Shown here in pieces: positions 1-64,000 of a DNA stretch of 64,000 bases. The DNA lies in NCBI GenBank assembly GCA_958296445.1, contig OY282565.1:1565570-1629569 (forward strand). Reading direction: 5' to 3'. Made by a program: the position numbers and the translations under genes. Each line of letters starts with the position of its first letter. Positions within the stretch are counted from its first letter, which is position 1. Under the pieces are notes generated by a model that was not told the DNA's origin, made no database searches, and was given only the letters and a program-made list of their open reading frames with translations. This DNA is from an uncultured Dehalococcoidia bacterium (lineage in GTDB: Bacteria > Chloroflexota > Dehalococcoidia > Lucifugimonadales > UBA3495).

Positions 1-377
1 TTCCGGCGGGTTTGGGGGCCAAGGTTGGCAAGCCGGACAGCCCGGTGGTCTGCGTCACCGGGGACGGCGGCTTTCAGTATAACTTTCAGGAACTGGCTAC
101 CGCCGCCCAATACGATATTCACCCGGTCATTCTGATGTTCAATGACAACGCTTGGGGCGTTCTGAAAAAATACCAGCAGGACCGTTTCGGCGACCGCCTT
201 TTCGCTACGGACTTGGTGAATCCCGATTTCGTAAAGCTGTTTGAGTCTTATGGGTTTGGGGGATCCCGGGTTTCCACGGTGGGGGAGCTGGCGTTGGCGC
301 TGGAGGCTGCGTTGTCCTGCGGCGAGACGCATTTGGTTGAGGTGGCGATACCGGACGGGTTTGGGGCTTTGGTGTAA
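1..377 (+). CDS. C-terminal fragment of a thiamine-pyrophosphate-dependent enzyme (acetolactate synthase-like); 5' end lies outside the window
   Basis: Open to the window edge. Contains the TPP-binding motif region 'VTGDGGFQYNFQELATA...MFNDNAWG', typical of the ThDP C-terminal domain. Confidence 0.7.
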   Translation, partial: PAGLGAKVGKPDSPVVCVTGDGGFQYNFQELATAAQYDIHPVILMFNDNAWGVLKKYQQDRFGDRLFATDLVNPDFVKLFESYGFGGSRVSTVGELALALEAALSCGETHLVEVAIPDGFGALV

Positions 378-430
378 TGGGTTGACATATCCGCCCTACG
401 GCTTCAGACTCAAGAAAAAGGAGCTAAAGG

Positions 431-883
431 ATGGGAAATGCTAATTTCAAGGACGCTCTGCGAGACTTAATCGAGAAAAATGGTGGCCTAGACCGAGGTA
501 ATTTGGATCGGCTATCTGATAAAATCAGAGAGGTCAAACCAGATTTTTCTGCGGCCTACCTGCGAAGGCTACTGTCTGGACATCCTCCTAGACGCGAAGA
601 CCGCGAGGCGATTTCGCAGGTTTTGGAACCGGAATCTGAAAGATGGATGTCTATGTACTGGGATGTTGAAGAAGTGGATAAGAGGGAACTAGCTAGATTG
701 GCATCGCAACATACAAAAAGCCCTGTACTTGCCAAAGAGCTCGTTGACGGCCTCTTGGATCGCGTGAGTTATCGCGACAAGAAGTTGTCGGAAAATGATG
801 TTCACAGAATTTTTGAAGAGTTGCACTGGGGAAAGATGCAAGAAGTTGAAATTGACGTATTTCAACTTCAGGGGCAATTTTAA
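431..883 (+). CDS. Small XRE-like helix-turn-helix protein (putative partner of the downstream ImmA/IrrE peptidase)
   Basis: 150-aa ORF. 'SAAYLRRLLSGHPPRREDREAISQVL' resembles an XRE HTH. Visibly lower GC than the flanks. The stop lies 3 nt before the next gene. Confidence 0.45.
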   Translation: MGNANFKDALRDLIEKNGGLDRGNLDRLSDKIREVKPDFSAAYLRRLLSGHPPRREDREAISQVLEPESERWMSMYWDVEEVDKRELARLASQHTKSPVLAKELVDGLLDRVSYRDKKLSENDVHRIFEELHWGKMQEVEIDVFQLQGQF

Positions 884-885
884 CT

Positions 886-1728
886 ATGGCACGCACAGAG
901 AAGAATGCCCTACAGCAAGTAGTCGAAACATTTTCATTGGAAGCACTTCCTCGGTCGGTAGATTTGAATGAACTGGCAGTCAAATTTGGCGTATCCTCTG
1001 TAGAAGTGGACACCATCTCTTCAGAAGCTATGCTAGTTCCTAGTGCAGACGGCTACAAGATAATCTTGAAAAAATCCGATTCACCTAGCGGTCTCACTAG
1101 GCAGAGATTTTCATTTGCCCACGAGCTGGGACATTTACTGCTAAAATCTGTCGGATACAGCGGCAATTCCAGTTCTGGCGCCAAACATCGTGAAAAGCAC
1201 GGCTATAACGAAGAAGAAAGGCTATGCGATCAGATTGCTGCCGAAATCTTGATGCCCGGCGTCGCATTTACTTCTGATGCCGCAGAGTCTGAATGGTCTT
1301 TGAGCAAACTTAGCCATTTGGCTGGAATGTACGGCACTTCCATTCCGGCTACCGCCAGACGGATGATTGGTCTTATACCAGAGCCGTGTGTTATGGGGAT
1401 ATGGAAGCCCGCTGCCTCTGATACAGAAACCCATAGCCTGCAACAATCATTTGGAACACAAAGCAGATATGGAGTGCCCAACGCAACGCGCTTGTCCCGC
1501 CTGCGGTTGTGGCTAATAGCTCGAGCCGCAAATAGTCGAAGAGTGGAATCCGGTATTTTGCCACTCCTTGCCCGGAACCGGCCTTCGGCTTCTCCGCCTG
1601 ATGTTCCCGCTGATGCTTGGGCTTGGGGGAAAGATGAATTTCGCCGAGTTATGGTCTTCTATTATCCTGAAAGGAAACTGACGGATGATATGTTGACTAT
1701 TGCAAATGCAACTTGGCGGTCGATGTGA
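886..1728 (+). CDS. ImmA/IrrE-family zinc metallopeptidase (DUF955/COG2856-like)
   Basis: HEXXH motif in the typical context 'FSFAHELGHLLL', with a downstream 'EERLCDQIAAEILMP'. Adjacent to the HTH gene. Confidence 0.75.
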   Translation: MARTEKNALQQVVETFSLEALPRSVDLNELAVKFGVSSVEVDTISSEAMLVPSADGYKIILKKSDSPSGLTRQRFSFAHELGHLLLKSVGYSGNSSSGAKHREKHGYNEEERLCDQIAAEILMPGVAFTSDAAESEWSLSKLSHLAGMYGTSIPATARRMIGLIPEPCVMGIWKPAASDTETHSLQQSFGTQSRYGVPNATRLSRLRLWLIARAANSRRVESGILPLLARNRPSASPPDVPADAWAWGKDEFRRVMVFYYPERKLTDDMLTIANATWRSM

Positions 1729-3248
1729 GTCAATCAGCGCATACACAGCCAGAATCATCTGGGCATCAAATCTCTTTCTTTCAAGATACTCCCCCGGCGG
1801 GGCAAAATCTTAGCGGCAATGCTGTACCCCCGGCCCTTGGCTCCTCCGATACATCTGAGGCCAGTACTCCTTACCCCCGGCAGGTGTATCCGCTGGATGC
1901 GCGGCTATATTCGGAGGAGCAGATTGCTGTTGCTTTTGCTATGACGTCGCGGCGGGCTGAGTCTTTTGATGAGATTGCGCGGCAGGTTAGCGAGGAGACG
2001 GCGGCCGATTTTCATGAGCGTTGGGTGGTGGGGTACGGGCACGCTTCGGTGGCGGAACACGCCGTGGTTCATTTGGCGGTGGAGAACATTTCCCGCTTGG
2101 CCTGCGATGGGCTGGAAGATAACCGTTTGGCTTCCTATACCGAAAAGTCGTCGCGGTATCAGGTGATGCCCGACGATTATTTTCATATTCCTGCTGAGTT
2201 GGACGGGTATCCCGGTATGCGGGAGGAATATGAAGGGGCTTGCCGTTATCTTTTTGATGCATACCGGAAGCTGATTGACGGTTGCGTGGAGTATTTGCGG
2301 GGCGTCCGTAGGCAGGGGGCGCGGGAGGGCGATTCGGCTTACCGGCTGCGCGTCCGGCGTATTGCTACCGACGGCTGCCGGGCGGTTTTGCCGGCGGCGA
2401 CTTTGACTAACGTGGGGGTTACGGCCAACGCCCGCACTCTGGAACACGGCATATCGAAGTTGCTGTCGTCGGGGCTGGAGGAGGAGCGGCAGTTGGGGCT
2501 GGCGATGAGGGAGCAGGGGCGGGCGGTTACGCCTACGCTAATCAAGTATGCGGAGGAAACGCCGTATCTGGAGCGGCTTCAGCGACGCGGGGGCGGGTTG
2601 GCGGATTCGCCGGATTCCGTTGATGGGCCGTCGCCGGTTGAGGTGCGGCTGGTTCATTGGGACGGGCAGGCGGAGGAAAAGCTGGCGGCGGCGTTGCTGT
2701 ACGGCGTTTCCGGGCTGGATTATCCGGCGGTCTGGGAGTGGGTGCAGGGGATGACGGGGGCGGAACGGCAAGGCGTTATTGACGATGCTTTGTCCGGTAT
2801 GGGCCCTTATGACGCGCCGCCGCGTGAATTGGAAGTTGTGGATTATACATTTGAGTTTTTGCTGGATTATGGGGCGTTCCGGGAGTTCCGGCGGCACCGG
2901 ATGCAGACTTATTTGCCGCAGGCGTTGACGGTGGCGCACGGGGTTCGGACGCCGACGGTGGTTGCGGAGGCGGGGCTGGAGCCGTTGCTGGTTGACGCTG
3001 CGGGGGTTGCGGAGCGGGCTTTTCATAGGATATATGAAGTGTCTCCGGCGGTGGCGCAGTATGTGGTTACTCACGCCCATAACCGGCGGGTGGTTTCGAA
3101 GCTGAATTTGCGGGAATGTTATCACTTGTTCAAGCTGCGGACTTCGGCGATGGCGCATGAGTCGATCCGCGTTCCTATGCTGGAGGCGCTGGGGTTGGCG
3201 CGGGAACGGCATCCGGGGTTGTTCCGGGGGTTGCGGTTGCGGGATTAG
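1713..3248 (+). CDS. thyX: Long-form (two-lobed) ThyX-like FAD-dependent thymidylate synthase family protein
   Basis: ThyX-type motifs are split over the two halves: 'HASVAEHAVVHL...NRLASYTEKSSRYQ' in the first and 'FREFRRHRMQTY...ECYHLFKLRTSAMAHESIR' in the second. Start is uncertain (TTG 1713 or GTG 1725). Overlaps the ImmA 3' end. Confidence 0.6.
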   Translation: MAVDVSQSAHTQPESSGHQISFFQDTPPAGQNLSGNAVPPALGSSDTSEASTPYPRQVYPLDARLYSEEQIAVAFAMTSRRAESFDEIARQVSEETAADFHERWVVGYGHASVAEHAVVHLAVENISRLACDGLEDNRLASYTEKSSRYQVMPDDYFHIPAELDGYPGMREEYEGACRYLFDAYRKLIDGCVEYLRGVRRQGAREGDSAYRLRVRRIATDGCRAVLPAATLTNVGVTANARTLEHGISKLLSSGLEEERQLGLAMREQGRAVTPTLIKYAEETPYLERLQRRGGGLADSPDSVDGPSPVEVRLVHWDGQAEEKLAAALLYGVSGLDYPAVWEWVQGMTGAERQGVIDDALSGMGPYDAPPRELEVVDYTFEFLLDYGAFREFRRHRMQTYLPQALTVAHGVRTPTVVAEAGLEPLLVDAAGVAERAFHRIYEVSPAVAQYVVTHAHNRRVVSKLNLRECYHLFKLRTSAMAHESIRVPMLEALGLARERHPGLFRGLRLRD

Positions 3249-3403
3249 GCGGGGGACGTTCCCACCCTTGCCCTTCCCCGGATGGGGGAGGGGGTTTTTT
3301 CAGGGGAAGGGTGTCGTCGGCGTGCGGTGAGATTCTTCGCTTTGCTCAGAATGACAGACATTTGCTTAGGGTGATGGGCATTTGCTTGGAATGACAGAGA
3401 AAG

Positions 3404-3919
3404 TTATGGTTGGGACAGGCGGGCGGTGAAGTTGGCTAGGCGGGCGCCTAGGTTTTGGGCTTGGGCTAGGTCGTTGGGGGTGGGGGGGCCGGCGGCGGTG
3501 GCGCCGTAGTAGGAGCCGGAGGTTCGCATTCGGTCTGACCAGGGGAGGCCGACAATGAGCATTCCGCAGGCGAGCATCCAGTGGATTAGCTGGCGCAGGG
3601 TGGTCTCTAGGCCGGAATGCCGCCCGGTGCCGGTGGTGAAGGCTGCGCCTGGGCGTCCGGCTAGGGCGCGTTCTTCCCACAGGTCGCCTTGGTCGTCCAG
3701 CCATTGCTTGAAAGAGCCGGTGATGCCGCTCCAGTTGGGGGAGCCTAGAATCAGCCCGTTGGCGGCCAGCAGGTCGTTGCGGGTTGCTTCGTTGATGGTT
3801 TTTAGCGACGGTTTCGCTAGGCTGGATGCTGCCACGCCTTGGGCGGCGGCCTGGGCTATGCTTTCGATGCTGCGGCCTTTGGGGTCATAGAGTATTAGGA
3901 CTGAATGAGGGGATGGCAT
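3404..3919 (-). CDS. Flavodoxin-like fold NAD(P)H:quinone oxidoreductase (WrbA-like)
   Basis: 'VLILYDPKGRS...LILGSPNWSGITGSFKQWLD...AAFTTGTGRHSGLETT' matches the WrbA/flavodoxin pattern. Start was moved to the internal ATG at 3919 (MPSPHSV). Confidence 0.65.
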   Translation of the reverse strand: MPSPHSVLILYDPKGRSIESIAQAAAQGVAASSLAKPSLKTINEATRNDLLAANGLILGSPNWSGITGSFKQWLDDQGDLWEERALAGRPGAAFTTGTGRHSGLETTLRQLIHWMLACGMLIVGLPWSDRMRTSGSYYGATAAGPPTPNDLAQAQNLGARLANFTARLSQP

Positions 3920-3939
3920 TGTTGCGTCCATTGGTTGGG

Positions 3940-4062
3940 TTAGGGGTCGGAGCAGTCGCGGGTGTAGCCGCAGTTGGGGCAGCGGATTTTGCATTTCCGG
4001 GCCACCATTTCGGCGCCGCAGATTTCGCAGCTAAGGTCGTTGGCGGTGGGTTGTTGGCGCAT
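3940..4062 (-). CDS. Small zinc-ribbon protein (40 aa)
   Basis: 'CEICGAEMVARKCKIRCPNCGYTRDC' gives two CxxC pairs. Lies directly upstream of the WrbA-like gene on the same strand. Confidence 0.35.
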   Translation of the reverse strand: MRQQPTANDLSCEICGAEMVARKCKIRCPNCGYTRDCSDP

Positions 4063-4140
4063 TGGGTTTGCTCCTGTTTTGGATGGAATGAGTATAACAA
4101 CCGCGCGTGGGGTGGGCCAATGGGCAAGTGTCATTAAAAA

Positions 4141-4407
4141 TTGTTGCGGGGTTTTTTGCGGCGGGGTGCTAGGGCGCACGGCTGTGCGCCCCTACGGGTG
4201 CGGTGGGATGCTAGGGCGCATGGTTGCGGGTGGCGTTAAAACGGGGGCGGGATTTTTTGCGGCGGGGTGCTAGGGCGCACGGCTGTGCGCCCCTACGGGT
4301 GCGGTGGGATGCTAGGGCGCATGGTTACGGGTGGCGTTGAAAATGGGGGTGGGGTTTTTGTGGCGGGATACTGGGGCGCACGGCTGTGCGCCCCTACTGG
4401 TGCGGTG
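4141..4407. repeat. About 101-bp tandem repeat (about 2.6 units) carrying the GGGCGCAC-GGCT-GTGCGCCC hairpin; continues at 5825-5935 beyond the IS insertion
   Basis: 'gcggcggggtgctagggcgcacggctgtgcgcccctac' recurs at 4158, 4259 and, degenerate, about 4360. Confidence 0.85.
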
Positions 4408-4453
4408 GGTTCTGTTGCATTTGCTGGGTAGCTGGCAAGGAAAGCGCGGCGCT

Positions 4454-4921
4454 CTACGCCGTGACGTCGCGTTCCAGCTCCCAAATGGCTTTGACCTTCT
4501 GTTCCATCCTCAAGGCTTTCTGAAGATTGTCAATCGCATCTGTCACCCAACTGTCAACACTGGCACGTGCTTCCTCTATGGATTGCGGATGGTTCTCCTT
4601 GCATTGGGGGTCGCTGCACACGCAATAAAAGTAAATGGTGAAATCGCCCGGCGCGGATTGCTTCCTTTCGTAATCCCACCCGGCAATAAACGGATCCCCG
4701 AGGTAGCCCCCCGTCTTAACCCATTCCCTGATGTCAACGCTTTCAGCCATAGCGTCCCATTCCTCGCCAATCACGCCTTGATTCCCTAACAGGATGTAGG
4801 AGTTAATTTTCGCCCAATGCCAGATTTGCTTTTTCTCGAAAGCCACCGGGCAATTGATGAGTAGCCTGTTCCCGTACTCAGGGACATTGATTTCCGCCTC
4901 GTTAGGCCAGAATTTCGTCAT
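4454..4921 (-). CDS. Hypothetical protein (passenger gene inside the IS6-family element)
   Basis: 155-aa ORF inside the IRs. It starts 3 nt after the transposase stop. I recognise no family. Contains 'CVCSDPQCKENH'. Confidence 0.5.
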   Translation of the reverse strand: MTKFWPNEAEINVPEYGNRLLINCPVAFEKKQIWHWAKINSYILLGNQGVIGEEWDAMAESVDIREWVKTGGYLGDPFIAGWDYERKQSAPGDFTIYFYCVCSDPQCKENHPQSIEEARASVDSWVTDAIDNLQKALRMEQKVKAIWELERDVTA

Positions 4922-4923
4922 TG

Positions 4924-5817
4924 CTATATCCCTCCAGCATTATTGACTTTCACCGCGGCCACGTCTTCCCAATCCTTGAATGGCAATTCCGCCCCGGCCG
5001 CTTCCGCCGGCCGCTTTCCCTTCAGGCTTTCGTGGGGGCGGAAATAATTGTAGTGGAGTACCAGCCCGTCAATGTAGGATTGCCCGGTTTCCCGCTTTTT
5101 CAATGCCCGTAGCGTCTTATCCCGGTCTCGCAGTGTGCCTTGCAGTCGCTCGCTCAGATTGTTGTTGATTTCCGCCCGTATGCCCTTGCTCACCACGTGC
5201 TTGACCGGGCGGGTTGGAAATGCCCGCGGCAACGCATCCCGGTATGACCGCAACCCATCCGTCTTGACTTGCTGGGGCGGATTTTCCGCCCGTTCCCTTG
5301 CCAGACTCAAGGCCGTCGCCGCGGCGCGTGTCGTCCTTACCGGGGATAGATACGCCGCCAGCACAAACCGGCTGTCGCTATCCATCACGTTGAATAACCA
5401 GTAATTCTTGCCGCCGACATTGACCACCAGTTCATCGGCAACCCATACGTCTCCGGTGGCAACCTTCATTGGCTTAACGATTTCATCCGCCCTTTCCGTC
5501 AATTCCCTAACCCATCGGTAGACTGTTGCCGGGTTGGTTTTCCTGTCAAAGTATTGCCCGATGTTTTCCGCCGTGCGCCTGTAGGATAGGCCGTCAAAGT
5601 ACATATCTACCGCGGCCCCCTTTTCGTGCGGGGTGGCGTGGGGATGGATGGGCGTCGGCGGATTGACGGGTTTCCCGTTTTCGTCAAGGATGATTACCCG
5701 CTTGCCCTTGCCTGAAGTCCGGCAGGTTTCGCAGGCAAGGCCGCTTTTTCGCTTACAGGATGACCCGCACAAATGCCCCATCGCTGGTATGCTATGCCAA
5801 CTACCCAGCAAATGCAA
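4924..5817 (-). CDS. IS6-family DDE transposase with an N-terminal Cys-rich (zinc-finger-like) segment
   Basis: DDE context: 'VWVADELVV', 'VKTDGLRSYRDAL' and 'NNNLSERLQGTLRDRDK'. N-terminus reads 'CGSSCKRKSGLACETC'. The start lies inside the right IR; an alternative ATG is at 5781. Confidence 0.8.
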   Translation of the reverse strand: MHLLGSWHSIPAMGHLCGSSCKRKSGLACETCRTSGKGKRVIILDENGKPVNPPTPIHPHATPHEKGAAVDMYFDGLSYRRTAENIGQYFDRKTNPATVYRWVRELTERADEIVKPMKVATGDVWVADELVVNVGGKNYWLFNVMDSDSRFVLAAYLSPVRTTRAAATALSLARERAENPPQQVKTDGLRSYRDALPRAFPTRPVKHVVSKGIRAEINNNLSERLQGTLRDRDKTLRALKKRETGQSYIDGLVLHYNYFRPHESLKGKRPAEAAGAELPFKDWEDVAAVKVNNAGGI

Positions 5818-5997
5818 CAGAACCGTGCGGTGGGATGCTAGGGCGTACGGCTACGGGGTGGCGTTAATAACGGGGGAGGGATTTTTTGCGGCGGGGTGCT
5901 AGGGCGCACGGCTGTGCGCCCCTACGGGTGGGGTTAAAGGCGGCCCAAGGTGGGATTCTTCGCTTTGCTCAGAATGACAGGTAGGTGGCGGTGGGGG

Positions 5998-6900
5998 TTA
6001 GGGTAGGGGGGTTTCTAGGATTGTGTTGGTTGGGGTGGGGGGGTTGGTTTGGGCTAGGGGGCCTTGGGTTAGTTGGACGGAGTCGAATTGGGTTAGGGGG
6101 TTGTTGGGGTTTAGGGCTAGGGTGCCCCAGCCGCGTTCATCTATGTCCATATCGCCGGCCCGGATTTTTTCTGCGCCTTGGGTTAGCCATACTTGATAGG
6201 CTGAATCGCTGTTTAGGGGGTCTAGGTTGGATGCCATAATTACGCCGGTTGAGCCGTCGCCGGATAGTACCAGTACGCCCCGGGATGGGCTGTTGGGTTG
6301 CATGGGGTTCATTACTAGGGACTGGTTGCCGGGTTGGGCTAGGGTGTTTTGCAGGAACTGGAGGCTGCCTTGCATTTGGGTAACGGTATCCGATGCTTGG
6401 GCTAGGCGGGCGGTGGCGGTGGCCTGATTCTGTCCCATTGCTTGGCGTAGCTGGACGTTTTCCGCTTCCATTTCGGTCATTTGGCCCGACATCTGGATGT
6501 TGAGGGTGATTACGAAGGCGACTAGGGCGATGGCGGCGACGGCGGTTACGGGCATCAGCAGGCGCCCCCAACGGCTGCCTAGGGCCGAGTAGATACCGTT
6601 CCAGCTTGGCGGGCGGCGGCGATTGGATACCGATACCCTTTGCGGGGGCGGCGGCGTTTCGCCGGGGGGCAGCAGTTCTATGGAGGCCAGCAGACGGGTT
6701 CGCACTCGCTCCGGCGGCGCGTGGGCTGGGGCGGTGTAGGCTAGGGCGGCGGCGGTTTGGAGGTGGCCGTCAATGACCGCGGCGCACTGCTGGCAGTCCT
6801 CGAGGTGGTCGAGGACGGTCTGCTCTTCGTCCGGCTCTAGGGCGTCTAGGGCGAAGGGTTCGAGCAGGTCGGCGGGGTGGGTGGCGTTATTCGTCGTCAT
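5998..6900 (-). CDS. Anti-sigma factor (zinc-finger/RskA-like, single transmembrane helix)
   Basis: N-terminus 'LDHLEDCQQCAAVIDGH' (HxxxCxxC), a central TM segment 'LLMPVTAVAAIALVAFVITL', and an RskA-like 'YQVWL' C-terminus. Lies downstream of the ECF sigma gene. Confidence 0.75.
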   Translation of the reverse strand: MTTNNATHPADLLEPFALDALEPDEEQTVLDHLEDCQQCAAVIDGHLQTAAALAYTAPAHAPPERVRTRLLASIELLPPGETPPPPQRVSVSNRRRPPSWNGIYSALGSRWGRLLMPVTAVAAIALVAFVITLNIQMSGQMTEMEAENVQLRQAMGQNQATATARLAQASDTVTQMQGSLQFLQNTLAQPGNQSLVMNPMQPNSPSRGVLVLSGDGSTGVIMASNLDPLNSDSAYQVWLTQGAEKIRAGDMDIDERGWGTLALNPNNPLTQFDSVQLTQGPLAQTNPPTPTNTILETPLP

Positions 6901-7185
6901 CTTCTTGTAGCGCAGTTCGCAGTTTTTGCGTTGGCGGAGGGTTCGAGCAGGTCGGCGGGATGGGTGGCGTTATTCGTCGTCATCTTCCTGTAGCGCGGTT
7001 CGCAGTTTTTGCGTTGGCGGAGGGTTCGAGTAGGTTGGGGGGATGGGTGGCGTTATTCGTCGTCATTTTCCTGTAGCGCGGTTCGGAGTTTTTGCGTTGG
7101 CGGAGGGTTCGAGCAGGTTGGCGGGGTGGGTGGCGTTATTCGTCGTCATCTTCTTGTAGCGCGGTTCTTAGTTTTTGCATTGCTA
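6853..7185. repeat. 83-bp tandem repeat, 4 units, spanning the sigma-factor 3' end and the anti-sigma 5' end
   Basis: The motif 'ggcgttattcgtcgtcat' has its 'cat' at 6898, 6981, 7064 and 7147, exactly 83 nt apart. Confidence 0.9.
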
Positions 7186-7795
7186 GGCGGACTCTGGTTT
7201 TTACGGTTCCTAGGGGTTGGGAGAGTCTTTCGGCCATTTCGGATTGGGAGTAGCCCTCGAAGTAGGCCAGCTCGATGACTTCGCGCTGGTTGTCGGGTAG
7301 GGTTTCTAGGGCGCGGATTATGCGCTCCCGCTCTAGGTTTTGGGATACTTGGGACTCTACTGAGGGGTCGCCGGAGGGCAGCCTTTCTAGGGTGTCGTAG
7401 CCTTCCGGGTCGGTTAGGGTGTCGGCGCGGCGGCGGGAGCGGATGACGTCCACTACGCGGTGGTGGGCGACGCTCATTATCCAGGAGCGGGGGTTGCCCC
7501 GGCTGGCGTTGAAACTTTCGGCCTTTAGCCAGATGTTCAGGAAAACGTCTTGGGTCACTTCTTCGGCTAGGGGGGGTTGTTTTAGCATACGCAGGGACAG
7601 GGAATAAACGGGGGTCATATATCGGGTGTACAGGGTGTTGAGGGCGTCTTTGTCTTTGGCGGCGATGCGCTCCAGTAGCTGATTATCGTCGGGTTCACCG
7701 GGCGCGGGCGGTTCACCGGGCGCAGGTGGTTCGCCGGGCGCGGGCGTTGGGCCGGTTGGAGGTAGGGGGCGCTGGGCCGCCAATTCATCGTCCAT
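7136..7795 (-). CDS. ECF-type RNA polymerase sigma-70 family factor
   Basis: Region 2 'TQDVFLNIWLKAESF...SWIMSVAHHRVVDVIR' and region 4 'REVIELAYFEGYSQSEMAERLSQPLGTVKTRVRLAMQKLR'. Confidence 0.85.
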   Translation of the reverse strand: MDDELAAQRPLPPTGPTPAPGEPPAPGEPPAPGEPDDNQLLERIAAKDKDALNTLYTRYMTPVYSLSLRMLKQPPLAEEVTQDVFLNIWLKAESFNASRGNPRSWIMSVAHHRVVDVIRSRRRADTLTDPEGYDTLERLPSGDPSVESQVSQNLERERIIRALETLPDNQREVIELAYFEGYSQSEMAERLSQPLGTVKTRVRLAMQKLRTALQEDDDE

Positions 7796-7838
7796 ATCAG
7801 TATACGTCGGTTATGCCGTACCGGATTCAGGGCGGGCG

Positions 7839-8723
7839 TCAGTTGAGCCGGTTCAGGGTGATGCGGATGGATTGGGCCCAATTCTTGACTTGGGGGGCGT
7901 CGGGGGCGTGGGGGGATTCCCGCAGGTAGGTTTCTAGGCTGCGGAGGGCGGCGCGGTATTGTTGTAGGTGATATTGGGTTTCGGCTAGGTCTTTGTGCAG
8001 GGGCGTTGCTTGGGGGTTTACCATAATCATACGCTGGATGACGGCTGCGGTTTTTTCCGGGGGGCCGGAACGCTCGTAGACGACTTTCAGGTTGTTAAGC
8101 AGGCGGAATAGAAATTCGTATTTGGTGCAGGGGGCTAGGTAGGCGTCGCTCCAGGTCATACGGTGGCCGAACAGTCCCTCGGCTAGGCGGCGGCAGTCGG
8201 CGGCGGTTAGGGCTGCGCCGCGGTTGAAAGGGTCGAAATATATTTCCGCGTTGTCCAGTCCAACCAGGAAATGGCCGGGCATAGCTACTCCGCGGCAATG
8301 GAGGCCGAGGCGCCGGGTTACTTCTAGGAAGAGGAGCGACAGGGTGATGGGTATGCCGGTGTGGGTGTCCAGCACGCGGTTGAAATAGCTGTTGTCGGGG
8401 TTGTAGTAGTCGGCGGCGTTTCCTTGAAAGCCTAATTCTTGGAAAAGGTAGCGGGCGGTTAGATGGGCCAGCTCTGCGGGCGGCAGTTCTTGGGGGGCTT
8501 GCTGGCGGACGGCTTGGGCTAATGCGTCTAGGCGGCGCAGGTGCTCGGCTATGTCCAGATTGGGGTATTCCTCTCCGGCTACCAGCAGGGCGGCGCGGCC
8601 TAAGTCTAGGTCTTCCTCGGGGCGGGCTATTAGGCGGGCGAACTCCTGGCGGAAGCCGTCGGCGTTGGGGGGGCCGCTTTCGGGATCGGTCATTGGGTTA
8701 TCCTCGTTTTGGTTGGCTGTCAT
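7839..8723 (-). CDS. SirB1/transglutaminase-like plus TPR family protein
   Basis: 'YYNPDNSYFNRVLDTHTGIPITLSLLFLEVTRRLGL...GVAMPGHFLVG' matches the SirB1 N-terminal pattern. Confidence 0.55.
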   Translation of the reverse strand: MTANQNEDNPMTDPESGPPNADGFRQEFARLIARPEEDLDLGRAALLVAGEEYPNLDIAEHLRRLDALAQAVRQQAPQELPPAELAHLTARYLFQELGFQGNAADYYNPDNSYFNRVLDTHTGIPITLSLLFLEVTRRLGLHCRGVAMPGHFLVGLDNAEIYFDPFNRGAALTAADCRRLAEGLFGHRMTWSDAYLAPCTKYEFLFRLLNNLKVVYERSGPPEKTAAVIQRMIMVNPQATPLHKDLAETQYHLQQYRAALRSLETYLRESPHAPDAPQVKNWAQSIRITLNRLN

Positions 8724-8795
8724 TCTGGGCGCAAGGGAAGGATCCTGGCTTGGGCGGTGAGACCCTTCGCTTTGCTCAGGGTGACAGGGTGTTGC

Positions 8796-10175
8796 TTAGG
8801 GTTGGATGGTCAAGCTGTCGAAGACTGGCTCTAGGTTGGGTAGGTTGTCTAGGGAGTATAGGGTTTCTAGGGCTTGGTTGCACTGGTTGTTGGTTAGGTG
8901 GGTGCCGGCGAAGTTGCGGAATTTGGATTCTACTTCGGGGTCGGTCATTGGGTTGCGGCGGTGGCCGCGGGGCCAGGCGGTGTGGGCGGTGTGGGCGGTG
9001 CCGTCGCGGGCGGTTAGGGTGATGCGGCAATTATATTCGCCGGGGTAGCGGGCGGTGAAGTCGGGTTCCTCGGCTAGGGTCATACGGGACATAATGTTTA
9101 GCAGGGCGGGGCTGGTGATGCGCTCGTAGGTGAAGCTGGCCGGGTTTACCGGGCCGTGCCGTAGGGCGGAGGCGACCAGCCAGGGGATGCTGTGGTCGGC
9201 GGTTTCGCGGGTTTTGGGGGCCCATTTTTCCGGCTCGCTGGATGCGGTGCTGGCGGCTACTTGGTAGGTGTCTATGTGGATGGAGCGGATGTCGTCGGCG
9301 GGGATTTTTTCCCGCAGTTGGAGGGCTAGGCCGATGGGGGCCTGGGTGTGAATCTGGGAGGGGTAGGCTTTGAAAATGGTGCGGGTGATGCGAAAGGGGT
9401 CGTCGTTGTTGCGGGCGCGGTTTAGGGGGAAGTCGGGGATTTGGACGGGGCGGCCTACGGCCTGTTCCCACAGGCCGCGGCGTCCCTCGAAGGGTTCGGC
9501 GGGGCCGGTCATTCCGCGGGCGGCCAGCAGGGCGGCGAAAACCGCGGAGCGGGAGGCGCTGGCGGCGGCGCAACCTTTCCACATTGAGAGTTCGCCGGTG
9601 CGGGTGACGCCGAGGGGGAGGTGGGGGGAAAGGGCCAGGGAGATGGCGTTGCCGGTCTGTTCTTGGTTCAGGCCCATCACCCGGGCCGCGCCGCAGGCTG
9701 CGCCGATGACGCTGAAAATTCCTTGATCCCAGCCCAAATCTCCGGCGACTACTTGGTCGGACAGACGGCAAAAGACTTCGTAGGCTAGGGCGATGGCGGT
9801 GATTACCGCGGGGCCGTCGCTTTGCAGGGGGGCGGCTAGGGCCAGGACGGCGGGGATCATATCGCTGGGGTGGCCGCCGCCGGGCGAGAAGTAGGAGTCG
9901 TTGCAGTCTAGGTAGCGGACGGCGACGCCGTTGGCGAAAGCGGCTAGGTCGGGCGTGGTGCTGTGGGGCGTTCCCAGCAGGGGCGAGGGCGTATTGCCGT
10001 GGACGCCATCGGCTAGGCTGCGGGCGATCTGCGCGGGTTCGGAATCGTAGCCGCCGATAGCGCAACCCATTGTGTCAACTAGGGTGCGCTTTACCTGCTC
10101 CACTACGGTTGGGCCGAGTTCGTCATAGGTTAGGGCGCAGGCGTAGGCGCTTAGCATTTCGGTTGTGCGATCCAT
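8796..10175 (-). CDS. MmgE/PrpD family protein (2-methylcitrate dehydratase-like)
   Basis: 459 aa. 'VKRTLVDTMGCAIGGYDSEP' and the overall length are typical of MmgE/PrpD. Confidence 0.7.
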   Translation of the reverse strand: MDRTTEMLSAYACALTYDELGPTVVEQVKRTLVDTMGCAIGGYDSEPAQIARSLADGVHGNTPSPLLGTPHSTTPDLAAFANGVAVRYLDCNDSYFSPGGGHPSDMIPAVLALAAPLQSDGPAVITAIALAYEVFCRLSDQVVAGDLGWDQGIFSVIGAACGAARVMGLNQEQTGNAISLALSPHLPLGVTRTGELSMWKGCAAASASRSAVFAALLAARGMTGPAEPFEGRRGLWEQAVGRPVQIPDFPLNRARNNDDPFRITRTIFKAYPSQIHTQAPIGLALQLREKIPADDIRSIHIDTYQVAASTASSEPEKWAPKTRETADHSIPWLVASALRHGPVNPASFTYERITSPALLNIMSRMTLAEEPDFTARYPGEYNCRITLTARDGTAHTAHTAWPRGHRRNPMTDPEVESKFRNFAGTHLTNNQCNQALETLYSLDNLPNLEPVFDSLTIQP

Positions 10176-10299
10176 TGGTTTTCTCTCTTGTTGGATTGTT
10201 AAACGCAGAGGACGCGGAGGATTCGCAGAGGGCGCAGAAGTTATCGGATAATCATAAATTCTTTGCGCTCTCTGCGTGCTTGGCGTTGAAAATTTGGGG

Positions 10300-11145
10300 T
10301 TAGCGCAGGACGGCTTCGGCCATGCGCTCCAGTTGCTTGCCCATTTCGTAGTCGTTGGCGACGTGGTCGGGGCGTACTACTACGCGGTCGGCGCCGGCGT
10401 TTAGGTAGGATTGGACGGTGGGGCCGTCGGCGGGCTGGCCGTAGACGCTGATGGTGATGGATTTGGGGTCGCGGCCTACTTCGGCGGCCATTGCGTCGAG
10501 GCGGCGGCGGCTGTCTTCGACTTCGGCGGGGGTGACGCGGTTGGGGAGCCAGCCGTCGGCGTGGGAGACGATGCGGCGTAGGACGTTGCGGGCCATTCCG
10601 CCGATGATGATGGGTGGGTGGGGCTGCTGGGCGGGCTTGGGGTAGGATTTTACGGGGGGGAAGTTGTAATAGTGGCCGTGGTATTCGGCTTCGTCTTTAG
10701 TCCAGAGTTCTTTCATTACTTCGAGGGCTTCGCGGGTTTGGGTCCAGCGATGGTCGAAATCGCCGCCGAAGATTTCGGTTTCCTCGCGGAGCCAGCCGGT
10801 GCCGATGCCGAAGAGGAAGCGGCCGCCGCTGAAGCGGTCGAGGGTGGCGATTTCTTTCGCCAGGAGGAGGGGGTTGCGCTCGGGAACGAGGGTGATGCCG
10901 GTGCCGAGCTTGATGCGGGATGTGGCGCCGGAGGCGCGGGCGAGGGCGATGTAGGGGTCGGTGAAGTGGGAGTAAGTCCAGGGGATTTCGCCGCCGGTGG
11001 CGGGGAAGGGGCTGTTGCTTTGCACGGGGACGGCGGGATGTTCGGCGTACCAGATGGACTCGAAGCCGAGTTCTTCGGCTTTTTGGGCCATAAAGGCGGG
11101 GTCGATGGTGTAGGCGGGCAGTGGGGTGGAGACTCCGACGGTCAT
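10300..11145 (-). CDS. LLM-class (luciferase-like) F420/flavin-dependent oxidoreductase
   Basis: 'ELGFESIWYAEH...LATLDRFSGGRFLFGIGTGW' matches the luciferase-like monooxygenase pattern. Confidence 0.7.
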   Translation of the reverse strand: MTVGVSTPLPAYTIDPAFMAQKAEELGFESIWYAEHPAVPVQSNSPFPATGGEIPWTYSHFTDPYIALARASGATSRIKLGTGITLVPERNPLLLAKEIATLDRFSGGRFLFGIGTGWLREETEIFGGDFDHRWTQTREALEVMKELWTKDEAEYHGHYYNFPPVKSYPKPAQQPHPPIIIGGMARNVLRRIVSHADGWLPNRVTPAEVEDSRRRLDAMAAEVGRDPKSITISVYGQPADGPTVQSYLNAGADRVVVRPDHVANDYEMGKQLERMAEAVLR

Positions 11146-11151
11146 TTTGGT

Positions 11152-11610
11152 TTACCTCCTGGCGGCGTATGCCATTACGTTTTGGGGTACGGGGAGCAGG
11201 TAGGGCAGCAGCAGCGCGGCGGCCCCGGTGAGTTGGACGGAAACGGGATGCCCCTGGCCGTCGCAGGTTACGGTTAGGTTGTCGGCGATGGGGTGGGACG
11301 CGGCCGGGGTTTTGGCGTTGAACAGGCGCAGGATGTCGCGCTCCCGGTCATAGGATACTTGAGGCATCCACTGCGTAGGGGGCCAGGCGTTGCCGAATTC
11401 GTCGGGCAACAGGTGGGGCAACAGCGTTTCCGCGCCGTCCAGCAGTTCGATGGCGGACGGCCCGATATCTATGCGGCGGCCGGTATCGTCCCGCTTGAGG
11501 CAGAAGACTGCTAGGTTGTCGGCGATGGTGCGGGCGCCGTTGGCCCCTCGGCCATCGGAGAGATACAGGGTGTTGGAGAGGTAGGATACTCTCAATTGCG
11601 GTTTTTTCAT
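11152..11610 (-). CDS. Hypothetical protein with two DUF2283-like repeats
   Basis: Two internal repeats end in '...IELLDGAETLLPHLLP' and '...VQLTGAAALLLPYLLP', a DUF2283-like signature. Start was moved to ATG 11610 (MKKPQLRVSY). Confidence 0.45.
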   Translation of the reverse strand: MKKPQLRVSYLSNTLYLSDGRGANGARTIADNLAVFCLKRDDTGRRIDIGPSAIELLDGAETLLPHLLPDEFGNAWPPTQWMPQVSYDRERDILRLFNAKTPAASHPIADNLTVTCDGQGHPVSVQLTGAAALLLPYLLPVPQNVMAYAARR

Positions 11611-11706
11611 ATCGCTCTTATTTTCCGAGGAAATTGCGAAATTTCCGGCTGGCACCCTGAGAGAAGGGAAGGGTCTCACTGGCTAGGGCGGGATTCTTCG
11701 CTTTGC

Positions 11707-13224
11707 TCAGAATGACAGATAATCAGCTAAAATTCCCCGGACTTGCAATTGCTGCCGGAGGTAGTCCATGCTGCGGTTGCCTTTGATGGCGTTGCAGGTG
11801 TGGCACATTAGTTGCAGGTTGCTTATGACGTGCTGGCCGCCTCTGGATAGGGGGGTGATGTGGTCTATGGTTAGGACGTGCAGGGGGAGTTCGTGTTCGC
11901 AGCCGACGCAGCGTTTTTTTTGGGTGGCGTACATGAGTTCTTTTTCGGATCGGGGGTTGGCGGGAAAGTCCGGTTTTAGGTCGGTGCGCTGGCTTGGGGC
12001 GGTTAGAATCAGCGGGCTCCAGTCTTCCCAAGATTTGCTGTCGTCTTCGGCCATAGGTATTTGCAGTTCCCGTTTGGCGCGGTCTTTCAGGACTTCGGCG
12101 GCTTGGGGGGCGATGTCTATGCCGATCCATTGCCTTGCCAGCTTTTCGGCGGCGATGCAGGCGGTGGCGCAGCCGCAGAAGGGGTCTAGAATCAGGTCGC
12201 CCGGGTTGGATGACGCTTTGATGATACGCTCCAGCAGAGCCAGCGGTTTTTGGGTGCGCCATCCGGTATATTCGCCGCCTTTGGTGGAATAGTTGGTGAA
12301 TCCCAAGGGTTCGACGAACAGGTTTTGGGGCGGATTTCCGGCGTCGGCGTCGGCATACCGCTTTAGGCCCGGCCATACTCCTTTTGTGGGGTGATGTATT
12401 AGTCCGGCTTGGTCTAGAGCGTCCAGACGTTGATGTATGCCTTTAATTTCCCGATAGCCGGGGATGAAATTTTGCTCTATGTACTCGGCATACTGGCCGG
12501 TTTTTGGGGCTGACCAGTGCCTTCCTCTTGCGGTTACGTTGTATTTTTTCCAGGGATGACCGGATTCTCCGTTGGAAGTTCCTGCCCCGGTTAAGTCGGC
12601 GCTCCGGTATCGTCCGCGTTCATCTTTGGAGGGATATGCTGTCAGGAGTTCGTCGTCACTCTTTGGGGTAGTGACAAGATTCCAGCAGGGATTGGGGCCT
12701 TTGGAGTACAAAAACAGGTGGTCTAGGATGCGCCCGTAGCGGTTGGGGTCGTTGTGGGAAGTGGCCCGTTTCCAGACGATATTGTTGATGTAGTTTCCTG
12801 AGCCAAAGAGGGCGTCCATTACTCCTTTGAGGTAGTGGCTGGCCGTATCGTCGCAGTGCAGGTAGATGCTTCCGGTGGTTTTCAGTACGCGGTGCATTTC
12901 CAGCAGGCGGATAGCCATAAAGGTGAGGTAGCCGGCCATGCTTTCGCTGTGGGAGAGTTTGGCGCCGTTGATTAGGTGGAACAGGGCGGGGCGGCGGTAT
13001 TCGATTTCGTCGATCCATTCCTCTTTCATATCGTCGAGAGTCCAGACGTCGTCGAACTCCGCGCCTTTGGCTTCGCTGTCCAGCGGGGCGGCGTAGGATT
13101 GGTCGGACTTGAAGGGCGGGTCGAGATAGATCAGGTCAATGCACTCCGAGTTTATGCCTCGGAGGATGTCTAGGTTGTCCCCGGTGAATATGGTGCGGGA
13201 TGGCACGTTGCAGGCGGTTGGCAT
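11707..13224 (-). CDS. Beta-class N4/N6 DNA methyltransferase fused to a C-terminal HNH nuclease domain
   Basis: Motif IV 'DLIYLDPPF' is N-terminal and motif I 'LDPFCGCATACIAAEKLARQWIGIDI' follows it. C-terminal HNH: 'CVGCEH...DHITPLSRGGQHVISNLQLMCHTCNAIKGN'. Confidence 0.8.
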   Translation of the reverse strand: MPTACNVPSRTIFTGDNLDILRGINSECIDLIYLDPPFKSDQSYAAPLDSEAKGAEFDDVWTLDDMKEEWIDEIEYRRPALFHLINGAKLSHSESMAGYLTFMAIRLLEMHRVLKTTGSIYLHCDDTASHYLKGVMDALFGSGNYINNIVWKRATSHNDPNRYGRILDHLFLYSKGPNPCWNLVTTPKSDDELLTAYPSKDERGRYRSADLTGAGTSNGESGHPWKKYNVTARGRHWSAPKTGQYAEYIEQNFIPGYREIKGIHQRLDALDQAGLIHHPTKGVWPGLKRYADADAGNPPQNLFVEPLGFTNYSTKGGEYTGWRTQKPLALLERIIKASSNPGDLILDPFCGCATACIAAEKLARQWIGIDIAPQAAEVLKDRAKRELQIPMAEDDSKSWEDWSPLILTAPSQRTDLKPDFPANPRSEKELMYATQKKRCVGCEHELPLHVLTIDHITPLSRGGQHVISNLQLMCHTCNAIKGNRSMDYLRQQLQVRGILADYLSF

Positions 13225-13289
13225 CGGTTGGCTATTCCTGATGGGTGGTTGGGTTAGTTTGCTCAGGGTGGCGGGCGGGGGTGTTTGGG

Positions 13290-13829
13290 TTAGGCGGCTT
13301 TTTCTTTTTCCCGGTTTAGCGCGATGTCTAGGAATGGTTTTAGGAGCAGTTGGGCGTTTTCTAGGTCTAGGGCTACTAGGCTGCCGTTTTCGTTGTAGTG
13401 GGCGGTCATTCCTTGGGCGGCGGGCTGGCTGGTGTGAATGATTACCGGGTCGTTGGTCTGGATTCTCAGTTTTTGGGTTTCGGGAGTGTAGAATACAAAG
13501 ACGTCTTCCACGGGATCGCCCGAGTTGGGGCCGGAGTTCAGGAAAATGGAGCTTTTTTTGGTGATGGTGCCGGGTTGGGTTTCGTCGGGATGGCGGGCGG
13601 CTTCGATGAGGGGTTCTAGGGCGTTTTCTGCGCCATCCAAGTCTAGGGCCACTAGGCGGTTGCCTTTGTCGTAGTGGGCTACCATATAGTTGGCGGTGGA
13701 TTCGCTTTCGTGGATTCGCACCAGACTGCCGGCTTGAATGGATAGGTATTTGACTTGGGGAGTGTAGAACACTACAACTTCCGGCAACGGTTCCGTTGGA
13801 TCCCTAGGGCTTACTATGTATTTCTCCAC
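13290..13829 (-). CDS. Hypothetical protein with two DUF2283-like repeats (putative antitoxin-type partner)
   Basis: Internal duplication: 'VVFYTPQVKYLSIQ...NRLVALDLDGAENALEPLIE' and 'VFVFYTPETQKLRIQ...GSLVALDLENAQLLLKPFLD'. Overlaps the upstream gene by 16 nt. Confidence 0.5.
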   Translation of the reverse strand: MEKYIVSPRDPTEPLPEVVVFYTPQVKYLSIQAGSLVRIHESESTANYMVAHYDKGNRLVALDLDGAENALEPLIEAARHPDETQPGTITKKSSIFLNSGPNSGDPVEDVFVFYTPETQKLRIQTNDPVIIHTSQPAAQGMTAHYNENGSLVALDLENAQLLLKPFLDIALNREKEKAA

Positions 13830-14140
13830 GGTCTTCCTCCATATCTGTCTGAGAGTTTTCTATTTGCGTAACAAGTGAGCAGTGCGCCAGTGATTTCATC
13901 TCCTAAGAACACCACTGCAATCCACTGATTGAATGGTAACACGCGCCCAACAAGAATTGTCCTAACTTCCCCGTCCGGCATAATTGTCTGCCGTCGGTCA
14001 TACGGGTCATATATGACCTGCATAACCCATTCGGGCCGAATGTCAGGATGCCGTTGATTAGTGGTTTCTCCGTGGATCGGGACTTTGGGCAGTGCCTCGT
14101 ATTCCCGGCGCAGTTGCAGGATTTCGTTCAGTTCTTCCAT
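13814..14140 (-). CDS. DUF4258-like small protein (toxin-type fold, tentative)
   Basis: 108 aa from ATG 14140 (MEELNEIL). Lower GC. Starts 5 nt after the STAND gene stop. The tail '...WIAVVFLGDEITGALLTCYANRK' resembles the DUF4258 C-terminus. Confidence 0.4.
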   Translation of the reverse strand: MEELNEILQLRREYEALPKVPIHGETTNQRHPDIRPEWVMQVIYDPYDRRQTIMPDGEVRTILVGRVLPFNQWIAVVFLGDEITGALLTCYANRKLSDRYGGRPWRNT

Positions 14141-14145
14141 ACCCG

Positions 14146-17100
14146 TTACAGAATCACGGACTCCTCGGTGTCTAGGTCGTTGGGGGGTTGTTGGCCGGTG
14201 AAGTTTTGCCACCAGTTGGCGAAGGGTTGGGGGCCGTATTTGGTGCGGAGGCGGGCTAGGTGGATGCGGGCCTGGGCGATTACGGGGAGGTTGTGGGTTG
14301 CGGCGAGTTGGTAGGTGCGGGCGGCCCAGGAGAGGGCGGCGTCTAGGTCGTCGCGGTCTTCGGCGGCCATTCCTAGCTGGCCGTAGGTGCGGGCGGTGCG
14401 GGGGGTGTCTTGGATTTCCTCGAAAATTTCGCGGGCGCGGTGATACCAATGTTCGGCGTCGTCCAGCTTTTTTTGCTCGTGGAACAGGACGCCGAGTTGG
14501 CGGCATTCGTCGCCTGCGCTGCGCCAGTCGCCCAGCTTTTCGTATTTTTCTAGGGCCAGGGTGTACCAGTGTTCGGCGTCTTCGGGGAACATTTGGCGGC
14601 CCTGCTCCAGCAGGCCGAGGTAGTGAAATTCTAGGGCCATCTGGGTTTCGTTGCCCATACGGTCGCTGAGGGTTAGGGATTGCTTGTACCAGTTTTCGGC
14701 GTCGTCGAACTGATATTGGGCGTGGGCTACGGTGCCTAGGGCGTGGTAGATCAATACTGAGGTTTCTTCGTCGCGGGCTTCCTCCAGGATTTCGCGGGCG
14801 CGGTGATACCAGCTTTCCGCTTCCTGATACTCGAAACGGAATTGGGCGCAGAGGCCGAGGGAGCGGTAGTCTTTGACCATTTCCTCGACGTCTTCCAGCC
14901 TTTGGTGGATGTCCAGGGATTTGGAGAACCAGTCGCGGGCTTCGGTGTAGCGGCGCTGGTACTGGCGCAGCAGTCCCATACTATAGTAGTCGTCGGCGAC
15001 CGGGGCGCGGTCTTCGCCGTTTTCGATGATTGCTAGGGAGCGGGTGAACCATTCCTCGGCTTGGTCGAGCTGCCAGCGTTTCAGGGCGACTTCGCCGGTC
15101 TGGTGGTAGACGGCGGCGGCGCGGGGGTCGGCGTCGGCGTCGGCGTTGGGCTGGGCGGCGAAGTAGTCGAGGAGTTGGCGGTTCATAGCGTCGGCGCGTT
15201 CCAGTTCGCCGGTTTCGATGCACTCTAGGGCTTCGGTTCCGAGGAGGTAGAGCCATAACTCGATGGCGCCGTTGGCCTGGGCGGCGGCGGCGGTGGTTCC
15301 GGCGGACTCCAGCAGTTGGCGGCGCAGGCGGCGCAGTTCGGGGTAGCGTTTTTGCATCCGGTATACTTGGGCCAGGGGCTGGGTCAGGAGTTGGGCGTTG
15401 TCCCACTGGCGGGTTTCTAGGGACAGGGCTAGGGCCTGGGTGAGGTTGCCTTCCTCGGCTAGGATGGCGGTGGTGCCGGAGTCTTGGTTTTCGTAAAGGG
15501 TTTCCATAAAGTAGTCGGCGGTGTCGGCGTAGACGCGGACGAATTCGGCTTCGAGTTGGGCGACGCGGGCCGGGGGGAGTTGGCGGTAGAGGGCGCGGCC
15601 ATAGAACCAGGACATTGCGGGGTGAATCTGGTAGACGCTGGGGGTGATGGGTTCGAGGAAGCCGTCGTCGCGGGCGGAGCGCAGGAGGGTGCGGCAGGCG
15701 CCCCAGCCCATTTGCTCGCCCATCACCGAGCGGTAGACGTTTTCTTGGGTGATGTGGGTAAGGATGTCCATCATCACGCGGCTGCGGAACAGGGAGAGGA
15801 AGGGCAGATGGGTGCGGCTGCGGCGGGGCATCCGGGAAAAGGCGTGGTCAAGCAGGGCGGTCAGGTAGACGGGGCGGCCATCCTCGCCGGGGGCGGGCTG
15901 GTGGTTTTCGATGGCCCGGCGCAGTTCGGCGAGCAGCACCGAGGCCGGAATTTCTTTGAGTAGCGGAATCGCTACTTCCATTGCTAGGGGGTGGCCTTCC
16001 AGCAAGTCCAGCAGCTCTAGAAATTCGGGGCCTAGGCGGGCGGCGTCAATGTTGCTTTCCTCGATAAGGCGGGTGGCGAATTCTAGGCGGTCTTGGCTGG
16101 CGAGGCCGGGCAGGGTATAGCTGCCGTGGGGGGTGGACAGCCAGGGTTCGGGGTTGCGGCGGCTTACCAGCAGGACGCCGCCCTTGCCCCTTTGGCTCTC
16201 TGTTTCGCTCTCCGGGGGGGAACCGGCGGTTGGGGCGGATAGTTCGGCTAGGAATTGGTCTAGTTCGGCCAGCTCGCTGTCGTCGAGCAGCCCGGTTCCG
16301 GGGGTGGGGAAGCCTGCTAGGTTTTCTACGCCATCCCATACCAGCAGGGTTTGGTGTTCCCGCAGGTAGTCCAGCAGCCAGCGGCGGCGGGCGGGGGCAG
16401 GCAGGTCGCCGAATTCTAGGCCGGCGAGGGCGGCGCCGGTTTCGTGAAGTGCTTTGTCCAGCCCGGCGCCTACGTCGAAGGTGGTGTGAAAGACGCCGCT
16501 GGGCCGGTTGCCGCTTTTTTCCAGCCAGGCGGCCAAGCCTAGGGCGGTTTCCGATTTGCCGACGCCTACCGGGCCGGTTAGCAGCACTACGGGGTTGGCG
16601 TCGAGGGCCTGCTCCAGATCCAGGATTTCGCGGCGGCGGCCAATCAGCCCGTAGGGGCCGCCCCGGGGGAGCTGGCGGGGCGGGGCTTCGGGGGTGGCGG
16701 GCAACATTCCGGGGATGACGCGCTCGGGCTCCTCGGCTTTGACGGCGGCGGGGGTGTAGCGGGCGGATTGGTAGACTAGGGGGGTTATCCAGTCCCAAGA
16801 CGGCATTGGCCCGGCGGCGGAGGGGCGGCGGGGATGCTCCATCAGGGCGCGGCGGGCGGCGGATACGGCGGCGGCGGCGCCGGCCCCGCGGGCTATGGCG
16901 GCGTAGAAGGCGTCGGCGAACAGCTTGCGCCCCGAACCGCCTAGGGGGATGGGGAGGAGGGTCACTTCGGGGGGGCCGGACGTAGCCAGCTCTTGGCCGG
17001 CTACGTATGAGTAGTCAATGGCGGAGCAGGTTAGCAGCACGGCGGGGATTCCGGCGGCCGCGACGGCTTGGGACAGGCGGTCAATGGGGACGTGGGGGCC

Positions 17101-17817
17101 GATGCCGCGGAGTGCGGTGCCTTCGTTGCTGATTTCTAGGCCGTCCAAGTGGAGCAGGTGGTAGTGGCCGGGGCGCTCTGCTAGGTGGGCTTCTAGGGCT
17201 TCGACGGAGGCCGGGCGCAGGCAGTCTAGGGTGACTTCGACGTCTAGGGATTCCATTGCGCTCAAGGCTTCGGTGGCGATGCCTTGGGCGGCGGGGGGAC
17301 ATAACATAAGGACGTTGAATTGGGTTTCGCTGAGGGATGGGCCGGAAAACTGCGGGAGTTGGTCGGCGGGGGCGGGATGGCGGGTGATGGATTCGGCGCG
17401 GGCGGCTAGGTAGCCGACTTGGGGGTCGTTGATGAGTTCCCAAGGGAGGGAAAGGAACTCGGGGCGGGCGGAAATGATGGACAGGCGGAAGGGGCGGGTT
17501 TCAGGGGGGTTGAGGCGGGCCAGAATATCGGCGGCTTGGGTGGTGGCCCGGAAAACGGTTTCCAGCATCAGCCGGCCGAGGTTGCGCAGGCCGGCTTCGG
17601 CGGCCTCGGCCCGGGGGCGCGATTCGCCGAAGGGCTCCGACGGGTAGCTGGTGAACAGCCAGGCTAGTTCTAGGAGTTCCTCGTCGGTTAGGGGAAAGGG
17701 GAAGGAGACGGGCGGCGCGGATGCGCGGCTGCCGGAGTCGTCTACTATAGAAAGCTGAAGCCGGCCGCTTTCGGGCAAGTCCAGGATTTCCAGCGTATCG
17801 GCCAAGGGTTCCTCCAT
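14146..17817 (-). CDS. STAND-class NTPase: N-terminal CHAT/caspase-like domain, P-loop NB-ARC/NACHT-like module, C-terminal TPR array
   Basis: 1223 aa. Walker A 'LLTGPVGVGKSE' and Walker B-like 'LLVWDGVENL'. The N-terminus has possible His/Cys dyad contexts 'HYHLLHLDG' and 'AVLLTCSA'. At least 7 TPR-like units of the pattern 'Y..LG......Y..AE.WY..S/AL'. Confidence 0.7.
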   Translation of the reverse strand: MEEPLADTLEILDLPESGRLQLSIVDDSGSRASAPPVSFPFPLTDEELLELAWLFTSYPSEPFGESRPRAEAAEAGLRNLGRLMLETVFRATTQAADILARLNPPETRPFRLSIISARPEFLSLPWELINDPQVGYLAARAESITRHPAPADQLPQFSGPSLSETQFNVLMLCPPAAQGIATEALSAMESLDVEVTLDCLRPASVEALEAHLAERPGHYHLLHLDGLEISNEGTALRGIGPHVPIDRLSQAVAAAGIPAVLLTCSAIDYSYVAGQELATSGPPEVTLLPIPLGGSGRKLFADAFYAAIARGAGAAAAVSAARRALMEHPRRPSAAGPMPSWDWITPLVYQSARYTPAAVKAEEPERVIPGMLPATPEAPPRQLPRGGPYGLIGRRREILDLEQALDANPVVLLTGPVGVGKSETALGLAAWLEKSGNRPSGVFHTTFDVGAGLDKALHETGAALAGLEFGDLPAPARRRWLLDYLREHQTLLVWDGVENLAGFPTPGTGLLDDSELAELDQFLAELSAPTAGSPPESETESQRGKGGVLLVSRRNPEPWLSTPHGSYTLPGLASQDRLEFATRLIEESNIDAARLGPEFLELLDLLEGHPLAMEVAIPLLKEIPASVLLAELRRAIENHQPAPGEDGRPVYLTALLDHAFSRMPRRSRTHLPFLSLFRSRVMMDILTHITQENVYRSVMGEQMGWGACRTLLRSARDDGFLEPITPSVYQIHPAMSWFYGRALYRQLPPARVAQLEAEFVRVYADTADYFMETLYENQDSGTTAILAEEGNLTQALALSLETRQWDNAQLLTQPLAQVYRMQKRYPELRRLRRQLLESAGTTAAAAQANGAIELWLYLLGTEALECIETGELERADAMNRQLLDYFAAQPNADADADPRAAAVYHQTGEVALKRWQLDQAEEWFTRSLAIIENGEDRAPVADDYYSMGLLRQYQRRYTEARDWFSKSLDIHQRLEDVEEMVKDYRSLGLCAQFRFEYQEAESWYHRAREILEEARDEETSVLIYHALGTVAHAQYQFDDAENWYKQSLTLSDRMGNETQMALEFHYLGLLEQGRQMFPEDAEHWYTLALEKYEKLGDWRSAGDECRQLGVLFHEQKKLDDAEHWYHRAREIFEEIQDTPRTARTYGQLGMAAEDRDDLDAALSWAARTYQLAATHNLPVIAQARIHLARLRTKYGPQPFANWWQNFTGQQPPNDLDTEESVIL

Positions 17818-17939
17818 GACGCGGGGCGGGCGGATGGGGCTAGGCGCGGCGGTGGTGAGGGGTTGATGCCCGCTTGTGCGGTGTGGTGCTTATACTATCA
17901 TTGCCCGGATACCCCGTCCAACGGAGGGGGTGAGGTTGC

Positions 17940-18180
17940 GAAATTCGGCTTTGTCGCTCTGAGCTAAGGGAAGGGTCTCGGCGCCCCAAGGTGGGATTCT
18001 TCGCTTTGCTCAGAATGACAGATAGCTTGCTCAGAATGGCAGGGGATTGCTCAGAATGGCAGGGGATTGCTCAGAATGACAGGGGATTGCTTGGAGTGAC
18101 GGATAGCTTGCTCAGAATGACAGGGCTTTGCTCGGAGTGACGGATAGCTTGCTCAGAATGACGGGGCTTTGAAGGGGCGG
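17940..18180. repeat. Family-1 intergenic repeat block with iterated 'ttgctcagaatgacag' sub-repeats
   Basis: The core 'ggtgggattcttcgctttgctcagaatgacag' is followed by about 9 degenerate 20-25 nt iterations. Confidence 0.85.
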
Positions 18181-18183
18181 GGG

Positions 18184-18951
18184 CTATTGGGCGGTGAAGC
18201 CGCCGTCTACGGCCATGGCTAGGCCGGTTACTAGTGAGGCGGCGGGGGAGCATAGCCAGGTTACGGATTCGGCTATTTCCTCGGGGGTGCCTAGGCGTCC
18301 GATGGGTTGGCGGATGGGGATGGTGGCTTCGTAGTCGGCTTCGCGGCCCCCGATTAGGCGGCTCATCATAGGGGTGTCTATGATGCCGGGGCAGACGGCG
18401 TTGATTCGGATGCCGTCTTGGGCGTATTCGAGGGCGGCGGCTTTGGTTAGGCCGACTACGGCGTGCTTGCTGGCGACGTAGGCCGATAGGCGGCGGGAGC
18501 CGACCAGTCCGGCGGCGGAGGCGGTGTTGACGATGGCCCCGCCGCCCTGCTGAATCATCTGGGGTATTTCGTGCTTTAGGCAGAGCCAGACGCCTTTGAC
18601 GTTTACATCGATCAGCCGATCCCACTGATCTTCGGGGTATTCGTGGAGGCGGCCGGCCATAAAGCCTTCGATGCCTGCGTTGTTGTAGGCGCAGTCGAGC
18701 TTTCCGTAGGCTGCCACTGTTTGGGCTATGAGGGCGGCTACGTCGTTGGGGCGGGAGACGTCGGCTAGGATGACCGTTCCGTCGCCGCCCATTGCTTTGA
18801 TGTCGCTCAGGGTTTCCTCGGCGCCGTCGGCGTTTATGTCGGAAACGACCACGGTGGCGCCCTCGCGGGCCATTACTAGGGAGGTGGCGCGGCCGATGCC
18901 GGAGGCGGCGCCGGTGACTAGGGAGATTTTGCCTTGCAGCAGACCTGGCAT
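18184..18951 (-). CDS. SDR-family oxidoreductase (FabG-like)
   Basis: 'GKISLVTGAASGIGRA' (TGxxxGxG), 'NNAG' and 'YVASKHAV' (YxxxK). Start was moved to ATG 18951. Confidence 0.85.
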   Translation of the reverse strand: MPGLLQGKISLVTGAASGIGRATSLVMAREGATVVVSDINADGAEETLSDIKAMGGDGTVILADVSRPNDVAALIAQTVAAYGKLDCAYNNAGIEGFMAGRLHEYPEDQWDRLIDVNVKGVWLCLKHEIPQMIQQGGGAIVNTASAAGLVGSRRLSAYVASKHAVVGLTKAAALEYAQDGIRINAVCPGIIDTPMMSRLIGGREADYEATIPIRQPIGRLGTPEEIAESVTWLCSPAASLVTGLAMAVDGGFTAQ

Positions 18952-18983
18952 TGGTTTGACTCCTTTGGGCTTGTTTTGCGGGG

Positions 18984-19550
18984 CTATGCTTGCTGAAAAA
19001 TCTGGGATAGGGGCAGATCCAGCCCCGGGAGGGTTGTTGACTGGATAGTTTCGCCGGGGCCGTGGATTCGTAGCCGTTGCCATTCTCCGTTTTGCAGTTG
19101 CAAGACCTCTACGGTTTGGGCTTGGGGGGAGACTAGCCAGCATTCTAGGACGCCGATTTGGGCGTAGTCGGACAGCTTGCCCTTGATTTCGGCCCGGGTG
19201 TTGCCGGGGGAAAGGATTTCTACTACTAGGTCGGGGGCGCCGTGAATCCGGTCGTCTTGGACGATGTTGGCTCTTTGGTTGCTTATGAACAGCAGGTCGG
19301 GCTGGCGGGTGCGCAGGGGGTCGCGTTGTATGATGATGTCTAGGGGGGCGTACAGTACTTCGCCCAACCCGCGCTCGCTGACGAATTGGTGGACAGGCAG
19401 GTAGATTTTGGCGGAGGTTCGCTGATGGTAGATGTTGGGCGCGGCGGACATAATCACTTCGCCGTCCACGATGTCGAAGCGCAACATTGTTTCAGGCTCG
19501 TTGAGGTATTCTTGATAGGTGAGTTTGGTTCCGGTTTGCAGGGTGGTCAT
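18984..19550 (-). CDS. Uma2-family (DUF820) putative endonuclease, solitary copy
   Basis: 'RQPDLLFI...APDLVVEILSPGNTRAEIKGKLSDYAQIGVLECWLV' is the typical Uma2 PD-(D/E)xK-like core. Confidence 0.8.
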   Translation of the reverse strand: MTTLQTGTKLTYQEYLNEPETMLRFDIVDGEVIMSAAPNIYHQRTSAKIYLPVHQFVSERGLGEVLYAPLDIIIQRDPLRTRQPDLLFISNQRANIVQDDRIHGAPDLVVEILSPGNTRAEIKGKLSDYAQIGVLECWLVSPQAQTVEVLQLQNGEWQRLRIHGPGETIQSTTLPGLDLPLSQIFQQA

Positions 19551-19568
19551 TGGGGCGGCTCCTGCGGG

Positions 19569-21287
19569 CTAGGTTTCGCCGGCGCGGCGGGCGTCGGCTC
19601 GCCAGTCGTCGGGGCTGGGTTCGCGGTCTATGGCGACGTCCACCACTGCCGGGAGGCCGGAGGCTTGGGCTTGGCGTAGGGCGTCGGGGAGGTCGCGGGA
19701 GTCATCGACGTGGATGCCGAAGGCGCCGAAACCGCGGGCTATGGCGGCGTTGTCGGTGGGGTAGAACTCGGAGGCTATTTCTTGGCCGCGGGGCTGGTGG
19801 TCCAGCACCATACCTAGGGCGTTGTCGTTGAAAACCACGCAGGTGATGGGGAGGTCGTACTGCATGGCGGTGGAGAGGGCGTTTACGGTCATCATATAGC
19901 CGCCGTCGCCGGTGACGGCGGTGACCGGGCGGTCGGGGTAGGCGAGCTTTAGGGCGACTGCGGCGGGCAGGGCCCAGCCCATTCCGGCGGTGCCGCCGGG
20001 GCAAAAGAAAGTGGCGGCTTCCCGGGCCTGGTAAAGGTGGGCCATCCAGGTGCGGTTGTTGCCGGCGTCTAGGGCAAAGACGGTGGAGGGCGCGGAGTTG
20101 GAGTTGAGCAGCGAAACTAGGCGCTGCGGGGTGACGGGCGAGCTGTCGCGGTGCATTTCGGGGTCGTCGTAGAAAGCTAGGGCGTCTTTGCGGGCGGGCA
20201 TTGAGGCCGTCCACTCGTTGCGCTGGGCGGCGTTGGCTTGGGCGGCTTCTTGGGAGGCGGCCACCAGTTGGTTGAGGATGCGGCCGGCGTCGCCTACTAG
20301 GCCCAGCTCTACGGGGAAACTCCAGCCGGCGTTGCGCTCGTCAATGTCAATCTGGATTACCCTTTGTCGGCGGGGGTCGAAAATGTCGGGGCGTTCCCGG
20401 ACGGTTTCTTGGGAGCGGAGCAGGGCGCCGACTACGATAACGGTGTCGGCTTCGCCGACGACGCGGTTGGCGACGGCCTGGCCGTAGGTGCCGACCATAC
20501 CGACGGAGAGGGGGTGGGTTTCGGCGATGGCGCTCTTTCCTTTATAGCTGGTGGCGACGGGCATACCCCAGAGTTCGGCGAGTTGTTGCAATTGGGCGTG
20601 GGCTCCGGCTACGTGCACTCCGTTGCCGGCGACCAGCACCGGGCGGCGGGACTGGGAGAGTATTTCCACCACCCGCTGCACGTCGGCGGGGGAGCTTTCG
20701 GGCTTGGCGGTGTTGAGGAAACCGGCGGCGTTGTGGATGAAGGGCGGGGATTCTAGGTCTACTTGGCCGCCGATGGCCGCGGAGCGCATCACTACCGAGG
20801 AGGGGCCGGGGCGTCCGCTGATGGCGTGCTTGATCGCCATTTGGGTTGCCAGCACGGCTTCCTTGGGGCTGGCGGCTAGGGCGGTGTATTTGCTCATTGA
20901 CTTGAATATGTTGGGCAGGTCAATGCTGCCGTATTCGCCGGCGCCGGACTGGTTGGCGGGGCGCTGGGCGGAACCGCCGTCGGAGGTGTCGGTAAGCACC
21001 AGCATAGGGGAGCTGCTGAGCATGGCTTCCATAATGCCGAAGGAGGCGTTGGAGCCGATGAACAGCCCTTGCCCCATAACGACGGCTGGTTTGCCGGTGG
21101 CGCGTCCGTAGGCGTCGGCCATAATGGCGGCGGCCTGCTCGTGGCGGACTAGGATGGTTTTGATGCGGTCTTCGCGCCCGTAGAGCAGTTGGAAAATCTG
21201 GCCGGTGCCGCCGCCGGGTATGCCGAAGACGTATTCGACGCCGGCTTCTTCAAGGGTCTGGACGATCATTTCGCTGGCTGTGGGCAT
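19569..21287 (-). CDS. Thiamine-pyrophosphate-dependent enzyme (acetolactate synthase large-subunit-like)
   Basis: 572 aa. N-terminus 'IVQTLEEAGVEYVFGIPGG' and C-terminal ThDP motif 'VTGDGGYMMTVNALSTA...VFNDNALG'. Confidence 0.8.
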   Translation of the reverse strand: MPTASEMIVQTLEEAGVEYVFGIPGGGTGQIFQLLYGREDRIKTILVRHEQAAAIMADAYGRATGKPAVVMGQGLFIGSNASFGIMEAMLSSSPMLVLTDTSDGGSAQRPANQSGAGEYGSIDLPNIFKSMSKYTALAASPKEAVLATQMAIKHAISGRPGPSSVVMRSAAIGGQVDLESPPFIHNAAGFLNTAKPESSPADVQRVVEILSQSRRPVLVAGNGVHVAGAHAQLQQLAELWGMPVATSYKGKSAIAETHPLSVGMVGTYGQAVANRVVGEADTVIVVGALLRSQETVRERPDIFDPRRQRVIQIDIDERNAGWSFPVELGLVGDAGRILNQLVAASQEAAQANAAQRNEWTASMPARKDALAFYDDPEMHRDSSPVTPQRLVSLLNSNSAPSTVFALDAGNNRTWMAHLYQAREAATFFCPGGTAGMGWALPAAVALKLAYPDRPVTAVTGDGGYMMTVNALSTAMQYDLPITCVVFNDNALGMVLDHQPRGQEIASEFYPTDNAAIARGFGAFGIHVDDSRDLPDALRQAQASGLPAVVDVAIDREPSPDDWRADARRAGET

Positions 21288-21467
21288 TGCGCCTCCCGGT
21301 GGTTATTCCTTATATACGCATATTATAAGGAAGGCTTGGGATTGGGGGGATTGTCTGGGTCGGGATTTTTCGTATCCAGTGAATTTTGGTTTGGGTGGTT
21401 GCGCCTGGGATACGGATGCTTTGCGGTTGGGATGATACCCTTGCCTTATAAGGCGGTCAAGGAAAGA

Positions 21468-21668
21468 GAAAATTGCGAAATCCCCCTTTGGCACCCTGAG
21501 CGTAAGGGAAGGGTCTCACCGCCCAAGGCGAGATTCTTCGCTTTGCTCAGAATGACAGAGCTTTGCTCAGAATGACAGAGCTTTGCTGAGAGTGGCAGAT
21601 AGATTTGCTCAGGATGGCGGATAGCTTGGTCATAATGACGGATATCGGAAGTAATTTCGCAATTTTCT
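21468..21668. mobile_element. MITE-like family-1 repeat element with terminal inverted repeats GAAAATTGCGAAAT
   Basis: 'gaaaattgcgaaatc' at 21468 pairs with 'atttcgcaattttc' ending at 21668. The interior holds the hairpin core 'ctgagcgtaagggaagggtctc...gagattcttcgctttgctcag' plus iterated tails. Confidence 0.7.
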
Positions 21669-21795
21669 CAAGGAAAGGGGCTTGGGGGATGCTTGGGGGG
21701 TTCTGGAGTTGGGGTTGTTCTTGACCGGGAATCGGGGCGGGCGTATTATCAGCGCTGTTCTTGGTGGACATAATCGGTATGGCGGGAGAAGGGTT

Positions 21796-23490
21796 ATGCG
21801 AGGGGGCGACGCGGTTATTCGCGCTCTGGAGAAAGAGGGGGTTCGATATATTTCCGGTTTTGCCGGGGGCGGGGAGGCGCCGCTGTGGCCGGCGCTGCGG
21901 GCTTCGCCGACGATTCAGGTGTTTTCGGCCCGGCATGAGCGTATGGGGGTGGAAATCGCCGACGGCTACGCTCGGGCTACCGGGCAGGTGGGGGTGGCGC
22001 TGACCGGCACCGGGCCGGGGGCGACTAACACGCTTACCGGCATCGCCGGGGCCTATGCCGACAATATCCCGGTGTTGCTGCTGATGGGGCAGCATCCTTT
22101 GGGCAGTATGGGCCGGGAGATTCAGCAGGAAGTGCCGTCGAGCATTTTTGACAATTTCGTTAAGTGGAAAGGCACGATGTCGCGGGTTGAGGACATACCG
22201 GCGATAATGCGCCGGGCCTTTACCAACCTGCGCTCCGGGTCGCCGGGGCCGGTGGTGCTGGAAATGCCGCAGGATGTGTTGCTGTCGGAGGCGCCGGACG
22301 AAATACTGAACTACGAACCCGTCGGGCCGGGGCGTCGGGCCGCGCCGGACGCAGGGGATATTGAGCGGGCCGCCGATATACTGCTGAATGCCCGGCTTCC
22401 TATAATGAACGTGGGCGGCGGGGTGCTGGCGGCGGAGGCTTGGGACGAGGCGATGGAGCTGGCGGAGCTGCTGGCGATGCCGGTCGCCAGCACGCTGGTG
22501 GGCAAGGGCGCGTTCCCGGAAAATCACCCCCTTTCTTTGGGCGGCGGCGTGTATCCGCGCAGCAAGTATGCCTCGGGCGCGGCGCTGATTATGAACCGCA
22601 AGGCGGACGCGGTGCTGGCGGTGGGCAATTCCTTTCGCTTGCCCAACGCCACCGACGGGCGGCCTATTCCGGCAGGGGTGAGTCTGATTCACATAAACGC
22701 CGACTCCGGCGACCTGAACAAGATATACCAGGCCGACGTTCCTATTCTGGCCGACGCCAAGCTGGCGCTGCGCGGGCTGATTGACGCGGTGCGCGAGCGG
22801 ATGGGGCCGGGCGGCCCGCCATCGGCGGCGAACCGGGAGGAAATCGTAGCCGAGATAGGGGAGGCGCGGGCCAAGTGGCTGGGGGAGTGGGAATCCACCT
22901 TTAACGACGACTCGGTTCCCACCAACGGCTATCGGGTGGTTCAGGAACTGCTGAAACTGGTGGATACCGACCGGACTATCGCGTTGCATGACGCGGGCGG
23001 CAGCCGGGGCTATCTTTCGCCTTTCTGGCCCGCGACTAGGCCGCGCAACTATATCGGGATGGGCGGTATGGCGGCTATGGGGTGGTCTATGGCGGCGGCG
23101 ATTGGGGTCAAGCTGGGGCGGCCGGATCATCTGGTGTTCAATGTGCTGGGGGACGCTTCTTTTGGGATGGTGGGGATGGAGCTGGAGACGGCGGTTCGGA
23201 TGGGGCTGCCGACGCTGACGGTGGTGCTGAACAACGGCGGCACCGGCGGCGGGCTGATGGCGATGGCCCGGGACAACGCGGCGCCGCCGACTATGGCCGA
23301 ACTGGGCGGCAACTTTTCGCTGGTGGCGCAGGGATTGGGGGCCCACGCCGAGCGGGTGGAGCATCCGGCGGAACTGCCGGACGCCTTCCGCCGGGCGATC
23401 GCGGCCACCGAGAACGGGCAGGCCGCGCTGGTGGAGGTCACCATCCGCCCCTTGCCTACCCCGGAAACCCGCGAGGACTGGACGCTGTAA
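21796..23490 (+). CDS. Thiamine-pyrophosphate-dependent enzyme (acetolactate synthase-like paralog)
   Basis: 'VIRALEKEGVRYISGFAGG' and the ThDP motif 'VLGDASFGMVGMELETA...VLNNGG'. Start set at ATG 21796, after the RBS-like 'gggagaaggg'. Confidence 0.8.
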   Translation: MRGGDAVIRALEKEGVRYISGFAGGGEAPLWPALRASPTIQVFSARHERMGVEIADGYARATGQVGVALTGTGPGATNTLTGIAGAYADNIPVLLLMGQHPLGSMGREIQQEVPSSIFDNFVKWKGTMSRVEDIPAIMRRAFTNLRSGSPGPVVLEMPQDVLLSEAPDEILNYEPVGPGRRAAPDAGDIERAADILLNARLPIMNVGGGVLAAEAWDEAMELAELLAMPVASTLVGKGAFPENHPLSLGGGVYPRSKYASGAALIMNRKADAVLAVGNSFRLPNATDGRPIPAGVSLIHINADSGDLNKIYQADVPILADAKLALRGLIDAVRERMGPGGPPSAANREEIVAEIGEARAKWLGEWESTFNDDSVPTNGYRVVQELLKLVDTDRTIALHDAGGSRGYLSPFWPATRPRNYIGMGGMAAMGWSMAAAIGVKLGRPDHLVFNVLGDASFGMVGMELETAVRMGLPTLTVVLNNGGTGGGLMAMARDNAAPPTMAELGGNFSLVAQGLGAHAERVEHPAELPDAFRRAIAATENGQAALVEVTIRPLPTPETREDWTL

Positions 23491-23591
23491 GGGACGGAGT
23501 TGAAACGCCGAGGGCGCAGAGAACGCCGAGAATCGTTAGGAAAATCTTGGCGTTCTTGGCGTCCTCGGCGTTAAGCAAAAGGAGTTGGGCC

Positions 23592-24701
23592 GTGAAGAGT
23601 ATTGAGATTGACCGCGGCAAGCGGCTGAAGGAAGAACCGGAGAAGGGGCATAACCGCTGGCACCCGGACATTTCGCCGGTGCTGGAGGCCGCGCCGGGGG
23701 AGGAGGTGTTGCTGGAGACCCGGGACGCATCCGACGGGCAGATGGGCCCGGATGTGACGGTGGCCGACTTTGACCGCTTCGATACCAAGGTGGCGCATCC
23801 GCTGACCGGGCCGGTTTACGTAACGGGGGCGGAGGCGGGCGACCTGCTGGAGATTGAGTATGTGGATATAATCCCGCAATCTTACGGCTGGACTCGCAAC
23901 CGGCCGGGGGCGGGCTTTCTGCGGGATTTGTTTCAGGAACCTTACGCGGTTCACTGGCGGATAGCGGACGGCTGGGCGACTTCGGAGCAACTGCCGGGGG
24001 TGCGGATTCCCAACGGCTCTTTTATGGGGACGGCGGGGATTGCGCCGTCGCGGGAGCAGATGGAGGCGTGGGCCCGGCGGGAGGCGGATTTGGTGCGGCG
24101 GGGCGGGATGGCGGCGCCGCCGGACCCGGAGGACGCGATTCCGGCGGGGGGCGCCATTGCCGTTGAGGGGCTGCGGACGCTGCCGCCGCGGGAGAACTGC
24201 GGCAACGTGGACGCCAAGCAGTTGACCAAGGGTTCCCGGCTGTTGATTCCGGTCAATGTTCCCGGCGCTCTCTATTCCTGCGGCGACGGCCACTTTGCTC
24301 AGGGGGACTCGGAGTGCTGTATCACCGCCATTGAGATGGGGGCGAGCGCCGTGGTGCGGTTTCATTTGCATAAGGGTGAGGCGGCGCGACATAACATCCG
24401 CTGGCCCCGCTATACCCATCCCGGCTACTTTCTGCCGCCGGAGTGGGCCGCGCCGCGCAACTTTATCGCCACGATGGGGATGCCGATACGGGAAGACGGC
24501 ACGCAGGAGGGGGAAGACCTGACTCTGGCGGCTCGCAACGCGCTGGTTAATATGATAGAGCTGCTACAGGAGCGGGGCTGGAGCCGGGAACAGGCATACG
24601 TCATTTGCAGCGTGGCGGTGGATCTGAAGATAAGCAACGCGGTGGACCTGCCTAATGTGACCGTTTCGGCATTTCTGCCGGAAGACATATTCCAGGGGTA
24701 G
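23592..24701 (+). CDS. Acetamidase/formamidase (FmdA/AmdA) family protein
   Basis: 'GHNRWHPDI...LETRDASDGQ...HPLTGPVYVTGAEAGDLLEIE...CGNVDAKQL...GDGHFAQGDSECCITAIE'. Start is GTG 23592, after the RBS 'aaaaggag'. Confidence 0.75.
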   Translation: MKSIEIDRGKRLKEEPEKGHNRWHPDISPVLEAAPGEEVLLETRDASDGQMGPDVTVADFDRFDTKVAHPLTGPVYVTGAEAGDLLEIEYVDIIPQSYGWTRNRPGAGFLRDLFQEPYAVHWRIADGWATSEQLPGVRIPNGSFMGTAGIAPSREQMEAWARREADLVRRGGMAAPPDPEDAIPAGGAIAVEGLRTLPPRENCGNVDAKQLTKGSRLLIPVNVPGALYSCGDGHFAQGDSECCITAIEMGASAVVRFHLHKGEAARHNIRWPRYTHPGYFLPPEWAAPRNFIATMGMPIREDGTQEGEDLTLAARNALVNMIELLQERGWSREQAYVICSVAVDLKISNAVDLPNVTVSAFLPEDIFQG

Positions 24702-24731
24702 GTTCGTGGGGGCCGGGGTTGGGGCGACATA

Positions 24732-24762
24732 AAGCCGCCCGCGTGATGCGGGCGGCTTTTTT
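24732..24762 (+). terminator. Rho-independent terminator candidate after the formamidase gene
   Basis: Perfect 10-bp stem agccgcccgc/gcgggcggct with a 5-nt loop, followed by TTTTTT. Confidence 0.7.
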
Positions 24763-24792
24763 GTGGGGACAGACAGGGGCTTGGACGGCTGG

Positions 24793-25017
24793 TCAACTGA
24801 CTCGTTTGACTTCCAGGATTTCGTCGGGGGAGATGGCGATGCGCCTTACATTTATACCTAGCTTGAGCAACCAGTAGCCTAGGGTGGCTTTGCTGACCCC
24901 CAACTCCTCGGCGGTAGCCGACAAGCCGAGCTCGTTGACCTTTTCCGGGAGCAACCGCTCCAGGGGGCGCTGATGTTCCTTTTCTACCCGTAGCATAAGT
25001 TTGGTTTTTCGCGCCAC
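24793..25017 (-). CDS. Small helix-turn-helix DNA-binding protein
   Basis: 74 aa with a GTG start. 'GLSATAEELGVSKATLGYWLLKLGI' is a classic HTH. Confidence 0.5.
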   Translation of the reverse strand: MARKTKLMLRVEKEHQRPLERLLPEKVNELGLSATAEELGVSKATLGYWLLKLGINVRRIAISPDEILEVKRVS

Positions 25018-25280
25018 GATTTCACTCCTATCTTGGCCTGCCCAAGCCGGAACCTGTCTGTTGAGTACCAGTACAGTACCACGGGCCTAGATATGTGTCA
25101 AGCATTTGCCAAACAATTTCCTAAACGTGTTTAAGAATCATTTAGGCTATCTCTATGACAGCTATGGAACTTCGCTAACCTTTGGGCGCAGGCTTGAAAT
25201 TGGGGTGTCCGGGCGGGATGTCCGGCGGCGCCGGGCTAGGGCGGCGGGAATTTGCTTTCCGGGCCGCGGGCGGGGTTCGG

Positions 25281-25309
25281 TTGACACCCCGGCCATTGTT
25301 TCTTAGGCT
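25281..25309 (+). promoter_or_regulatory. Sigma-70-like promoter candidate for the dehydratase gene
   Basis: TTGACA at 25281-25286, a 17-nt spacer, then TAGGCT at 25304-25309. Confidence 0.35.
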
Positions 25310-25330
25310 GGATACCCAACCCAATGAGAG

Positions 25331-26311
25331 GTGAGGCGCGTTATGCAGTCCCCAACCATCCGCGATGTGTACCGAGCTAGGCAGACCATTGCCCCGTATT
25401 TCCAACGTACCCCGTTACACTACTCCCTCGGATTGAGTGAGTTGCTGGAGGCCGAGGTGTACCTGAAGCATGAGGAATATCTCCCGCTGGGGGCCTTCAA
25501 GTCGCGGGGGGGAATCAACCTGCTGTCCAATCTGAGCGACGAAGAGCGGCGGCGCGGGCTGATAACCGCGTCCACCGGCAATCACGGGCAGTCCATTGCC
25601 AGCGCCGGGCGGGAATTCGGGGCGCGGGTGCTGATTGGGCTGCCGGAAAAGGCCAATCCGGTCAAGGTGGCGGCGATGCAGGCCCTGGGAGCAGAACTTA
25701 TATTCCACGGCGACAACTTCGACGATGCTAGGGAGCATTGCGAGCGGCTGGCCCGGGAAGAGGGCTACCGCTATGTTCACGCGGTCAACGAGCCGCTGCT
25801 CATCGCCGGGGTGGGGACTGCGGCCCTGGAAATCATTGAAGACCTGCCGGAAGTTGACGTAATGATGCTGCCTCTGGGCGGCGGCTCCGGCATTTCGGGG
25901 GCTTGCATCGTTGCCAAGGCGGTTGACCCGTCCATTGAGGTCTACGCGGTGCAGTCGGAGGCGGCTCCGGCGGCCTATTTGTCTTGGAAGCAGGGGGAGA
26001 TAGTGCAGGCGCCGATGGACACCTTCGCCGAGGGGGTGGCTACGCAGTCGGGCTACGAACTGCCGCAGAGCATAATGGCGGAGCTGCTGGACGATTTTCT
26101 GCTGGTGAGCGATGACGACATAAGGCGGGCCATCGGGCTGCTGGTGGAGAAGGGGCATACGCTGGCGGAACCGGCCGGGGCTACGGCGCTGGCCGGGGCG
26201 GTGAAGCACGCCGGGCGGCTGCGGGGGAAGAAGGTTGCCATCACCATCAGCGGGGCCAACATTACCGCCGAGCGGCTGGCGGAAGCGTTGAAAGTGTACC
26301 AAGCGGGATAA
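25331..26311 (+). CDS. PLP-dependent threonine/serine dehydratase family protein
   Basis: 'LPLGAFKSRGGINLL' (PLP lysine context) and 'STGNHGQS'. The alternative ATG start at 25343 is probably the real one. Confidence 0.75.
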   Translation: MRRVMQSPTIRDVYRARQTIAPYFQRTPLHYSLGLSELLEAEVYLKHEEYLPLGAFKSRGGINLLSNLSDEERRRGLITASTGNHGQSIASAGREFGARVLIGLPEKANPVKVAAMQALGAELIFHGDNFDDAREHCERLAREEGYRYVHAVNEPLLIAGVGTAALEIIEDLPEVDVMMLPLGGGSGISGACIVAKAVDPSIEVYAVQSEAAPAAYLSWKQGEIVQAPMDTFAEGVATQSGYELPQSIMAELLDDFLLVSDDDIRRAIGLLVEKGHTLAEPAGATALAGAVKHAGRLRGKKVAITISGANITAERLAEALKVYQAG

Positions 26312-26426
26312 GTGTAACAGGGTAGTGCAGGAGCTAGTACGCGCTACACTGTAGTACATATTTGAGTACACAGTACTGAGTTGCCTTGCGGTATTAGTGT
26401 ACTTGCCGTTGCCGCAGAATCATTGA

Positions 26427-26449
26427 GGGGCGCCGATACCCGGCGCCCC
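26427..26449. terminator. GC-rich hairpin between convergent genes (possible bidirectional terminator)
   Basis: ggggcgccg-atacc-cggcgcccc followed by TTTTA. Sits between the ends of 25331..26311(+) and 26452..27459(-). Confidence 0.45.
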
Positions 26450-26451
26450 TT

Positions 26452-27459
26452 TTACCTTTCCGAGAAGTACCGAGCCAGCTCGTCCCGGGGGAAAAGGGGT
26501 AAGGGTACTTCCTCGCCGGCGCGGGTAAACAGTACACACCCCTCGTCGGCGGGCAGCATCTGGCCGATTTCCCAGGCGTTGATACCCGAGCGTTCCAAGG
26601 CGTGTAAAAGGCTGGGTGTATATTGGGCGTGTAGCGTTACCAGCATTGCGCCGGAGGCCAGCAGGCCCAAGGGGTGTAGTCCGAGGGCGGTACACACTTC
26701 GGCGGTTTCGGGGAGTACGGGTACACTATCCTCTTCCACGGCCAGTCCCAGGCCGGAGGCTGCGGCCAGCTCGTGCAGTGCGGTAATCAGGCCGCCCTCG
26801 GTGATGTCGTGCAACGAATGTACCGGCATTTGCGTACTGATTTGCGCGTCGTGTAGTACACTTATTCCGGGGGTATCGAGCATTGTTGCACATTTGGCAA
26901 TTACACTTTCGCTAATACCGGCCTGGCGCAGTTCCCCGGCGCAGTCCCGGGCCAGCAGGGCAGTACCCTCGATTGCCAGCCCTTTGGTGATAACGATGCT
27001 GTCGCCTTCCTGGGCGCCGCCAGTGGTAATGAGCCGGTCGGGCGCCACTTCGCCGAGCATTGTTCCCATTACGATGGGGCGCTGGATGCCGTGGGTGACC
27101 TCGCTGTGGCCGCCGATGAGGGTTACGCCGAGGGCTTGGCAGCTTTCCATAACATCGTTGAACAGCTTTGCGGCGGCGTCGAAATCGAAGGTTTCCGGCA
27201 CGAGGAGGGTTGCTAGGAACCAGCGGGGGGTTGCGCCGGTGCAGGCGACGTCGTTGGCGCAGACTTGGACGGCGTACCAGCCGGCGCGGTCGGCGGCGAA
27301 GGTGACCGGGTCGCTCTTGGCAACCAGCAGGCGGTCGCCGAAGTCTAGGGCGGCGGCGTCCTCGCCTACCAGCGGGCCTAGGATTACGCGCGGGTCGCTG
27401 GAGTGGGCGGAGCGCAGCAGACGCTCCAGCAGTTCCGGGGGAAATTTGCCGACATTCAT
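26452..27459 (-). CDS. AIR synthase-related protein (PurM/HypE/ThiL superfamily)
   Basis: 'GEDAAALDFGDRLLVAKSDPVTF...YAVQVCANDVACTGATPRWFL...GVTLIGGHSEVT'. Confidence 0.65.
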   Translation of the reverse strand: MNVGKFPPELLERLLRSAHSSDPRVILGPLVGEDAAALDFGDRLLVAKSDPVTFAADRAGWYAVQVCANDVACTGATPRWFLATLLVPETFDFDAAAKLFNDVMESCQALGVTLIGGHSEVTHGIQRPIVMGTMLGEVAPDRLITTGGAQEGDSIVITKGLAIEGTALLARDCAGELRQAGISESVIAKCATMLDTPGISVLHDAQISTQMPVHSLHDITEGGLITALHELAAASGLGLAVEEDSVPVLPETAEVCTALGLHPLGLLASGAMLVTLHAQYTPSLLHALERSGINAWEIGQMLPADEGCVLFTRAGEEVPLPLFPRDELARYFSER

Positions 27460-27723
27460 CCGTTTCTCCCGTTATATCCCGTTTTGGGCCGGTTGGCCGG
27501 TTATATCCCGTTTTGGCCTGTTTTGGCCCGCTGGCAAATGGCGAACCTATTATGTCAAAAGGCCCCAAAACGGCCTGTAAGACAACATAACGTATCTTGT
27601 GCGAACCAACCAGTGTGGCGAATTATGGGGGGCGGACAACGAAATAGGGGGCATATTGGAGGGGTTTGTTATGTATACCGAGGACGGGCCGGGGGCGTCG
27701 GGGCGGTTGGGGGATGCCGGGGG

Positions 27724-28977
27724 TTACTGCCAGCCGTTGGCGTATTCCCCGGTCATCAGCAGGGGGCCGTCGAGGTTGACGAGCTGGTTTTCGATTTCGC
27801 GGAGCAGGCCGTCGAGGTTCCAGCCTTTTTGCGCCGAGACCAGGACGCCGGGCGCCGCGTCTTGGTTCCAAGGGGCGGCGATGCCGGACGGGGACGGGGG
27901 CGGGGCGGCCTGGGTGTTGCCGGGGGTTGCGGCCGGGTTGTCGGCGGGGGGCAGCAAGTCCATTTTATTTATGACAAGCAGGCGGGGGCGGCGGCCTAGG
28001 CCCAGCTCGTCTAGGGTTTGCTCGACTACTTCGGTCTGCTCCGGGGCTTTGGGGTGGGAGACGTCAATGACGTGGAGGAGGACGTCGGCGCGGTCGAGTT
28101 CGTCGAGGGTGGCGCGGAAGGCGGCGATGACGTTGGGGGAGAGCTTTTGGATGAAGCCGACGGTGTCGCTGAGGAGGAGGGGGGCGCCGGAGGGCAGCCG
28201 GACGCGGCGGGTGACGGGGTCGAGGGTGGAAAAGAGCTGGTCGGCGGCTAGGGAGGGGGCGCCATTGGCGGCGGCGGAGCCGGGGGGAATCAAAGCGTTG
28301 AACAGGGTGCTTTTGCCGGCGTTGGTGTAGCCGACTAGGGTGGCCATGGGGATGGCCGATTTCCGGCGGCGGTCCATATGCAGGGTGCGGCGGCGGCGCA
28401 CGCCGTCCAGTTCGGAGCGTATTTTCTGGATGCGGCGGCGAACTAGGCGGCGGTCGGTTTCGATCTGGGTTTCGCCGGGGCCGCGGGTGCCGATGCCGCC
28501 GCCCAAGCGTTCTAGGTGGGACCACTGGCCGGCGAGCCGGGGGAGCAGGTATTCGTGCTGGGCCAGCTCCACTTGGAGCTTGCCTTCGTAACTGGAGGCG
28601 TGGCGTCCGAATACGTCAAGAATCAGGGCGGTGCGGTCTATGACTTTTACGCCCTTTTGCTCGCCCGGCCTAGGGGAAAGGGTTGAGGCTAGGGCGGCTT
28701 CTAGGTTCCGTTGCTGGGTGGGGGTTAGTTCGTCGTCAAAGATTACGACGCCGGCGGATTCTTGTCTTATTATGTCGCGCAGTTCGTCGAGCTTGCCTTT
28801 GCCGACGTAGGTGGGGGTGAGGCGGTCGGTCCGCTGGCTGATGACGCCGGCCACCTCGGCCCCGGCCGACTCGGTGAGGTGGCGCAGTTCGCCTAGGGTG
28901 TCGTCCAGGGTCCAAAGCTGGTCGCGGCCCTTTAATTCGACGGCTACTAGGATGGCGCGTTCCCGCTCGGGGGACAC
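27724..28977 (-). CDS. hflX: GTPase HflX
   Basis: HflX N-terminal domain 'RAILVAV...EELRHL', a '[19 protein letters not shown]' segment, G1 '[16 protein letters not shown]' and G4 'NKMD'. Confidence 0.85.
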
Positions 28978-29070
28978 GTCAACAAGCCGCGCGGCCTTGG
29001 CCGCCCGTTTGGGGGTCTCCGGGTTATGTATGGTAGCCGGGGCTTGGCGCGGTTTGGACTTGGCGATGGG

Positions 29071-30249
29071 CTAACCTCCTTGGGGGGCGGGAATCGTCCA
29101 CGCTTCGATGCGCTGGCAGCCCTTTTCCACTTGTTCGTCGGGGGTGGTCAGGGACAAACGGATGTAGCCCTCTCCGTAGCGGCCATAGCTGGAGCCGGGG
29201 GTGACTACTACGTCTAGGTCTTCGAGCAGGCGTTGGGCGAACTCGGCGGAGGTGAAACCGGGGGGGACTTTGGCCCAGATATACAGGCTGGCCCGGGGGA
29301 CGTCAACTTCCATTCCGGCGTTGCGGACGGCCTGCACTACTCGGTCGCGGCGGCGCTGGTAGATTTCCACGTTGTCGGTGACGCAGTCTTGGGGGCCGGT
29401 CAAGGCTTCGATCGCCATTTCCTGGACTGCCTGGGGGACGCCGGAGTCTAGGTTGGCTTTGATTTGGAACAGGGCGCGAATCATATCGGCGTTGCCGACG
29501 GCCATGCCGATGCGCCAGCCGGTCATATTGTAGGTTTTGGACAGGGAATGGAACTCGATGCCGATGTCTCTGGCGCCGTCCACTTGCAGGTAGCTGGCGG
29601 CCTGATAGCCGTGGTAGCCGACTTCGCTGTAGGCGGCGTCGTGGAGCAGGGCGATGTCGTTTTCGCGGCAGAAGGCGGCGGCGGCGGCGAGGTCTTCGGC
29701 GCTGGCGACGGCGCTGGTGGGGTTGTTGGGGTAGTTGAGCCACATCACTTTGGCGGCGCGGGCGATGTCGGTGGGGATGGCGTCCAGCTCGGGCAGCCAT
29801 CCGTTGCTTTCGTAGAGGGGCATTATGTAACTTTCGGCTCCGGCGAACATCGTGCCGACGCCGTAGACGGGATAGGCCGGGTCGGGAACTAGGGCGATGT
29901 CGCCGGGGTCGAGGAAGCAGAAGGCGGCGTGGCCGATGCCTTCCTTGGCGCCAATCAGGGGGAGAACTTCGGTGTCCGGGTCGAGCTTTACGCCGAAGCG
30001 GATGTCGTACCAGTGGGCGATGGCGCGGCGCATTTCGGGCAGGCCGTCGGTTTCGGGGTAGCGGTGGTTGGGGGGATGCTGGGAGGCGGTCAACAGCCGG
30101 TCTATGATGGGCTGCGGCGTGGGGATGTCGGGGTCGCCGATGCCGAAGGTGACGACGTCGGCGCCGGCGGCCCGCTTGGCCGCGATGATGCGGGAGATTT
30201 CGACGAAGGGATAGGGTGCCAGTTTGCCCAAGCGGTCGGAGAATTTCAT
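29071..30249 (-). CDS. dapL: LL-diaminopimelate aminotransferase (DapL-type class I aminotransferase)
   Basis: 'MKFSDRLGKLAPYPFVEISRIIAAKRAAGADVVTFGIGDPDIPTP' and 'SLSKTYNMTGWRIG' (PLP lysine). Confidence 0.75.
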   Translation of the reverse strand: MKFSDRLGKLAPYPFVEISRIIAAKRAAGADVVTFGIGDPDIPTPQPIIDRLLTASQHPPNHRYPETDGLPEMRRAIAHWYDIRFGVKLDPDTEVLPLIGAKEGIGHAAFCFLDPGDIALVPDPAYPVYGVGTMFAGAESYIMPLYESNGWLPELDAIPTDIARAAKVMWLNYPNNPTSAVASAEDLAAAAAFCRENDIALLHDAAYSEVGYHGYQAASYLQVDGARDIGIEFHSLSKTYNMTGWRIGMAVGNADMIRALFQIKANLDSGVPQAVQEMAIEALTGPQDCVTDNVEIYQRRRDRVVQAVRNAGMEVDVPRASLYIWAKVPPGFTSAEFAQRLLEDLDVVVTPGSSYGRYGEGYIRLSLTTPDEQVEKGCQRIEAWTIPAPQGG

Positions 30250-30337
30250 CTTGGCGGCCTCTGTTGCTTAATTATTGTGGGATTGCGGGGTTTGGATTAA
30301 ACCGGCGATGGGTTGGATGACACGGTTGGCGCTTTCG

Positions 30338-30925
30338 CTAGGCCAGTAGCGGGCCGAAAATGTTGGCTATGGATAGGGCGAAGCCGGGGAGGATTTGGGA
30401 TTGGAGGGTTTGGCCCATTGTGTAGGTGGCTATGGTGGTTGCGGATTGGGGGGTTAGGCGCAGGACTTCGATTGTGCGGGCGGGGAAGTTTACCAGCCAG
30501 CATTCCGGGACGCCTATGCTGCGGTAGTCGGATAGCCGTTGCGTTATGTCGCGGCGGGTGTTGCTGGGGGAAAGAACCTCGACTACTAGCAGCGGGGGGC
30601 GTTCTAGGAAGGGGCGGCCTACTAGGTCGGACGGGCGGGTTATGCCGGTCAATTCGGCGTTCACTACCAGAATATCCGGCTGGCGGACTCGTAAGGGTTC
30701 CCGTTGAATTAGCACGTCGCACGGGGCCGTTAGCACTATGCCGAGATTCCTTTCCCGCACAAATGGCGAGAGCTGCGTCGCAATCTCAAATTCAAGCCAG
30801 GGGTGTTCACCCATTGGGCCGGGGGGCATTAGCAGGACTCCGTCCACAACCTCGCAGCGTTGTTTGGTTTCGGGTAGGGCTTGCCATTGGTCGAAGGTTA
30901 ATTTTTTGGTGCTTGTGGTGGTCAT
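30338..30925 (-). CDS. Uma2-family (DUF820) putative endonuclease, array copy 1 (most downstream in transcription)
   Basis: 588 nt. Starts MTTTSTKKLTFDQWQALPETKQRCEVVDG. Core 'RQPDILVV...LLVVEVLSPSNTRRDITQRLSDYRSIGVPECWLV'. ATG at 30925. Confidence 0.8.
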   Translation of the reverse strand: MTTTSTKKLTFDQWQALPETKQRCEVVDGVLLMPPGPMGEHPWLEFEIATQLSPFVRERNLGIVLTAPCDVLIQREPLRVRQPDILVVNAELTGITRPSDLVGRPFLERPPLLVVEVLSPSNTRRDITQRLSDYRSIGVPECWLVNFPARTIEVLRLTPQSATTIATYTMGQTLQSQILPGFALSIANIFGPLLA

Positions 30926-30942
30926 TGGGTTGTTTCCTGCTG

Positions 30943-31530
30943 CTATTTTAGGAGTGGGCCGAAAATGTTGGCTATGGGTAGGGCGAAGCCGGGCAGGATT
31001 TGGGATTGGAGGGTGTCGGCTATGCCGTAGGTGGCGATGGTGGTTGCGGTGTCGGGGGTTAGGCGCAGGACTTCGATTGTTCGGGCGGGGAAATCGGCCA
31101 GCCAGCACTCGGGGACGCCTATGCTGCGGTAGTCGGCCAGGCGTTGCGTTATGTCGCGGCGGGTGTTGCTGGGGGACAGGACTTCTACCACCAGCAGCGG
31201 GGGGCGTTCTAGGAAGGGGCGGCCTACTAGGTCGGACGGGCGGGTTATGCCGGTTAATTCGGCGTTCACTACCAGAATATCGGGTTGGCGGACTCGTAAG
31301 GGTTCCCGTTGAATCAGGACGTCGTAGGGGGCCGTTAGCACTATGCCGAGATCCCTTTCCCTCACAAATGGCGAGAGATGCCTCACGATTTCTAGGCCAA
31401 GCCATTGGTGTTCACCCATTGGGCTGGGGGGCATTAGCAGGACTCCGTCCACAACCTCGCAGCGTTGGTTGGTTTCGGGTAGGGCTTGCCATTGGTCGAA
31501 GGTTAATTTTTTGGTGCTGATGGTGGTCAT
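30943..31530 (-). CDS. Uma2-family putative endonuclease, array copy 2
   Basis: 588 nt, same frame architecture. ATG at 31530. A 17-nt spacer with AGGAAA lies upstream. Confidence 0.8.
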   Translation of the reverse strand: MTTISTKKLTFDQWQALPETNQRCEVVDGVLLMPPSPMGEHQWLGLEIVRHLSPFVRERDLGIVLTAPYDVLIQREPLRVRQPDILVVNAELTGITRPSDLVGRPFLERPPLLVVEVLSPSNTRRDITQRLADYRSIGVPECWLADFPARTIEVLRLTPDTATTIATYGIADTLQSQILPGFALPIANIFGPLLK

Positions 31531-31547
31531 TGGGTTGTTTCCTGCGG

Positions 31548-32135
31548 CTATTTTAGGAGTGGGCCGAAAATGTTGGCGATGGGTAGGGCGAAGCCGGGGA
31601 GGATTTGGGATTGGAGGGTGTCGGCTATGCCGTAGGTGGCGATGGTGGTTGCGGATTGGGGGGTTAGGCGCAGGACTTCGATTGTGCGGGCGGGGAAGTT
31701 TACTAGCCAGCACTCGGGGACGCCTATGCTGCGGTAGTCGGCCAGCTTTTCCTGAATCTGGCGGCGGGTGTTGCTGGGGGACAGTATTTCCACTACCAGG
31801 TCGGGGGGCGATTCGATGCGCTGTATGTCGGCTAGGTCGGATTCACGCCTGACGCCAGCGCGGGCGGCGCTTAGGTAGAAAATGTCCGGTTGCCTCACCC
31901 GCAGGGGTTCTTTGCTAATCAGCACATCGCACGGGGCCATTATCGCTAGGCCCAAGCCATTTTCTTCTACGAAAAGCGATACGGGCCTGATTATCCGAAG
32001 TCCAAGTATCTGGTGTTCGGGTGTTGGGCTGGGGGGCATTAGCAGGACTCCGTCCACAACCTCGCAGCGTTGCTTGGTTTCGGGTAGGGCTTGCCATTGG
32101 TCGAAGGTTAATTTTTTGGTGCTGATGGTGGTCAT
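31548..32135 (-). CDS. Uma2-family putative endonuclease, array copy 3
   Basis: 588 nt. Carries the central variant 'FYLSAARAGVRRESDLADIQRIESPPDLVVEILSPSN'. Confidence 0.8.
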   Translation of the reverse strand: MTTISTKKLTFDQWQALPETKQRCEVVDGVLLMPPSPTPEHQILGLRIIRPVSLFVEENGLGLAIMAPCDVLISKEPLRVRQPDIFYLSAARAGVRRESDLADIQRIESPPDLVVEILSPSNTRRQIQEKLADYRSIGVPECWLVNFPARTIEVLRLTPQSATTIATYGIADTLQSQILPGFALPIANIFGPLLK

Positions 32136-32152
32136 TGGGTTGTTTCCTGCGG

Positions 32153-32740
32153 CTATTTTAGGAGCGGGCCGAAAATGTTGGCTATGGGTAGGGCGAAGCC
32201 GGGGAGGATTTGGGATTGGAGGGTTTGGCCCATTGTGTAGGTGGCGATGGTGGTTGCGGCTTCGGGGGTTAGGCGCAGGACTTCGATTGTTCGGGTGGGG
32301 AAATCGGCCAGCCAGCACTCGGGGACGCCTATGCTGCGGTAGTCGGCTAGGCGTTGCGTTATGTCGCGGCGGGTGTTGCTGGGGGAAAGGACTTCTACCA
32401 CCAGCAGCGGGGGGCGTTCTAGGAAGGGGCGGCCTACTAGGTCGGATGGGCGGGTTATGCCGGTCAATTCGGCGTTCACTACCAAGACATCGGGTTGGCG
32501 GACTCGTAAGGGTTCCCGTTGAATTAGCACGTCGTAGGGCGCGGATAGGGCGATGCCTAGCCCGTTGTCCCTTACGAATGGTCTGAGACTTAGCAGAATT
32601 TCATCGGCTATCCAGGGGTGTTCACCCATTGGGCCGGGGGGCATTAGCAGGACTCCGTCCACAACCTCGCAGCGTTGTTTGGTTTCGGGTAGGGCTTGCC
32701 ATTGGTCGAAGGTTAATTTTTTGGTGCTTGTGGTGGTCAT
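32153..32740 (-). CDS. Uma2-family putative endonuclease, array copy 4
   Basis: 588 nt. Has a unique segment 'GPMGEHPWIADEILLSLRPFVRDNGLGIALSAPY'. Confidence 0.8.
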   Translation of the reverse strand: MTTTSTKKLTFDQWQALPETKQRCEVVDGVLLMPPGPMGEHPWIADEILLSLRPFVRDNGLGIALSAPYDVLIQREPLRVRQPDVLVVNAELTGITRPSDLVGRPFLERPPLLVVEVLSPSNTRRDITQRLADYRSIGVPECWLADFPTRTIEVLRLTPEAATTIATYTMGQTLQSQILPGFALPIANIFGPLLK

Positions 32741-32757
32741 TGGGTTGTTTCCTGCCG

Positions 32758-33345
32758 CTATTTTAGGAGCGGGCCGAAAATGTTGGCTATGGGTAGGGCG
32801 AAACCGGGGAGGATTTGGGATTGGAGGGTGTCGGCTATGCCGTAGGTGGCGATGGTGGTTGCGGCTTCGGGGGTTAGGCGCAGGATTTCGATTGTCCGGG
32901 TGGGGAAGTTTACCAGCCAGCATTCTAATACGCCGATGCTGCGGTAGTCGGCCAGCTTTTCCTGAATTTGGCGGCGGGTGTTGCTGGGGGAAAGTATTTC
33001 CACCACCAAGTCGGGGGGCGATTCGATGCGCTGTATGTCGGCTAGGTCGGATTCACGCCTGACGCCAGCGCGGGCGGCGCTTAGGTAGAAAATATCCGGT
33101 TGCCTTACCCGCAGGGGTTCTTTGCTAATCAGGACATCGCACGGGGCCATTATCGCTAGGCCCAAGCCATTTTCTTCTACGAAAAGCGATACGGGCCTGA
33201 TTATCCGAAGTCCAAGTATCTGGTGTTCGGGTGTTGGGCTGGGGGGCATTAGCAGGACTCCGTCCACAACCTCGCAGCGTTGTTTGGTTTCGGGTAGGGC
33301 TTGCCATTGGTCGAAGGTCAATTTTTTGGTGCTTGTGGTGGTCAT
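32758..33345 (-). CDS. Uma2-family putative endonuclease, array copy 5
   Basis: 588 nt. Its central part is nearly identical to copy 3. Confidence 0.8.
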   Translation of the reverse strand: MTTTSTKKLTFDQWQALPETKQRCEVVDGVLLMPPSPTPEHQILGLRIIRPVSLFVEENGLGLAIMAPCDVLISKEPLRVRQPDIFYLSAARAGVRRESDLADIQRIESPPDLVVEILSPSNTRRQIQEKLADYRSIGVLECWLVNFPTRTIEILRLTPEAATTIATYGIADTLQSQILPGFALPIANIFGPLLK

Positions 33346-33362
33346 TGGGTTGTTTCCTGCGG

Positions 33363-33950
33363 CTATTTTAGGAGCGGGCCGAAAATGTTGGCTATGGGTA
33401 GGGCGAAGCCGGGGAGGATTTGGGAGCTTAGGGTGTCGGCTATGCCGTAGGTGGCGATGGTGGTTGCGGATTCGGGGGTTAGGCGCAGGACTTCGATTGT
33501 CCGGGCGGGGAAGTTTACTAGCCAGCATTCGGGGACGCCGATGCTGCGGTAGTCGGCCAGGCGTTGCGTTATGTCGCGGCGGGTGTTGCTGGGGGAAAGG
33601 ACTTCGACTACTAGCAGCGGGGGGCGTTCTAGGAAGGGGCGGCCTACTAGGTCGGACGGGCGGGTTATGCCGGTCAATTCGGCGTTCACTACTAGGACAT
33701 CCGGTTGGCGAACTCGTAAGGGTTCCCGTTGAATCAGCACGTCGTAGGGGGCCGTTAGCACTATGCCGAGATCCCTTTCCCGCACAAATGGCGAGAGATG
33801 CCTCACGATTTCTAGGCCAAGCCAGGGGTGTTCACCCATTGGGCTGGGGGGCATTAGCAGGACTCCGTCCACAACCTCGCAGCGTTGTTTGGTTTCGGGT
33901 AGGGCTTGCCATTGGTCGAAGGTTAATTTTTTGGTGCTGATGGTAGTCAT
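33363..33950 (-). CDS. Uma2-family putative endonuclease, array copy 6
   Basis: 588 nt. Its central part is close to copy 2. Confidence 0.8.
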   Translation of the reverse strand: MTTISTKKLTFDQWQALPETKQRCEVVDGVLLMPPSPMGEHPWLGLEIVRHLSPFVRERDLGIVLTAPYDVLIQREPLRVRQPDVLVVNAELTGITRPSDLVGRPFLERPPLLVVEVLSPSNTRRDITQRLADYRSIGVPECWLVNFPARTIEVLRLTPESATTIATYGIADTLSSQILPGFALPIANIFGPLLK

Positions 33951-33967
33951 TGGGTTGTTTCCTGCTG

Positions 33968-34555
33968 CTATTTTAGGAGCGGGCCGAAAATGTTGGCGAT
34001 GGGTAGGGCGAAGCCGGGGAGGATTTGGGATTGGAGGGTTTGGCCCATTGTGTAGGTGGCGATGGTGGTTGCGGATTCGGGGGTTAGGTGCAGGACTTCG
34101 ATTGTGCGGGCGGGGAAGTTTACCAGCCAGCATTCTAATACGCCTATGCTGCGGTAGTCGGCTAGTTTTTCCGTTATGTCGCGGCGGGTGTTGCTGGGGG
34201 ACAGTATTTCCACCACTAGGTCGAGGGGCGATTGGATAAGCTGTATGCCAGCTAGGTCGGACTCGCGTCTTACGCCAGCGCGGGCGGCGCTTAGGTAGAA
34301 AATATCCGGTTGCCTTACCCGCAGGGGTTCCTTGCTAATCAGTACATCGCACGGGGCCATTATCGCTACGCCTAGCTCTCTTTCCCGCACAAACGGGGAG
34401 AGCTGCATCGCAATGTCAAGGCGAAGTATCTGATACTCAAGGGTTGGGTTGGGCGGCATTAGCAGGATTCCGTCCACAACCTCGCAGCGCTGCTTGGTTT
34501 CCGGCAACGCTTGCCATTCGTCGAATGTCAGCCTTTTGGCGCTGGCAGGGTTCAT
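33968..34555 (-). CDS. Uma2-family putative endonuclease, array copy 7 (first in transcription; most divergent N-terminus)
   Basis: 588 nt. Starts MNPASAKRLTFDEWQALPETKQRCEVVDGILLMPP. Its ATG (34553-34555) overlaps the dapF stop as TGATG. Confidence 0.8.
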   Translation of the reverse strand: MNPASAKRLTFDEWQALPETKQRCEVVDGILLMPPNPTLEYQILRLDIAMQLSPFVRERELGVAIMAPCDVLISKEPLRVRQPDIFYLSAARAGVRRESDLAGIQLIQSPLDLVVEILSPSNTRRDITEKLADYRSIGVLECWLVNFPARTIEVLHLTPESATTIATYTMGQTLQSQILPGFALPIANIFGPLLK

Positions 34556-35406
34556 CAGACAGGCCAGTCTCCGGTGAATACTTCGGTGGCGGGGCCTTCC
34601 ATTATTACTTCGCCTGCGCCGTCCCAGGTTATGGTTAGGGGGCCGCCGGGTAGGGTTATGTTTACTGTGTCGGGGCAGTGGTTGGATAGGCGGGCGGCTA
34701 CGGCTATGGCGCAGGCGCCGGTGCCGCAGGCTAGGGTTTCGCCGCTGCCGCGTTCCCAGACCCGGGCGGTTAGCTTGCCGGGGGCGTCTAGGTTGACAAT
34801 CTCAAAGTTGACGCGGCGGGGAAAGATGGGGTGATGCTCTACTTTGGGGCCGATGGTGTGCAGGGGGAAGTCGGCTACGGGCTGGCTGATGAAGGTTACG
34901 GCGTGGGGGTTGCCCATCGAAACGAAGCTTAGGGGGAGGTCGTAGCCGTCTATCGTAAAGGGGTGTTCCAGCACCGGGGGCGGGGGTTCGCCGTCTAGGG
35001 CTACCGGAATTTGGGCGGGTTCAAGGATGGGGGCGCCCATTGCCACCCGGGCGCCGGTGATGCGGGAGCCGCCGTTGGCGTAGGTGGGGGTGACGGTGCG
35101 GATGCCGGCCAGGGTTTCGACGGTGAGGCTGCCGCTAGGGGGGGCGGCGATGTCGCGCTCGATGGCGTATTTGGCGAAACAGCGGATGCCGTTGCCGCAC
35201 ATTTCGCCTTGGGAGCCGTCGGCGTTGAACATTATCATCTTTAGGTCGGCTATGCCGGAGTCGGCAATGAGAATCAGGCCGTCGCTGCCGACGCCGAAAT
35301 GCCGGTCGCTCATGCGGCGGGACAGTTCGGGCCAGTTTTGTTCTTGGGAGCGGGCGTCTATATATATGTAGTCGTTGCCCGCGCCTTGCATTTTGGTGAA
35401 TTGCAT
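34555..35406 (-). CDS. dapF: Diaminopimelate epimerase
   Basis: 'MQFTKMQGAGNDYIYID...FGVGSDGLILI...FNADGSQGEMCGNGIRC...ERGSGETLACGTGACA'. Both catalytic Cys contexts are present. Start was moved to ATG 35406. Confidence 0.9.
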   Translation of the reverse strand: MQFTKMQGAGNDYIYIDARSQEQNWPELSRRMSDRHFGVGSDGLILIADSGIADLKMIMFNADGSQGEMCGNGIRCFAKYAIERDIAAPPSGSLTVETLAGIRTVTPTYANGGSRITGARVAMGAPILEPAQIPVALDGEPPPPVLEHPFTIDGYDLPLSFVSMGNPHAVTFISQPVADFPLHTIGPKVEHHPIFPRRVNFEIVNLDAPGKLTARVWERGSGETLACGTGACAIAVAARLSNHCPDTVNITLPGGPLTITWDGAGEVIMEGPATEVFTGDWPV

Positions 35407-35961
35407 TGGGGTGGGCTCCTTTTGTGGCGTTGGCCTTTTTGGCCCCCTGAGCGGAGCGGATGGTCTCACTGCTCAGGGGTGGGATTCTTCGCTTTGCTCA
35501 GAATGACAGGGTTTTGCTCAGTGGCGGGGTTTGCATTTTGGTGAATTGCATTGGGGTGGACTCCTTTTGGGGCGTTGGCCTTTTTGCTGCCCTGTCCCCT
35601 GTGTCGCCCTGAGCGGAGCGGAGGGTCTCACTGGCCAAGGTGAGATTCTTCGCTTTGCTCAGAATGACAGGGTTTGCTCGGTGGCGGGGTTTGCTTGGGA
35701 TGATGGGGTTTGCTCGTTGCCCGCGCCTTGCATTTCAGAATGGCGGGGTTTGCTAGGTGGCGGGGTTTGCTTGGGATGATGGGGTTTGCTCGTTGCCCGC
35801 GCCTTGCATTTCAGAATGGCGGGGTTTGCTCGGTGGCGGGGTTTGCTTGGGATGACGGGGTTTGCTCGTTGCCCGCGCCTTGCATTTTGGTGAATTGCAT
35901 TGGGGTGGGCTCCTTTTGTTGGCCTGTGCGGGTTGGTGGTGGTGGGTTGGGGGTTGTTGGG
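35407..35961. repeat. Composite repeat region made of duplicated dapF 5'-end/leader segments interleaved with family-1 repeat cores
   Basis: 'ttgcattttggtgaattgcattggggtgg(g/a)ctcctttt' occurs at 35384-35425 (genuine), 35531-35575 and 35879-35920. The fragment 'gttgcccgcgccttgcatttcagaatggcgggg' occurs at 35715 and 35795. Confidence 0.85.
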
Positions 35962-36942
35962 TCATTGTATCACAGGGGGTTGGGGGGCTGGCGGTTGGAG
36001 GAATTGGGCGACGGCTTGGGCGGCTTGGTGGGGGAGGGCGGGGTTGGTGGCGCAGAGCCAGTGGATGCGGGGGTCGGTGGGCTTGAACCAGGTGTATTGG
36101 CGGCGGGCTAGGCGGTGGGTTTTTAGCTTGGTTTGCCGTATCGCTTGTTCTAAGGGCAGTGCGGCGGTTAGGTGTTGGCCCAGTTCGCGGTAGCCGGGGC
36201 TGTCTAGGGGGCCTTGGCCGGGGGGGAATCCGGCGGCTAGTAGTTGCTCTACTTCTTGGAGGAATCCGTCTTGCATCATTTGGTCAACGCGCCGGTCTAT
36301 GCGCTGGTAGAGGGCTTCGCGGGGCATCGTTAGCCCTAGGATTAGGGTTTGGGTTGGCGGCGTTGACGGGGTGGGGGGCGGCAGTTGGGAGGGGGGCTGG
36401 CCGGTAGCGTGGTAGATTTCTAGGGCGCGGATGACGCGGCGGACGTTGCGGGGGTCTAGGGCGGCGGCGCGGGTTGGGTCTATGGCGGCCAGTTGGCGGT
36501 GCAGGGCGTCGGGGCCTAGGCGGGTCGCTTCGGCTTCCAGTCGGGCCCGCAGTTCGGGGTTGGGGGGCGCGGGGGGGACGGGCTGGCCGTTGACTAGGCC
36601 CCAGACGTATTGCCCGGTGCCGCCGCAGACGATGGGCAGCTTTCCTCGCTGTCGGATGTTGCGCAGGGATTCGGCGGCGTATATAAGGAATAGGCCCAAG
36701 CCGAAATTGTCGGACGGGTCTAGGATGTCTACTAGGTGATGGGGGGCTTGGCGGCGTTCCGCGCCGGTGGGTTTGGCGGAGCCGATGGTCATGCCGCGGT
36801 AGACTTGGCGGCTGTCGGCGTTGATTATTTCGCCGTCGAACCGGCGGGCTAGGGCGACGGCGAGGGCCGTCTTGCCGACGGCGGTGGGGCCGACGATGCA
36901 GACTAGGGGGCCGGTTTGCGGTGGGGGGTGGTTGTCGGTCAT
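35962..36942 (-). CDS. miaA: tRNA dimethylallyltransferase
   Basis: 'CIVGPTAVGKTALAVALARRFDGEIINADSRQVYRGMTIGSAKP' is the typical MiaA N-terminus. Confidence 0.9.
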   Translation of the reverse strand: MTDNHPPPQTGPLVCIVGPTAVGKTALAVALARRFDGEIINADSRQVYRGMTIGSAKPTGAERRQAPHHLVDILDPSDNFGLGLFLIYAAESLRNIRQRGKLPIVCGGTGQYVWGLVNGQPVPPAPPNPELRARLEAEATRLGPDALHRQLAAIDPTRAAALDPRNVRRVIRALEIYHATGQPPSQLPPPTPSTPPTQTLILGLTMPREALYQRIDRRVDQMMQDGFLQEVEQLLAAGFPPGQGPLDSPGYRELGQHLTAALPLEQAIRQTKLKTHRLARRQYTWFKPTDPRIHWLCATNPALPHQAAQAVAQFLQPPAPQPPVIQ

Positions 36943-37149
36943 AGATGGCCTTTTGTCATTTTGCTCAGAGTGACAAAGGGGGCGCTCAGGGTGACAAAGG
37001 GGTTGCTCAGGGTAGTAAAGGGTTGCTCAGGCACTTTCTGTCATTCTGAGCAAAGAGAAGAATCTTGGCTTGAGCGGTGAGGCCCTTCGCTTTGCTCAGG
37101 GTGACAAAGGGTTGCTTAGGGTGACAAAGGGTTGATTTGGCGGCGGCGG

Positions 37150-38790
37150 CTAGTCGGGTTGGCCGAGTTTTGGTTGGCGGCCTTGGGGGGGGCGGGCGCG
37201 TTGGGCGGGCTGGTAGTCGGCGGGGCGGGGGGGCAGGTCGAAGTTTTGGCCGGACAGCATTTCGCCGATGGTGCGTAGCTGGATTTTGGGGAAATCGCGG
37301 GCCCATAGGTCGGAGTGGTAGAAACCGGCGCCGACGGCTTCTTGGCGCATATCCCGGGTGGGCGGTTCTAGGGATATGAACAGTCCCAGGGCGGCCTGCT
37401 CCCGTTCTACTACGCCTTTGAGGTCGCGGATTTGGGGGGATGATACCCGCCCGCCCTTGACTTGGATGACGGCTTTTTGGGGGGTGCGGCGCGGGCCGTC
37501 TAGGAAGTAGAGCATACCGTCAACGCCGCGGTCGGGGCCGCGCTTTTGTTCGGATTGCGGCTGCGCCTGTAGCAGGGATACGGCCCAGAACTGGAACTGG
37601 TAGGGGTCTTGTTCCCAGAGGGCGCGGGCGCTGCCTTCGTCCTGCGGTTCGCCTACTACGGCGTAATCGCGGCCGGCTTCTAGGGCGAAGGCGGTTTTCA
37701 GGCGGTTTTTCATCAGGGCTACGGCTAGGTGGGTTATGTCTATTCCCAGCCACTGGCGGCCGAGCTTGTGGGCGGCGGCTACCGCCGTGCCGCAGCCGCA
37801 GAACGGGTCAAGCACTACGTCGCCCTCGTTGGACGAGGCGCGGATGATGCGCTCTAGCAGGGCTTCGGGCTTTTGGGTGGGGTAGCCTAGTCGCTCTTTG
37901 GCTTGGGATGCGACTGCCCCTATGTCTGTCCATATATCTTGTAAAGGGATTCCCGGCATTTCGTCAAGGTATCTTTTATATGCCGGGACTGCTCCTGGCC
38001 GCGTCTGAACGATGCGGCCGGCGTCAATCAATTCCTGCATTCTTTCTTTGGAATAGCGCCAATAACGGGTGACTCCCATAACTTCATAGCTGGGGTTTCC
38101 TTTGGCTGCGCCGCCGGGCCCGGTTAGGTTATCCAATCTATAGCGGCGTCCGGTGTCGGGTTCCTCGTAGCGATAAGACTGGTCTACGTACTCTTGGTCG
38201 TATTGAGTATAGGTTGGGTTCCAAGTCCAGTTGGAAGTCTTGGTATAAAACAAAATCGTATCGTGAACCCGCCCGTGCTGCCGCCTGCCCTGCCGGGTGT
38301 CGCTGTGGGCGCTGGTGCGCTTCCAAGTTATATCGGTTCGGAAATTCTGTTGCCCAAACACGGTGTCCATAAGCAGTTTCAGGTAATGGCCGGCGGTGGG
38401 GTCGCAGTGGAGGTAGATGCTGCCGGTGGGTTTGAGGGCGCGGCGCAGTTCGACTAGGCGGGGGGCCATCATTGTGAGGTAGGCCATCATAGCGTTGCGG
38501 CCGATGAACTGGCGGAAGGCGGTAATCATATCCTTGACTGCGGGTGGGACGTTTGGGTTGGCGATTATGTCTTGCTCGAAGGTGTGTTCGGTTTCTTGGG
38601 TCCATTCCCAGGTGTCGGTGAAGGCGCGGATTTGGGCTGGGGAATCCTCGCCGGTTTTTTCGCGGAAGAGGACGTTGTAGGATGCGTTGGAGTTGAAGGG
38701 TGGGTCGAGGTAGACGAGGTCTACGGAGGCGTCGGGGACGCGCTCGCGGAGGACGGGTAGGTTGTCGCCGTAGAAGAGGGCGTTGGGCAT
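37150..38790 (-). CDS. Beta-class N4/N6 DNA methyltransferase fused to a C-terminal Mrr-like (PD-(D/E)xK) restriction-endonuclease domain
   Basis: '[16 protein letters not shown]' and '[26 protein letters not shown]'. C-terminus '[12 protein letters not shown]...[23 protein letters not shown]...GLFISL'. Start was moved to ATG 38790. N-terminal half is paralogous to 11707..13224. Confidence 0.8.
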
Positions 38791-39452
38791 CAGGGGGCCT
38801 CGCGGGCTAGGCGCTCGGCGTCGCGGATGTAGTCGGCGGTGTCGCGGATGTCGTGGATGAGCAGGTTGACCGGCTCGACGTTGCGCTCGACTACGGCGGT
38901 CTGGTAGATGTCGTGGGATATTGTGGCGTAGCGGCCTTTTATGGGCCGCAAGTCTTGGTTTTGCTCCCGGTTCTGCCAGACAAGGCGCGTCAGGCAGTCG
39001 TAAGTCCATTTTTCGTCGTCCGGGGTGGTTTCCACGCCGGTTCGGGCCAATATCAGGGCGTTGGTGGCCTGTAAAGCGGCGGCCCAAGCCTTTTCCGCCG
39101 ACTTGTGCAGGAGTTCGCGGTTCCAGAGTTGGTTGGCCTCATCCAAGTATTGGACGGCCTCGGAGTAGGTGGCGTGGGCCTTGGCAAACAGGTCGGTCAC
39201 TCGCTTGGTTTCCAGCATATTTGCGTTCTCCGGGTTTTGGCTGCCCAGGCTGCGTATTCCGGCTGAAGTTTGCCCGACGGTGGGCATCCGCCCGGTGCGG
39301 GCGAGGATCAGGGCGTCGGTGGCCCGCTTGGTGGCGCCCCAGGCGGCTTCGGCGGCGATGCGGTGCTTGCCGAGCTCCAGGATTTCGATGGCGTCGGCGT
39401 AGAGCGCCCAGGCGTCGGCGAAGATGGCGGCGGCTTGGTCGGGTTCTGGCAC
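38790..39452 (-). CDS. PaREP1/HEPN-like helical protein (one partial plus one full repeat)
   Basis: Two 'AxEAAWGA / [22 protein letters not shown]' signatures. GTG start at 39452, preceded by AGGAGA. An internal ATG at 39218 is an alternative start. The stop overlaps the methyltransferase ATG as TGATG. Confidence 0.5.
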
Positions 39453-39484
39453 GGGGTCTCCTAGGGTTTGGCTGGGACGGCGGT

Positions 39485-39901
39485 TCAGGGGGCCTCGCGG
39501 GCTAGGCGCTCGGCGTCGCGGATGTAGTCGGCGGTGTCGCGGATGTCGTGGATGGTGAAGTCCAGGGGGTCTACGCTGCCGTTGCATAGCACTAGGTCGA
39601 AAAGATAGACGGACAGGTGGGCGTACCTGTCTTTCAGATCCTCGAGCCCCGGAACTTCTTTGGCCAGGCGCGACAGCAAGCCATAGGTATCGGCGTCGCT
39701 GCCGGGTTTGGGTTCGATGCCGGTGCGGGCGAGAATCAGGGCGTTGGTGGCCTGGTTGGCGGCGGCCCACGCTTTTTCCGCTGATCTAAGCAGTTCGCGC
39801 TTGTCCCAATGCTTTGTTGCGTCGTCCAGCCGCGCTAGGGAATCCGCGCTATTGACGCGGGCTTCGTCCAGTAGAGCGACAACCTGTTTGGTTTTTAACA
39901 T
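39485..39901 (-). CDS. PaREP1/HEPN-like helical protein
   Basis: 138 aa. '[22 protein letters not shown]'. The last ~70 nt are identical to the 3' end of 38790..39452. Confidence 0.5.
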   Translation of the reverse strand: MLKTKQVVALLDEARVNSADSLARLDDATKHWDKRELLRSAEKAWAAANQATNALILARTGIEPKPGSDADTYGLLSRLAKEVPGLEDLKDRYAHLSVYLFDLVLCNGSVDPLDFTIHDIRDTADYIRDAERLAREAP

Positions 39902-40010
39902 ACGTTTTCAGCCTCTGCCGCGGCCAATTGCTCCGTGGCGCGGATGTAGTTGGCGGCGGCTTGGTCGGGTTCTGGCACGGGGTCTCCTAGGGTTTGGCTG
40001 GGACGGCGGT

Positions 40011-40337
40011 TCAGGGGGTGCCTTGTTTTTTCATGTGCTTCAGGGACAGCCAGGTTCCAGTATCGAACTCCTGAAGGATGGCGAAATAGTTGGTGGCGTC
40101 CGGGCCTTGGCCCACTTTGCGCTGGTCAACGGCTAGGAGGCCGCCCAAGACTTCAAGCGCCCGGCTCAAATGGGCTGTTATGTTATCCGTTTCGTTATGG
40201 CGCATCAGCTCTTCTTGGATTTCCGCCAGTGAGTAGGCGAAATCCGGCCGCTCGGCGAGAAAGTGGTAGACTAGACGCATTACTTGTTCGCATTCCGCGG
40301 TTATTTCAAGCTCGAATTGGCGTCTGGTAACAGGCAT
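40011..40337 (-). CDS. Hypothetical small protein (possible winged-helix)
   Basis: 108-aa ORF, lower GC, same strand and tightly spaced with its neighbours. I recognise no family. Confidence 0.4.
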   Translation of the reverse strand: MPVTRRQFELEITAECEQVMRLVYHFLAERPDFAYSLAEIQEELMRHNETDNITAHLSRALEVLGGLLAVDQRKVGQGPDATNYFAILQEFDTGTWLSLKHMKKQGTP

Positions 40338-40357
40338 AGGGTCGCCTCCTTGGTAAG

Positions 40358-40612
40358 TTATTGGCCTACGTTTGGTATAGTATACACCCGGATGCCCACC
40401 ATAAATTTCGACTCAATCAGGTTGGCATCAACCAAATCTTCCAGAGTCAACACAACTTCGGCAGGGGTGACTCGACGCTCGTAGACCTCTAGGAGCGCAT
40501 ACAGGATCTCGTCGGCAGTAAAGGCTTCGTCGTTGCGAGCCTTTAGATACTGCAAAATCGGCACCCCGAAGTTGAGGCGCTCATCGTCGTATTCTTGTCG
40601 GCTTATGGGCAT
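40358..40612 (-). CDS. Hypothetical small protein (possible winged-helix)
   Basis: 84-aa ORF, lower GC. Starts 4 nt after the tpiA stop. 'ILQYLKARNDEAFTADEILYAL' resembles a wHTH recognition region. Confidence 0.4.
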   Translation of the reverse strand: MPISRQEYDDERLNFGVPILQYLKARNDEAFTADEILYALLEVYERRVTPAEVVLTLEDLVDANLIESKFMVGIRVYTIPNVGQ

Positions 40613-40616
40613 TGGG

Positions 40617-41390
40617 TTATGCCTTTGGGGTGGCGAAGGCGGCGGCTACTTGTAGGAACTGGTTGGCTTGGAGGCTGGCGCCGCCTACTAGGGCGCCGTG
40701 GATGCCGGGCTGGGCGGCGAAGGCGGCGGCGTTGGCGGGGTTGACGCTGCCTCCGTATAGCAGGGGGACGGCGTCGGCGGCGTCGCCGAAAAGGTCGCGG
40801 AGGGCGTCTAGGATGGCGCCGCCCATAATTTCCCCGGCGATTTCGGGGGTGGCGGCGCGGCCGGCGCCGATGGCCCATACGGGTTCGTAGGCGATTACTA
40901 TGTCGGTTATGTCCGGTACGTCGGCTACTCCGGCCAGCACTTGGCCTTCTACTACGTCGGCGGCTTGGCCCGATTCCCGGTGTTCTAGGGTTTCGCCGAC
41001 GCAGACTATGGGGCGGAGTCCGGCGAGGAGGGCGGCGCGGGTTTTGCGGTTGACCAGTTCGTCGGTTTCGCCGAAAAGCTGGCGGCGCTCGGAGTGGCCG
41101 AGGATGACGTACTGGCACAGGCCGCGCAGCATTTCGGCGGATACCTCGCCAGTGAAGGCCCCGGAAGGCTCGAAGTGCATATTCTGCGCCCCTACTCCGA
41201 CCCGGGTTGCGCCTGCGGATGGGCCGGTTACTGCGTCGCGCACTGCCGCTAGGGAAACGAAGGGCGGGCAGATTACCAGCTCGACGCCGTTGGCGTTGGC
41301 GGCTCCGGCGGCCACATCAGCGGCCAGGGCGGCGGCCTGGGCTAGGGTGGTGTTCATTTTCCAGTTTCCGGCGACGATGGAGCGGGGCAT
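40617..41390 (-). CDS. tpiA: Triosephosphate isomerase
   Basis: 'IVAGNWKMN', 'ILGHSERR' and '[12 protein letters not shown]'. Start was moved to ATG 41390. Confidence 0.9.
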
Positions 41391-41501
41391 AGCGATACCT
41401 CTGGATGTTGGATTGAGCGGAGGGAATAAGGCATTGCGGCGTTGCGCCATTGCGTTTATTCCCGGTTCCTCCGGCTTGGCGTTAGGGGTTTTCCGGCGGG
41501 G

Positions 41502-42707
41502 TTATGGGCCGTACTTCGCCATTTTTCCGGCGTGGGACATTCCGAGGAGCATTACGTTGGTGGCGGGGATGCTGCCGATGGAGCCTTGGCGGCAGGCGCG
41601 TTCATTGAAGGCGGGGATTCCCTCGCCCCGGGTTAGGTGGGAGTGGAGCATAAAAGGCACGGGATGCCAGCTATGCCCGGCGGTGATGGCGGGGGTGGCG
41701 TGGTCGCCTGCGACTATAAATACGTCGGGCTGTAGCTCGCGGATTGCCGGGATTAGGGGGTCGAGCTCTTCCAGGCACCGGACTTTGGCGTTGAAATCGC
41801 CATCCTCTCCGGCGGCGTCGGCCGGTTTGTAGTGGATAAAAAAGAAATCGTGGGCGTCGAAGTTCCGGCGCATTGTTTCCACTTCGTCGGCGAATTGGCG
41901 GCCGGTGGGGATGACTTTCATTCCGGCGACGGTGGCGAGGCCGCGATACATAGGATAGGCGGCGATGGCGGCGGGGTTCATGCGGTAGACTTGGCCCATC
42001 GGGGGCAGGGTGGGCATTTGGGCGAAACCGCGCAGCAGGAGCATATTGGCGCGGTCTTCTTCGGACATCAGATAGGCCGCCTGTTCGACGAATTGATTGA
42101 CTAGGGCCGCGGTGTGTTCCGCGCCGCCGTTTAGGGGGCGCACCGGGAGGGCGGGAACGCCGGTTTGTTGCGGGTCGGTTTCGGTTACGGCTTCGGACAG
42201 CCCCTCGCCGCGCAGCCGCAGCACAAAGCGGTAGTCCTGCACCGGGAACACGTCCACCTGAACGCCGTCCAGTTGGATGCGGTCGAGGCGGTGGCAGATG
42301 GGGGCGCTGAGTTCGGTGGGGATGCGCCCGGCGCGGCGGTCGGTGAGCAGCCCTTGGGAGTCTATGGTGCAGAAGTTGCCGCGGGCGGCTACGTCGCCGG
42401 GCTGGAGCTCGACGTCTATGCCTAGGGCTTCTAGGGCGCCCCGGCCGATGATGTGCTTTAGGGGGTCGTATCCGAACAGGGCCAGGTGTCCGGGGCCGCT
42501 GCCGGGGGCCACGCCGGGAAGCACCGGGGTGGTCAGGCCGCAGGCGCTTTCTTGGGCCATAGCGTCTAGGTTGGGCAGGCGGGCGGTTTCCAGTTCCGAC
42601 AGGCCGGTGTCGGGGTGGGCTAGGCCGCCCAGCCCGTCCACCACCAGCAGCACAATTTTTGACGGCGTGTTGAGGTAGCAGTCGCGCAGTTCTTGGAGGT
42701 CTATCAT
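41502..42707 (-). CDS. apgM: Cofactor-independent phosphoglycerate mutase, archaeal ApgM type
   Basis: 401 aa. '[12 protein letters not shown]...PNLD...[14 protein letters not shown]...AGDHATP' matches the ApgM pattern. Confidence 0.8.
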
Positions 42708-42752
42708 TGCCTTCGGTTCTCCTTATTGAGTGAGGGCGGGTTCCGCGTATTG

Positions 42753-43952
42753 TCAGGATGCGTCGGGGAGGGCGGCGATGGCGGGCAGTTCTAGGCCGCC
42801 CAAAAACTCTAGGGAGGCGCCGCCGCCGGTGGATACGTGGGTCATACCGTCTACCAGTCCTAGGGCTTCGACGGCTTCGGCGGTGGAGCCGCCGCCGACT
42901 ACGCTGGTTATGCCGGGCGCGTTGGCGATTGCCTGGGCCACGGCGCGGGTGCCTTCGCTGAAGCGGGGCATCTCGAACACGCCCATCGGGCCGTTCCATA
43001 TAACGGTGCGGCACTGTTGCAGGCGTTGGGCGAATTGCGCGGCGGCGGAGGGGGCGATGTCCATAATAAAGGCGCCATCCGGCACTTGAGTTGCGGGCGT
43101 GACTCGAACATCGGCGGGTTCGGGGGCGAATTCGCTGGCGACCACTACTTCGGCGGGCAGATGCACCTGGATGTTGCGGCGGGCGGCGGCGTCCAGCATT
43201 TCGCGGGCGAACTCTAGGCGATCTTCCTCGACCGGGGACGCCCCGACGCTGTGGCCTTGGGCCTTTAGGAAAGTTACGCACATTCCGCCGCCGATGAACA
43301 GGTGGTCGAGTTTGTCCAGCATATTTTGCAGCAGGAGGATTTTGTCGCTGACCTTGGCGCCGCCGAGCAGAGCGGCTAGGGGTTTTTCCGGGGCGTCTAG
43401 GGCTCGGCCCATAGAGTTTACTTCCTTTTCGACCAGAAAACCCATAGCCGAGGGCAGGTATCGGGGGACGCCGACGGTGGAGGCGTGGGCGCGGTGGGCC
43501 ACGGCGAAGGCGTCCATTACGAAATAGTCGGCCAAGGCGGCTAGGGATTGGGCAAAGGCGGGGTCGTTGGCTTCCTCGCCGGGGTGGAACCGCAGGTTTT
43601 CCAGCAGGGCGACGTCGCCGGGGGACATTGCGGCGATGGCGGCGTCCACTTCCGGCCCGGTGATTTCCGGCAGGCTTTTGACTGGGTGGCCTAGCAGGTA
43701 GGCTAGGCGGTCGCCTACCGGGGCTAGGCGCAGGGCGTCGTCAACTTTTCCTCGGGGACGCCCCAAGTGGGAGCATAGAATCGTGCGGCAACCTTGGCCG
43801 ATGAGGTGGCGGATGGTGGGCAGGGTGGCGCGGAGGCGCTGGTCGTATCCGGCGATGGCTTCGATTCCCTGCTCGATGGGGATGTTGAAATCCACCCGCA
43901 CCAGCACCCGGCTGTTGGCTGGGTTGAGTTGGGACAGAGTGCGCTTAACCAC
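42753..43952 (-). CDS. pgk: Phosphoglycerate kinase
   Basis: 'VRVDFNIP...SHLGRPRGK...FHPGEE...GGAKVSDKI...WNGPMGVFE...GGGST'. Confidence 0.9.
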   Translation of the reverse strand: MVKRTLSQLNPANSRVLVRVDFNIPIEQGIEAIAGYDQRLRATLPTIRHLIGQGCRTILCSHLGRPRGKVDDALRLAPVGDRLAYLLGHPVKSLPEITGPEVDAAIAAMSPGDVALLENLRFHPGEEANDPAFAQSLAALADYFVMDAFAVAHRAHASTVGVPRYLPSAMGFLVEKEVNSMGRALDAPEKPLAALLGGAKVSDKILLLQNMLDKLDHLFIGGGMCVTFLKAQGHSVGASPVEEDRLEFAREMLDAAARRNIQVHLPAEVVVASEFAPEPADVRVTPATQVPDGAFIMDIAPSAAAQFAQRLQQCRTVIWNGPMGVFEMPRFSEGTRAVAQAIANAPGITSVVGGGSTAEAVEALGLVDGMTHVSTGGGASLEFLGGLELPAIAALPDAS

Positions 43953-43983
43953 TTGCGTCTCCCGTATGCTTAATTTCCGGCGC

Positions 43984-45024
43984 TTAATTTCCGGTTAGGG
44001 CCCACTGGCCCAGCTCGTTGAGCAGGGCCATATCGCCGGGGGGCAAGCCGGCCCCGGACGCGGCGGCTAGGGCGTCGTCCAGCAGTTGTTGCGCCTGGGC
44101 TTCGGCGGCGGCGCGGGAGCCGGTTTCGTCGAGGATTGTTACCATCCGGCGGGCGTCATCCGGTTCTAGGACGCGCTTCATATAGATGGCGCCCAACTCC
44201 CGGCGGGCGGCGATGCTGCCATGCTCTAGGGCGTGAATCAGGGGCAGGCTTTTTTTCTTGCTGATGATGTTGCTGGCGGTTAGGCCGTCGCCTTGTTCGC
44301 CCCATAGCTGGCGGATGTCGCGGGTTATCTGCCAAGCGGCGCCTAGGCGCACCCCCGAGTGCCGTAGGGCGTCGCATTGGGAATCGGGGGCGCCGGCGGC
44401 TAGGGCGCCGGATTCGGCGGCGCAGCCGGTTAAGGCGCCGGCCTTGCGGTTGACCATTTCCAGATAGGCGGCTTTGGTGACCATTAGCTGGGCCTGAAAT
44501 TCCAGGTCTAGGTATTGCCCTTCGCAGAGGGCAAGGCAGGCCGAGTCTAGGGAGCGGACGGCCCGCAGAACGCGATCGGGGGGCGTACCCTGCTGGGCCA
44601 GCCGCATAATGGCGGCGCGGCCCAAAGCGTGCAGGCCGTCCCCGGCGTTGATGGCTTGGGCGGGGCCCCAAACCCACCAGATGCTGGGGCGGTCAACGGT
44701 TTCGGCCCGCCCAATCTGGACTTCGCCGTGAACCAGGGTGAAGTGATGCACCAGCTCCACCCCGGCGGCGGCGGGCAGGGCCGGGCGGAAATCGTCGGCT
44801 AGGGATTGGCAGGATGCTAGGGCCACCGCGCCTTGGAAGTGCAGCGGCGGGCCGCCGCCGGGCTGGGGGATTCCCTGCTGGTCAACCCAGCCGAGGTGAT
44901 AGCGCAACAGGTTGTAGAGGAACCCCTCGCGGCCGGCAAAGATGCCGCGCAGTTCCTGCTCTACTGCCTGCCGGTATTCGTCATATTGGGCAATCATATT
45001 CACCCTAATTTGAGAGAGTTGCAT
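43984..45024 (-). CDS. Polyprenyl synthetase-family protein with both Asp-rich motifs degenerate
   Basis: Family-like 'ELVHHFTLVHGEVQ' sits where 'LIHDDxxD' is expected. 'GAAWQITRDIRQLWG' sits where 'FQxxDDxxD' is expected. Confidence 0.6.
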   Translation of the reverse strand: MQLSQIRVNMIAQYDEYRQAVEQELRGIFAGREGFLYNLLRYHLGWVDQQGIPQPGGGPPLHFQGAVALASCQSLADDFRPALPAAAGVELVHHFTLVHGEVQIGRAETVDRPSIWWVWGPAQAINAGDGLHALGRAAIMRLAQQGTPPDRVLRAVRSLDSACLALCEGQYLDLEFQAQLMVTKAAYLEMVNRKAGALTGCAAESGALAAGAPDSQCDALRHSGVRLGAAWQITRDIRQLWGEQGDGLTASNIISKKKSLPLIHALEHGSIAARRELGAIYMKRVLEPDDARRMVTILDETGSRAAAEAQAQQLLDDALAAASGAGLPPGDMALLNELGQWALTGN

Positions 45025-45105
45025 CCTAACTTCAGATACGGCGACCCGTGACGAAGTGTTGGATGTTGCCCGCTGTGTAGCACTCGCAGCTTAGAGGCGT
45101 GGCGC

Positions 45106-45798
45106 TCACGATTCACTCCCGTTGGTTAGTTCGGTTATGCGCTTGGGGTTCTTGGGTGACAGCGGGTAACACGATTCTAGGCTGTTCAATCCTTCCAAGA
45201 CTTGGATTAGCTGACGCCTCGTCTCGGGGCGGCATTGAACCAGAGCCTTTATCAGTCCTTGAATCTTGCGGTCCGCATTAAGTTGAGCCGAGCTGATTTG
45301 TTGCCGTTGTGGTCTATTGATGATGCCTACTTGGTCGAATACTTTCGCGCTCCATGGATAAGCCCATTTGATTCCCTGCCCATCGGTGTTGGAAGGGGCT
45401 AGGGCTTTGAGTTCGTCCTCGTTGCGCACAGGCACTTGCACGACTTCCACACCGCGTTTTTGCAATAGTGCCAGCTTCTCCATTTTCGCCGGTGTAGGTT
45501 GCGCGGTTACCACCACTTCAATGACCCGCACCGGACGCAGGTCTTTGTCCAGCAACCCCAAATCCGGGATGCAACCACCGATGGGCTGCATTGAATCAGG
45601 TATGACCACTCTGGCGACGCCATCCATCAGGTTGCCGGACATACTGCCGTCAATCGTCTTGACCACCACCGCATCACTACCCTGCAACGCATCCCAGAGC
45701 AGGCCCACAGCGTATTCGTGGAGGAACGATACAGGGAACGCTGGTGTCCCAACGTTCTTGCTCCATTCGGCTTCGGTTAACATTTGATGATTCGGCAT
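45106..45798 (-). CDS. Hypothetical protein (possible PD-(D/E)xK-like nuclease fold)
   Basis: 230-aa ORF, lower GC. 'IPDLGLLDKDLRPVRVIEVVVT' is a weak D...E motif. Confidence 0.35.
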   Translation of the reverse strand: MPNHQMLTEAEWSKNVGTPAFPVSFLHEYAVGLLWDALQGSDAVVVKTIDGSMSGNLMDGVARVVIPDSMQPIGGCIPDLGLLDKDLRPVRVIEVVVTAQPTPAKMEKLALLQKRGVEVVQVPVRNEDELKALAPSNTDGQGIKWAYPWSAKVFDQVGIINRPQRQQISSAQLNADRKIQGLIKALVQCRPETRRQLIQVLEGLNSLESCYPLSPKNPKRITELTNGSES

Positions 45799-45833
45799 TA
45801 CCTGTCCCTCGCGTAGATTTAGGTATGGGTTCC

Positions 45834-46064
45834 TTAATTTAACGGGTGTTCAGAAGTACCGCAATCTCTTGGAGGGGGATGGCGCCTTCCTGATACGGTG
45901 TCGTTTCCGGCGGTCAGGCGCGGCGGTAAGGTGTCGGCCCGGTGCAGCACCAGCGTTAGGGGGCCGGGCCAGTAGGATTCGGCCAGGATGCGGGCGGTGG
46001 CCGGCGTTTCCCGGGCTACGGCGGATAGCTGCTCCGAATCCGCCAGTAGCACGGGCAAGGTCAA
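45834..46064 (-). pseudogene. Truncated copy of the 3' part of tsaC (YrdC/Sua5 domain)
   Basis: 'PVLLADSEQLSAVARETPATARILAESYWPGPLTLVLHRADTLPPRLTAGNDTV' parallels residues of the intact gene at 47856..48488. Its nucleotide stretch aligns to 48175-48305 at high identity by eye, with an internal deletion. Confidence 0.7.
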
Positions 46065-46088
46065 GCAGCATTTTGCTGGGCGCGGTTT

Positions 46089-47846
46089 TTACTGGGTTGC
46101 GGGGTAGCCGGTGGGCGGGGTTGTGCCGTGGAATATGGAGTAGTCGGATATGGGGATGCGCTCTCCGGCTGCGCTGGCCCATACTACTATAGTATAAACG
46201 CCGTTGCCGTGCTGGCTGATGACTTCGGCTAGGTCGGCGGCGGCGGAAAATTGCTGTCCGCTGGCCGTCCATTGCGACGCGGTGATCCAGGGGACGGTCA
46301 GGGTTTGGGCGGGACAAGCGAGCCAGGCGTCGCGGGCTTCTCGGGTGAGTTGGTGGGATTCGTTGTAGGAAATTGGCGCCGGGGCGTCGGGCGGCAGCCG
46401 GTAGGGGTGAAGGCAGCCCCGGTAGGTTGTGCTGTACCAGTGTTCGGGATAGTAGCCGGGGGCGGCCAGCGGGGGGCGCAGGCTGGCGACCCGGAGGTAG
46501 GCGCGGCTGTAAGTTCGGGATAGCTGCCCCCGGGTTAGCGGATGCGGCGGCGGGTCGTAGTGGACGTCTATGCCGAGGTCTGTGTCGTTGGGGAAAGATG
46601 CGCCGTTTCCGGTGGCGCCGGACAGGGACAGGATGCCGTTTTCGATGTTGGGCAGCCGGTCATACTCGATATAGTCGCCCTCAAAGCCCAAGACAAAGGT
46701 AGAGTTGTAGGTGTCCCAGGCTAGGCCGATGTTGACCTTTTTGTTGCGCCGGTCAAGAACGTCGGGGTTGTCCTCGGCCAAGTTTTCCGTCCAATTGAGG
46801 ATTTCCGTCTTGATGTCGCTTTTAGCCCGGTATCCGTCGGACGATGTAATACAGTAGTTCAAGCCGGTTAAGAATGTGTGGTAGGACTGATGGCCGCCGG
46901 CCAGAGTATAGCGCATTTCCGGGTTGAGGCCGTTGCTGCCCCAGTGGGACAAGAAGCAGTTTTCTAGGGAGTCCTCGGCGTGCAATTGGGCGGCGGCGTT
47001 GTCGCCTAGAACCAGCGGGGGCGCTCCGGCTTCCTCGCGCTGGGCGTTAATCAGGGATAGGAGATACAGTTTTTCGCTGTGGTGACGCAAGGGCGGCGGC
47101 GTGGGGGTGGAGTTGGGTATCGGTATCGGGGCGGACGCCGGGCTCGGTGTGGGCATAGATGTAGACGTGGGCGTTGGAATGGGAATGAGAGTCGGCGCCG
47201 GTATCGGCGTAGACGTTGGGCGCGGCGTGGGCGCGGGTGTGGGCATAGGCGAAACCGTGGCAGCAAGCGGCGCTGGCGTAAGGGTGGGCGGGATTGTGGC
47301 GGCCGACGGCATTGGCGTGGGCGTGGGCGTTGAAATGGCGGGGTTGGCTGCCGGGGACGTTTCTTGGGCCTGCCCGGAACCGTTGCCCGAATCCTCTTGT
47401 CCTCGCAGATAGAAGAATGCCCCGGCTCCGACAGCCAGCAGAAGGAATGCGATTAGGAACGGGATTAAGCATCCGCGCCTGGAACCGCCGGGGGTTCCGG
47501 TGTTGCTTGGGCGCGTGTTCTGGGTAGGTTCGTTGCTGGGTATGCCGCCGGCTGGGCGCGTGTTCTGGGCAGGTTCGCCGTTGGGTATGCCGCCGGCTGG
47601 GCGCGTGTTCTGGGCAGGTTCGCTGTTGGGTATCCTGCCGCCTGGGCGCGTGTTTTGGGTAGGTTTGTTGTTGGGTATCCTGCCGCCTGGGCGCGTGTTC
47701 TGGGTAGATTCGCTGCTGGGAGGCGGCACCGGCGGCCGTCTCCGGGATGGGGCCGGTCTATTTCCGGCGCGGCGGGCTTCCTCGCAACTAACACAAGTGC
47801 AGGCTGGCGGATGATTGCGATGATACCAGTTAGTGCGATTCGGCAA
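46089..47846 (-). CDS. Membrane-anchored CAP/SCP (YkwD-like) domain protein with an N-terminal Cys cluster and 15-aa tandem repeats
   Basis: N-terminal 'CTCVSCEE'. About 5 repeats of '(K/E)P(T/A)QNTRP(G/A)G(R/G)IPN'. TM segment 'LIPFLIAFLLLAVGAGAFFYL', then a Pro/Thr linker. CAP-like 'LINAQREEAGAPPLVLGDNAAAQLHAEDS...SHWGSNG'. Confidence 0.6.
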   Translation of the reverse strand: MPNRTNWYHRNHPPACTCVSCEEARRAGNRPAPSRRRPPVPPPSSESTQNTRPGGRIPNNKPTQNTRPGGRIPNSEPAQNTRPAGGIPNGEPAQNTRPAGGIPSNEPTQNTRPSNTGTPGGSRRGCLIPFLIAFLLLAVGAGAFFYLRGQEDSGNGSGQAQETSPAANPAISTPTPTPMPSAATIPPTLTPAPLAATVSPMPTPAPTPRPTSTPIPAPTLIPIPTPTSTSMPTPSPASAPIPIPNSTPTPPPLRHHSEKLYLLSLINAQREEAGAPPLVLGDNAAAQLHAEDSLENCFLSHWGSNGLNPEMRYTLAGGHQSYHTFLTGLNYCITSSDGYRAKSDIKTEILNWTENLAEDNPDVLDRRNKKVNIGLAWDTYNSTFVLGFEGDYIEYDRLPNIENGILSLSGATGNGASFPNDTDLGIDVHYDPPPHPLTRGQLSRTYSRAYLRVASLRPPLAAPGYYPEHWYSTTYRGCLHPYRLPPDAPAPISYNESHQLTREARDAWLACPAQTLTVPWITASQWTASGQQFSAAADLAEVISQHGNGVYTIVVWASAAGERIPISDYSIFHGTTPPTGYPATQ

Positions 47847-47855
47847 GGGTTTTCC

Positions 47856-48488
47856 TCATTTTAGGGTTCGGGTGATTTCGCTGAAGGGGATGGCGCCTTC
47901 CCGGAGCAGCCGGGGGGCGTCGCTAGTGAGGTCAATGATGGTGGAGGGGGCGCCTGCGGGGGTTGGGCCGATGTTTAATATGAGATCCACGCGCCCGCCG
48001 ATTTGGTGGCGCAGTTCCTCGATGCTGCGGGGGTCGGGGGCGCCGCTGATGTTGGCGCTGGTGCCGGTGATGGGGCGCGAAAGCCGCCGGGCCAGCTCGC
48101 GGGGCAGGGGGTGGGCCGGAACGCGGACTGCTACGGTGTCGCTTCCGGCGGTCAGGCGCGGCGGCAAGGCGCGGGCGCGGCGCAGCACTAGGGTCAGGGG
48201 GCCGGGCCAGTAGGATTCGGCTAGGATGCGGGCGGCGTCGGGCGTTTCCCGGGCTACGGCGGATAGCTGCCCGGAATCGGCGAGCAGCACGGGTAGGGCC
48301 AAGCCGTCGGGCCGTTCCTTGATGGCGAATACCCGCTCGATGGCGCCGGGGCTGAAGGCGTCGGCGGCTAGGCCGTAGAGGGTGTCGGTGGGGATGGCGA
48401 TGACGCCGCCCGTCCGCAACAGGCGGGCGGCCAGTTGGATGTCCTGCTCCGGCGGGGCGGGCGGGTTTTCCGGTTGGGCGGCGGTCAA
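47856..48488 (-). CDS. tsaC: L-threonylcarbamoyladenylate synthase (TsaC/YrdC family)
   Basis: 'GGVIAIPTDTLYGLAADA...KERPDGLALPVLL...YWPGPLTLVL...VAVRVPAHP...TSANISG'. Confidence 0.85.
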   Translation of the reverse strand: MTAAQPENPPAPPEQDIQLAARLLRTGGVIAIPTDTLYGLAADAFSPGAIERVFAIKERPDGLALPVLLADSGQLSAVARETPDAARILAESYWPGPLTLVLRRARALPPRLTAGSDTVAVRVPAHPLPRELARRLSRPITGTSANISGAPDPRSIEELRHQIGGRVDLILNIGPTPAGAPSTIIDLTSDAPRLLREGAIPFSEITRTLK

Positions 48489-48593
48489 CTGCGGTACAGT
48501 CCAATGCCGGGATTTGGGGGCCGTCGGCTGGTTTTTAGTATAACATTTGACGCCGGGGGGCCGGGGATTGGGTTGGATTTGGGGATTTTTCGT

Positions 48594-48687
48594 ATTGTCT
48601 GAATCAGGATTTACCGGATTTAGGGATTTTCGGGATTTTCCCCATCGGGCGAATCCTGTAATCCTGAGAATCCTGATTCAGACAATC
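48594..48687. repeat. Family-3 palindromic element (GTCTGAATCAGGATT...AATCCTGATTCAGAC)
   Basis: The terminal inverted repeats are visible directly. Other copies lie at 57959-58050 and 63221-63357. Confidence 0.8.
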
Positions 48688-48758
48688 TTGGCCCATCCCC
48701 GGGAATTGGGCGGGCTTGGTTGACAGGCCAAGGCTGCCCGATTAACCTGAGTGGTGTT

Positions 48759-49193
48759 ATGTCTGTGCCTGAATCGGTTGATCCTAGACGGTTGAGAATT
48801 ACTAACGAGGCGGGAACCGAGGGGACACTTATCGGCTTTCGTTGCCGGGAGTGCGGGGTTTCGGTTTTTGGCCCGGCTACGTTCTGTCAAGCCTGCACTT
48901 CGTTTGAGCTGGAGGCGGCGGACTTGGGGCGGGTTGGGACGCTGTTCAGCTATACGATTGTGCGTATCCCGCCGGCCGGGTGGCCGGGTGCGGTTCCTTA
49001 TGTGCTTGGGCAGGTGGAGCTGCCGGACGGCCCGCAAGTGCTGGCGGAAGTGATTGATTGCGAGCATTCCGCCCTCGCTATTGGTATGCCGGTGGAGCTG
49101 GCGATTGAGGCGGTTGGGGCCCCGGCGGCCAGTGGCGGGGGGAGCGGCGGCGCGGATAAGTTGGTGTACAAGTGGCGGCCTGCGGGGGCGTAG
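48759..49193 (+). CDS. Zn-ribbon/OB-fold protein (DUF35 family, thiolase partner)
   Basis: 'CRECGVSVFGPATFCQAC', then the OB-fold 'GTLFSYTIV...YVLGQVELPDGPQVLAEV'. Start is ATG 48759, or the upstream TTG 48720. Confidence 0.7.
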   Translation: MSVPESVDPRRLRITNEAGTEGTLIGFRCRECGVSVFGPATFCQACTSFELEAADLGRVGTLFSYTIVRIPPAGWPGAVPYVLGQVELPDGPQVLAEVIDCEHSALAIGMPVELAIEAVGAPAASGGGSGGADKLVYKWRPAGA

Positions 49194-49434
49194 CTGGGAG
49201 ACGCCCCCACCCTAACCCTCCCCCGGAGGGGGAGGGAATTCTGCCGGGGGTGTTTTGGGTATAGCGAATAATCACGGCTTGGGCGGTGAGACCCTTCGCT
49301 ACGCTCAGGGTGACAAAACGGGCAGGGTGGCATAGGGTGCAGGGTGATATAAGGGTGCAGGGTGGCATAGGGGAATTTCGCAATTTTCTTGGTGATATTG
49401 AAAAGGGCTAGGAACCTCTGCGGAGGTGGAGATT

Positions 49435-50589
49435 ATGGCGCGGCTTCGACCTGGGCGCGAGGTGGTGGTGGTTGGGGTGGGTTTGCACCCCTTTGGGCGC
49501 TTTCCCGGCAAGGATTTGAGCGAGCTGGCTCTGGAGGCGGTGGTTGAATCGCTGAAAGACGCCGGGGTTCGGTGGCGGGATATTCCCATCGCCTACTTTG
49601 GACACGTCTATTATCAGGGGATGTCGCTGGGGGAAACTACGCTGTCCAAGCTGGGGCTTACCGGTGTGCCTATTGTCAATGTGGAAAACGCCTGCTCCAG
49701 CGGCTCTACCGCTTTCTGGCAAGCCTACTGGGGAATCACTACCGGAATGTATGATATGGCCCTGGCTTTCGGGGCGGAGAAGGTGCCTCGGGGGCCGGTG
49801 ACCGTGACCCCGGACGACGCGCCGGAACGCTACATCGGCGGCGACCACATGATGGCCGGGTACGCTCTGCGGGCCCGCCGCTATATGGAGGAAACCGGGG
49901 CGCCGGTCACTGCTCTGGCCCAGATTTCGGTCAAGGCGCGGCAGAACGCGGCCTTGAATCCTTATGCCCATCGCAAGGACACCTACTCGCTGGAGGAGGT
50001 GTTGCAGTCGCGGCTGGTGGCCGACCCGCTGACTTTGTACCAGTGCTGCCCGACCAGCGAGGGCGCGGCGGCGGCGGTTCTTTGCGCCCGGGATGCGCTG
50101 CGCGGCTACGGGATTGACGCATCGCGGGCGGTGTCGGTTGCGGCGGCGGTGCTTACTTCCGGGGAATACAACGGGCGGGGCGCCGACCATTCGGCGTTTA
50201 GCCCATACCGCACCGAACCGGCGGCTTTGCAAGCATACGAGATGAGCGGGCTGGGGCCGGAGGACGTGGATTTGTGCCAGGTTCACGATGCCGCCACCAT
50301 CGGCGAGTTGCAACAAATCGAGTCGTTGCACCTGACGCCCTTTGGGGAAGCCTGGCAGGCGACGGTGGAGGGCCGCACTGCGCTGACGGGCGACATCCCG
50401 GTCAACACCGACGGCGGGCTGCTGGCTATGGGGCATCCCTTTGGCGCATCGGGCATCCGAATGATTCACGAAACGGTGACGCAACTGCGGCAGGAGGCCG
50501 GCCCGCGCCAAGTGGCCCGCGCCCGCGTCGGCGTGGCCCAATGCTCCGGGGCCGGCGATGTTACCACTGTCCATATTCTTAAGAAGTAG
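49435..50589 (+). CDS. Thiolase-fold protein (SCP-x/lipid-transfer type acetyl-CoA acetyltransferase-like)
   Basis: 'VVVVGVGLHPFGRF', 'VENACSSGSTAF' and 'NTDGGLLAMGHPFGASG'. Confidence 0.8.
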   Translation: MARLRPGREVVVVGVGLHPFGRFPGKDLSELALEAVVESLKDAGVRWRDIPIAYFGHVYYQGMSLGETTLSKLGLTGVPIVNVENACSSGSTAFWQAYWGITTGMYDMALAFGAEKVPRGPVTVTPDDAPERYIGGDHMMAGYALRARRYMEETGAPVTALAQISVKARQNAALNPYAHRKDTYSLEEVLQSRLVADPLTLYQCCPTSEGAAAAVLCARDALRGYGIDASRAVSVAAAVLTSGEYNGRGADHSAFSPYRTEPAALQAYEMSGLGPEDVDLCQVHDAATIGELQQIESLHLTPFGEAWQATVEGRTALTGDIPVNTDGGLLAMGHPFGASGIRMIHETVTQLRQEAGPRQVARARVGVAQCSGAGDVTTVHILKK

Positions 50590-50702
50590 GGGGATTGATT
50601 AACCACAGAGGACACAGAGGGCGCAGAGGTTTTTTTCTGTATCTCCGTGCGCCCGGTGTTCTCTGGGGTTAATTTTCCTTTTCGCGGCGGGTTTGTCTAG
50701 CG

Positions 50703-50999
50703 ATGCCTAGTTATGTGATACTGGCCGCTATGAAGGGCCGGTTCGTGTCGGATTTCGGCAATACTTATGACAACTTCCAGATGATGGGTTATGTTAGCCG
50801 TCCGCAGGGGGAAACCGCTTTTGACGCGGTGGCGGCTTTTTTCGACCAGCCGCCCTATCCTATCCAGTGGCAGGATGTGGAGTATCTGTGGGCTGAGCTG
50901 CTGGGCGAGACGCCGGACAACGCTCATTATGGCGACTATGACCGCGTTTATGTTGAGTCGCTGCGGGAGCGGTGGGAGCGGGGTACGCCCTCACCCTAG
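50703..50999 (+). CDS. Hypothetical protein
   Basis: 98-aa ORF with plausible composition. I recognise no family. Confidence 0.35.
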   Translation: MPSYVILAAMKGRFVSDFGNTYDNFQMMGYVSRPQGETAFDAVAAFFDQPPYPIQWQDVEYLWAELLGETPDNAHYGDYDRVYVESLRERWERGTPSP

Positions 51000-51060
51000 C
51001 CCTCTCCCTCCGGGAGAGGGGATTTTTATGCCCTTTCCCGCAGTGGGGAGAGGGGGTTTT

Positions 51061-51837
51061 TTAGTTGGCTTCGGCCCTTAGCTTGGTGAACTCGGTGCGG
51101 AATCCTTCGGTTATGGCGCGGCGGTCGGTGCCGTGTAGGACGAATCTGGCGCCCTGCTGTATCCAGTAGGCGGAAAGCTCGGGGGACTGGTGATGGACTA
51201 GGGTGGCGATGCCTTTGGCTTCCGATGCGTCTATGACGCGCTTTACTGTCTGCCGGTATTCGGGGCGGTCGTACTGGTCGGGGAAACCTAGGGATATGCT
51301 CATGTCGTTGGGGCCGACAAAGATGCCGTCAATGCCGGGGACGTCTAGGATGGCGTCTAGGTTGTTGACGGCGGCGACGCTTTCGATGCCGATGATGGCG
51401 ATGCTGTTGCGGTTGCGCTCCTCTAGGTAGGCGCGGGTGGCGTCGCTTACGTGTTCGCCGGACTCAACCACGCGGTCAACGGCTTCGCCTTTTAGCGGGC
51501 GCCACTTGGCGGCGGCCACTACTTCCCGGGTCTGCTCCACGGTTTCGCAGTAGGGGGCCAGGATGCCTTGGGCGCCGGCGTCCATCGCCATCGTGACGTA
51601 GTGGGAATCGGGGATGGGGATGCGGACGATAGGCACTACTCCGCTGGTGTTGAACATCGCAAGGTAGTCGCCCAGCTCGGCCCGGCTGCGGGGGTTATGC
51701 TCGGTGTCTATGACGGCGTAGTCCAGCCCGACGCCGGACAGCACGGGAACCCAGCGGGGGCTGCGGCCAATGGTAATCATCGTTCCGAAAACGCGCCCGC
51801 CGTCTTTGAGTGTCTGCTTCAGCTCTGCGCCATTCAT
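51061..51837 (-). CDS. HpcH/HpaI-family aldolase
   Basis: 'GRVFGTMI...YAVIDTEHNP...VRIP...GILAPYCET...IGIESVAAVNNLDAIL...GIDGIFVGPNDMS'. Confidence 0.75.
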   Translation of the reverse strand: MNGAELKQTLKDGGRVFGTMITIGRSPRWVPVLSGVGLDYAVIDTEHNPRSRAELGDYLAMFNTSGVVPIVRIPIPDSHYVTMAMDAGAQGILAPYCETVEQTREVVAAAKWRPLKGEAVDRVVESGEHVSDATRAYLEERNRNSIAIIGIESVAAVNNLDAILDVPGIDGIFVGPNDMSISLGFPDQYDRPEYRQTVKRVIDASEAKGIATLVHHQSPELSAYWIQQGARFVLHGTDRRAITEGFRTEFTKLRAEAN

Positions 51838-52060
51838 TTTCCATTCTCTGATTCAGGAAGTTTTGGGATTCGCCGCCTGCTCTAGGGCGGCGCGATGGGC
51901 AGTATAGCATACCGGGCCGGGCTTTCCGGCTGGGGGTGGTATACTCGGATGATTGGGAAATTTTGCTTTGGCGTTCTGAGCGTAGGGAAGGGTCTTGCCG
52001 CCCAAGGTGAGATTCTTCGCTTTGCTCAGAATGACAGGATGACAGACGGCGGGGGGATGC

Positions 52061-53248
52061 TTGACAGGAATCCAGTATATTGACCGGCAAGAGGTTTGGG
52101 CGCGGGCTGCGGGTGGGTTGTTGGGGGAGACGGCTCTGGCCGTTGATACCGAATCCAACAGTATGTTCGCCTATAGGGAGCGCATTTGTTTGGTGCAGAT
52201 TGCTTATAGCGGGGGCGTTATTATCTTGGATCCGCTGGCGGTGGGGGACTTGTCGGCGTTGGGGCGGTTGCTGGCCTGCGCGGGTACGGTTAAGACGCTG
52301 CATGGCGCATCCTATGACTTGGCCTGCTTTTATAGGGGATATGGATTCCGGGTTGAGAACCTGTTTGATACGGAGGTGGCGGCGCGGTTTCTGGGGCTGC
52401 CGCAGACGAACTTGGCGTCGTCGCTGCAAAGCTGTTTGGGGGTATCCATACCCAAGGATTCGGGCTTGCAGCGTTCCGACTGGAGCAGGCGTCCGCTGGA
52501 GGCAGAGGCGCTGGAGTACGCCGCCGCCGATGTGCGGGATTTGTTGCGGCTGGCCGACGGGTTTCGGGCCCGGCTGGAAAAGCTGGGGCGGCTGGATTGG
52601 GTGTCGGAGGAATGCCGGCGGCTGACGCAGGGCCCGGGGCAGCCGTCGGCTCCGGCGGAACCCGCTTTCCTGCGGGTGAAGGGCGCCTACCGGCTGGGGC
52701 CGCGGGAGCTGGCGGTGCTGCGGGAACTGTGGAGTTTCCGCGAGGCCGAAGCGCAGCGGCGCGACCTGCCGCCTTTCAAGGTTCTGGGCGGCGATGCTCT
52801 GTTGGCATTGGCGCAGTCGTCCCATCCGGCTCAAGCATTTCCGGCGGAAATCCCCGGCCTTTCTGCCGGTGTATGGCGGCGGCTTGGCCCCGGAATCGCG
52901 GCGGCCATTGAACGGGGCCGGAACGGGCCGGAGTTTCACCGCCCGCCCGACGCCGGGCGGCGACTCCAGCATACGCCGGAGTCGGGAACCCGCTTGCGGG
53001 GCTTGAAAAACTGGCGGGACGGCCGGGCCGCCGGATTGGGAATAAACCCGTCGTTGCTTTGGCCTACGCGCAGTCTGGAGCGGATGGCTATGGAGCCGCC
53101 GGAACCGGGCGGGCAAGGGCCGGGCGGCGGCGACCCGGATGTGCGCGACTGGCAGCGCCGGGAGTTTGGCCCGGAACTGGACGCCTTGTGCGCTTTGGAG
53201 TTATGGCGGCAGGGCAGGGCGGTCACCCCGCCCGCGCCGGATGATTAG
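52061..53248 (+). CDS. rnd: Ribonuclease D (DEDD 3'-5' exonuclease plus HRDC)
   Basis: 'LAVDTESNSMFAYRERICLVQIA', 'HGASYDL', 'YAAADVRDLL' and a later HRDC-like 'FKVLGGDALLALAQ'. TTG start; the exact start is uncertain. Confidence 0.75.
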   Translation: MTGIQYIDRQEVWARAAGGLLGETALAVDTESNSMFAYRERICLVQIAYSGGVIILDPLAVGDLSALGRLLACAGTVKTLHGASYDLACFYRGYGFRVENLFDTEVAARFLGLPQTNLASSLQSCLGVSIPKDSGLQRSDWSRRPLEAEALEYAAADVRDLLRLADGFRARLEKLGRLDWVSEECRRLTQGPGQPSAPAEPAFLRVKGAYRLGPRELAVLRELWSFREAEAQRRDLPPFKVLGGDALLALAQSSHPAQAFPAEIPGLSAGVWRRLGPGIAAAIERGRNGPEFHRPPDAGRRLQHTPESGTRLRGLKNWRDGRAAGLGINPSLLWPTRSLERMAMEPPEPGGQGPGGGDPDVRDWQRREFGPELDALCALELWRQGRAVTPPAPDD

Positions 53249-53256
53249 GGATGCCG

Positions 53257-54351
53257 CTAGGCCCTGGCCCGCTGGTTGATGGTCAGCAGGTTTTGGCAGA
53301 AACGGGCGGTCGCCATCATGTCGGGTATGATGACGTATTCGTTGACGGTGTGCATTTCGTTGGTAGCCATCCCGACAACGACGCACTCTACGCCGTTGAG
53401 GCGCATGGCGTTGGCGTCGGTGCCGCCGCCGGAGGGTCGGATGTCGGGCGGTAGGGACATATCCCGCAGTTGGCCGGTGACCAGCCGGACGATGGCCTCG
53501 TTGGGGTCTAGGAGGTACATCTGGAACATCATTTCCAGTTCCTCCCGGATGGTGGCGTCTTGATACTTTTCGCGGGCCTTGCGCATTGACTCGGTCACCT
53601 GCATTCGTAGCAGGTCAATGGTTTCGGTGTTGTGGCTGCGGAATTCGCCGCCGAAGCTGGCCTCTACCGGCACGGCGTTGCGAACCGTTCCGCCGGTGAC
53701 TAGGCCGACGTTGAAGGTGGTTTCCTCGTCCAGCCTTCCGTTGGGCAGGTCGTTGATGATTTCGGAGGCGATGCGGATGGCGGACAAGCCCTTTTCCGGT
53801 TCGACGCCGGCGTGGGCGCCGCGCCCGGTGATGTTGACGTCGAACTTTATGTAGGTGGGGCTGGCGCCGGTGATGGTGTTGACCGGCCCGTTGCCGTCGA
53901 ACACTACGGCGTCGCGGCAGCGAATCATTGAGTAGTCTAGGTTGGCCGCGCCGACCAGCCCGATTTCCTCGCCGCGGGTCAGCACTACCTGCACCGGGCG
54001 GCGGGGGCTGCCGTCTTGGGCTACGCTTTCTAGGCCCTCGAGGATGGCGGCTAGGCCGGCCTTGCAGTCGCCGCCCAGAATCGTCGTGCCGTCGGACACG
54101 ATGCGGTCGCCGCGGACTTCGGGCTTGATGCTCCGGCCCGGCTCCACGGTGTCCATATGCGCCGACAGCATCAGGGGGTCGGCCCCTTCCTCGGACGCAA
54201 TCACGTTGCCGTGGGCGTCGCGCTCGACGGTGAAGCCGAGGCGCTCTAGGCGTCCGGTGAGGTGCTGGGCAATGGCCTCTTCTTCGTCCGAGGGGCTGTC
54301 AATCTTGACCAACTCGCAAAAAGAGTCTACTAGGCGTTCCTGTTCAATCAT
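53257..54351 (-). CDS. M20/M25/M40-family metallopeptidase (peptidase T-like)
   Basis: 'LVKIDSPSDEE...DAHGNVIA...LSAHMDTV...GGDCKAG...RGEEIGLVGA'. Confidence 0.7.
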   Translation of the reverse strand: MIEQERLVDSFCELVKIDSPSDEEEAIAQHLTGRLERLGFTVERDAHGNVIASEEGADPLMLSAHMDTVEPGRSIKPEVRGDRIVSDGTTILGGDCKAGLAAILEGLESVAQDGSPRRPVQVVLTRGEEIGLVGAANLDYSMIRCRDAVVFDGNGPVNTITGASPTYIKFDVNITGRGAHAGVEPEKGLSAIRIASEIINDLPNGRLDEETTFNVGLVTGGTVRNAVPVEASFGGEFRSHNTETIDLLRMQVTESMRKAREKYQDATIREELEMMFQMYLLDPNEAIVRLVTGQLRDMSLPPDIRPSGGGTDANAMRLNGVECVVVGMATNEMHTVNEYVIIPDMMATARFCQNLLTINQRARA

Positions 54352-54394
54352 TTCCTAACCTCTGGCAGGTTCCGGTTGTTGCGTATTATACATT

Positions 54395-55198
54395 ATGCTG
54401 GGGTATGTCTTGATTTGGGAGGGAAGCGCGATGTCGGGGGAACCGGGCGAGGGCGAAGGGGACAACCGGCGGCGGGAAGCGACGGATGCGCTGGACGCGC
54501 TTACCGCAGAGATAGCCGCCTGCCGTCGCTGCGCCCGGCTGGTGGAACACCGCGAGCGCATCGGCGAGGTGAAGCGGGCGTCTTATGCCGGGTGGGACTA
54601 TTGGGCTAGGCCGGTGCCGGGCTTTGGCGACCCGATGGCGCCGTTGCTGGCGCTGGGGCTGGCCCCGGCGGCCCACGGGGGCAACCGCACCGGGCGGGTG
54701 TTCACGGGCGACGCTTCGGCTACGTTTCTCATTAAAGCTATGCACCAGGCCGGGCTGGCTAATCAGCCGGTTTCGGACCATAGGGAGGACGGGCTGGAGT
54801 ATGCCGGGGTGTACGTTTGCGCGGCGGTGCGCTGTGTGCCGCCCGGCGACCGCCCTACGCCGGAGGAGCAGCGAACCTGCCTGCCCTACTTGGCGCGGGA
54901 AATGAGGCTGCTGCCCAACCTGCGGGTGGTGCTGGCCTTGGGGCAAATCGCTTTTCAGGCCGCGCTGCGGGCGATAACGGCTCTTGGGACGGCTGAGGAC
55001 GCCGGGCGGCGTCTCAGGGGGAAGTTCCGGCACGGCGAGGTATACCGCTTTGGGCCGGGGCTGCCGCTGGTCGTCGCCTGTTACCATCCCAGCCCCCGCA
55101 ACACCAACACCGGGCGGCTTTCGATGGAGCAACTGGTGGAGACGCTGGCAATGGCGAAGGGGCTGAGCGAGGGGGGGGTTGCGGCGGGAAACTGGTAG
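54395..55198 (+). CDS. Uracil-DNA glycosylase superfamily protein (family 5/UdgB-like)
   Basis: 'CRRCARL...GLAPAAHGGNRTGRVFTGD...CYHPSPRNTNTG'. The start may be the internal ATG at 54431. Confidence 0.65.
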   Translation: MLGYVLIWEGSAMSGEPGEGEGDNRRREATDALDALTAEIAACRRCARLVEHRERIGEVKRASYAGWDYWARPVPGFGDPMAPLLALGLAPAAHGGNRTGRVFTGDASATFLIKAMHQAGLANQPVSDHREDGLEYAGVYVCAAVRCVPPGDRPTPEEQRTCLPYLAREMRLLPNLRVVLALGQIAFQAALRAITALGTAEDAGRRLRGKFRHGEVYRFGPGLPLVVACYHPSPRNTNTGRLSMEQLVETLAMAKGLSEGGVAAGNW

Positions 55199-55269
55199 GG
55201 CGTAGGGGATTCGAACCCCTGATCTCCGCCTTGAGAGGGCGGTGTCCTGGGCCGCTAGACGAACGCCCC
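55194..55269 (-). tRNA. tRNA-Glu (anticodon CUC), CCA encoded
   Basis: The reverse complement GGGGCGTTCGTCTAGCGGCCCAGGACACCGCCCTCTCAAGGCGGAGATCAGGGGTTCGAATCCCCTACGCCCTACCA folds as a cloverleaf. Anticodon loop is CTCTCAA. It closely resembles canonical bacterial tRNA-Glu. Confidence 0.85.
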
Positions 55270-55608
55270 ACCACACGATGGCCGCCCCTTGGCCCATAGG
55301 GGGACAGCTAGGGGAATATATCAAATTGGGCCGGGGTTGTAAAGGGTTGCGGGTTTTGGGGGGCGGTTGCGGAATTGGCCTTTGTCACGCTGCCGCTTCG
55401 TCCCTTGCCGCTTTGCCACCCTGCCCTTTTGTCACCCTGAGCGAAAGCGAAGGGTCTCGGCGGCATAGGGGAGATTCTTCGCTGCGCTCAGAATGACAGG
55501 GGGCTGTTCAGAATGACAGGGGGTTGTTCGGGATGACAGGGGGTTGTTCGGGATGACGGGGGGCGGGAGGGGATATTTTTTCAGTCGGCTTATAGGGCGT
55601 TGCCGGGG

Positions 55609-55637
55609 TTGCGCCGGGGGCCGTTGCTACGTATAAT
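55609..55637 (+). promoter_or_regulatory. Sigma-70-like promoter candidate for the tRNA-Val/Leu/Arg cluster
   Basis: TTGCGC at 55609-55614, a 17-nt spacer, then TATAAT at 55632-55637. This lies 20 nt upstream of tRNA-Val. Confidence 0.5.
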
Positions 55638-55656
55638 TGAGTATGTCCCGATTAGG

Positions 55657-55733
55657 GGGCGGTTAGCTCAGTTGGTCAGAGCGCCTCGTTCACACCGAGG
55701 AGGTCGGAGGTTCAAGTCCTCCATCGCCCACCA
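55657..55733 (+). tRNA. tRNA-Val (anticodon CAC), CCA encoded
   Basis: GGGCGGTTAGCTCAGTTGGTCAGAGCGCCTCGTTCACACCGAGG...GGTTCAAGTCCTCCATCGCCCACCA. Anticodon loop is TTCACAC. Confidence 0.85.
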
Positions 55734-55780
55734 GGTTGCGGGGCTGTTGGGAGCCGGGGCTGCGGCCCGGGTTCCGGGGA

Positions 55781-55866
55781 GCCGAGGTGGCGGAATGGCA
55801 GACGCGCTGCGTTCAGGGCGCAGTGTCCTTACGGATGTGTGGGTTCAAATCCCTCCCTCGGCACCA
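55781..55866 (+). tRNA. tRNA-Leu (anticodon CAG), long variable arm, CCA encoded
   Basis: GCCGAGGTGGCGGAATGGCAGAC...CTGCGTTCAGGGCGCAG...GGTTCAAATCCCTCCCTCGGCACCA. Anticodon loop is TTCAGGG. Confidence 0.85.
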
Positions 55867-55889
55867 TTATCGGCATTAAGCACTGGCGC

Positions 55890-55965
55890 GCGCTTGTAGC
55901 TCAGAGGATAGAGCGCTGCCCTGCGGAGGCAGAGGTCGTGAGTTCGAATCTCGCCAAGCGCGCCA
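55890..55965 (+). tRNA. tRNA-Arg (anticodon GCG), CCA encoded
   Basis: GCGCTTGTAGCTCAGAGGATAGAGCGCTGCCCTGCGGAGGCAGAGGTCGTGAGTTCGAATCTCGCCAAGCGCGCCA. Anticodon loop is CTGCGGA. Confidence 0.8.
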
Positions 55966-56003
55966 CTTTTTTCTTGCCCCTTTCGCCTTGAGTCGTCCAT
56001 TAA

Positions 56004-56140
56004 GAAAATTGCGAAATTTCCTTTTGTCACCCTGAGCGAAGCGAAGGGTCTCACTGCGCAGGGCGGGATTCTTCGCTTTGCTCAGAATGACAGGTGGCTC
56101 GCTTAGAATGACAGACGGCGGAAGTAATTTCGTAATTTTC
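56004..56140. mobile_element. MITE-like family-1 repeat element (short copy) with TIRs
   Basis: 'gaaaattgcgaaattt' at 56004 pairs with 'aatttcgtaattttc' ending at 56140. The interior holds 'cctgagcgaagcgaagggtctc...ggattcttcgctttgctcag'. Confidence 0.7.
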
Positions 56141-56157
56141 TCGCCCGCTCGCATTTG

Positions 56158-56991
56158 TCATACCCGCTCGAATTTTTGCGCCCGCTGGTTGGCGGTGTCT
56201 ATGCCGTAGATGCTGCCTTGGGAGTCGGTGCAGACTTGGTGGGCGCCCTCGAAGGTTCGGCCGCGGGCCAGTAGCTCGCCGTCAAGGGTGTAGAGGCTGA
56301 TGCGCGGAATCTGGTCGGTGACGTAGACTATCTGCGCCGCGTCTATGTGTACCCCCATCGGGCATTTGAAGTCGTCCCATTGGGCCAGGAATTGGCCCTC
56401 GGCGGTGAACACCTGTACCCGGTGGTTTTCCCGGTCGGCCACGTAGAGGCGGCCGTCTTGGGATGCGGCGATGCTGTGCGGCACCATAAACTGCCCCGGC
56501 CCGCGCCCCGGGCTGCCGAAGCTGCTCAGGTAATCACCGGCGGGGCTGAAGCGGTGTACGCTGGAGTTGCCGTAGCCGTCGGCTACGTACAGCTCGCCCG
56601 ACGGCGCGACGCATACGTCCGCCGGGTGGTTGAAGGGCGCCTGTAGCTCCGCCTTGTCCCGGGTGCCTAACGACCGGAGCAGCCGCCCGCTAGTGTCGTA
56701 CTGCAATACTTGATGGGCGTCGCGGTCGGTGAGATAAACGCTGTCGTCCGGGCCGACGTAGATGTGATGCGCGTCGGCAGGCACGCCGTCCTGCCGCGGC
56801 CACGGCTCCAAGAAATGCCCGTTGCGGTCGAACACCAGCACCGGCGGCCCTTGCCGCTGGAACACGTACACCCGGTCCAGCGAATCCACCGCCACCCCGC
56901 TGGGGGCTTGCAGGGTCATTCCTTCGGGCAGTTTGGCCCATCCCGGCTGGTACTCGTAGCGGTATTCGCCTGCGCCGATGGTTGTTGCCAT
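56158..56991 (-). CDS. NHL-repeat beta-propeller protein
   Basis: Repeated units of the type 'P.GVAVDS.DRVYV.D..NHRV..F', for example 'LYVADRENHRVQVFTAEG' and 'VYLTDRDAHQVLQYDTSG'. Confidence 0.65.
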   Translation of the reverse strand: MATTIGAGEYRYEYQPGWAKLPEGMTLQAPSGVAVDSLDRVYVFQRQGPPVLVFDRNGHFLEPWPRQDGVPADAHHIYVGPDDSVYLTDRDAHQVLQYDTSGRLLRSLGTRDKAELQAPFNHPADVCVAPSGELYVADGYGNSSVHRFSPAGDYLSSFGSPGRGPGQFMVPHSIAASQDGRLYVADRENHRVQVFTAEGQFLAQWDDFKCPMGVHIDAAQIVYVTDQIPRISLYTLDGELLARGRTFEGAHQVCTDSQGSIYGIDTANQRAQKFERV

Positions 56992-57155
56992 ATCATCCTC
57001 GCTTTCTGTGATATTGCCCGTGGGGGCGGGCGCACGGCTGTGCGCCCCTACCTGTCGGGATTCTCAGGATTAAGGGATTTGCCGGATGGGGAAGTTTGCT
57101 ATACTGCCGTTGCTGGCCTGGTTTATGTCATATTACTTCATCCGGGAGGGTTTCT

Positions 57156-57932
57156 GTGGGAATTGAAGGTTCGGTGATAATCGTTACCGGCTCGTCGGTT
57201 GGGCTGGGGGCGGCTACGGCCCGCGCTGCCGCGGCCAAGGGGGCGCGTTTGCTGATTAACTACACCAAAAGCGAGGCTGAGGCTGAGGGGACGGCGCAAG
57301 CCTGCCGCGATTTGGGGGGCGACGCGGTGTTGTGTCAAGGCAATGTGGCCGAGGACGCCGACTGCCGCCGGATGGCGTCGGTGGCTTTGGAGCGGTGGGG
57401 CCGGATTGACGGGCTGGTGAACAACGCCGGGTCGTCGGTATTCGCCAGCGCCGCCGATTTGGAATCGCTGTCGGGCGAGGATTTTCTGAATATCTACGCG
57501 GTCAATGTGGTGGGCGCTTACCAGATGATACGCGCCGTCGCGCCCCACCTGAAGGCGCAGGGAAAGGGCGCAATCGTCAATGTGTCGTCCATTTCGGCCA
57601 TCACCGGCGGGGGCAGTTCCATCGCCTACGCCGCATCCAAAGCCGCCCTTAACGCTATGACCATATCGCTGGCCCGCGCTCTGGCCCCGCAGATACGGGT
57701 CAACGCGGTCTGCCCCGGCCCTGTTCCGACCCGCTGGTGGGGCGACGGGCTGGGCGAGGAGGGGGCGCAAAGGCTGTTTCAGAGTTTCGAGGCGCAGGTT
57801 CCGCTCGGGCAGGCGCCCACGGCGGACAGCGTGGCGGAAACGGTGGTGTGGCTGCTGGAGGCCGCCAGACACGTTACCGGAGAGACGATAATGATTGATT
57901 CGGGGATGCACCTGATAGGTTTCAAGCCGTAA
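57156..57932 (+). CDS. SDR-family oxidoreductase
   Basis: 'VIIVTGSSVGLGAATA', 'NNAG' and 'YAASKAAL'. GTG start at 57156, after the RBS 'gggaggg'. Confidence 0.8.
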   Translation: MGIEGSVIIVTGSSVGLGAATARAAAAKGARLLINYTKSEAEAEGTAQACRDLGGDAVLCQGNVAEDADCRRMASVALERWGRIDGLVNNAGSSVFASAADLESLSGEDFLNIYAVNVVGAYQMIRAVAPHLKAQGKGAIVNVSSISAITGGGSSIAYAASKAALNAMTISLARALAPQIRVNAVCPGPVPTRWWGDGLGEEGAQRLFQSFEAQVPLGQAPTADSVAETVVWLLEAARHVTGETIMIDSGMHLIGFKP

Positions 57933-57958
57933 GACAAGATCTTTCGATTCTTGAACGG

Positions 57959-58050
57959 GATTGTCTGAATCAGGATTTTCAGGATTTCGGAATTTTCAGG
58001 ATTGTTCCAATCCGGTAAATCGTATAATCCTGAAAATCCTGATTCAGACA
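57959..58050. repeat. Family-3 palindromic element
   Basis: 'ttgtctgaatcaggattttcagg...cctgaaaatcctgattcagacaa'. Confidence 0.8.
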
Positions 58051-58074
58051 AAGAATTGGCAGGAGGGCGAAAGC

Positions 58075-58965
58075 GTGGCTAATGAGAGTCCTTTGGAGAT
58101 GGGCGGAGCCGGTGGCGTTGGGCCGGAGCTGGTGGATTATCTTTTGTACGAGCCGGAGGATTCGGGGATTCTCTGGATTAAGTTCAACCGGCCGGAGCGT
58201 ATGAATGCGCTCATTGGCAATTCGCAGGAAAGCGGCACCGTCGCCAAGGTGGGCGAGTATATGCGGGCCGGCGATGATGACCCCAACATCCGGGTCATTG
58301 TGCTGACCGGCGTGGGGCGCGGGTTCTGCTCCGGGGCCGATATGCGCCGCGACACCGACCCGGCGGTCACCGGCGACAACTTCATTGGCAACCGGGGGAC
58401 GGAGCAAGGGCCGGACGCAGCCCGGCAACACTTTTTCCACGGCTTCACCCACCTGCACCGCGATATATCGCTGATACGCAAGCCTACCATCGCTATGGTC
58501 AACGGCCCGGCGGTCGGTTCCGGGATGGATATGGCGCTGCATTGCGACATCAGGGTAGGCTGCGAAAACACCCGCTTTATCGGCTACCAGCAGTTGGGCC
58601 AAATCATCGAAAACGGCGGCAGCTATTACTTGCCCAAGCTGGCCGGGCTGGGCCGCGCTCTGGAGTTCGCTTATACCGGCCATTTGGACGCGCAACGGGC
58701 CTATGACTGGGGGCTGCTCAACTATCTGGTGCCGTCGGATGAGCTGGAGCAGACCACCCGCGACTTGTGCGACCGCATAATGCGAACCCCGCCGATGGTG
58801 CAGTGGATCAGTAAGCGCATAATGCGCACGGCAATGGACACCAGCTTGGAGAATACTATGGTGCTGACGTCCAACGCCGGGGGGATACTGAACGGGTCGG
58901 ATGACGCTGAGGAGGCGCGGCGGGCGTTTCTGGAGAAGCGGGCGCCGGTGTTCCGGGGGCGGTAG
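58075..58965 (+). CDS. Enoyl-CoA hydratase/isomerase (crotonase) family protein
   Basis: 'ILWIKFNRPERMNAL...VIVLTGVGRGFCSGADM...TIAMVNGPAVGSGMDMALHCDIR'. GTG start at 58075, after AGGAGGG; ATG 58099 is an alternative. Confidence 0.8.
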   Translation: MANESPLEMGGAGGVGPELVDYLLYEPEDSGILWIKFNRPERMNALIGNSQESGTVAKVGEYMRAGDDDPNIRVIVLTGVGRGFCSGADMRRDTDPAVTGDNFIGNRGTEQGPDAARQHFFHGFTHLHRDISLIRKPTIAMVNGPAVGSGMDMALHCDIRVGCENTRFIGYQQLGQIIENGGSYYLPKLAGLGRALEFAYTGHLDAQRAYDWGLLNYLVPSDELEQTTRDLCDRIMRTPPMVQWISKRIMRTAMDTSLENTMVLTSNAGGILNGSDDAEEARRAFLEKRAPVFRGR

Positions 58966-59022
58966 AGCGGGCTGGCGTAGCTTTTGCTGAGGAAAATTCA
59001 GGCATCTAGGGAGGAGTCGTAT

Positions 59023-59430
59023 ATGTCCACGCCTGCGATGGAGCCGGCGGAAACCGGCGATGTTGTAATTGACCACCAGCAGCGAGCCGTATATTTCTTG
59101 CAGAAAGGCCGCGAGTTTCTGGCTGGTGGCGATTTGCATCAAGCGTCCGAAAAGGGATGGGGGGCGGCGGCGCATATAGTAAAAGCGGTTGCCGCCACCT
59201 ATGGGTGGAGCTACGAGAGCCACGATGAGTTTGATGCCATGCTGGAACAGGCGTCGGCGCTGGCGAGAAACGACCGGATTCACGACCTCGGCAACGCCGC
59301 CCACTATCTGCACCGCAACTATTACAAACGCAAGGCGTTGCTGAATCCCGACAGGATCCGGCGCAATCTGGACAACGTGGATGAACTGATAAATTTGCTG
59401 CGGCCGCTATGCCGGGGCAGTAGGGAGTAA
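59023..59430 (+). CDS. PaREP1/HEPN-like helical protein
   Basis: 'GDLHQASEKGWGAAAHIVKAVAATYGW...HDEF...AHYLHRNYY' matches the PaREP1-type signature. RBS is GGGAGGAG. The stop lies 3 nt before the McrB-like start. Confidence 0.5.
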   Translation: MSTPAMEPAETGDVVIDHQQRAVYFLQKGREFLAGGDLHQASEKGWGAAAHIVKAVAATYGWSYESHDEFDAMLEQASALARNDRIHDLGNAAHYLHRNYYKRKALLNPDRIRRNLDNVDELINLLRPLCRGSRE

Positions 59431-59433
59431 CGA

Positions 59434-60915
59434 ATGACGTCTAGGCCACAAACAGATCCGCGGCGGCCCTGCTGGATTGTTGGAACTGCCTATGGCGGAA
59501 CGGATGATCAGACGCCCCGTTTGTTGCGGGAAGGCATTTGGGAAAACGGCTGGGGTGTATATGGTGATGACAGGCTCCTTGAGCAGGTAAACTCTATGCG
59601 GCCAGGAGACCGCATCGCAATCAAGGCGGTTTTCGCCCAAAAGCGCAATCTGCCATTCCCTAACCCGGGGGAGTACACTGTTGGGGGAATGTACATCAAG
59701 GCAATTGGGGTAGTCACGAATAATCCCGGTGACGGCATTTACGTCAATGTTGATTGGACGTCCGTCAACCCGCCTCGCGTCTGGTACTTCAGCCAGTTTC
59801 GCCAAACACTGCACAGAATTGTTCCGGGGGCGTCTTGGGAAACGGATGCGCTGATTGACTTTACCTTTAACAACAAGCCTCAAGACATTAACCGATTCCG
59901 AAACGCCCCTAAATGGCGGGAGAAATTCGGCCAACTAATCGTCACTCAGAATGTTGCCGTTCCCGTCGCCCAAAATCCGGTGGCAGAATCCGACGATGAT
60001 GACGCGGGGGATGATGATTCTCCCGCGCCATACTCTATTGACGACATCATAGCCGACGGCTGCTTTCTGGAGCGCACCCGGTTAGCGGACATCGTTGAAC
60101 ACTGGCACTCCAAGAAAAACCTGATACTGCAAGGGCCGCCCGGCACCGGCAAGACTTGGCTGGCCCGCAAGCTGGCCTACGCTCTGATAGGGCAAAGGGA
60201 CGAAAGCCAGGTGCAGGCCGTGCAGTTTCATCCCAACCTGTCTTATGAGGATTTTGTGCGGGGGTATCGTCCGTCGGGCGATGGCAAGCTGGCCTTGATG
60301 GACGGGCCTTTTCTGAATATGGTTGAGGCCGCCCGCCAAGACCCCAATTCGGATTACGTGATAGTGATTGAGGAAATCAATCGGGGCAATCCGGCGCAGG
60401 TTTTCGGCGAAATGCTTACGCTGCTGGAGGCCGATAAGCGCAAGGAAAGCGAAGGGCTGGGCCTGAGTTACCGCGGGCGCGATGATGAGCGGGTATATGT
60501 GCCGCCTAACCTGTATGTCATCGGCACAATGAACATTGCCGACCGTTCCCTTGCGCTGGTGGATTTGGCCTTTCGCCGCCGTTTCGCCTTTGAGGATTTG
60601 GAACCCGAATTTGGCCGGACGTGGCTGGAGTGGGTGCGCGATAACTGCGGTGTTGACGGCCAGTTTCTGGCGGATGTGCGGCGGCGGATGCTTGCCTTGA
60701 ATCAACAAATCGCCGGTGACCGTAGCTTGGGCCGCCAATTCCGCGTGGGCCATAGTTATGTCACGCCATCGGCGGGCGATGCTATACGGGACGCCGCGGC
60801 GTGGTTTCGCCGGGTGGTGGAAAAGGAAATCGGCCCCTTGCTGGACGAATACTGGTTCGATTCCCCGGATACGGCGCGGCAGGCCAAAGACGATTTGCTG
60901 GCGGCCGGGCCGTAA
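59434..60915 (+). CDS. mcrB: McrB-like AAA+ GTPase subunit with a non-canonical (possibly PUA/EVE-like) N-terminal domain
   Basis: 'LILQGPPGTGKTWLARKLA', 'VQFHPNLSYEDFVRGYRP', 'VIVIEEINRGNPAQVFGEMLTLLE' and 'LYVIGTMNIADRSLALVDLAFRRRFAF'. Confidence 0.8.
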   Translation: MTSRPQTDPRRPCWIVGTAYGGTDDQTPRLLREGIWENGWGVYGDDRLLEQVNSMRPGDRIAIKAVFAQKRNLPFPNPGEYTVGGMYIKAIGVVTNNPGDGIYVNVDWTSVNPPRVWYFSQFRQTLHRIVPGASWETDALIDFTFNNKPQDINRFRNAPKWREKFGQLIVTQNVAVPVAQNPVAESDDDDAGDDDSPAPYSIDDIIADGCFLERTRLADIVEHWHSKKNLILQGPPGTGKTWLARKLAYALIGQRDESQVQAVQFHPNLSYEDFVRGYRPSGDGKLALMDGPFLNMVEAARQDPNSDYVIVIEEINRGNPAQVFGEMLTLLEADKRKESEGLGLSYRGRDDERVYVPPNLYVIGTMNIADRSLALVDLAFRRRFAFEDLEPEFGRTWLEWVRDNCGVDGQFLADVRRRMLALNQQIAGDRSLGRQFRVGHSYVTPSAGDAIRDAAAWFRRVVEKEIGPLLDEYWFDSPDTARQAKDDLLAAGP

Positions 60916-62006
60916 TGGTTGGGGCAGTAATATCGGGGCGGAGCCGGATTCCGGTAAGGAATATCTGGCTGTTGCTGCTTTACGCATCGGAGTTGTTCCG
61001 CCATCTGGATAGCAGCAGCAGGGCCGGGGTTGAGGATAACCCGGACGATATACCCGACCTGATAGCGGAAATTCTGGCCCGCGAGGTTGAGCGGCGGTTG
61101 GCGCGGAATCTGAGTACGGGATGGCGGACGCGCCAGGCCGATATAACCCGCGTCCGGGGCCGCATTGACTTGCGGCGCACGGAAACCCGCCGCCTGCTGG
61201 AGCGGGGCCGCGTGGCCTGCCGGTTCGACGAGCTTACCCTTGACACGCCCCGCAACCGTCTGGTGCGGGCGGCTCTGGTTAGATTGGCCGTCATTGCCGG
61301 GCGCAAGGATGTGGTCACCCGCTGCCGTTCCTTGGCGGCGCGGCTGGAGCGGTTGGGCGTGGGTGCCGGGAAACCGCCTCGAACCGAGGTTTCGGTAGAC
61401 ACATTCGGGCGTTGGGACGCCAGCGACCGTTTGATGGTGGCCGCCGCCAAGCTGGCCTTTGATTTGGCGTTGCCTAATGAACAACCGGGCGCAACGGCCT
61501 TGACATCGCCGTACCGGGAAATCGGGTGGCTGAGGCGACTGTACGAAAAGGCCGTTGCCGGATTTTATGACGTGGTTCTATCGCCCGGCGGATGGCGCGT
61601 TAATCACGGCAAAACTATTTATTGGCCGCACACCAATTCAACGCCCGGCGTTACAAATATACTGCCGTCAATGAAAACCGACATCACGCTGGAGCATCCC
61701 GGCTTGCGCCGCCGCATAATTGTTGACACGAAATTTACCGACATTCTAGTTTCCGGGCAATACGGGAACGAATCGTTGAGAAGCGGTTATATCTATCAGA
61801 TATACGCTTACCTGCGCTCTCAAGAAAACGGGAATGACCCGCTATCGCTCGATGCTTGCGGCCTGTTACTGCATCCGGCTATAGACGGGATGGTAGACGA
61901 ATCCGCGGTTATTCAGGGGCATCTTATCCGGTTCGCCACTGTTGATTTGGGGGCGGCTGCTGCGGAAATAAGGCGGCAATTGTTGGTTGTGATAGATCGG
62001 CCCTAG
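60915..62006 (+). CDS. mcrC: McrC-like nuclease subunit
   Basis: The ATG overlaps the mcrB stop as TAATG. 'IPVRNIWLLLLYASE' is the McrC N-terminal signature. C-terminal PD-(D/E)xK is 'MKTDITLEH...RRIIVDTKFT'. Confidence 0.7.
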   Translation: MVGAVISGRSRIPVRNIWLLLLYASELFRHLDSSSRAGVEDNPDDIPDLIAEILAREVERRLARNLSTGWRTRQADITRVRGRIDLRRTETRRLLERGRVACRFDELTLDTPRNRLVRAALVRLAVIAGRKDVVTRCRSLAARLERLGVGAGKPPRTEVSVDTFGRWDASDRLMVAAAKLAFDLALPNEQPGATALTSPYREIGWLRRLYEKAVAGFYDVVLSPGGWRVNHGKTIYWPHTNSTPGVTNILPSMKTDITLEHPGLRRRIIVDTKFTDILVSGQYGNESLRSGYIYQIYAYLRSQENGNDPLSLDACGLLLHPAIDGMVDESAVIQGHLIRFATVDLGAAAAEIRRQLLVVIDRP

Positions 62007-62138
62007 CCATTTTGCCCGTTGGGGCGGGCGCACGGCTGTGCGCCCCTACGGGTGCGGTTTGCGATATTGTTGGTGGGTGTTGGGGCGCGGTTGTGCGCCC
62101 CAACGGGTTCGATTGCGACACGTTGGGGCAGAGGGGAT

Positions 62139-63134
62139 TTACGCGGCTGCTGCTAGGGCGCCTACGGCTATGGAGGGTAGGCTTAGGGGTAGTTGCTGCC
62201 AGGTTTGGCCTTGGTCTTGGCTTTGGTAGAGCTGGCCGCCGTCGGTGCCGGCGTAGACTTCGTTGGGGTTGTTGGGGCGCCACTGGAAGGCCACTACCAT
62301 ATCCTCGGGGTCGTCGCCGCTGCCTAGGTCGGCTACCAGTTGCCAGGTTTGGCCGCCGTCGGTGGAGCGGTAGAACTGGGGGGATTTGCGGCGGGCGTTT
62401 TCGGATACTGTGACCAGGACTAGGTCGGCGTCGTCGGGGGCGGCGGCTATGTGGAGGGTGTAGCGGCGTTGCAGGCCGCCGTTTATCGGCGCCCACTGGT
62501 CGCCGCCGTTGTCGCTGCGGTAGGGGGCGCTGGCGGTGGCGGCGTAGACCCGCTGCGGGCGGTCGCTGCCGAGGTGGAGGCAGTGGATGTCGTCGTCTAG
62601 GCCGGGCAGTTGTTGCCAGCTATGGCCGCCGTCTTGGGAGCGGACTACGCCGCCGACTTCGATTCCGGCGTAGAGCAGGTTGGCGTCGGCGGGGGATGCC
62701 CGCAGGTCGCGGACGTGGGAGTCGCGGGTTGGGGCGTGGAAACCCCACTGGGCGGCTTCGGGGACGGCGCGGAACTCGGGGCGTTCCTGCCAGCTATCGC
62801 CGCCGTCTTTGGACTGGAAAATGGCGGCCGGTTCGCTGCCGGCGTAGACCGTTTCGGGTTCTAGGGGGTGGGCCAGCACGCTGTGGGCGTAGTCGCTGGG
62901 GTATGAGTCGGCGCGGTTCCAAGTGGCCCCGGCGTCGTCGGTGCGGTAGACGCCGGCCTCGTAGGCGGCCAGCCAGGCGCGTTCCGGGTTCAGCGGGCTG
63001 ACGGTCAGCCGGGCGGCGGCGTGGGGCAGCGGCGTAACCGGCCCCTGTTGCCAGGTTTTCCCGTCATCCTCGCTGCTGACGGCGCATACCCCGTCGTGCA
63101 TTCCCACGTAGATCAGGCGCTTCGCTTGCGTCAT
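62139..63134 (-). CDS. BNR/Asp-box repeat beta-propeller protein (Ycf48/sialidase-like fold)
   Basis: Seven Asp-box-like motifs: 'SEDDGKTW', 'TDDAGATW', 'SKDGGDSW', 'SQDGGHSW', 'SDNGGDQW', 'STDGGQTW' and 'SQDQGQTW'. Confidence 0.65.
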   Translation of the reverse strand: MTQAKRLIYVGMHDGVCAVSSEDDGKTWQQGPVTPLPHAAARLTVSPLNPERAWLAAYEAGVYRTDDAGATWNRADSYPSDYAHSVLAHPLEPETVYAGSEPAAIFQSKDGGDSWQERPEFRAVPEAAQWGFHAPTRDSHVRDLRASPADANLLYAGIEVGGVVRSQDGGHSWQQLPGLDDDIHCLHLGSDRPQRVYAATASAPYRSDNGGDQWAPINGGLQRRYTLHIAAAPDDADLVLVTVSENARRKSPQFYRSTDGGQTWQLVADLGSGDDPEDMVVAFQWRPNNPNEVYAGTDGGQLYQSQDQGQTWQQLPLSLPSIAVGALAAAA

Positions 63135-63220
63135 TTTTCCGTCCTCTCTTAGGTCAAGGATGGTTGGAGCTTGGGGCGATTATATGCCATATTGGGCCGG
63201 GGGGTTTGATTCTTGGGGGG

Positions 63221-63357
63221 ATTGTCTGAATCGGGAATTTCGGGATTAGGGGATTCGATGGATGGGGATTTGTCTGAATCAGGATTTTCAGGATTAAAGG
63301 ATTCACCGGATGGGGAAATCCTGAAAATCCTCGAATCCTGAAAATCCTGATTCAGAC
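63221..63357. repeat. Family-3 palindromic element (about 1.5 copies)
   Basis: A partial 'gattgtctgaatcgggaatttcggg...' is followed by a full 'tttgtctgaatcaggattttcagg...cctgaaaatcctgattcagac'. Confidence 0.8.
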
Positions 63358-63543
63358 GAAAAATGAGGTGGTTGCGAAATTCCTGGGTGGCGGAGGGCGA
63401 GGGCGCACGGCTGTGCGCCCTCTACGTATGCTATAATGCGACGTCCAGCAGTGGCCTGCGGCGGGGTGCGGTGCGCCGGGGGGTTGGATTTTGGTTCTAG
63501 AGCGGGGTGGCGGGATTGAGGGTCGCAAGGTTGTTCGCATAAT

Positions 63544-64000
63544 AATGGTTGAAAGGGGAAAAGTTGGCTTGGCCGCGGGGAATAATCTCTTGGCTGCTTT
63601 GGCCATGCGGTACAAGAACATTTGTGCGGGGGGGTAATTTATTTTTCTTGGCTACGCAACGCTCTGTTTGTGCTGTTGATTGGCGGCGTCTTGGCCTACG
63701 GGGCCGGGTTCGCCTGGTATATGCTGGCAAAATTTGAGCTGGTCAACCTCATCCGGGACGTAAACAAAGACGACACCTTCTATTACTTTCAGATAGCTTA
63801 TAACTTGGCCTCGGGGAACTTCTCCACCTTTGACGGGGGGATTACCCGCACCAACGGCTATCATCCTCTCTGGATGTTTCTCATTACGCCGTTTTACTGG
63901 ATGTTGGACAAGGAAGCGGCGTTGTTCGGCATCAAGGCGTTTGAGATTATGCTCATCGCGGGCGGGGCCGCTTTGGTTGTGTTGGCCGCCCGGCTGGCGC
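63544..64000 (+). CDS. Integral membrane protein, 3' end outside the window (possibly a glycosyltransferase-39/ArnT-like protein)
   Basis: Not in the supplied ORF track because it has no stop in the window. My translation from ATG 63544 in frame 1 runs open to 64000: '...ALFVLLIGGVLAYGAGFAWYML...YYFQIAYNLASGNFSTFDGGITRTNGYHPLWMFLITPFYWML...'. An in-frame stop lies at 63517. Confidence 0.45.

Follow-up and report, generated by a model that had tools for sequence, protein, structure and literature searches.

Seven Uma2 genes follow one another on the minus strand of the window, the 64,000-nucleotide stretch of uncultured Dehalococcoidia DNA analysed here. Their coding sequences (CDSs) are placed at 30338+605*i (i = 0 to 6), a period of 605 bp, and each is 588 nt long, running from ATG to TAG through 195 codons with no internal stop (0 of 7). 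The strict phase described in a first-pass annotation is exact by coordinates, and its statement that no copy carries a frameshift or premature stop holds for all seven. The six spacers between the copies are all exactly 17 nt, with the pattern C[A/C/G]GCAGGAAACAACCCA and an AGGA core 9 nt ahead of each ATG. Spacer length and AGGA had been given correctly for 6 of 6 spacers, while the 20-mer quoted with them fits two and is one base off in the other four. The genes and features, in the order of transcription, are:

35962..36942, minus strand: miaA, the conserved upstream neighbour
35407..35961, minus strand: miaA-dapF intergenic region, with two extra copies of the dapF RBS and first codons, REP-like units, and a 76-nt tandem repeat present three times
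34555..35406, minus strand: dapF, diaminopimelate epimerase (TIGR00652, 265 bits); likely start ATG at 35406, stop overlapping the T1 start
33968..34555, minus strand: T1, first transcribed Uma2 copy, central type B; Tyr at the otherwise invariant His41, ATG overlapping the dapF stop by 1 nt
33951..33967, minus strand: T1-T2 spacer, 17 nt, CAGCAGGAAACAACCCA, with the Shine-Dalgarno-like core AGGA
33363..33950, minus strand: T2, Uma2 copy, central type A with an h3-like helix; closest paralogue T6
33346..33362, minus strand: T2-T3 spacer, 17 nt, CCGCAGGAAACAACCCA
32758..33345, minus strand: T3, Uma2 copy, central type B; 95.6% DNA identity with T5
32741..32757, minus strand: T3-T4 spacer, 17 nt, CGGCAGGAAACAACCCA
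32153..32740, minus strand: T4, Uma2 copy, central type A, helix class h1 (PWIADEIL...); orthologue of the third copy at locus L001
32136..32152, minus strand: T4-T5 spacer, 17 nt, CCGCAGGAAACAACCCA
31548..32135, minus strand: T5, Uma2 copy, central type B
31531..31547, minus strand: T5-T6 spacer, 17 nt, CCGCAGGAAACAACCCA
30943..31530, minus strand: T6, Uma2 copy, central type A
30926..30942, minus strand: T6-T7 spacer, 17 nt, CAGCAGGAAACAACCCA
30338..30925, minus strand: T7, last Uma2 copy, central type A, with a unique 3' end (..LLA*); orthologue of the second L001 copy
29071..30249, minus strand: dapL-type LL-diaminopimelate aminotransferase (NF006756, 576 bits), 88 nt downstream of T7
27724..28977, minus strand: hflX, the conserved downstream neighbour

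The copies are 75-96% identical in DNA and 70-97% in protein, and the central types run B A B A B A A from T1 to T7. The strong divergence of an internal region, pointed out earlier, is seen in the alignment, and the motifs RQPD, VVE[VI]LSPSNTRR and Y..IGV.ECW recur in 7 of 7 copies. TRF, a tandem repeat search of the window, did not report the array only for the reason that it handles periods up to 500. Long alternative-frame and antisense ORFs across the array are regarded as GC-rich artefacts.

The array is placed inside a conserved lysine-pathway operon, between dapF and dapL. At 34555 the sequence TGATG shares one A between the dapF TGA and the T1 ATG, an addition to the earlier description. 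The operon promoter probably lies within the 35407..35961 intergenic region. Co-transcription of the array is plausible, since no minus-strand terminator-like site or usable gap was found inside it. Six weak, identical promoter-scan hits merely recur with the repeat unit and were not treated as promoters. An Rfam search gave no match in or near the array, the only hits being tRNAs at about 55 kb. A fusion of N6_N4 MTase and Mrr_cat domains (37150-39087), conserved nearby, lies about 2.6 kb upstream; it is parted from the array by miaA and dapF and carries its own nuclease domain.

The assignment to the Uma2 family was confirmed by the Pfam profile PF05685, which all seven copies match end to end (E about 1e-27 to 1e-33; 96-114 bits against a gathering cut-off of 27; profile positions 2-171 of 172). 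No NCBIfam model matched the copies. An AF2 model of the protein (pLDDT 79) agrees with solved Uma2 structures in a restriction-endonuclease-like fold: Foldseek aligned it with 9Y1L (Leptospirillum), 6OKH (Leptospira), 3OT2 (Anabaena) and 1WDJ (Thermus TT1808) at E 4e-17 to about 1e-10, probability 1.00 and a TM of at most 0.87 on the target. The same structures are matched at the sequence level, at an identity of only 20-32%. The N-terminal 38 residues are very conserved and of low confidence in the monomer model. Among 45 surveyed copies D84, E116 and S119 are invariant, H41 is replaced only in T1 (Y41) and its L001 orthologue, and position 130 is K or R, with R130 in type A copies. Apart from these two departures, the PD-EXX-K set E40/H41, D84, E116 and K/R130 is present. 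The residues correspond to the H/D/E/K active-site set of Uma2/COG4636 (Feder & Bujnicki 2005, PMC551604); the catalytic D/E/K(R) positions are equivalent in the solved structures, and K130 of TT1808 aligns with position 130. The array genes encode putative PD-(D/E)xK nucleases of the PD-EXX-K active-site variant. The four structures add no function because all are structural-genomics entries without an assigned activity, and a literature search found no functional study of 9Y1L, TT1808 or the candidate defence family PDC-S03.

The locus was compared across 24 loci, the window and 23 related ones, of which 22 are Dehalococcoidia MAGs or metagenome contigs. The co-directional block miaA-dapF-Uma2(n)-dapL-hflX is conserved in them, with one Uma2 copy at 11 loci, two at 4, three at 4, four at 3, five at 1 and seven in the window only. 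At every locus except L001, the dapF stop adjoins or overlaps the start of Uma2. All 45 surveyed copies are intact. In this clade the Uma2 gene is an ancestral, vertically inherited member of the block, predicted to be translationally coupled to dapF. Since the block is conserved while n varies, an old gene has been repeatedly amplified and trimmed by unequal recombination; the extra copies are dispensable, as 11 of 24 loci manage with one. Independent duplication events are marked by the repeat units at L010 and L017, which include pieces of the dapF 3' end, and at L001 a 42-nt remnant of a deleted copy survives (score 39; shuffles 16.9 +/- 2.3). A candidate relic of a further copy downstream of T7 aligned no better than shuffles and was rejected. 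Exact look-ups of the window's own proteins gave no record, and a cluster look-up returned neither names nor accessions. A metagenome scan yielded five short contigs and no usable array, and tblastn against plasmids gave five single Uma2 hits (29-35% identity) and no array.

Recombination among the copies is evident (Rm at least 24; PHI p < 0.0005), with incompatible segment patterns. Between types within one genome, identity over residues 1-35 and 133-194 is 89-90%, whereas copies of the same type from different genomes reach 69-78% there; for residues 85-132 the corresponding values are 56% and 74%. In trees, central types A and B and helix classes h1-h3 are common to several species. Along helix 42-60, the low-entropy positions 41, 48, 52, 55 and 56 form a buried stripe with hypervariable positions on its flanks. 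Together, these patterns indicate that copy number is altered by unequal homologous recombination between units of roughly 605 bp, giving 1-7 copies among relatives, and that gene conversion makes all copies of one genome nearly identical in their N- and C-terminal thirds. Two modules escape homogenisation as old trans-species classes, namely the outward face of helix 42-60 together with residues 85-132. The helix comes after the catalytic Glu40/His41, and residues 85-132 are an insert between the Asp84 and Glu116 strands. The divergent middles could persist merely through gene conversion stalling at low homology. The "length-locked" copies of the first-pass annotation are no special trait, 195 amino acids being the length of nearly every clade homologue, single-copy loci included. 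The strict 605-bp phase reads as a by-product, because proteins of this family do not tolerate indels and the unit is propagated through homologous exchange.

Whole-gene dN/dS (omega) lies between 0.11 and 0.43, also for the young pairs T3/T5 and T2/T6; these show 7 and 10 nonsynonymous differences at dS of about 0.15, for omega values of 0.11 and 0.15. Orthologous copies of the window and L001 give 0.17-0.26, and the variable helix gives 0.16-0.68, below 1. No region or pair clearly exceeds 1, one C-terminal comparison reaching 1.18 on about 12 differences. Rapid diversifying selection was dropped in favour of old alleles and gene conversion, as no omega is clearly above 1. With dN/dS of about 0.1-0.4 and conserved catalytic residues, the copies are functional and not decaying. 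The earlier view that they are maintained is upheld by these values and by orthologues of individual copies in a sister genome.

The explanation we consider reasonably probable is that of a vertically inherited, recombining seven-paralogue cassette which acts as a panel of nuclease variants. All seven copies would be made from the dapF-dapL transcript through translational coupling, with reinitiation at each 17-nt AGGA spacer, and each may be an active, metal-dependent nuclease subunit. Our best guess is that the array would offer at least five enzyme variants differing in substrate- or partner-recognition surfaces. The role would most likely be of a conflict type, either restriction-like defence or a selfish recombinogenic activity. 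The Uma2 papers covered report a biochemical or genetic function for no protein of the family, so the specificity panel and the conflict role are inference. Defence islands are not typically set in a housekeeping operon or inherited vertically, which counts against a conflict role.

Alternatively, the array may be an anti-phage or anti-plasmid set of stand-alone restriction-like nucleases, with the turnover of copy number and variants reflecting an arms race. This is a possible but somewhat doubtful reading. All tested copies match PADLOC family PDC-S03 (E 1e-27 to 1e-28), yet this family is a candidate only, on which no experimental paper was found. COG4636 has been grouped with the restriction endonucleases of Tn7 cargo, and copy-number polymorphism and hypervariable surface positions would suit defence; against this, the locus is embedded in dapF-dapL and inherited vertically across at least 22 genomes, and the orthologous copies are conserved (omega 0.17-0.26, none above 1). 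The conserved MTase and Mrr_cat fusion upstream would also fit, although Feder & Bujnicki (PMC551604) saw no methyltransferase link.

It is unlikely that the expansion is selfish or neutral, a recombinogenic nuclease or repeat slippage expanding its own gene so that extra copies bring dosage or nothing and are deleted again. The same route to tandem duplications was proposed by Feder & Bujnicki (PMC551604). Such a route agrees with the highly labile copy number, the independent duplication breakpoints and deletion relic, the partial dapF 5'-end duplications just upstream, and the single copy at about half of the loci (11 of 24). However, purifying selection is strong on both members of the young duplicates, every surveyed copy is intact, and individual variants are retained between the window and L001. 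Moreover, arrays keep different old classes and not runs of identical copies.

Somewhat less probable is a combinatorial hetero-oligomer. Here all paralogues would dimerise through the same interface, built from their homogenised N- and C-terminal parts, so that each could join with any other, and A and B would act mainly as heterodimers. Half-site or partner specificity would then differ from subunit to subunit, set by the variable helix and insert. Most multi-copy arrays hold A and B, or A and a third type, the window order being B A B A B A A, and arrays almost always mix classes; yet L031 (three copies) and L010 (two copies) are A-type only. Among single-copy species ten have A only and one has B only, which argues that neither type needs the other. 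The ends are about 90% identical across types, and the low monomer confidence of the conserved N-terminal 38 residues is expected of a segment ordered by contacts. Each solved Uma2 entry contains two chains, although a chain count per PDB entry is no proof of a biological dimer. In an extended form, which we regard as improbable, gene conversion would keep the dimer scaffold shared, letting the paralogues mix freely, while selection keeps the 42-60 and 85-132 modules different, for n(n+1)/2 dimers at most, each of a distinct half-site specificity, with constitutive expression via an essential lysine/peptidoglycan operon. If true, this would be the first mechanistic rationale for cassettes in the long-orphan Uma2 family. 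An assembly artefact, in which a shorter repeat was expanded or mis-joined, is barely credible: tandem repeats are a classic cause of copy-number errors, but the copies differ by 4-25% in DNA with five distinct helix alleles, 604-605-bp arrays of 3-5 copies occur in independent assemblies of other samples, and L001 has near-identical orthologues of three window copies. The sequence evidence points firmly to a genuine, intact seven-gene tandem cassette of functional Uma2/COG4636 paralogues.

Uma2/COG4636 is a large family still without a function; some cyanobacteria devote as much as 2% of their genes to it, and it has been described as a selfish family inserted at random. The locus displays a different mode, one orthologue long fixed in a housekeeping operon with a copy number of 1-7. 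Diversity is maintained in two modules while homogenisation covers the remainder of the gene, which pinpoints the parts that probably carry specificity. The A and B types, the h1-h3 helices and the H41Y copy supply a natural allelic series for biochemistry.

Several known systems can be set beside the array. The HMM of PDC-S03, a candidate for phage defence, covers the copies at full length (E about 1e-28); unlike defence islands, which turn over, the window Uma2 gene has a stable place in its operon. In Thermosynechococcus TA-1, RPN (recombination-promoting nuclease) genes form tandem arrays of 11, 3 and 3 copies (PMC9403480). These too are putative nuclease genes in multiple copies, and Uma2 is likewise expanded in that genome, but they belong to a different family and have no operon context in common with the window. 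Orphan immunity-gene arrays and silent antigenic-variation banks likewise consist of head-to-tail paralogues whose ends are conserved and whose middle varies, and gene conversion is frequent in them. Both readings fit poorly, because there is no neighbouring toxin gene or expression locus, the upstream gene being dapF, and no copy is truncated or lacks an ATG, RBS or stop of its own. The array also differs from such banks in its variable alleles, which are long-standing and subject to purifying selection, and in its intact catalytic sites. A DGR-like or silent-cassette mechanism was likewise rejected, as the differences involve all bases and each copy is a complete gene.

The closest counterparts are the published Uma2 cassettes. 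Many tandem Uma2/COG4636 duplications, including one run of four, were described by Feder & Bujnicki in 2005 (PMC551604), and paralogue cassettes in cyanobacteria, Thermus and others were reported there and by Makarova, Wolf & Koonin in 2009 (PMC2701414). On these reports the claim that no system with this layout had been described fails, and the view of Uma2 genes as usually scattered singletons is not supported. The window shares with the cassettes the family, the PD-EXX-K variant, adjacent co-oriented genes (at least two), an origin by tandem duplication and the lack of an antitoxin or methylase partner; no small cognate antitoxin gene accompanies the array, and its 17-nt spacers are too short for a partner ORF. 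A weak HicB-like ORF follows the array at L031, the only such case. The differences lie in the copy maximum (seven against four), in the host (Dehalococcoidia against Cyanobacteria) and in the setting, for the window gene is a clade-wide, dapF-coupled orthologue fixed in miaA-dapF-[ ]-dapL-hflX and not randomly inserted or recently mobile. Concerted ends, trans-species middle classes and a fixed dapF-coupled operon place, as seen in the window clade, are not reported for the cyanobacterial cassettes (PMC551604, PMC2701414). The locus reveals no new kind of system; its array is the largest example found in this comparison of an already described family habit.

Seven minus-strand ORFs start at 30338 + 605 × i in the window, each of 588 nt from ATG to TAG, with 195 codons and no internal stop. 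The copies are named T1 to T7 by order of transcription, and the array is bounded by the following two.

33968-34555, minus strand, Uma2 copy T1, first in transcription order
30338-30925, minus strand, Uma2 copy T7, last in transcription order

Six 17-nt spacers, C[A/C/G]GCAGGAAACAACCCA, separate the copies, and each carries an AGGA core 9 nt 5′ of the following ATG. ORF and spacer coordinates thus reproduce to the base the count, lengths, period, spacers and intactness reported by the first-pass annotation. Its assignment of the copies to Uma2 also holds, as all seven match Pfam Uma2 (PF05685) across the whole profile in an HMM check (E 2e-27 to 8e-33). Between copies, pairwise identity ranges from 75 to 96% at the DNA level and from 70 to 97% at the protein level. 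The 256-355-aa ORFs that a mechanical ORF list places over the array were rejected, being out-of-frame and running upstream into the preceding copy; the long antisense ORFs over it are typical for sequence of 61% GC. An eighth, distinct Uma2 paralogue (18984-19550, minus strand, Pfam E 1.7e-33) is a singleton between TPP-enzyme and short-chain dehydrogenase genes, overlapping the end of the dehydrogenase ORF.

The array lies within an operon-like run of genes, all on the minus strand from pgk (about 43.9 kb) through hflX. miaA sits upstream of dapF (TIGR00652, 265 bits), for which the ATG at 35406 is the most probable true start and whose stop shares its last base with the A of the T1 ATG (TGATG at 34555). 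The LL-diaminopimelate aminotransferase gene dapL (NF006756, 576 bits) follows 88 nt past T7, with hflX next. No terminator-like hairpin was found on the minus strand inside the array, and six weak promoter-like hits there are a single sequence recurring with the repeat unit. Owing to the dapF-T1 overlap, the shared strand and the lack of such a hairpin, it is plausible that the array is co-transcribed with dapF and dapL and translationally coupled.

The region immediately 5′ of the Uma2 operon is itself prone to duplication. The dapF RBS and first seven codons are present three times upstream of dapF (35386-35406, 35531-35551 and 35880-35900), and within 35407-35961 these repeats are intermixed with REP-like units and with three tandem copies of a 76-nt repeat (35659-35887). 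The window has 16 copies of the REP-like intergenic element (core GTCATTCTGAGCAAAGC), where about 0 are expected (3339, 5962, 8769, 11700, 18003-18141, 21540-21576, 35491, 35652, 37040, 37089, 52019, 55481 and 56075). All but a few of them lie on the minus strand, frequently arranged in short tandem series that correspond to the TRF rows of 20-nt period. Further tandem repeats lie at 4149-4409 (101 nt, 2.6 copies), 6850-7182 (83 nt, 4 copies) and 47508-47720 (45 nt, 4.7 copies), and a cluster of four tRNA genes at 55196-55962. Just upstream of miaA are a fused N6_N4 DNA methylase and Mrr_cat/NA-iREase1 gene (37150-39087, minus strand) and a PaREP1-like ORF (38790-39770, minus strand), a pair found again in five related loci (L001, L002, L004, L029 and L030). 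In housekeeping genes within 27724-43952 the coding strand strongly favours C at third codon positions (C3 about 0.6); GC3 is 0.66-0.70 in the Uma2 copies, the singleton and the methylase fusion, versus 0.75-0.83 in housekeeping genes.

A protein search returns hundreds of homologues of 195 aa that are 70-77% identical, and inspecting gene context and scanning species-representative genomes added 23 independent loci. The block miaA-dapF-Uma2(n)-dapL-hflX is kept in 22 of the 23. These 22 comprise metagenome contigs and 18 MAGs named 'Dehalococcoidia bacterium', a large share of which are complete chromosomes from long reads; the sole outlier, a Latescibacterota locus (L023, 48% identity), is without this context. 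Over the 24 loci including the window, n is 1 in 11, 2 in 4, 3 in 4, 4 in 3 and 5 in 1. Seven copies occur in the window only. The start of the first Uma2 gene adjoins the dapF stop or overlaps with it in nearly every locus, and the spacers are 15-17 nt in most arrays. L002 has a 1-nt spacer and 200-aa proteins because the stop was lost. In L010 (8600-8920) and L017 (8589-8651) the repeat unit contains fragments of the dapF 3′ end, so the duplications there are independent events with other breakpoints. The closest relative, L001, has three copies and flanking proteins 96-98% identical to those of the window. Between its dapF and first full copy (8717-8790) lies what is left of a Uma2 3′ end and spacer, 42 nt in all (alignment score 39 versus 16.9 +/- 2.3 for shuffles), which indicates that an array member was deleted in this sister genome. 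A tree of four flanking proteins joins the window, L001, L003 and L008 (n = 7, 3, 4 and 5) in one subclade, outside which single-copy genomes predominate. From the conserved block, the varying n, the remnant and this tree, the array is a copy-number-variable form of an old, vertically inherited gene, and recent insertion is rejected. In L031 a small HicB-like antitoxin ORF (5596-5859, weak Pfam hit) lies between a three-copy array and dapL.

The copies are maintained. Whole-gene dN/dS by the Nei-Gojobori method is 0.11-0.43 over all paralogue pairs. The youngest pairs, T3/T5 (omega 0.11, dS 0.14) and T2/T6 (omega 0.15, dS 0.16), differ by 7 and 10 nonsynonymous changes, respectively, over about 435 nonsynonymous sites. 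The orthologues kept in L001 (T1/L001_1, T7/L001_2 and T4/L001_3) give omega 0.17-0.26 with nearly identical helices. Together with 45 of 45 surveyed copies being intact, these ratios rule out decaying duplicates, a reading that the first-pass annotation had also disfavoured. The variable helix has saturated dS (0.9-2.2) with omega of 0.16-0.68, the mark of old alleles under constraint, with no positive-selection burst detectable.

Variable sites form a mosaic. By codons 38-130 the copies fall into type A (T2, T4, T6 and T7) and type B (T1, T3 and T5). Codons 169-172 place T1, T4 and T7 against T2, T3, T5 and T6, codons 145-146 set T4 and T6 apart, and there are further such splits. With 119 informative sites, the four-gamete test is failed by 2335 pairs of sites; at least 24 recombination events are required, and p is below 0.0005 in a PHI-type permutation. 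In region-wise trees the C-terminal third clusters by genome, while residues 84-132 cluster by type, across species.

Table. Identity between Uma2 copies by region (different types, same genome; same type, different genomes).
Residues 1-35: 90%; 78%
Residues 36-66: 42%; 54%
Residues 85-132: 56%; 74%
Residues 133-194: 89%; 69%

These trees and identities show that the copy ends undergo concerted evolution via gene conversion and that two internal modules retain old classes. Type B is probably the ancestral form, from which type A would have derived within the clade, since a B-like middle is present in the outgroup L023 and in the basal L022 copy. At least three classes of helix 42-60 recur, h1 (W[IV][AS]DEIL), h2 (WAIRV[IF]) and h3 (WLG[FL]EI), and they pair with A and B in differing combinations. 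Mixing of classes within arrays is nearly universal; in the window the types run B A B A B A A from T1 to T7, and the helix has five different sequences.

Table. Copy classes in related arrays.
L003: h3B-h1A-h1A-h3B
L008: h2A-h3B-h1A-h1A-h3B
L029: h2A-h3A-h1A-h3B
L010 (two copies): h1A and h2A

An AF2 model (mean pLDDT 79, pTM 0.75) places a helix at 40-58, core strands at 62-66, 71-74, 79-81, 85-89 and 113-118, and a helix at 124-136. Its significant PDB neighbours are limited to the function-unknown Uma2 structures 9Y1L, 6OKH, 3OT2 and 1WDJ and the function-unknown restriction-endonuclease-like protein 3IJM. Feder & Bujnicki (PMC551604) assigned the PD-EXX-K site to H43/D83/E111/K127 in all3650, with K130 in TT1808; the equivalents predicted from their work are H41, D84, E116 and position 130. 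D84, E116 and S119 never vary among the surveyed copies, K or R occupies position 130, and the only departure from H41 is a Tyr, shared by T1 and the L001 orthologue of T1 (8791-9378). This Tyr for the active-site-adjacent His41 of the first copy is thus conserved across the window and L001. Positions 41, 48, 52, 55 and 56 of helix 40-58 are conserved and the remainder is hypervariable, as would fit a helix with one stripe buried and a variable face exposed. The A/B module runs from the strand that follows D84 through two short helices to the loop into the E116 strand. The N-terminal 38 residues are very conserved, yet modelled with low confidence.

There is good support for a functional Uma2 paralogue cassette that unequal crossing-over and gene conversion have generated and remodelled at its conserved operonic site. 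Much less support exists for the copies being active nuclease subunits, in which the two variable modules would give each its own substrate or partner specificity and several variants together would broaden the recognition repertoire in some conflict-type role. Alternatively, the two types may form an A/B heterodimer or combinatorial dimer system, the genes may be a stand-alone defence array, or the amplification may be selfish or neutral. An assembly artefact is very unlikely, since the copies diverge by 4-25% and matching 604-605-bp arrays occur in independent assemblies.

Uma2 expansions are known from Thermus and Thermosynechococcus, Steczkiewicz et al. (2012) entered the family as a predicted endonuclease, and PADLOC carries it as candidate PDC-S03. 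COG4636 was described as putative nucleases proliferating in genomes, with tandem duplications in nine species, possibly caused by a recombinogenic nuclease (Feder & Bujnicki 2005, PMC551604). Makarova et al. (2009, PMC2701414) reported tandem cassettes of this family as well. While the observation of the first-pass annotation and its view of the copies as functional are upheld, the layout it took as undescribed is therefore already on record as tandem runs of up to four genes, and the length lock is no hallmark of the array, the whole orthologous group being almost uniformly 195 aa. New are the size, the host lineage, the fixed site in the DAP/lysine operon with dapF coupling, a copy number that varies from 1 to 7, and ends evolving in concert around a trans-specific middle. 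With seven genes, compared with the single four-gene run of Crocosphaera watsonii in that survey, the window array is a new member of an already known kind of Uma2 cassette, and the largest one encountered here.

Follow-up and report, generated by a model that had tools for sequence, protein, structure and literature searches.

Concerted evolution among bacterial paralogs is known from rRNA operons, from tufA/tufB, and from the outer-membrane protein genes of Helicobacter. A different use of conserved repeats is made in the switching of hsdS specificity subunits of type I restriction systems, for example at phase-variable SpnD39III-type loci, where a single gene is expressed next to silent partial copies and switching relies on inverted repeats and, in most cases, on a dedicated tyrosine recombinase. 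Paralogs of the Uma2 family have been described from cyanobacteria, Thermus, and Chloroflexi, with at most four consecutive genes in tandem and with insertion sites judged essentially random (Feder and Bujnicki 2005, PMC551604; Makarova et al. 2009, PMC2701414). In cyanobacteria, the hox hydrogenase operon holds DUF820 genes together with toxin–antitoxin modules (Kopfmann et al. 2016, PMC4963859). A role as a selfish solo toxin has been put forward for Uma2 in the literature, in which we found no published nuclease activity for any member of the family.

The window analyzed here, a stretch of 64,000 nucleotides from an uncultured Dehalococcoidia bacterium (GCA_958296445.1 OY282565.1:1565570-1629569), contains an array of seven Uma2 genes, the order and number of units being those of the metagenome-assembled genome from which it derives. 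The array shares its family and its predicted PD-EXX-K active site with the Uma2 paralogs described previously (PMC551604; PMC2701414), but its locus type is conserved over about 49 Dehalococcoidia loci with up to seven copies, and it combines concerted ends with cassette cores found across species, whereas copy exchange is unreported in those studies; full-text literature searches likewise turned up no account of gene conversion within Uma2 arrays. As in the hox operon (PMC4963859), a Uma2/DUF820 gene is found inside a housekeeping operon, sometimes beside a toxin–antitoxin pair; unlike there, the host operon is dapF-dapL, the phylum is another one, and the gene has been expanded into an array.

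Organization of the array and identity of its proteins

Copies are numbered by plus-strand coordinate, so that copy 7 is transcribed first (Table 1). Each coding sequence measures 588 nt (195 residues and a stop codon), all seven reading frames are intact, and together with a 17-nt spacer the coding sequence gives a period of exactly 605 nt, without indels; 227 of the 605 positions are variable in an alignment of the seven units. The G+C content is 0.56–0.59 in the array, compared with 0.62–0.69 in the flanks. All copies are complete and co-oriented, and each is preceded by a ribosome-binding site.

Table 1. Positions of the Uma2 genes, spacers, and flanking anchors, counted from the first nucleotide of the window.
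Feature	Position	Strand	Description
Whole array	30338-34555	(-)	7 tandem Uma2 genes, from ORFs and translations
Copy 1	30338-30925	(-)	Last transcribed; own var1 cassette, V-type center, TYTMGQ tail, divergent 3' end (LLA)
Copy 2	30943-31530	(-)	var1 type in common with copy 6, V-type center, TYGIAD tail
Copy 3	31548-32135	(-)	var1 identical to that of copy 5, F-type center, TYGIAD tail
Copy 4	32153-32740	(-)	'ADEIL' var1 cassette, V-type center, TYTMGQ tail
Copy 5	32758-33345	(-)	var1 identical to that of copy 3, F-type center, TYGIAD tail
Copy 6	33363-33950	(-)	var1 type in common with copy 2, V-type center, TYGIAD tail
Copy 7	33968-34555	(-)	First transcribed; own var1, F-type center, TYTMGQ tail, divergent 5' end, His41 to Tyr
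Spacer, 17 nt	30926-30942	(-)	C[ACG]GCAGGAAACAACCCA; contains AGGAAA ribosome-binding site
Spacer recurrences	31531-31547, 32136-32152, 32741-32757, 33346-33362, 33951-33967	(-)	
dapF (diaminopimelate epimerase)	34555-35469	(-)	Upstream anchor; TIGR00652 E=8.7e-79, Pfam DAP_epimerase
LL-diaminopimelate aminotransferase gene	29071-30249	(-)	Downstream anchor; NF006756 575.6 bits, cutoff 507

The neighbors that were scanned comprise hflX, an AIR-synthase-like gene, PALP, dapL, dapF, miaA, MTase-Mrr, PaREP1, TIM, and PGM. At the upstream border, the ATG of copy 7 overlaps the TGA of dapF by 1 nt (TGATG), and the true start of dapF is likely the ATG near 35406 (MQFTKMQ). In this operon context, with the TGATG overlap, with 17-nt spacers that carry a ribosome-binding site, and with no terminator-like site on the minus strand within the array, the array is most likely co-transcribed with the miaA-dapF-[Uma2]n-dapL-hflX gene string.

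The array proteins are Uma2 proteins (PF05685/COG4636/DUF820), which are PD-(D/E)XK nuclease-like. The three copies that were scanned match the Pfam Uma2 profile with E-values of 2e-27 (copy 7), 2.3e-31 (copy 3), and 8.3e-33 (copy 1), scoring 96–114 bits (gathering score 27) and covering profile positions 2–171 of 172, and the four remaining copies are 70–100% identical to these three. A profile search matched solved Uma2 structures, with 9y1l at 4e-42, and the AF2 model of copy 3 (pLDDT 90.6) gave significant Foldseek matches only to 9y1l, 6okh, 3ot2, and 1wdj (E 8e-18 to 5e-10). With residue roles (His, Asp, Glu, and a relocated Lys) as in Feder and Bujnicki 2005 (PMC551604), all seven copies and 89 of 89 related copies have D84 and E116, and H41 is present in six of the seven (Tyr in copy 7) and in 86 of the 89. 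At position 130, where the catalytic Lys is predicted, copies 3, 5, and 7 have Lys, whereas copies 1, 2, 4, and 6 have Arg; of the related copies, 49 have Lys here and 40 have Arg. Residues 36–67 form a helix with the conserved His41, and residues 85–112 form an insertion that separates the PD strand from the strand of the catalytic Glu. Both variable cassettes are predicted to flank the active site.

The mosaic of modules

The original prediction was that modules reassort among the seven copies in such a way that no single tree fits. In the alignment of the 605-nt units, which is free of indels, every module that it listed is present. The first module, var1, had been placed at residues ~36–70, shared by copies 3 and 5 and by copies 2 and 6; at residues 36–67, there are 0 nt differences between copies 3 and 5 (nt 106–200) and 3 nt differences between copies 2 and 6, and copies 1, 4, and 7 are each distinct, as had been described. 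The center, expected at residues ~71–125, divides copies 1, 2, 4, and 6 from copies 3, 5, and 7 at residues 68–113; per 140 nt, members of different groups differ at 55–62 positions and members of the same group at 4–15. The tail patch (nt 501–520) separates copies 1, 4, and 7 (TYTMGQ) from copies 2, 3, 5, and 6 (TYGIAD), with 7 differences between and 0 within the groups, and copy 7 does combine the F-type center of copies 3 and 5 with the TYTMGQ tail of copies 1 and 4. The further claim that both ends are near-identical in copies 1–6 stood at the 5' end, where these copies differ from one another at 0–4 positions per 105 nt and copy 7 stands apart (19–21 differences from all others), but not at the 3' end, where the outlier is copy 1 rather than copy 7 (6–10 differences per 68 nt, with an LLA end instead of LLK).

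The 147 parsimony-informative sites fall into blocks that back conflicting splits: 54 sites support {3,5,7} against the rest, 19 support {3,5} against the rest, and 8 support {1,4,7} against {2,3,5,6}, with minor support for {2,4} (5 sites), {3,4,5} (5 sites), and {5,7} (4 sites), each against the rest. Distance matrices of the segments are incongruent, and 2335 of 7021 biallelic site pairs fail the four-gamete test (Rmin 24), which bears out the claim that no single tree accounts for the array. The PHI permutation test, which the original prediction had named, is significant (z = -7.8 to -13.3, p<=0.0005), and a GENECONV-like longest-identical-tract test gives p<0.01 for 19 of 21 copy pairs, with identical tracts that include nt 66–210 in copies 3 and 5 and nt 259–345 in copies 1 and 6; because rates differ along the gene, both permutation tests are inflated in part, and the main weight of the argument is therefore carried by the splits in conflict at many sites and by the comparison across genomes. 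The silent sites are themselves uneven along the gene, with dS of 0.15–0.22 at the ends and 0.7–0.8 in codons 36–113, which indicates that the ends are young at silent sites and not merely constrained. These results confirm that the mosaic is real and statistically strong. Outside the window, PHI is significant for the arrays L004, L082, and L083 as well (p<=0.001), whereas the four-copy array L037 has no incompatible sites; exchange is thus not detectable everywhere.

Serial duplication followed by divergence, with ends that are alike through protein constraint and without exchange, would accord with the properties of the ends, which code for well-conserved regions of the fold and have the lowest dN/dS. 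It is refuted by the conflict among many sites (Rmin 24), by the homogenization of silent sites at the ends, and by the match of the ends within a genome and their difference between species, and we give it practically no credence.

Copy turnover, concerted ends, and old cores

Two near-conspecific genomes, L001 and L081, carry the same locus with flanks 96–98% identical to those of the window, and the copy number is 7, 4, and 3 in the window, L001, and L081, respectively. Over nt 84–183, their var1 cassettes match window copies 4 and 3/5 without a single difference but are fused to other tail patches and neighboring segments, and since the flanks are nearly identical, the exchange is recent. 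Both arrays finish with the same LLA end and downstream flank as copy 1. Turnover is also visible between the close relatives L004 and L083, each with five copies, whose content differs. These genomes bear as well on the concern that order, copy number, or joints are chimeras of strain variants of the repeat, as might arise in a metagenome-assembled genome in which 605-nt units share identical stretches of >100 nt. Cassette tracts identical at the nucleotide level in L001 and L081, which were assembled independently and from other samples, similarly built arrays in >10 other genomes, and seven intact reading frames without indels all make such an artifact very improbable.

Across the class, the order miaA-dapF-[Uma2 x 1-5]-aminotransferase-hflX is kept at about 48 other Dehalococcoidia loci (44 species genomes and 4 further contigs), and arrays of the same architecture occur in >10 other genomes, mostly on megabase-scale contigs. 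In single-copy relatives of the locus, a hicB/hicA-like pair adjoins the Uma2 gene. The ratio of within-genome to between-genome identity is 1.2–1.6 at residues 1–25 and 141–195 and 1.0–1.1 at residues 31–115. The termini are genome-specific, with paralogs 87–97% identical and orthologous cassettes 57–74% identical there, whereas residues 36–113 track cassette lineages common to several species (84–91% versus 38–52%). Copy 4 illustrates the reversal: compared with its own paralog, copy 3, it is 97% identical in the N-terminus, 38% in var1, 52% in the center, and 87% in the tail, and compared with L004_4 of another species, the corresponding values are 71%, 84%, 91%, and 57%. The cassette lineage of copy 4 occurs in other species at 78–84% amino acid identity. 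Paralogs thus exceed between-species orthologs in identity at the ends only, and the order is reversed in the core.

The reading that we favor, with a probability of roughly 0.85, is that the array consists of old, functionally distinct Uma2 paralogs whose ends are homogenized through unequal crossing-over and gene conversion. The direct repeats share near-identical blocks (nt 1–105, about nt 400–588, and shorter internal ones), and such long shared blocks point to RecA-type homologous recombination between misaligned copies. Unequal crossing-over would change the copy number (7, 4, 3), and gene conversion would paste tracts from one unit into another. Tract boundaries would fall in the conserved blocks, so that the diverged middles would be left untouched or swapped whole and would behave as cassettes. 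Because no homologous partner lies beyond them, the terminal parts of the array should escape homogenization, an edge effect seen in the outliers at the 5' end of copy 7 and the 3' end of copy 1.

The array resembles concerted evolution elsewhere in that it is a mosaic in which paralogs are more alike than orthologs in converted tracts, copy number shifts, and terminal repeats escape homogenization. It differs from the textbook cases in that only the gene ends are homogenized and the core consists of old lineages under purifying selection, which amounts to concerted evolution and birth-and-death evolution mixed within one 588-nt gene. The view of an ongoing recombination that homogenizes the ends while a few internal cassettes persist is upheld by the incongruent segments, by dS, and by both close and distant relatives.

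Variable modules between conserved blocks, which re-assort between close relatives, could also be taken for programmed variation through silent donors (pilE/pilS or vlsE type), a shufflon (hsdS type), or a diversity-generating retroelement. The array does share with hsdS switching the conserved repeats around variable modules and the re-assortment by recombination in the conserved parts, but its family is unrelated, and all seven copies are full-length, in direct orientation, and equipped with a start codon, a ribosome-binding site, and a stop codon. A silent-cassette system would be expected to combine one expression site with truncated, promoterless donors, whereas all seven units are complete open reading frames; against a shufflon or invertible specificity locus, no inverted repeat of >=18 nt occurs in 29800-35000 and no recombinase is found among the scanned neighbors; and against a retroelement, which would also be expected to bring a template repeat, no reverse transcriptase is found among those neighbors, and substitutions involve all four bases rather than only adenines. 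Programmed variation is therefore largely refuted, with scarcely any probability remaining to it, and the earlier idea of cassette shuffling holds in the sense of passive homologous recombination between conserved blocks, with no sign of programmed switching.

Selection on the cassettes and possible function

Within the same cassette lineage, codons 36–113 compared across species give a saturated pS of 0.67–0.79 and a pN of 0.08–0.10, and the pN of the "constant" ends is higher, at 0.13–0.23; the core is under strong purifying selection within lineages. Purifying selection acts on every segment of the gene. The comparison of variable and constant segments that had been envisaged gives a dN/dS of 0.33–0.43 between paralog cassettes, versus 0.16, the lowest value, at codons 1–35. 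There is no clear signal of positive selection between the paralog cassettes, and their dN/dS supports long-term maintenance and not diversifying selection.

The mosaic might be real and the diversity of the middles nonetheless neutral, with old differences persisting because recombination cannot start in strongly diverged DNA. The V- and F-type centers differ at about 43% of nucleotides (55–62/140), too many for homologous initiation; dN/dS between cassettes is <1; and nearly identical duplicates of recent origin are present in arrays (copies 3/5 and 2/6; L083_3-5; L037_2/3). However, the lineages are kept across species with low pN at saturated silent sites, the ends are less conserved than the core, and the predicted active site lies next to both cassettes. 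Entire cassettes have been replaced, as the match between copies 3 and 5 shows, and drift and conversion should therefore have purged neutral variants. We consider neutral middles unlikely and infer instead that selection has maintained the cassette lineages as paralogs of different function, with a probable difference in substrate or partner specificity, given that the two cassettes border the predicted active site.

All copies match the PADLOC PDC-S03 models (E 1e-25 to 1e-31), a computational phage-defense candidate for which we found no experimental paper on phage protection in the literature. A methyltransferase–Mrr fusion lies 2.6 kb upstream. As a more speculative proposal, which we hold to be a long shot, the array may supply a set of nuclease subunits, each with its own specificity core conserved within a lineage; gene conversion, by keeping the N- and C-terminal parts identical, would preserve the compatibility of the paralogs with one another or with a common partner. 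The locus provides a clear new example of a well-known process, gene conversion, in a poorly understood protein family. If the repertoire proposal were true, the specificity cores would correspond to the helix with His41 and the insertion between PD and Glu, the paralogs could form mixed dimers and recognize targets in combination, and a whole clade of Dehalococcoidia would hold a recombination-maintained innate-immunity or genome-policing module fixed in an essential lysine/peptidoglycan operon, which would offer a first way into the function of the large Uma2 family.

The array and its setting

All seven Uma2 genes lie on the minus strand, a point on which the text of the original prediction has been corrected. 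Each is an ORF of 195 codons plus a stop; the starts are spaced exactly 605 nt apart, and the 17-nt spacers between ORFs read C[ACG]GCAGGAAACAACCCA, with an AGGAAA ribosome-binding site inside. The units vary at 227 of 605 positions with no indels between them; the period was derived from ORF coordinates, as it exceeds the longest period of TRF (500), which did not report the array. Copies are numbered 1 to 7 along the forward strand, so that copy 7 is transcribed first, and its ATG overlaps by one base the TGA of the upstream gene (TGATG). That gene is dapF (TIGR00652, E = 8.7e-79), whereas the gene downstream of copy 1 encodes LL-diaminopimelate aminotransferase (dapL; NF006756, 576 bits, above cutoff); miaA and hflX lie farther out on either flank. 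No terminator-like site was found on the minus strand inside the array. On the basis of the spacers, the TGATG overlap, the flanking genes, and this absence of terminators, the array is probably transcribed together with dapF and the aminotransferase gene as a single unit. A scan of 28000–37500 against Rfam (E ≤ 0.1) gave no matches, and so no known RNA element accounts for the conserved spacers or ends.

Two further features were set aside. A weak sigma-70-like match (T[AC]GCCA, 18-nt gap, TAAAAT; 9/12) closes six of the units, shortly before the ribosome-binding site of the following copy, but it recurs only since the unit recurs; internal transcription starts are a possibility. Long plus-strand ORFs and 256-aa upstream-extended minus-strand ORFs were regarded as by-products of high G+C; Pfam support and dN/dS below 1 are found only for the 195-aa frame.

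The Pfam model Uma2 (PF05685, annotated as a "putative restriction endonuclease") is covered over its whole length by the three scanned copies, with E-values of 2e-27 to 8e-33, and NCBIfam has no model for the array protein. A profile of the copies finds four solved, functionally uncharacterised structures (9y1l at 4e-42, 6okh, 3ot2, and 1wdj), the same four being the only ones returned by a fold search with the AlphaFold model of copy 3 (pLDDT 90.6). Of the PD-EXX-K site residues predicted by Feder and Bujnicki (PMC551604), Asp84 and Glu116 are kept in all copies. His41 is kept in every copy except copy 7, which has Tyr; at position 130, copies 3, 5, and 7 have Lys, and the other four (1, 2, 4, and 6) have Arg. 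The Uma2/DUF820 family is very large, is expanded in Thermus and Chloroflexi, makes up more than 2% of genes in some cyanobacteria, and has been termed a selfish element. It has also been described as a likely solo toxin, with paralogous genes mostly grouped as cassettes (PMC2701414), and PADLOC lists it as a defence candidate only (PDC-S03). The window also carries a solo Uma2 paralog of 188 aa, which shares about 43% identity with the array proteins, between genes for a TPP-dependent enzyme and a short-chain dehydrogenase; over a 106-nt stretch its nucleotide identity to the array units is 77%.

Several repeats and restriction-type genes surround the array. The miaA–dapF spacer contains three 76-nt tandem repeats (96% match), each including a copy of the dapF 5′ start (AATGCAAGGCGCGGGCAACGA), and a ribosome-binding site with ATGCAATTCACCAAAATGCAA (MQFTKMQ) occurs three times; the dapF start has thus been duplicated together with inserted repeat elements. 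A dispersed, REP/MITE-like 25-nt element, GTCATTCTGAGCAAAGCGAAGAATC, is present in 11 copies in the 64 kb versus 0 expected, 10 of them on the minus strand and two just upstream of dapF. Just upstream of miaA, beside a PaREP1-like gene, is a gene for a type IIG-like protein of 645 aa in which an N6/N4 DNA methyltransferase is fused to an Mrr-type nuclease domain, which places the array close to restriction-type genes; this pair is also kept in three relatives (L081–L083).

Coordinates of the array and of associated features in the window and in related contigs
Feature	Location	Position	Strand
Array of seven Uma2 genes	window	30338–34555	minus
Copy 7	window	33968–34555	minus
Sigma-70-like matches, six units	window	30945–33999	
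Solo Uma2 paralog	window	18984–19550	minus
miaA–dapF spacer	window	35470–35960	
76-nt tandem repeats	window	35659–35887	
Ribosome-binding site with MQFTKMQ start	window	near 35900, 35551, 35407	
25-nt element	window	3331, 5954, 11692, 17995, 21532, 35483, 35644, 37040, 52011, 55473, 56067	10 of 11 minus
Methyltransferase–Mrr fusion	window	37150–39087	minus
PaREP1-like gene	window	38790–39770	minus
Uma2 3′-end relic	L001	9927–9998	
Uma2 3′-end relic	L081	6717–6790	
Small gene pair	L003	6603–7072	
Small gene pair	L016	6602–7071	
Small gene pair	L020	6603–7072	
Small gene pair	L033	6616–7085	
Small gene pair	L039	7313–7576	

Reassorting segments among the seven copies

The original prediction described a mosaic of modules shared among the copies, and every module that it named is found in the seven genes. 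Over nt 106–200, copies 3 and 5 are identical (0 nt), copies 2 and 6 differ by 3 nt, and copies 1, 4, and 7 are each distinct. Over nt 201–340, {1,2,4,6} and {3,5,7} differ from each other at 55–62 positions and internally at 4–15; over nt 501–520, {1,4,7} and {2,3,5,6} show 7 differences between and 0 within. We refer to residues 36–67 as the var1 cassette, to the centre (residues 68–113) as V-type (copies 1, 2, 4, and 6) or F-type (copies 3, 5, and 7), and to the tail patch as TYTMGQ or TYGIAD. The ends of the genes are alike, as had been claimed, except that copy 1, and not copy 7, stands apart at the 3′ end. In order of transcription the centres run F V F V F V V, F occurring with Lys130 and V with Arg130; the strict link is confined to the window, the family having 20 V-type centres with Lys and 11 F-type centres with Arg, and neither the link nor the alternation of centres is given weight.

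The 147 parsimony-informative sites fall into incompatible splits: 54 separate {3,5,7} from the rest, 19 separate {3,5}, 8 separate {1,4,7} from {2,3,5,6}, 5 each separate {2,4} and {3,4,5}, and 4 separate {5,7}. The sites of each split are clustered along the gene, and conflicting blocks of many clustered sites exclude recurrent mutation as their source. The PHI test that had been proposed (our own implementation) gave z = −7.8 to −13.3 and p ≤ 0.0005 by site permutation. The four-gamete test is failed by one-third of the pairs of biallelic sites (Hudson–Kaplan Rmin 24), and a GENECONV-like test gave p < 0.01 in 19/21 copy pairs, with globally significant tracts in copies 3/5 (nt 66–210) and copies 1/6 (nt 259–345). 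Because differences in rate along the gene partly confound site permutation, we place most weight on the conflicting splits and the comparison across genomes.

Nei–Gojobori dN/dS among the seven copies, also proposed at the outset, is below 1 throughout (0.16–0.43) except in the seven-codon tail patch (1.57, too few sites); by this measure all copies look functional, and positive selection is not demonstrable in any segment. Synonymous divergence is 0.15–0.22 at both ends versus 0.7–0.8 in codons 36–113. Such low silent-site divergence indicates that the ends are young, which is predicted by gene conversion and not by protein constraint alone. A programmed switching system like those of pilS, vls, shufflons, or DGRs is not supported: truncated or silent copies and inverted repeats are absent from the array, neither a recombinase nor a reverse transcriptase is encoded among the scanned neighbours, and the substitutions show no adenine bias.

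The locus in related genomes

A homologue search returned many matches on shared contigs, which were then examined. Two genomes, L001 and L081, have flanks 96–98% identical to the window and are therefore the same or sister species, yet they carry four and three Uma2 copies, respectively, at the position where the window has seven. Their units hold the window's var1 cassettes, with 0 differences over nt 84–183 between L001-D and window copy 4 and between L001-C and copies 3/5, attached to different tails and neighbouring segments. The copy-4 cassette, which has the TYTMGQ patch in the window, is joined to TYGIAD in both genomes, where it forms the terminal "LLA" unit. In both, the stop of dapF is followed, ahead of the first copy, by 72 nt left over from the 3′ end of a Uma2 gene and by a degenerate spacer. 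The window array has lost this relic, and the N-terminus of its first copy, fused to the dapF stop, has been remodelled from MTTTSAK[KR] to MNPASAKR. The L001 contig is frameshifted throughout, including in miaA and hflX, which we read as sequencing errors. An assembly chimera behind the array is unlikely, given that its cassettes and architecture are found again in independent assemblies.

With one genome per species scanned, the string miaA–dapF–[Uma2]n–aminotransferase–hflX occurs in 44 further Dehalococcoidia/Chloroflexota genomes, with one copy in 26, two in 13, three in 3, four in 1, and five in 1; two additional contigs have four and five copies, and the window's seven are the most seen among the loci compared. 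Two-copy relatives often carry one V-type and one F-type centre. Among other arrays, those of L004, L082, and L083 give a significant PHI (p ≤ 0.001) and that of L037 does not; the closely related L004 and L083 both have five copies, which differ in content at positions 2–4. In several single-copy relatives, a pair of small genes (87 and 69 aa) precedes the aminotransferase gene; by motif we take their products to resemble a HicB-type antitoxin and a HicA-type toxin. Small selfish modules thus seem to settle in the dapF–dapL spacer.

Across 27 related genomes, identity within genomes exceeds that between genomes by a factor of 1.2–1.6 at residues 1–25 and 141–195, versus only 1.0–1.1 at residues 31–115. 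N-termini and tails are genome-specific, with MTTAGVKTLSFD...LGVYGMGDVLRS in all L004 and L083 copies and MTT.STKKLTFDQW...IATY in the window and L081, whereas core lineages (e.g. "GEHPW[IV]ADEIL", "SPTDEHQWLGFEIA", "SPFGEH.W.I", "VVNAELTGI...PPL", and "FLSAARAGV...PPD") are common to several species. Copy 4 thus shares 97% amino acid identity with its own paralog copy 3 at the N-terminus, 38% in var1, 52% in the centre, and 87% in the tail, versus 71, 84, 91, and 57% with copy 4 of L004, from another species. Within one cassette lineage across species, codons 36–113 are saturated at silent sites (pS 0.67–0.79) with pN of only 0.08–0.10, and so the core varies only between paralogs, each lineage being old and strongly conserved. 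The "constant" ends have the higher pN across species (0.13–0.23); judged from these sequences, they evolve faster between species and stay alike within a genome. Explicit pairwise tables were used here, as single-linkage clustering of cassette types chained all types together; typing centres as V or F by the nearest window reference misassigned some distant copies (e.g. L002_2).

Recombination, specificity, and the Uma2 family

The conflicting splits, the uneven silent divergence, and the related genomes bear out the proposal that recombination homogenises the ends while internal cassettes persist. The simplest account is homologous recombination between misaligned direct repeats, in which unequal crossing-over would change copy number and gene conversion would copy tracts between units. 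If exchange starts only in near-identical blocks, diverged sections would be skipped or replaced whole (copy 3 = copy 5, copy 2 ~ copy 6), giving the cassette-like behaviour. At the two edges of the array, the first unit's 5′ end and the last unit's 3′ end have no homologous partner and do diverge, an edge effect expected for arrays evolving in this manner.

In the AlphaFold model, the var1 cassette comprises helix 39–58, which bears His41, and the centre cassette comprises strand 85–89, two short helices, and the loop to the catalytic strand 113–117, so that both cassettes are predicted to flank the putative active site. Their position and the fact that each lineage has been conserved over the long term suggest that the lineages differ in substrate or partner specificity. 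Residues 36–67 and 85–112 are likely specificity determinants, since in these parts, next to the predicted active site, old lineages are conserved separately, in contrast to the homogenised remainder of the gene.

Conversion between tandemly arranged paralogs is a textbook process, and the value of the array therefore lies in the example, and in a handle on an uncharacterised family, rather than in a new principle. It is a compact, well-resolved case in which some segments of a short bacterial gene evolve in concert and others are maintained as lineages, with copy-number change visible between near-conspecific genomes at one locus. Tandem cassettes of Uma2 paralogs are already in the literature (PMC2701414; PMC551604); for Uma2, neither conversion nor this dapF-linked locus turned up in full-text searches. 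The locus offers a natural experiment, in which one conserved position, translationally coupled to dapF, holds from one to seven coexisting paralogs, and the array supplies ready-made chimeras for testing residues 36–67 and 85–112.

Follow-up and report, generated by a model that had tools for sequence, protein, structure and literature searches.

PaREP1/HEPN-type genes beside two restriction-type modules of a Dehalococcoidia bacterium: possible remnants of toxin-antitoxin-like cassettes and a hotspot-flanking gene

Three small ORFs of the PaREP1/HEPN family, referred to as P1, P2, and P3, are located next to restriction-type genes within a 64-kb stretch of DNA from an uncultured Dehalococcoidia bacterium, which was analyzed as a whole and is termed the window. 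Our best explanation, to which we give about an even chance of being correct, is that they represent decayed toxin-antitoxin-like cassettes (P1 and P2) and a hotspot-flanking gene (P3) and not dedicated restriction accessories. Of both adjacencies present in the window, only the link to a methylase-nuclease gene recurs in other genomes.

P1 (38790..39452, minus strand, 220 aa) starts with a GTG after AGGAGA and consists of two parts fused in-frame, the N-terminal half of an A-type PaREP1 protein (residues 1-78; 39219..39452) and a complete B-type copy (38790..39218), the internal ATG of which, at 39218, is preceded by GGAGA 8 nt upstream. P2 (39485..39901, minus strand, 138 aa) is a B-type PaREP1/HEPN-fold protein without the Rx4-6H motif, and P3 (59023..59430, plus strand, 135 aa) is a solitary PaREP1 protein encoded 3′ of an enoyl-CoA hydratase (ECH) gene. 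At the TGATG junction, the A is shared by the P1 stop and the ATG of the methylase-Mrr gene at 38790, and the P3 stop is separated by 3 nt from the start of an AAA_5/McrB-like ORF at 59434. The three ORFs, the overlap, and the 3-nt gap were found as given in the preliminary description. An HMM built from P2-like proteins returned P1, P2, and P3 as the only PaREP1-like ORFs within the window. Since P1 and P2 are tandem duplicates, the independent adjacencies to restriction modules number two and not three.

The proposed membership of P1, P2, and P3 in the PaREP1/HEPN family was upheld by Pfam, by their homologues, by profile comparison of P3 with known structures, and by a structural model of P2. 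Against PF05942 (PaREP1; gathering score 24.4 bits), P1 (E 8e-12, 45.5 bits) and P3 (E 1e-13, 51.3 bits; HEPN also matched at 5e-4) scored above and P2 alone below the gathering score (E 0.013, 15.9 bits). P2 shares 49% identity with the B part of P1 (E 6e-43), is 70-74% identical to B genes in other genomes, and has many homologues carrying PF05942. The kinship of P3 to P1 and P2 is distant, as seen from BLASTP (E 4e-4 and 0.02), the HMM of P2-like proteins (E 1e-3), and an hhalign probability of 62% confined to the first two helices. On sequence grounds, P1/P2 and P3 are two different PaREP1 subfamilies, each expanded in Dehalococcoidia, with a likeness at superfamily level only. The idea of the same kind of partner for both modules holds at the level of the superfamily and fails at that of the subfamily.

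P3-like proteins (>1000) and P2-like proteins (>400) are numerous, the few with a source name belonging to Chloroflexi bacteria. On genome level, the best 80 of 447 P3-like loci were all found in Dehalococcoidia/Chloroflexi MAGs, where a genome can contain several copies and tandem arrays occur, a distribution at odds with the mostly archaeal character initially ascribed to the family. The P3-family profile matched PDB 2jpu/2q00, and the P2-type profile gave no match among PDB sequences. P3 was matched by no PADLOC model. Viral contigs of IMG/VR contained one match of the P1/P2 type and none of the P3 type, and a phage origin was rejected on these counts. A scan of JGI metagenomes with the P2-type alignment yielded distant A-type relatives only, located on mostly short contigs of which none carried methylase-Mrr.

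The AlphaFold model of P2 (pLDDT 93) comprises five helices, and its top Foldseek matches are HEPN domains (3o10, 2hsb, 4nqf, 2q00, 7bxo, 1ufb, and 1o3u), the best among them being sacsin, AF0298, the PaREP1 structure 2q00, and HepT (TM 0.56-0.70). Overall, TM scores of 0.5-0.7 and probabilities of 0.94-1.0 were accompanied by weak E-values (0.01-0.3), which are usual for small helical bundles. P2 is predicted by this model to adopt the HEPN fold, a four/five-helix up-down bundle. The Rx4-6H motif of catalytic RNases, which is expected where the fourth helix begins, is incomplete in P2, P3, and the B part of P1, and the A-type segment kept in P1 stops short of it. Among B-type proteins, LHGxCFY is present in 0 of 28, both R and H being absent; 73 of 92 A-type proteins contain it, 70 of these 73 with an R 4-6 residues upstream. 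Within the P3 family, 114 of 116 proteins have the LH motif and 49 of those 114 the R. P3 itself shows the invariant HQASEKGWGAA and LHxNYY, keeping the H and missing the R of Rx4-6H. Judged from these residues, the copies in the window look catalytically dead.

The methylase-Mrr protein (37150..38790, minus strand, 546 aa) combines an N6_N4 DNA methylase with a C-terminal Mrr-type PD-(D/E)xK nuclease domain, in which D...QxK is present. Its full-length sequence matches that of the copy in the same-species relative L124 with 100% identity, and it serves the module as a conserved anchor. Relatives have a tightly coupled A-B pair, in which B comes second and A encodes a PaREP1 protein of 120-129 aa with Rx4-6H. 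Context look-ups (12 in all, with a reverse sample of three loci) placed methylase-Mrr 0-2 kb downstream of all five B-type homologues looked up, across two unrelated genomic contexts. The first has the order tpiA-A-B-methylase/Mrr-miaA with 1-nt overlaps, found between A and B in L125-L134 and between B and methylase-Mrr in all relatives of this context. In the second, additional cargo follows B ahead of the methylase, and in a third, an A-A pair is located upstream of methylase-Mrr. In two contexts, B is separated from the methylase by other genes. From context to context, the identity values of A, B, and the methylase vary in concert, with 39-70% for A and B compared with 70-83% for the methylase and 78-94% for housekeeping neighbors. 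By gene arrangement, A-B conforms to a type II toxin-antitoxin-like layout, consisting of two small co-directional coupled genes found in several contexts.

Reverse look-ups of three methylase-Mrr homologues revealed an adjacent A-B pair in none; directly upstream were DUF433+PIN, TIR/Panacea, and nothing, respectively. The linkage is, within these three loci, not obligatory. The association of P1/P2 with the methylase-Mrr module stands as a recurrent one (five of five B-type look-ups in two contexts, A-A in the third) and falls as a fixed one. In other genomes, DUF433+PIN_10, TIR, Panacea, Shedu SduA_C, SLFN_AlbA_2, and AbiJ were found in or beside the slot 5′ of methylase-Mrr. Promoter and terminator scans remained at or close to shuffle expectation, and Rfam identified four tRNAs only, none inside the two modules.

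The A genes in the window are decayed. In L124, A (126 aa) and B (142 aa) are separate genes, and relative to this strain, a deletion of ~170 bp produced the fusion that makes P1 a chimera. Reading of the sequence in comparison with A-type genes further revealed an A-type stub of 27 codons 5′ of P2 (39895..39978, minus strand; VPEPDQAAA joined to NYIRATEQLAAAEAENVC and a stop), in which codons 1-9 are followed directly by the final ~17 and the stop overlaps the P2 start (ATGTTAA). Both A genes were lost by in-frame deletion, with the B translation signals kept. In L136/L138, A is independently truncated to 46 aa and B intact, a pattern of B kept and A lost that is biased because B proteins were used for the searches. 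An exact repeat (copy 1 at 39425..39492, copy 2 at 39951..40018) covers the B stop, spacer, SD, and first 9 A codons, and the 3′ 67 nt are identical between P1 (38790..38856) and P2 (39485..39551). A dispersed repeat element is also present in the region. Between tpiA and the P2 unit lie two small co-directional ORFs of 108 and 84 aa (40011..40612, minus strand), which are confined to this lineage. They show no significant mutual similarity, and their Pfam matches are weak, an HTH domain being most plausible; the 84-aa ORF has a weak HTH_20 match, and its gene is broken by repeat insertions in L124.

The surroundings of P3 are organized differently. The ECH gene (57961..58965, plus strand) forms its conserved left flank, and a convergent BNR/Sortilin-like gene (62139..63134, minus strand, 331 aa) is the conserved right flank of a variable slot. 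In the window, this slot is filled by a canonical McrBC (59434..62006), consisting of the McrB-like AAA_5 GTPase (59434..60915, plus strand) with an MNIADRS motif and McrC (about 60915..62006, plus strand) with D...DxK (IIVDTKF). Six genomes with ECH-P3...BNR synteny hold other genes than McrBC in the slot after P3, adding up to six other cargos, and outside the window McrBC follows P3 only in a same-species relative (L150). Cargos elsewhere comprise GmrSD/HEC-05, DUF429/PDC-S44, and unknown proteins. Homology ends with the stop codons of P3 and of the BNR gene; P3 is conserved to the same degree as the core flanks, and the cargo varies. As judged by this synteny, P3 belongs to the resident chromosomal genes and marks the left edge of a hotspot with swapped defense or unknown genes, McrBC being the cargo of this species, and the adjacency of both results from the insertion point of the cargo. 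In the same-species relative, P3 has 132 aa and a gap of 24 nt to mcrB. The window lost ~21 nt including the native P3 stop; thus, the 3-nt gap goes back to a recent, strain-specific deletion.

A tblastn search for McrB, McrC, and methylase near the best 80 of 447 P3-like loci was almost empty, leading us to reject a P3-McrBC partnership; McrB was located within 6 kb in 2 of these 80 loci and adjacent in none, an outcome of the kind named beforehand as refuting the McrBC link put forward earlier. Immediate neighbors were mostly housekeeping genes, and defense-like genes appeared downstream in about 6 of 78 and upstream in 3 of 77 cases. Taking the window and L150 as a single genome, five of eight syntenic genomes have a co-directional cargo a short way downstream of P3, the spacing being 3 nt (window), 24 nt (L150, L011), 66 nt (L003), and an overlap or 6 nt (L001, L004). 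P3 may have a generic role for whatever gene lies downstream. L001, L003, and L004 contain a second copy of the 3′ end of the ECH gene (46-59 nt) downstream of P3. Flanking target duplications as a PaREP1-wide rule were rejected, as they occur in 4 of 78 loci (0 of 77 controls), which makes them a peculiarity of the ECH locus.

According to the mechanism we propose, the A-B pair would act as a toxin-antitoxin or abortive-infection cassette. A would dimerize to an HEPN RNase, and B, as a pseudo-HEPN paralogue, would neutralize A, probably as an A:B heterodimer. By analogy with the PrrC-type “second line” model, this cassette would travel with the single-chain restriction-modification enzyme and may back it up. 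The window retains a remnant with two orphan B genes, one bearing the N-terminal hairpin of A; instead of acting as effectors, these have probably persisted as harmless leftovers or as “antitoxins.” P3 would be co-transcribed with McrBC at most and would not be a conserved subunit. The motif pattern, the gene coupling, the rapid divergence, and the slot-sharing with known toxin-antitoxin or defense genes point toward this model, whereas the translational coupling of B and methylase/Mrr in context 1 could instead mean that B works with the methylase-Mrr enzyme.

Three other readings have to be weighed against the decayed-cassette explanation. PaREP1-type proteins might be dedicated accessories (regulator, sensor, or toxin), thereby providing methylase-Mrr and McrBC with the same kind of partner. 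All three window ORFs are indeed situated directly 5′ of restriction-type genes and run in the same direction as these, conservation extends to the B-methylase/Mrr overlap, genes of type IV or nuclease type often come right after P3 (McrBC, GmrSD/HEC-05, DUF429/PDC-S44), and a linkage between HEPN and R-M is established for 16 HEPN clades (PMC3710099). Nevertheless, we consider this reading improbable: McrB adjoins none of the surveyed P3-like loci (best 80 of 447), whose neighbors are mainly housekeeping genes, P3 matches its core flanks in conservation whereas its cargo changes, and methylase-Mrr is also found without PaREP1. Furthermore, an additional nuclease is not required by the canonical McrBC with its intact McrC nuclease motif, P3 falls into another subfamily than P1/P2, and a complete catalytic motif exists in none of the three proteins. 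An even slimmer chance is assigned to B being a non-catalytic nucleic-acid- or nucleotide-binding HEPN regulator of methylase-Mrr expression or activity (a role proposed for MtlR-like HEPN proteins), with A being dispensable. B is the fastest-evolving part of the module (39-70% compared with 70-83% for the methylase), which would be unusual for a regulator dedicated to an enzyme that is conserved; besides, methylase-Mrr homologues without B exist, and other genes intervene between B and the methylase in two contexts. Such a regulator would, on the other hand, fit a protein that lacks Rx4-6H yet remains intact at all loci despite the repeated losses of A, that overlaps the methylase start, and whose translation signals are spared by both A deletions; motif-less HEPN domains have been proposed to bind RNA (PMC3710099).

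A pure co-location of small selfish or drifting PaREP1 cassettes, which gather in defense hotspots without any interplay and owe the methylase-Mrr link to shared hitch-hiking, is unlikely in our judgment, while retaining an appreciable probability. The co-variation of A, B, and methylase-Mrr and their joint recurrence in three unrelated contexts speak against it, as do the 1-nt overlaps of A, B, and methylase suggesting one operon, the restriction of flanking repeats to 4 of 78 P3-like loci, the failure to see a recombinase, and the near absence of the family from viral contigs. It would account well for the many copies per genome and tandem arrays, the 46-59 nt from the 3′ end of the upstream gene that are duplicated around P3 in L001, L003, and L004, the identical 67-68-nt ends around divergent B cassettes, the differing content of the slots 5′ of methylase-Mrr and 3′ of P3 among genomes, and the dispersed repeat element in the region.

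If the A-B interpretation is true, PaREP1, an orphan HEPN branch without an assigned partner, gains a toxin/pseudo-toxin logic and is tied to a widespread methylase-Mrr enzyme of uncultured Dehalococcoidia. An HEPN/pseudo-HEPN pair would also answer the question raised in 2013 of what, if anything, is the PaREP1-type antitoxin. For annotation, P1 as a deletion chimera and the tight mcrB spacing as a strain-specific accident are instructive, and adjacency in one window is weak evidence where a family is expanded and sited at defense-gene hotspots. Both hotspots (3′ of P3 and 5′ of methylase-Mrr) could yield unknown defense genes, with proteins of 487, 357, 321, and 231 aa without family match as candidates.

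In comparison with known systems, PaREP1/PaREP8 (PF05942) was described as an HEPN-T clade with conserved H and non-conserved R (Anantharaman et al. 2013, PMC3710099, Table 1), being archaeal or thermophile with lineage-specific expansion and tandem repeats, and was noted to lack an adjacent MNT gene (Makarova et al. 2013). The genes investigated here agree in the Pfam match of P1 and P3, the helical HEPN fold (2q00/2jpu from Sulfolobus solfataricus), tandem paralogue arrays, the conserved H and non-conserved R of the P3 family, and the lack of an adjoining MNT gene. They differ by the large expansion in bacterial Dehalococcoidia MAGs, by A-type relatives keeping Rx4-6H and B-type proteins (P1, P2) having lost R and H, and by the linkage to a methylase-Mrr fusion, which is not listed for the family (PMC3710099). 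CoCoNuT systems combine McrBC-type components with HEPN effectors (Bell et al. 2024, PMC11090510) and are characterized by a coiled-coil McrB homologue with variant GTPase signature, a missing or inactive McrC nuclease, and an RxxxxH HEPN effector (PMC11090510). P3 shares with them the position of a HEPN-family gene adjoining McrB/McrC. In contrast, the window McrB has the canonical MNxxDRS motif (MNIADRS), McrC keeps D...DxK, neither coiled-coil nor CnuE nor helicase genes were observed, and P3 has no RxxxxH and no conserved link; the analogy was rejected due to the canonical McrB and McrC motifs.

HEPN-MNT modules (HepT-MntA, type II/VII toxin-antitoxin) resemble A-B as coupled two-gene cassettes in which A carries the HEPN RNase motif, and the predicted P2 structure aligns with the HepT structures 7bxo/6m6u at TM about 0.66-0.70. 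Here, however, the putative neutralizer would be a degenerate HEPN paralogue. A nucleotidyltransferase was absent from the scanned window ORFs and from the precomputed Pfam annotations of neighbors in the looked-up loci within L124-L150, and identity with HEPN-MNT was rejected as no MNT gene was found. HEPN domains linked to R-M are noted as being fused with nuclease or helicase subunits and not with methylases, and a PrrC/RloC-type “multi-pronged defense” model was put forward for HEPN genes in R-M neighborhoods (PMC3710099). Common to these and our genes is a small HEPN gene co-directional with and overlapping an R-M-type gene, as well as the recurrence of the A-B/methylase-Mrr linkage in several contexts. 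In contrast to PrrC/RloC, the window copies are devoid of the catalytic motif and of an ABC/ATPase sensor domain, the partner is a methylase-nuclease fusion linked by adjacency only, and the McrBC adjacency is not conserved. While linkage between HEPN and restriction is in general already known, A-B might tentatively, and with a rather low probability, be considered as an undescribed system of HEPN toxin and pseudo-HEPN antitoxin, in which B replaces MNT and which, exchanging cassettes at conserved ends, guards methylase-Mrr in Dehalococcoidia.

All three small ORFs flagged in the preliminary description proved to be members of the PaREP1/HEPN family. P1 and P3 lie over the curated Pfam threshold for PaREP1; P2, which is under it, was assigned by its 49% identity to P1 over the C-terminal 142 residues (the final 22 of them being identical), by database homologues carrying PF05942 at about 40% identity, and by its AlphaFold model (pLDDT 93, five helices). 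The best structural matches of this model are HEPN domains, with the HepT toxin and the PaREP1 structure 2q00 among them. Between P3 and the other two proteins the relationship is only remote. A profile of P3-like proteins matched 2jpu/2q00 by sequence, and P3 has the H without the R of the HEPN motif, the classical PaREP1 condition (PMC3710099). No further PaREP1-like ORF was found within the 64-kb window. The earlier observation is thus confirmed, though what it describes are two independent adjacencies, with partners from two different subfamilies.

The first locus reads, on the minus strand, tpiA (40617..41450), two small ORFs, P2 (39485..39901), P1 (38790..39452, 220 aa), a 546-aa gene (37150..38790) and miaA, with the P1 stop overlapping the ATG of the 546-aa gene as TGATG. 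This gene encodes a methylase-Mrr fusion, composed of an N6_N4 DNA methylase domain (Pfam E 2.5e-44) and, at the C-terminus, an Mrr_cat nuclease domain (E 8e-8), in which the Mrr-type D...QxK residues, read from the sequence as VDG...IQVK, are retained. The two small minus-strand ORFs, of 84 aa (40358..40612, weak HTH_20 match) and 108 aa (40011..40337, no family match), were found in this lineage only, and in the same-species relative (locus L124) two copies of a dispersed repeat break up the 84-aa gene. In the window, a dispersed repeat with the core TCATTCTGAGCAAAGCGAAGAATC occurs in 11 copies in 64 kb versus 0 expected by chance (3331, 5954, 11692, 17995, 21532, 35483, 35644, 37041, 52011, 55473, and 56067), one of them between miaA and the stop of the methylase-Mrr gene. 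It resembles a MITE/REP-type element and yields spurious ORFs with '...SEAKNL...RFAQGD...' translations.

At L124, a methylase-Mrr gene 100% identical over its length to the window copy is preceded by a 126-aa A-type gene and then a 142-aa gene. The 126-aa protein and its relatives share the conserved motif R-x4-6-H-G-x-C-F-Y; the LHGxCFY core is present in 73 of 92 A-type proteins, and the R in 70 of these 73. B-type proteins (137-142 aa) carry a WDRxxL insertion, and the R-x4-6-H-G-x-C-F-Y motif is found in none of 28. The window lacks about 170 bp that lie between two CCGGAGA repeats, a loss joining A codons 1-78 in frame to B and generating the 220-aa P1, within which an SD-like GGAGA still stands 8 nt 5' of an internal ATG at 39218. 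In front of P2, all that is left of A is a 27-codon stub (39978..39895), in which codons 1-9 run directly into the last ~17 and whose stop codon overlaps the start ATG of P2. Deletions have therefore stripped both A genes of their catalytic region while keeping translation into B. Within a two-gene cassette whose A gene was recurrently lost, P1 and P2 hold the second position, and in the window the cassette is now B-only. Both units of A stub and B have 100%-identical ends of 67-68 nt (38790..38856 equals 39485..39551; 39425..39492 equals 39951..40018) around interiors 49% identical at the protein level, and B genes from other genomes are closer to P2 (70-74%) than the neighbouring P1 is. Together this suggests that cassettes were gained or exchanged by recombination at the conserved ends. 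Identical ends around divergent B genes are reminiscent of orphan toxin/immunity arrays.

Downstream of B-type homologues, the methylase-Mrr fusion was present in all five cases looked up. In a first context (L124-L134, L139/L140), A, B, and methylase overlap by 1 nt between tpiA and miaA. A second (L135-L137) lies between a pyridine-nucleotide oxidoreductase gene and Uma2/tatA, with two extra genes, encoding a Shedu-type SduA_C or SLFN_AlbA_2 protein and a 231-aa protein, separating B from the methylase. In the third (L141-L144), a pair of A-type genes is followed by a MerR/DUF433 gene, by a variable gene that is AbiJ_NTD4 or of unknown kind, and finally by the methylase. Among the best 120 clusters of 8000 scored candidates, the methylase-Mrr is unusually conserved, at 74-100% identity. 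The genomic contexts in which it sits nevertheless number at least six. Its 5' neighbors include PaREP1 pairs, DUF433+PIN_10, TIR_2, Panacea, SduA_C, SLFN_AlbA_2, and AbiJ_NTD4; thus, toxin-antitoxin and defence genes use this variable region as a slot, with PaREP1 pairs as a frequent occupant.

The second locus holds, on the plus strand, an enoyl-CoA hydratase gene (ECH, 57961..58965), P3 (59023..59430), an AAA_5/McrB-like gene (59434..60915), and McrC (about 60915..62006; PF10117, E 2e-17), followed by a convergent BNR-like gene (62139..63134). The motifs MNIADRS of McrB and IIVDTKF of McrC are canonical, therefore indicating a type IV DNA restriction system of the ordinary kind. Two tandem 54-nt GC-rich copies (62006..62114), 72% identical and each holding the palindrome GGCGCACGGCTGTGCGCC, lie in the gap from McrC to the BNR-like gene and may represent a REP-like element or a bidirectional terminator. 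About 3 kb 5' of ECH-P3 lies a four-tRNA cluster (55193..55965; Glu-CTC on the minus strand, Val-CAC, Leu-CAG, and Arg-GCG on the plus strand).

The synteny NHL-SDR-ECH-P3...BNR is shared with the window by six genomes, and the P3-BNR interval (59431..62138 in the window; L001-L004, L008, L011, L150) is hypervariable, with seven contents in eight syntenic genomes. It hosts GmrSD/HEC-05 (L001), a 202-aa ORF on the opposite strand (L002), 122-aa and 357-aa ORFs plus a 261-aa ORF judged Uma2-like by eye only (L003), a 487-aa protein (L004), a 273-aa ORF on the opposite strand (L008), or DUF429/PDC-S44 (L011); the 487-, 357-, 273-, and 202-aa proteins gave no family match. Elsewhere, P3-McrB-McrC occurs only at L150, from the same assembly as L124. 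In other contexts, more distant P3 orthologues have a convergent gene after them, namely a PLD/DrmC-like nuclease (L012), LigB-like (L005, L006, L009), or MutS (L010). DNA homology is lost from the stop codon of P3 onwards and returns at the stop of the BNR gene, the 3-nt P3-mcrB gap in the window stemming from a deletion of about 21 nt including the native P3 stop, and P3 is conserved at 83-91%, like the core flanks. P3 is therefore resident and McrBC the cargo.

In L001 (5885-5943/6410-6468), L003 (5912-5957/6415-6460), and L004 (5861-5914/6412-6465), the P3 orthologue lies between direct repeats of 46-59 nt, 85-91% identical, that repeat the 3' terminus of the enoyl-CoA hydratase gene upstream, stop included, as though a ~0.5-kb cassette with P3 had been inserted there. 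Flanking repeats were found at 4/78 P3-like loci versus 0/77 controls. In L003, the 261-aa ORF is moreover flanked by a second copy, 66 nt long, of the 3' terminus of the BNR gene.

A pattern search for P3 in one-genome-per-species GTDB contigs gave 447 loci. The best 80, which we analyzed, all belong to Dehalococcoidia/Chloroflexi MAGs; a genome often carries several copies, and 11/78 loci are tandem arrays of 2-4 copies. McrB was within 6 kb at two of these 80 loci and adjacent at none, so that the proposed P3-McrBC association does not extend beyond this species. Neighbors (78 downstream, 77 upstream) are chiefly housekeeping families such as Der/EngA GTPase, molybdopterin oxidoreductases, OTCase, and enoyl-CoA hydratase; about 6/78 downstream and about 3/77 upstream match defence models, and five LeoA matches are the same five GTPases.

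We propose that A would act as an HEPN RNase-type toxin and B as a degenerate paralogue neutralizing it, most simply through an A-B heterodimer in which no composite R/H site would form. The cassette would travel with the methylase-Mrr enzyme, possibly as the back-up proposed for R-M-linked HEPN genes (PMC3710099); in the window it has decayed to B-only genes. P3 may be co-transcribed with McrBC, and we assign it no further role in McrBC function.

The link to the methylase-Mrr is not obligatory: two other A-type genes are solitary amid metabolic genes, no methylase-Mrr was found at 43 metagenomic A-type loci (mostly short contigs), and three methylase-Mrr homologues (74-76% identity) have other upstream content, i.e., DUF433+PIN_10, nothing, or an inverted PaREP1 gene 2 kb off with Panacea and TIR genes. 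(Downstream of one solitary A-type gene, at L145:4444-6003, four tandem co-directional 111-114-aa genes without Pfam match adjoin a DUF429 gene, possibly another small-gene array.) A, B, and methylase identities co-vary across contexts, with 70/70/83% between L124 and L137 (different contexts) and 59/45/75% between L124 and L125 (same context), and divergence is faster in A and B than in the methylase and the glycolytic neighbors, which is the behavior of a co-transferred conflict module. Pure hotspot co-location of PaREP1 and restriction genes would match the variable slots 5' of the methylase-Mrr and 3' of P3, and we regard it as a tentative, rather unlikely explanation. The initial reading of PaREP1 proteins as dedicated accessory components of restriction modules (regulator, sensor or toxin) agrees with the coupling to the methylase-Mrr and is improbable given the P3 survey. 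B as a regulator of the methylase-Mrr, compatible with the 1-nt overlaps and facing the genes interposed in the second context, seems slightly more improbable still.

HEPN genes inside R-M neighborhoods are known from 16 clades, including DUF4145 with McrBC (PMC3710099), and CoCoNuT McrBC systems also have HEPN effectors (PMC11090510). PaREP1/8 has been described as an archaeal HEPN-T family in tandem repeats, without MNT partner and of unknown toxin status (PMC3710099; Makarova et al. 2013). New in comparison is the large bacterial (Dehalococcoidia) PaREP1 expansion, along with a split into Rx4-6H-bearing A-type and motif-less B-type proteins arranged as pairs, and a probable recurrent linkage of these pairs to the methylase-Mrr fusion. 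The association of HEPN and restriction genes itself is known, and the support for the case presented here is purely comparative.
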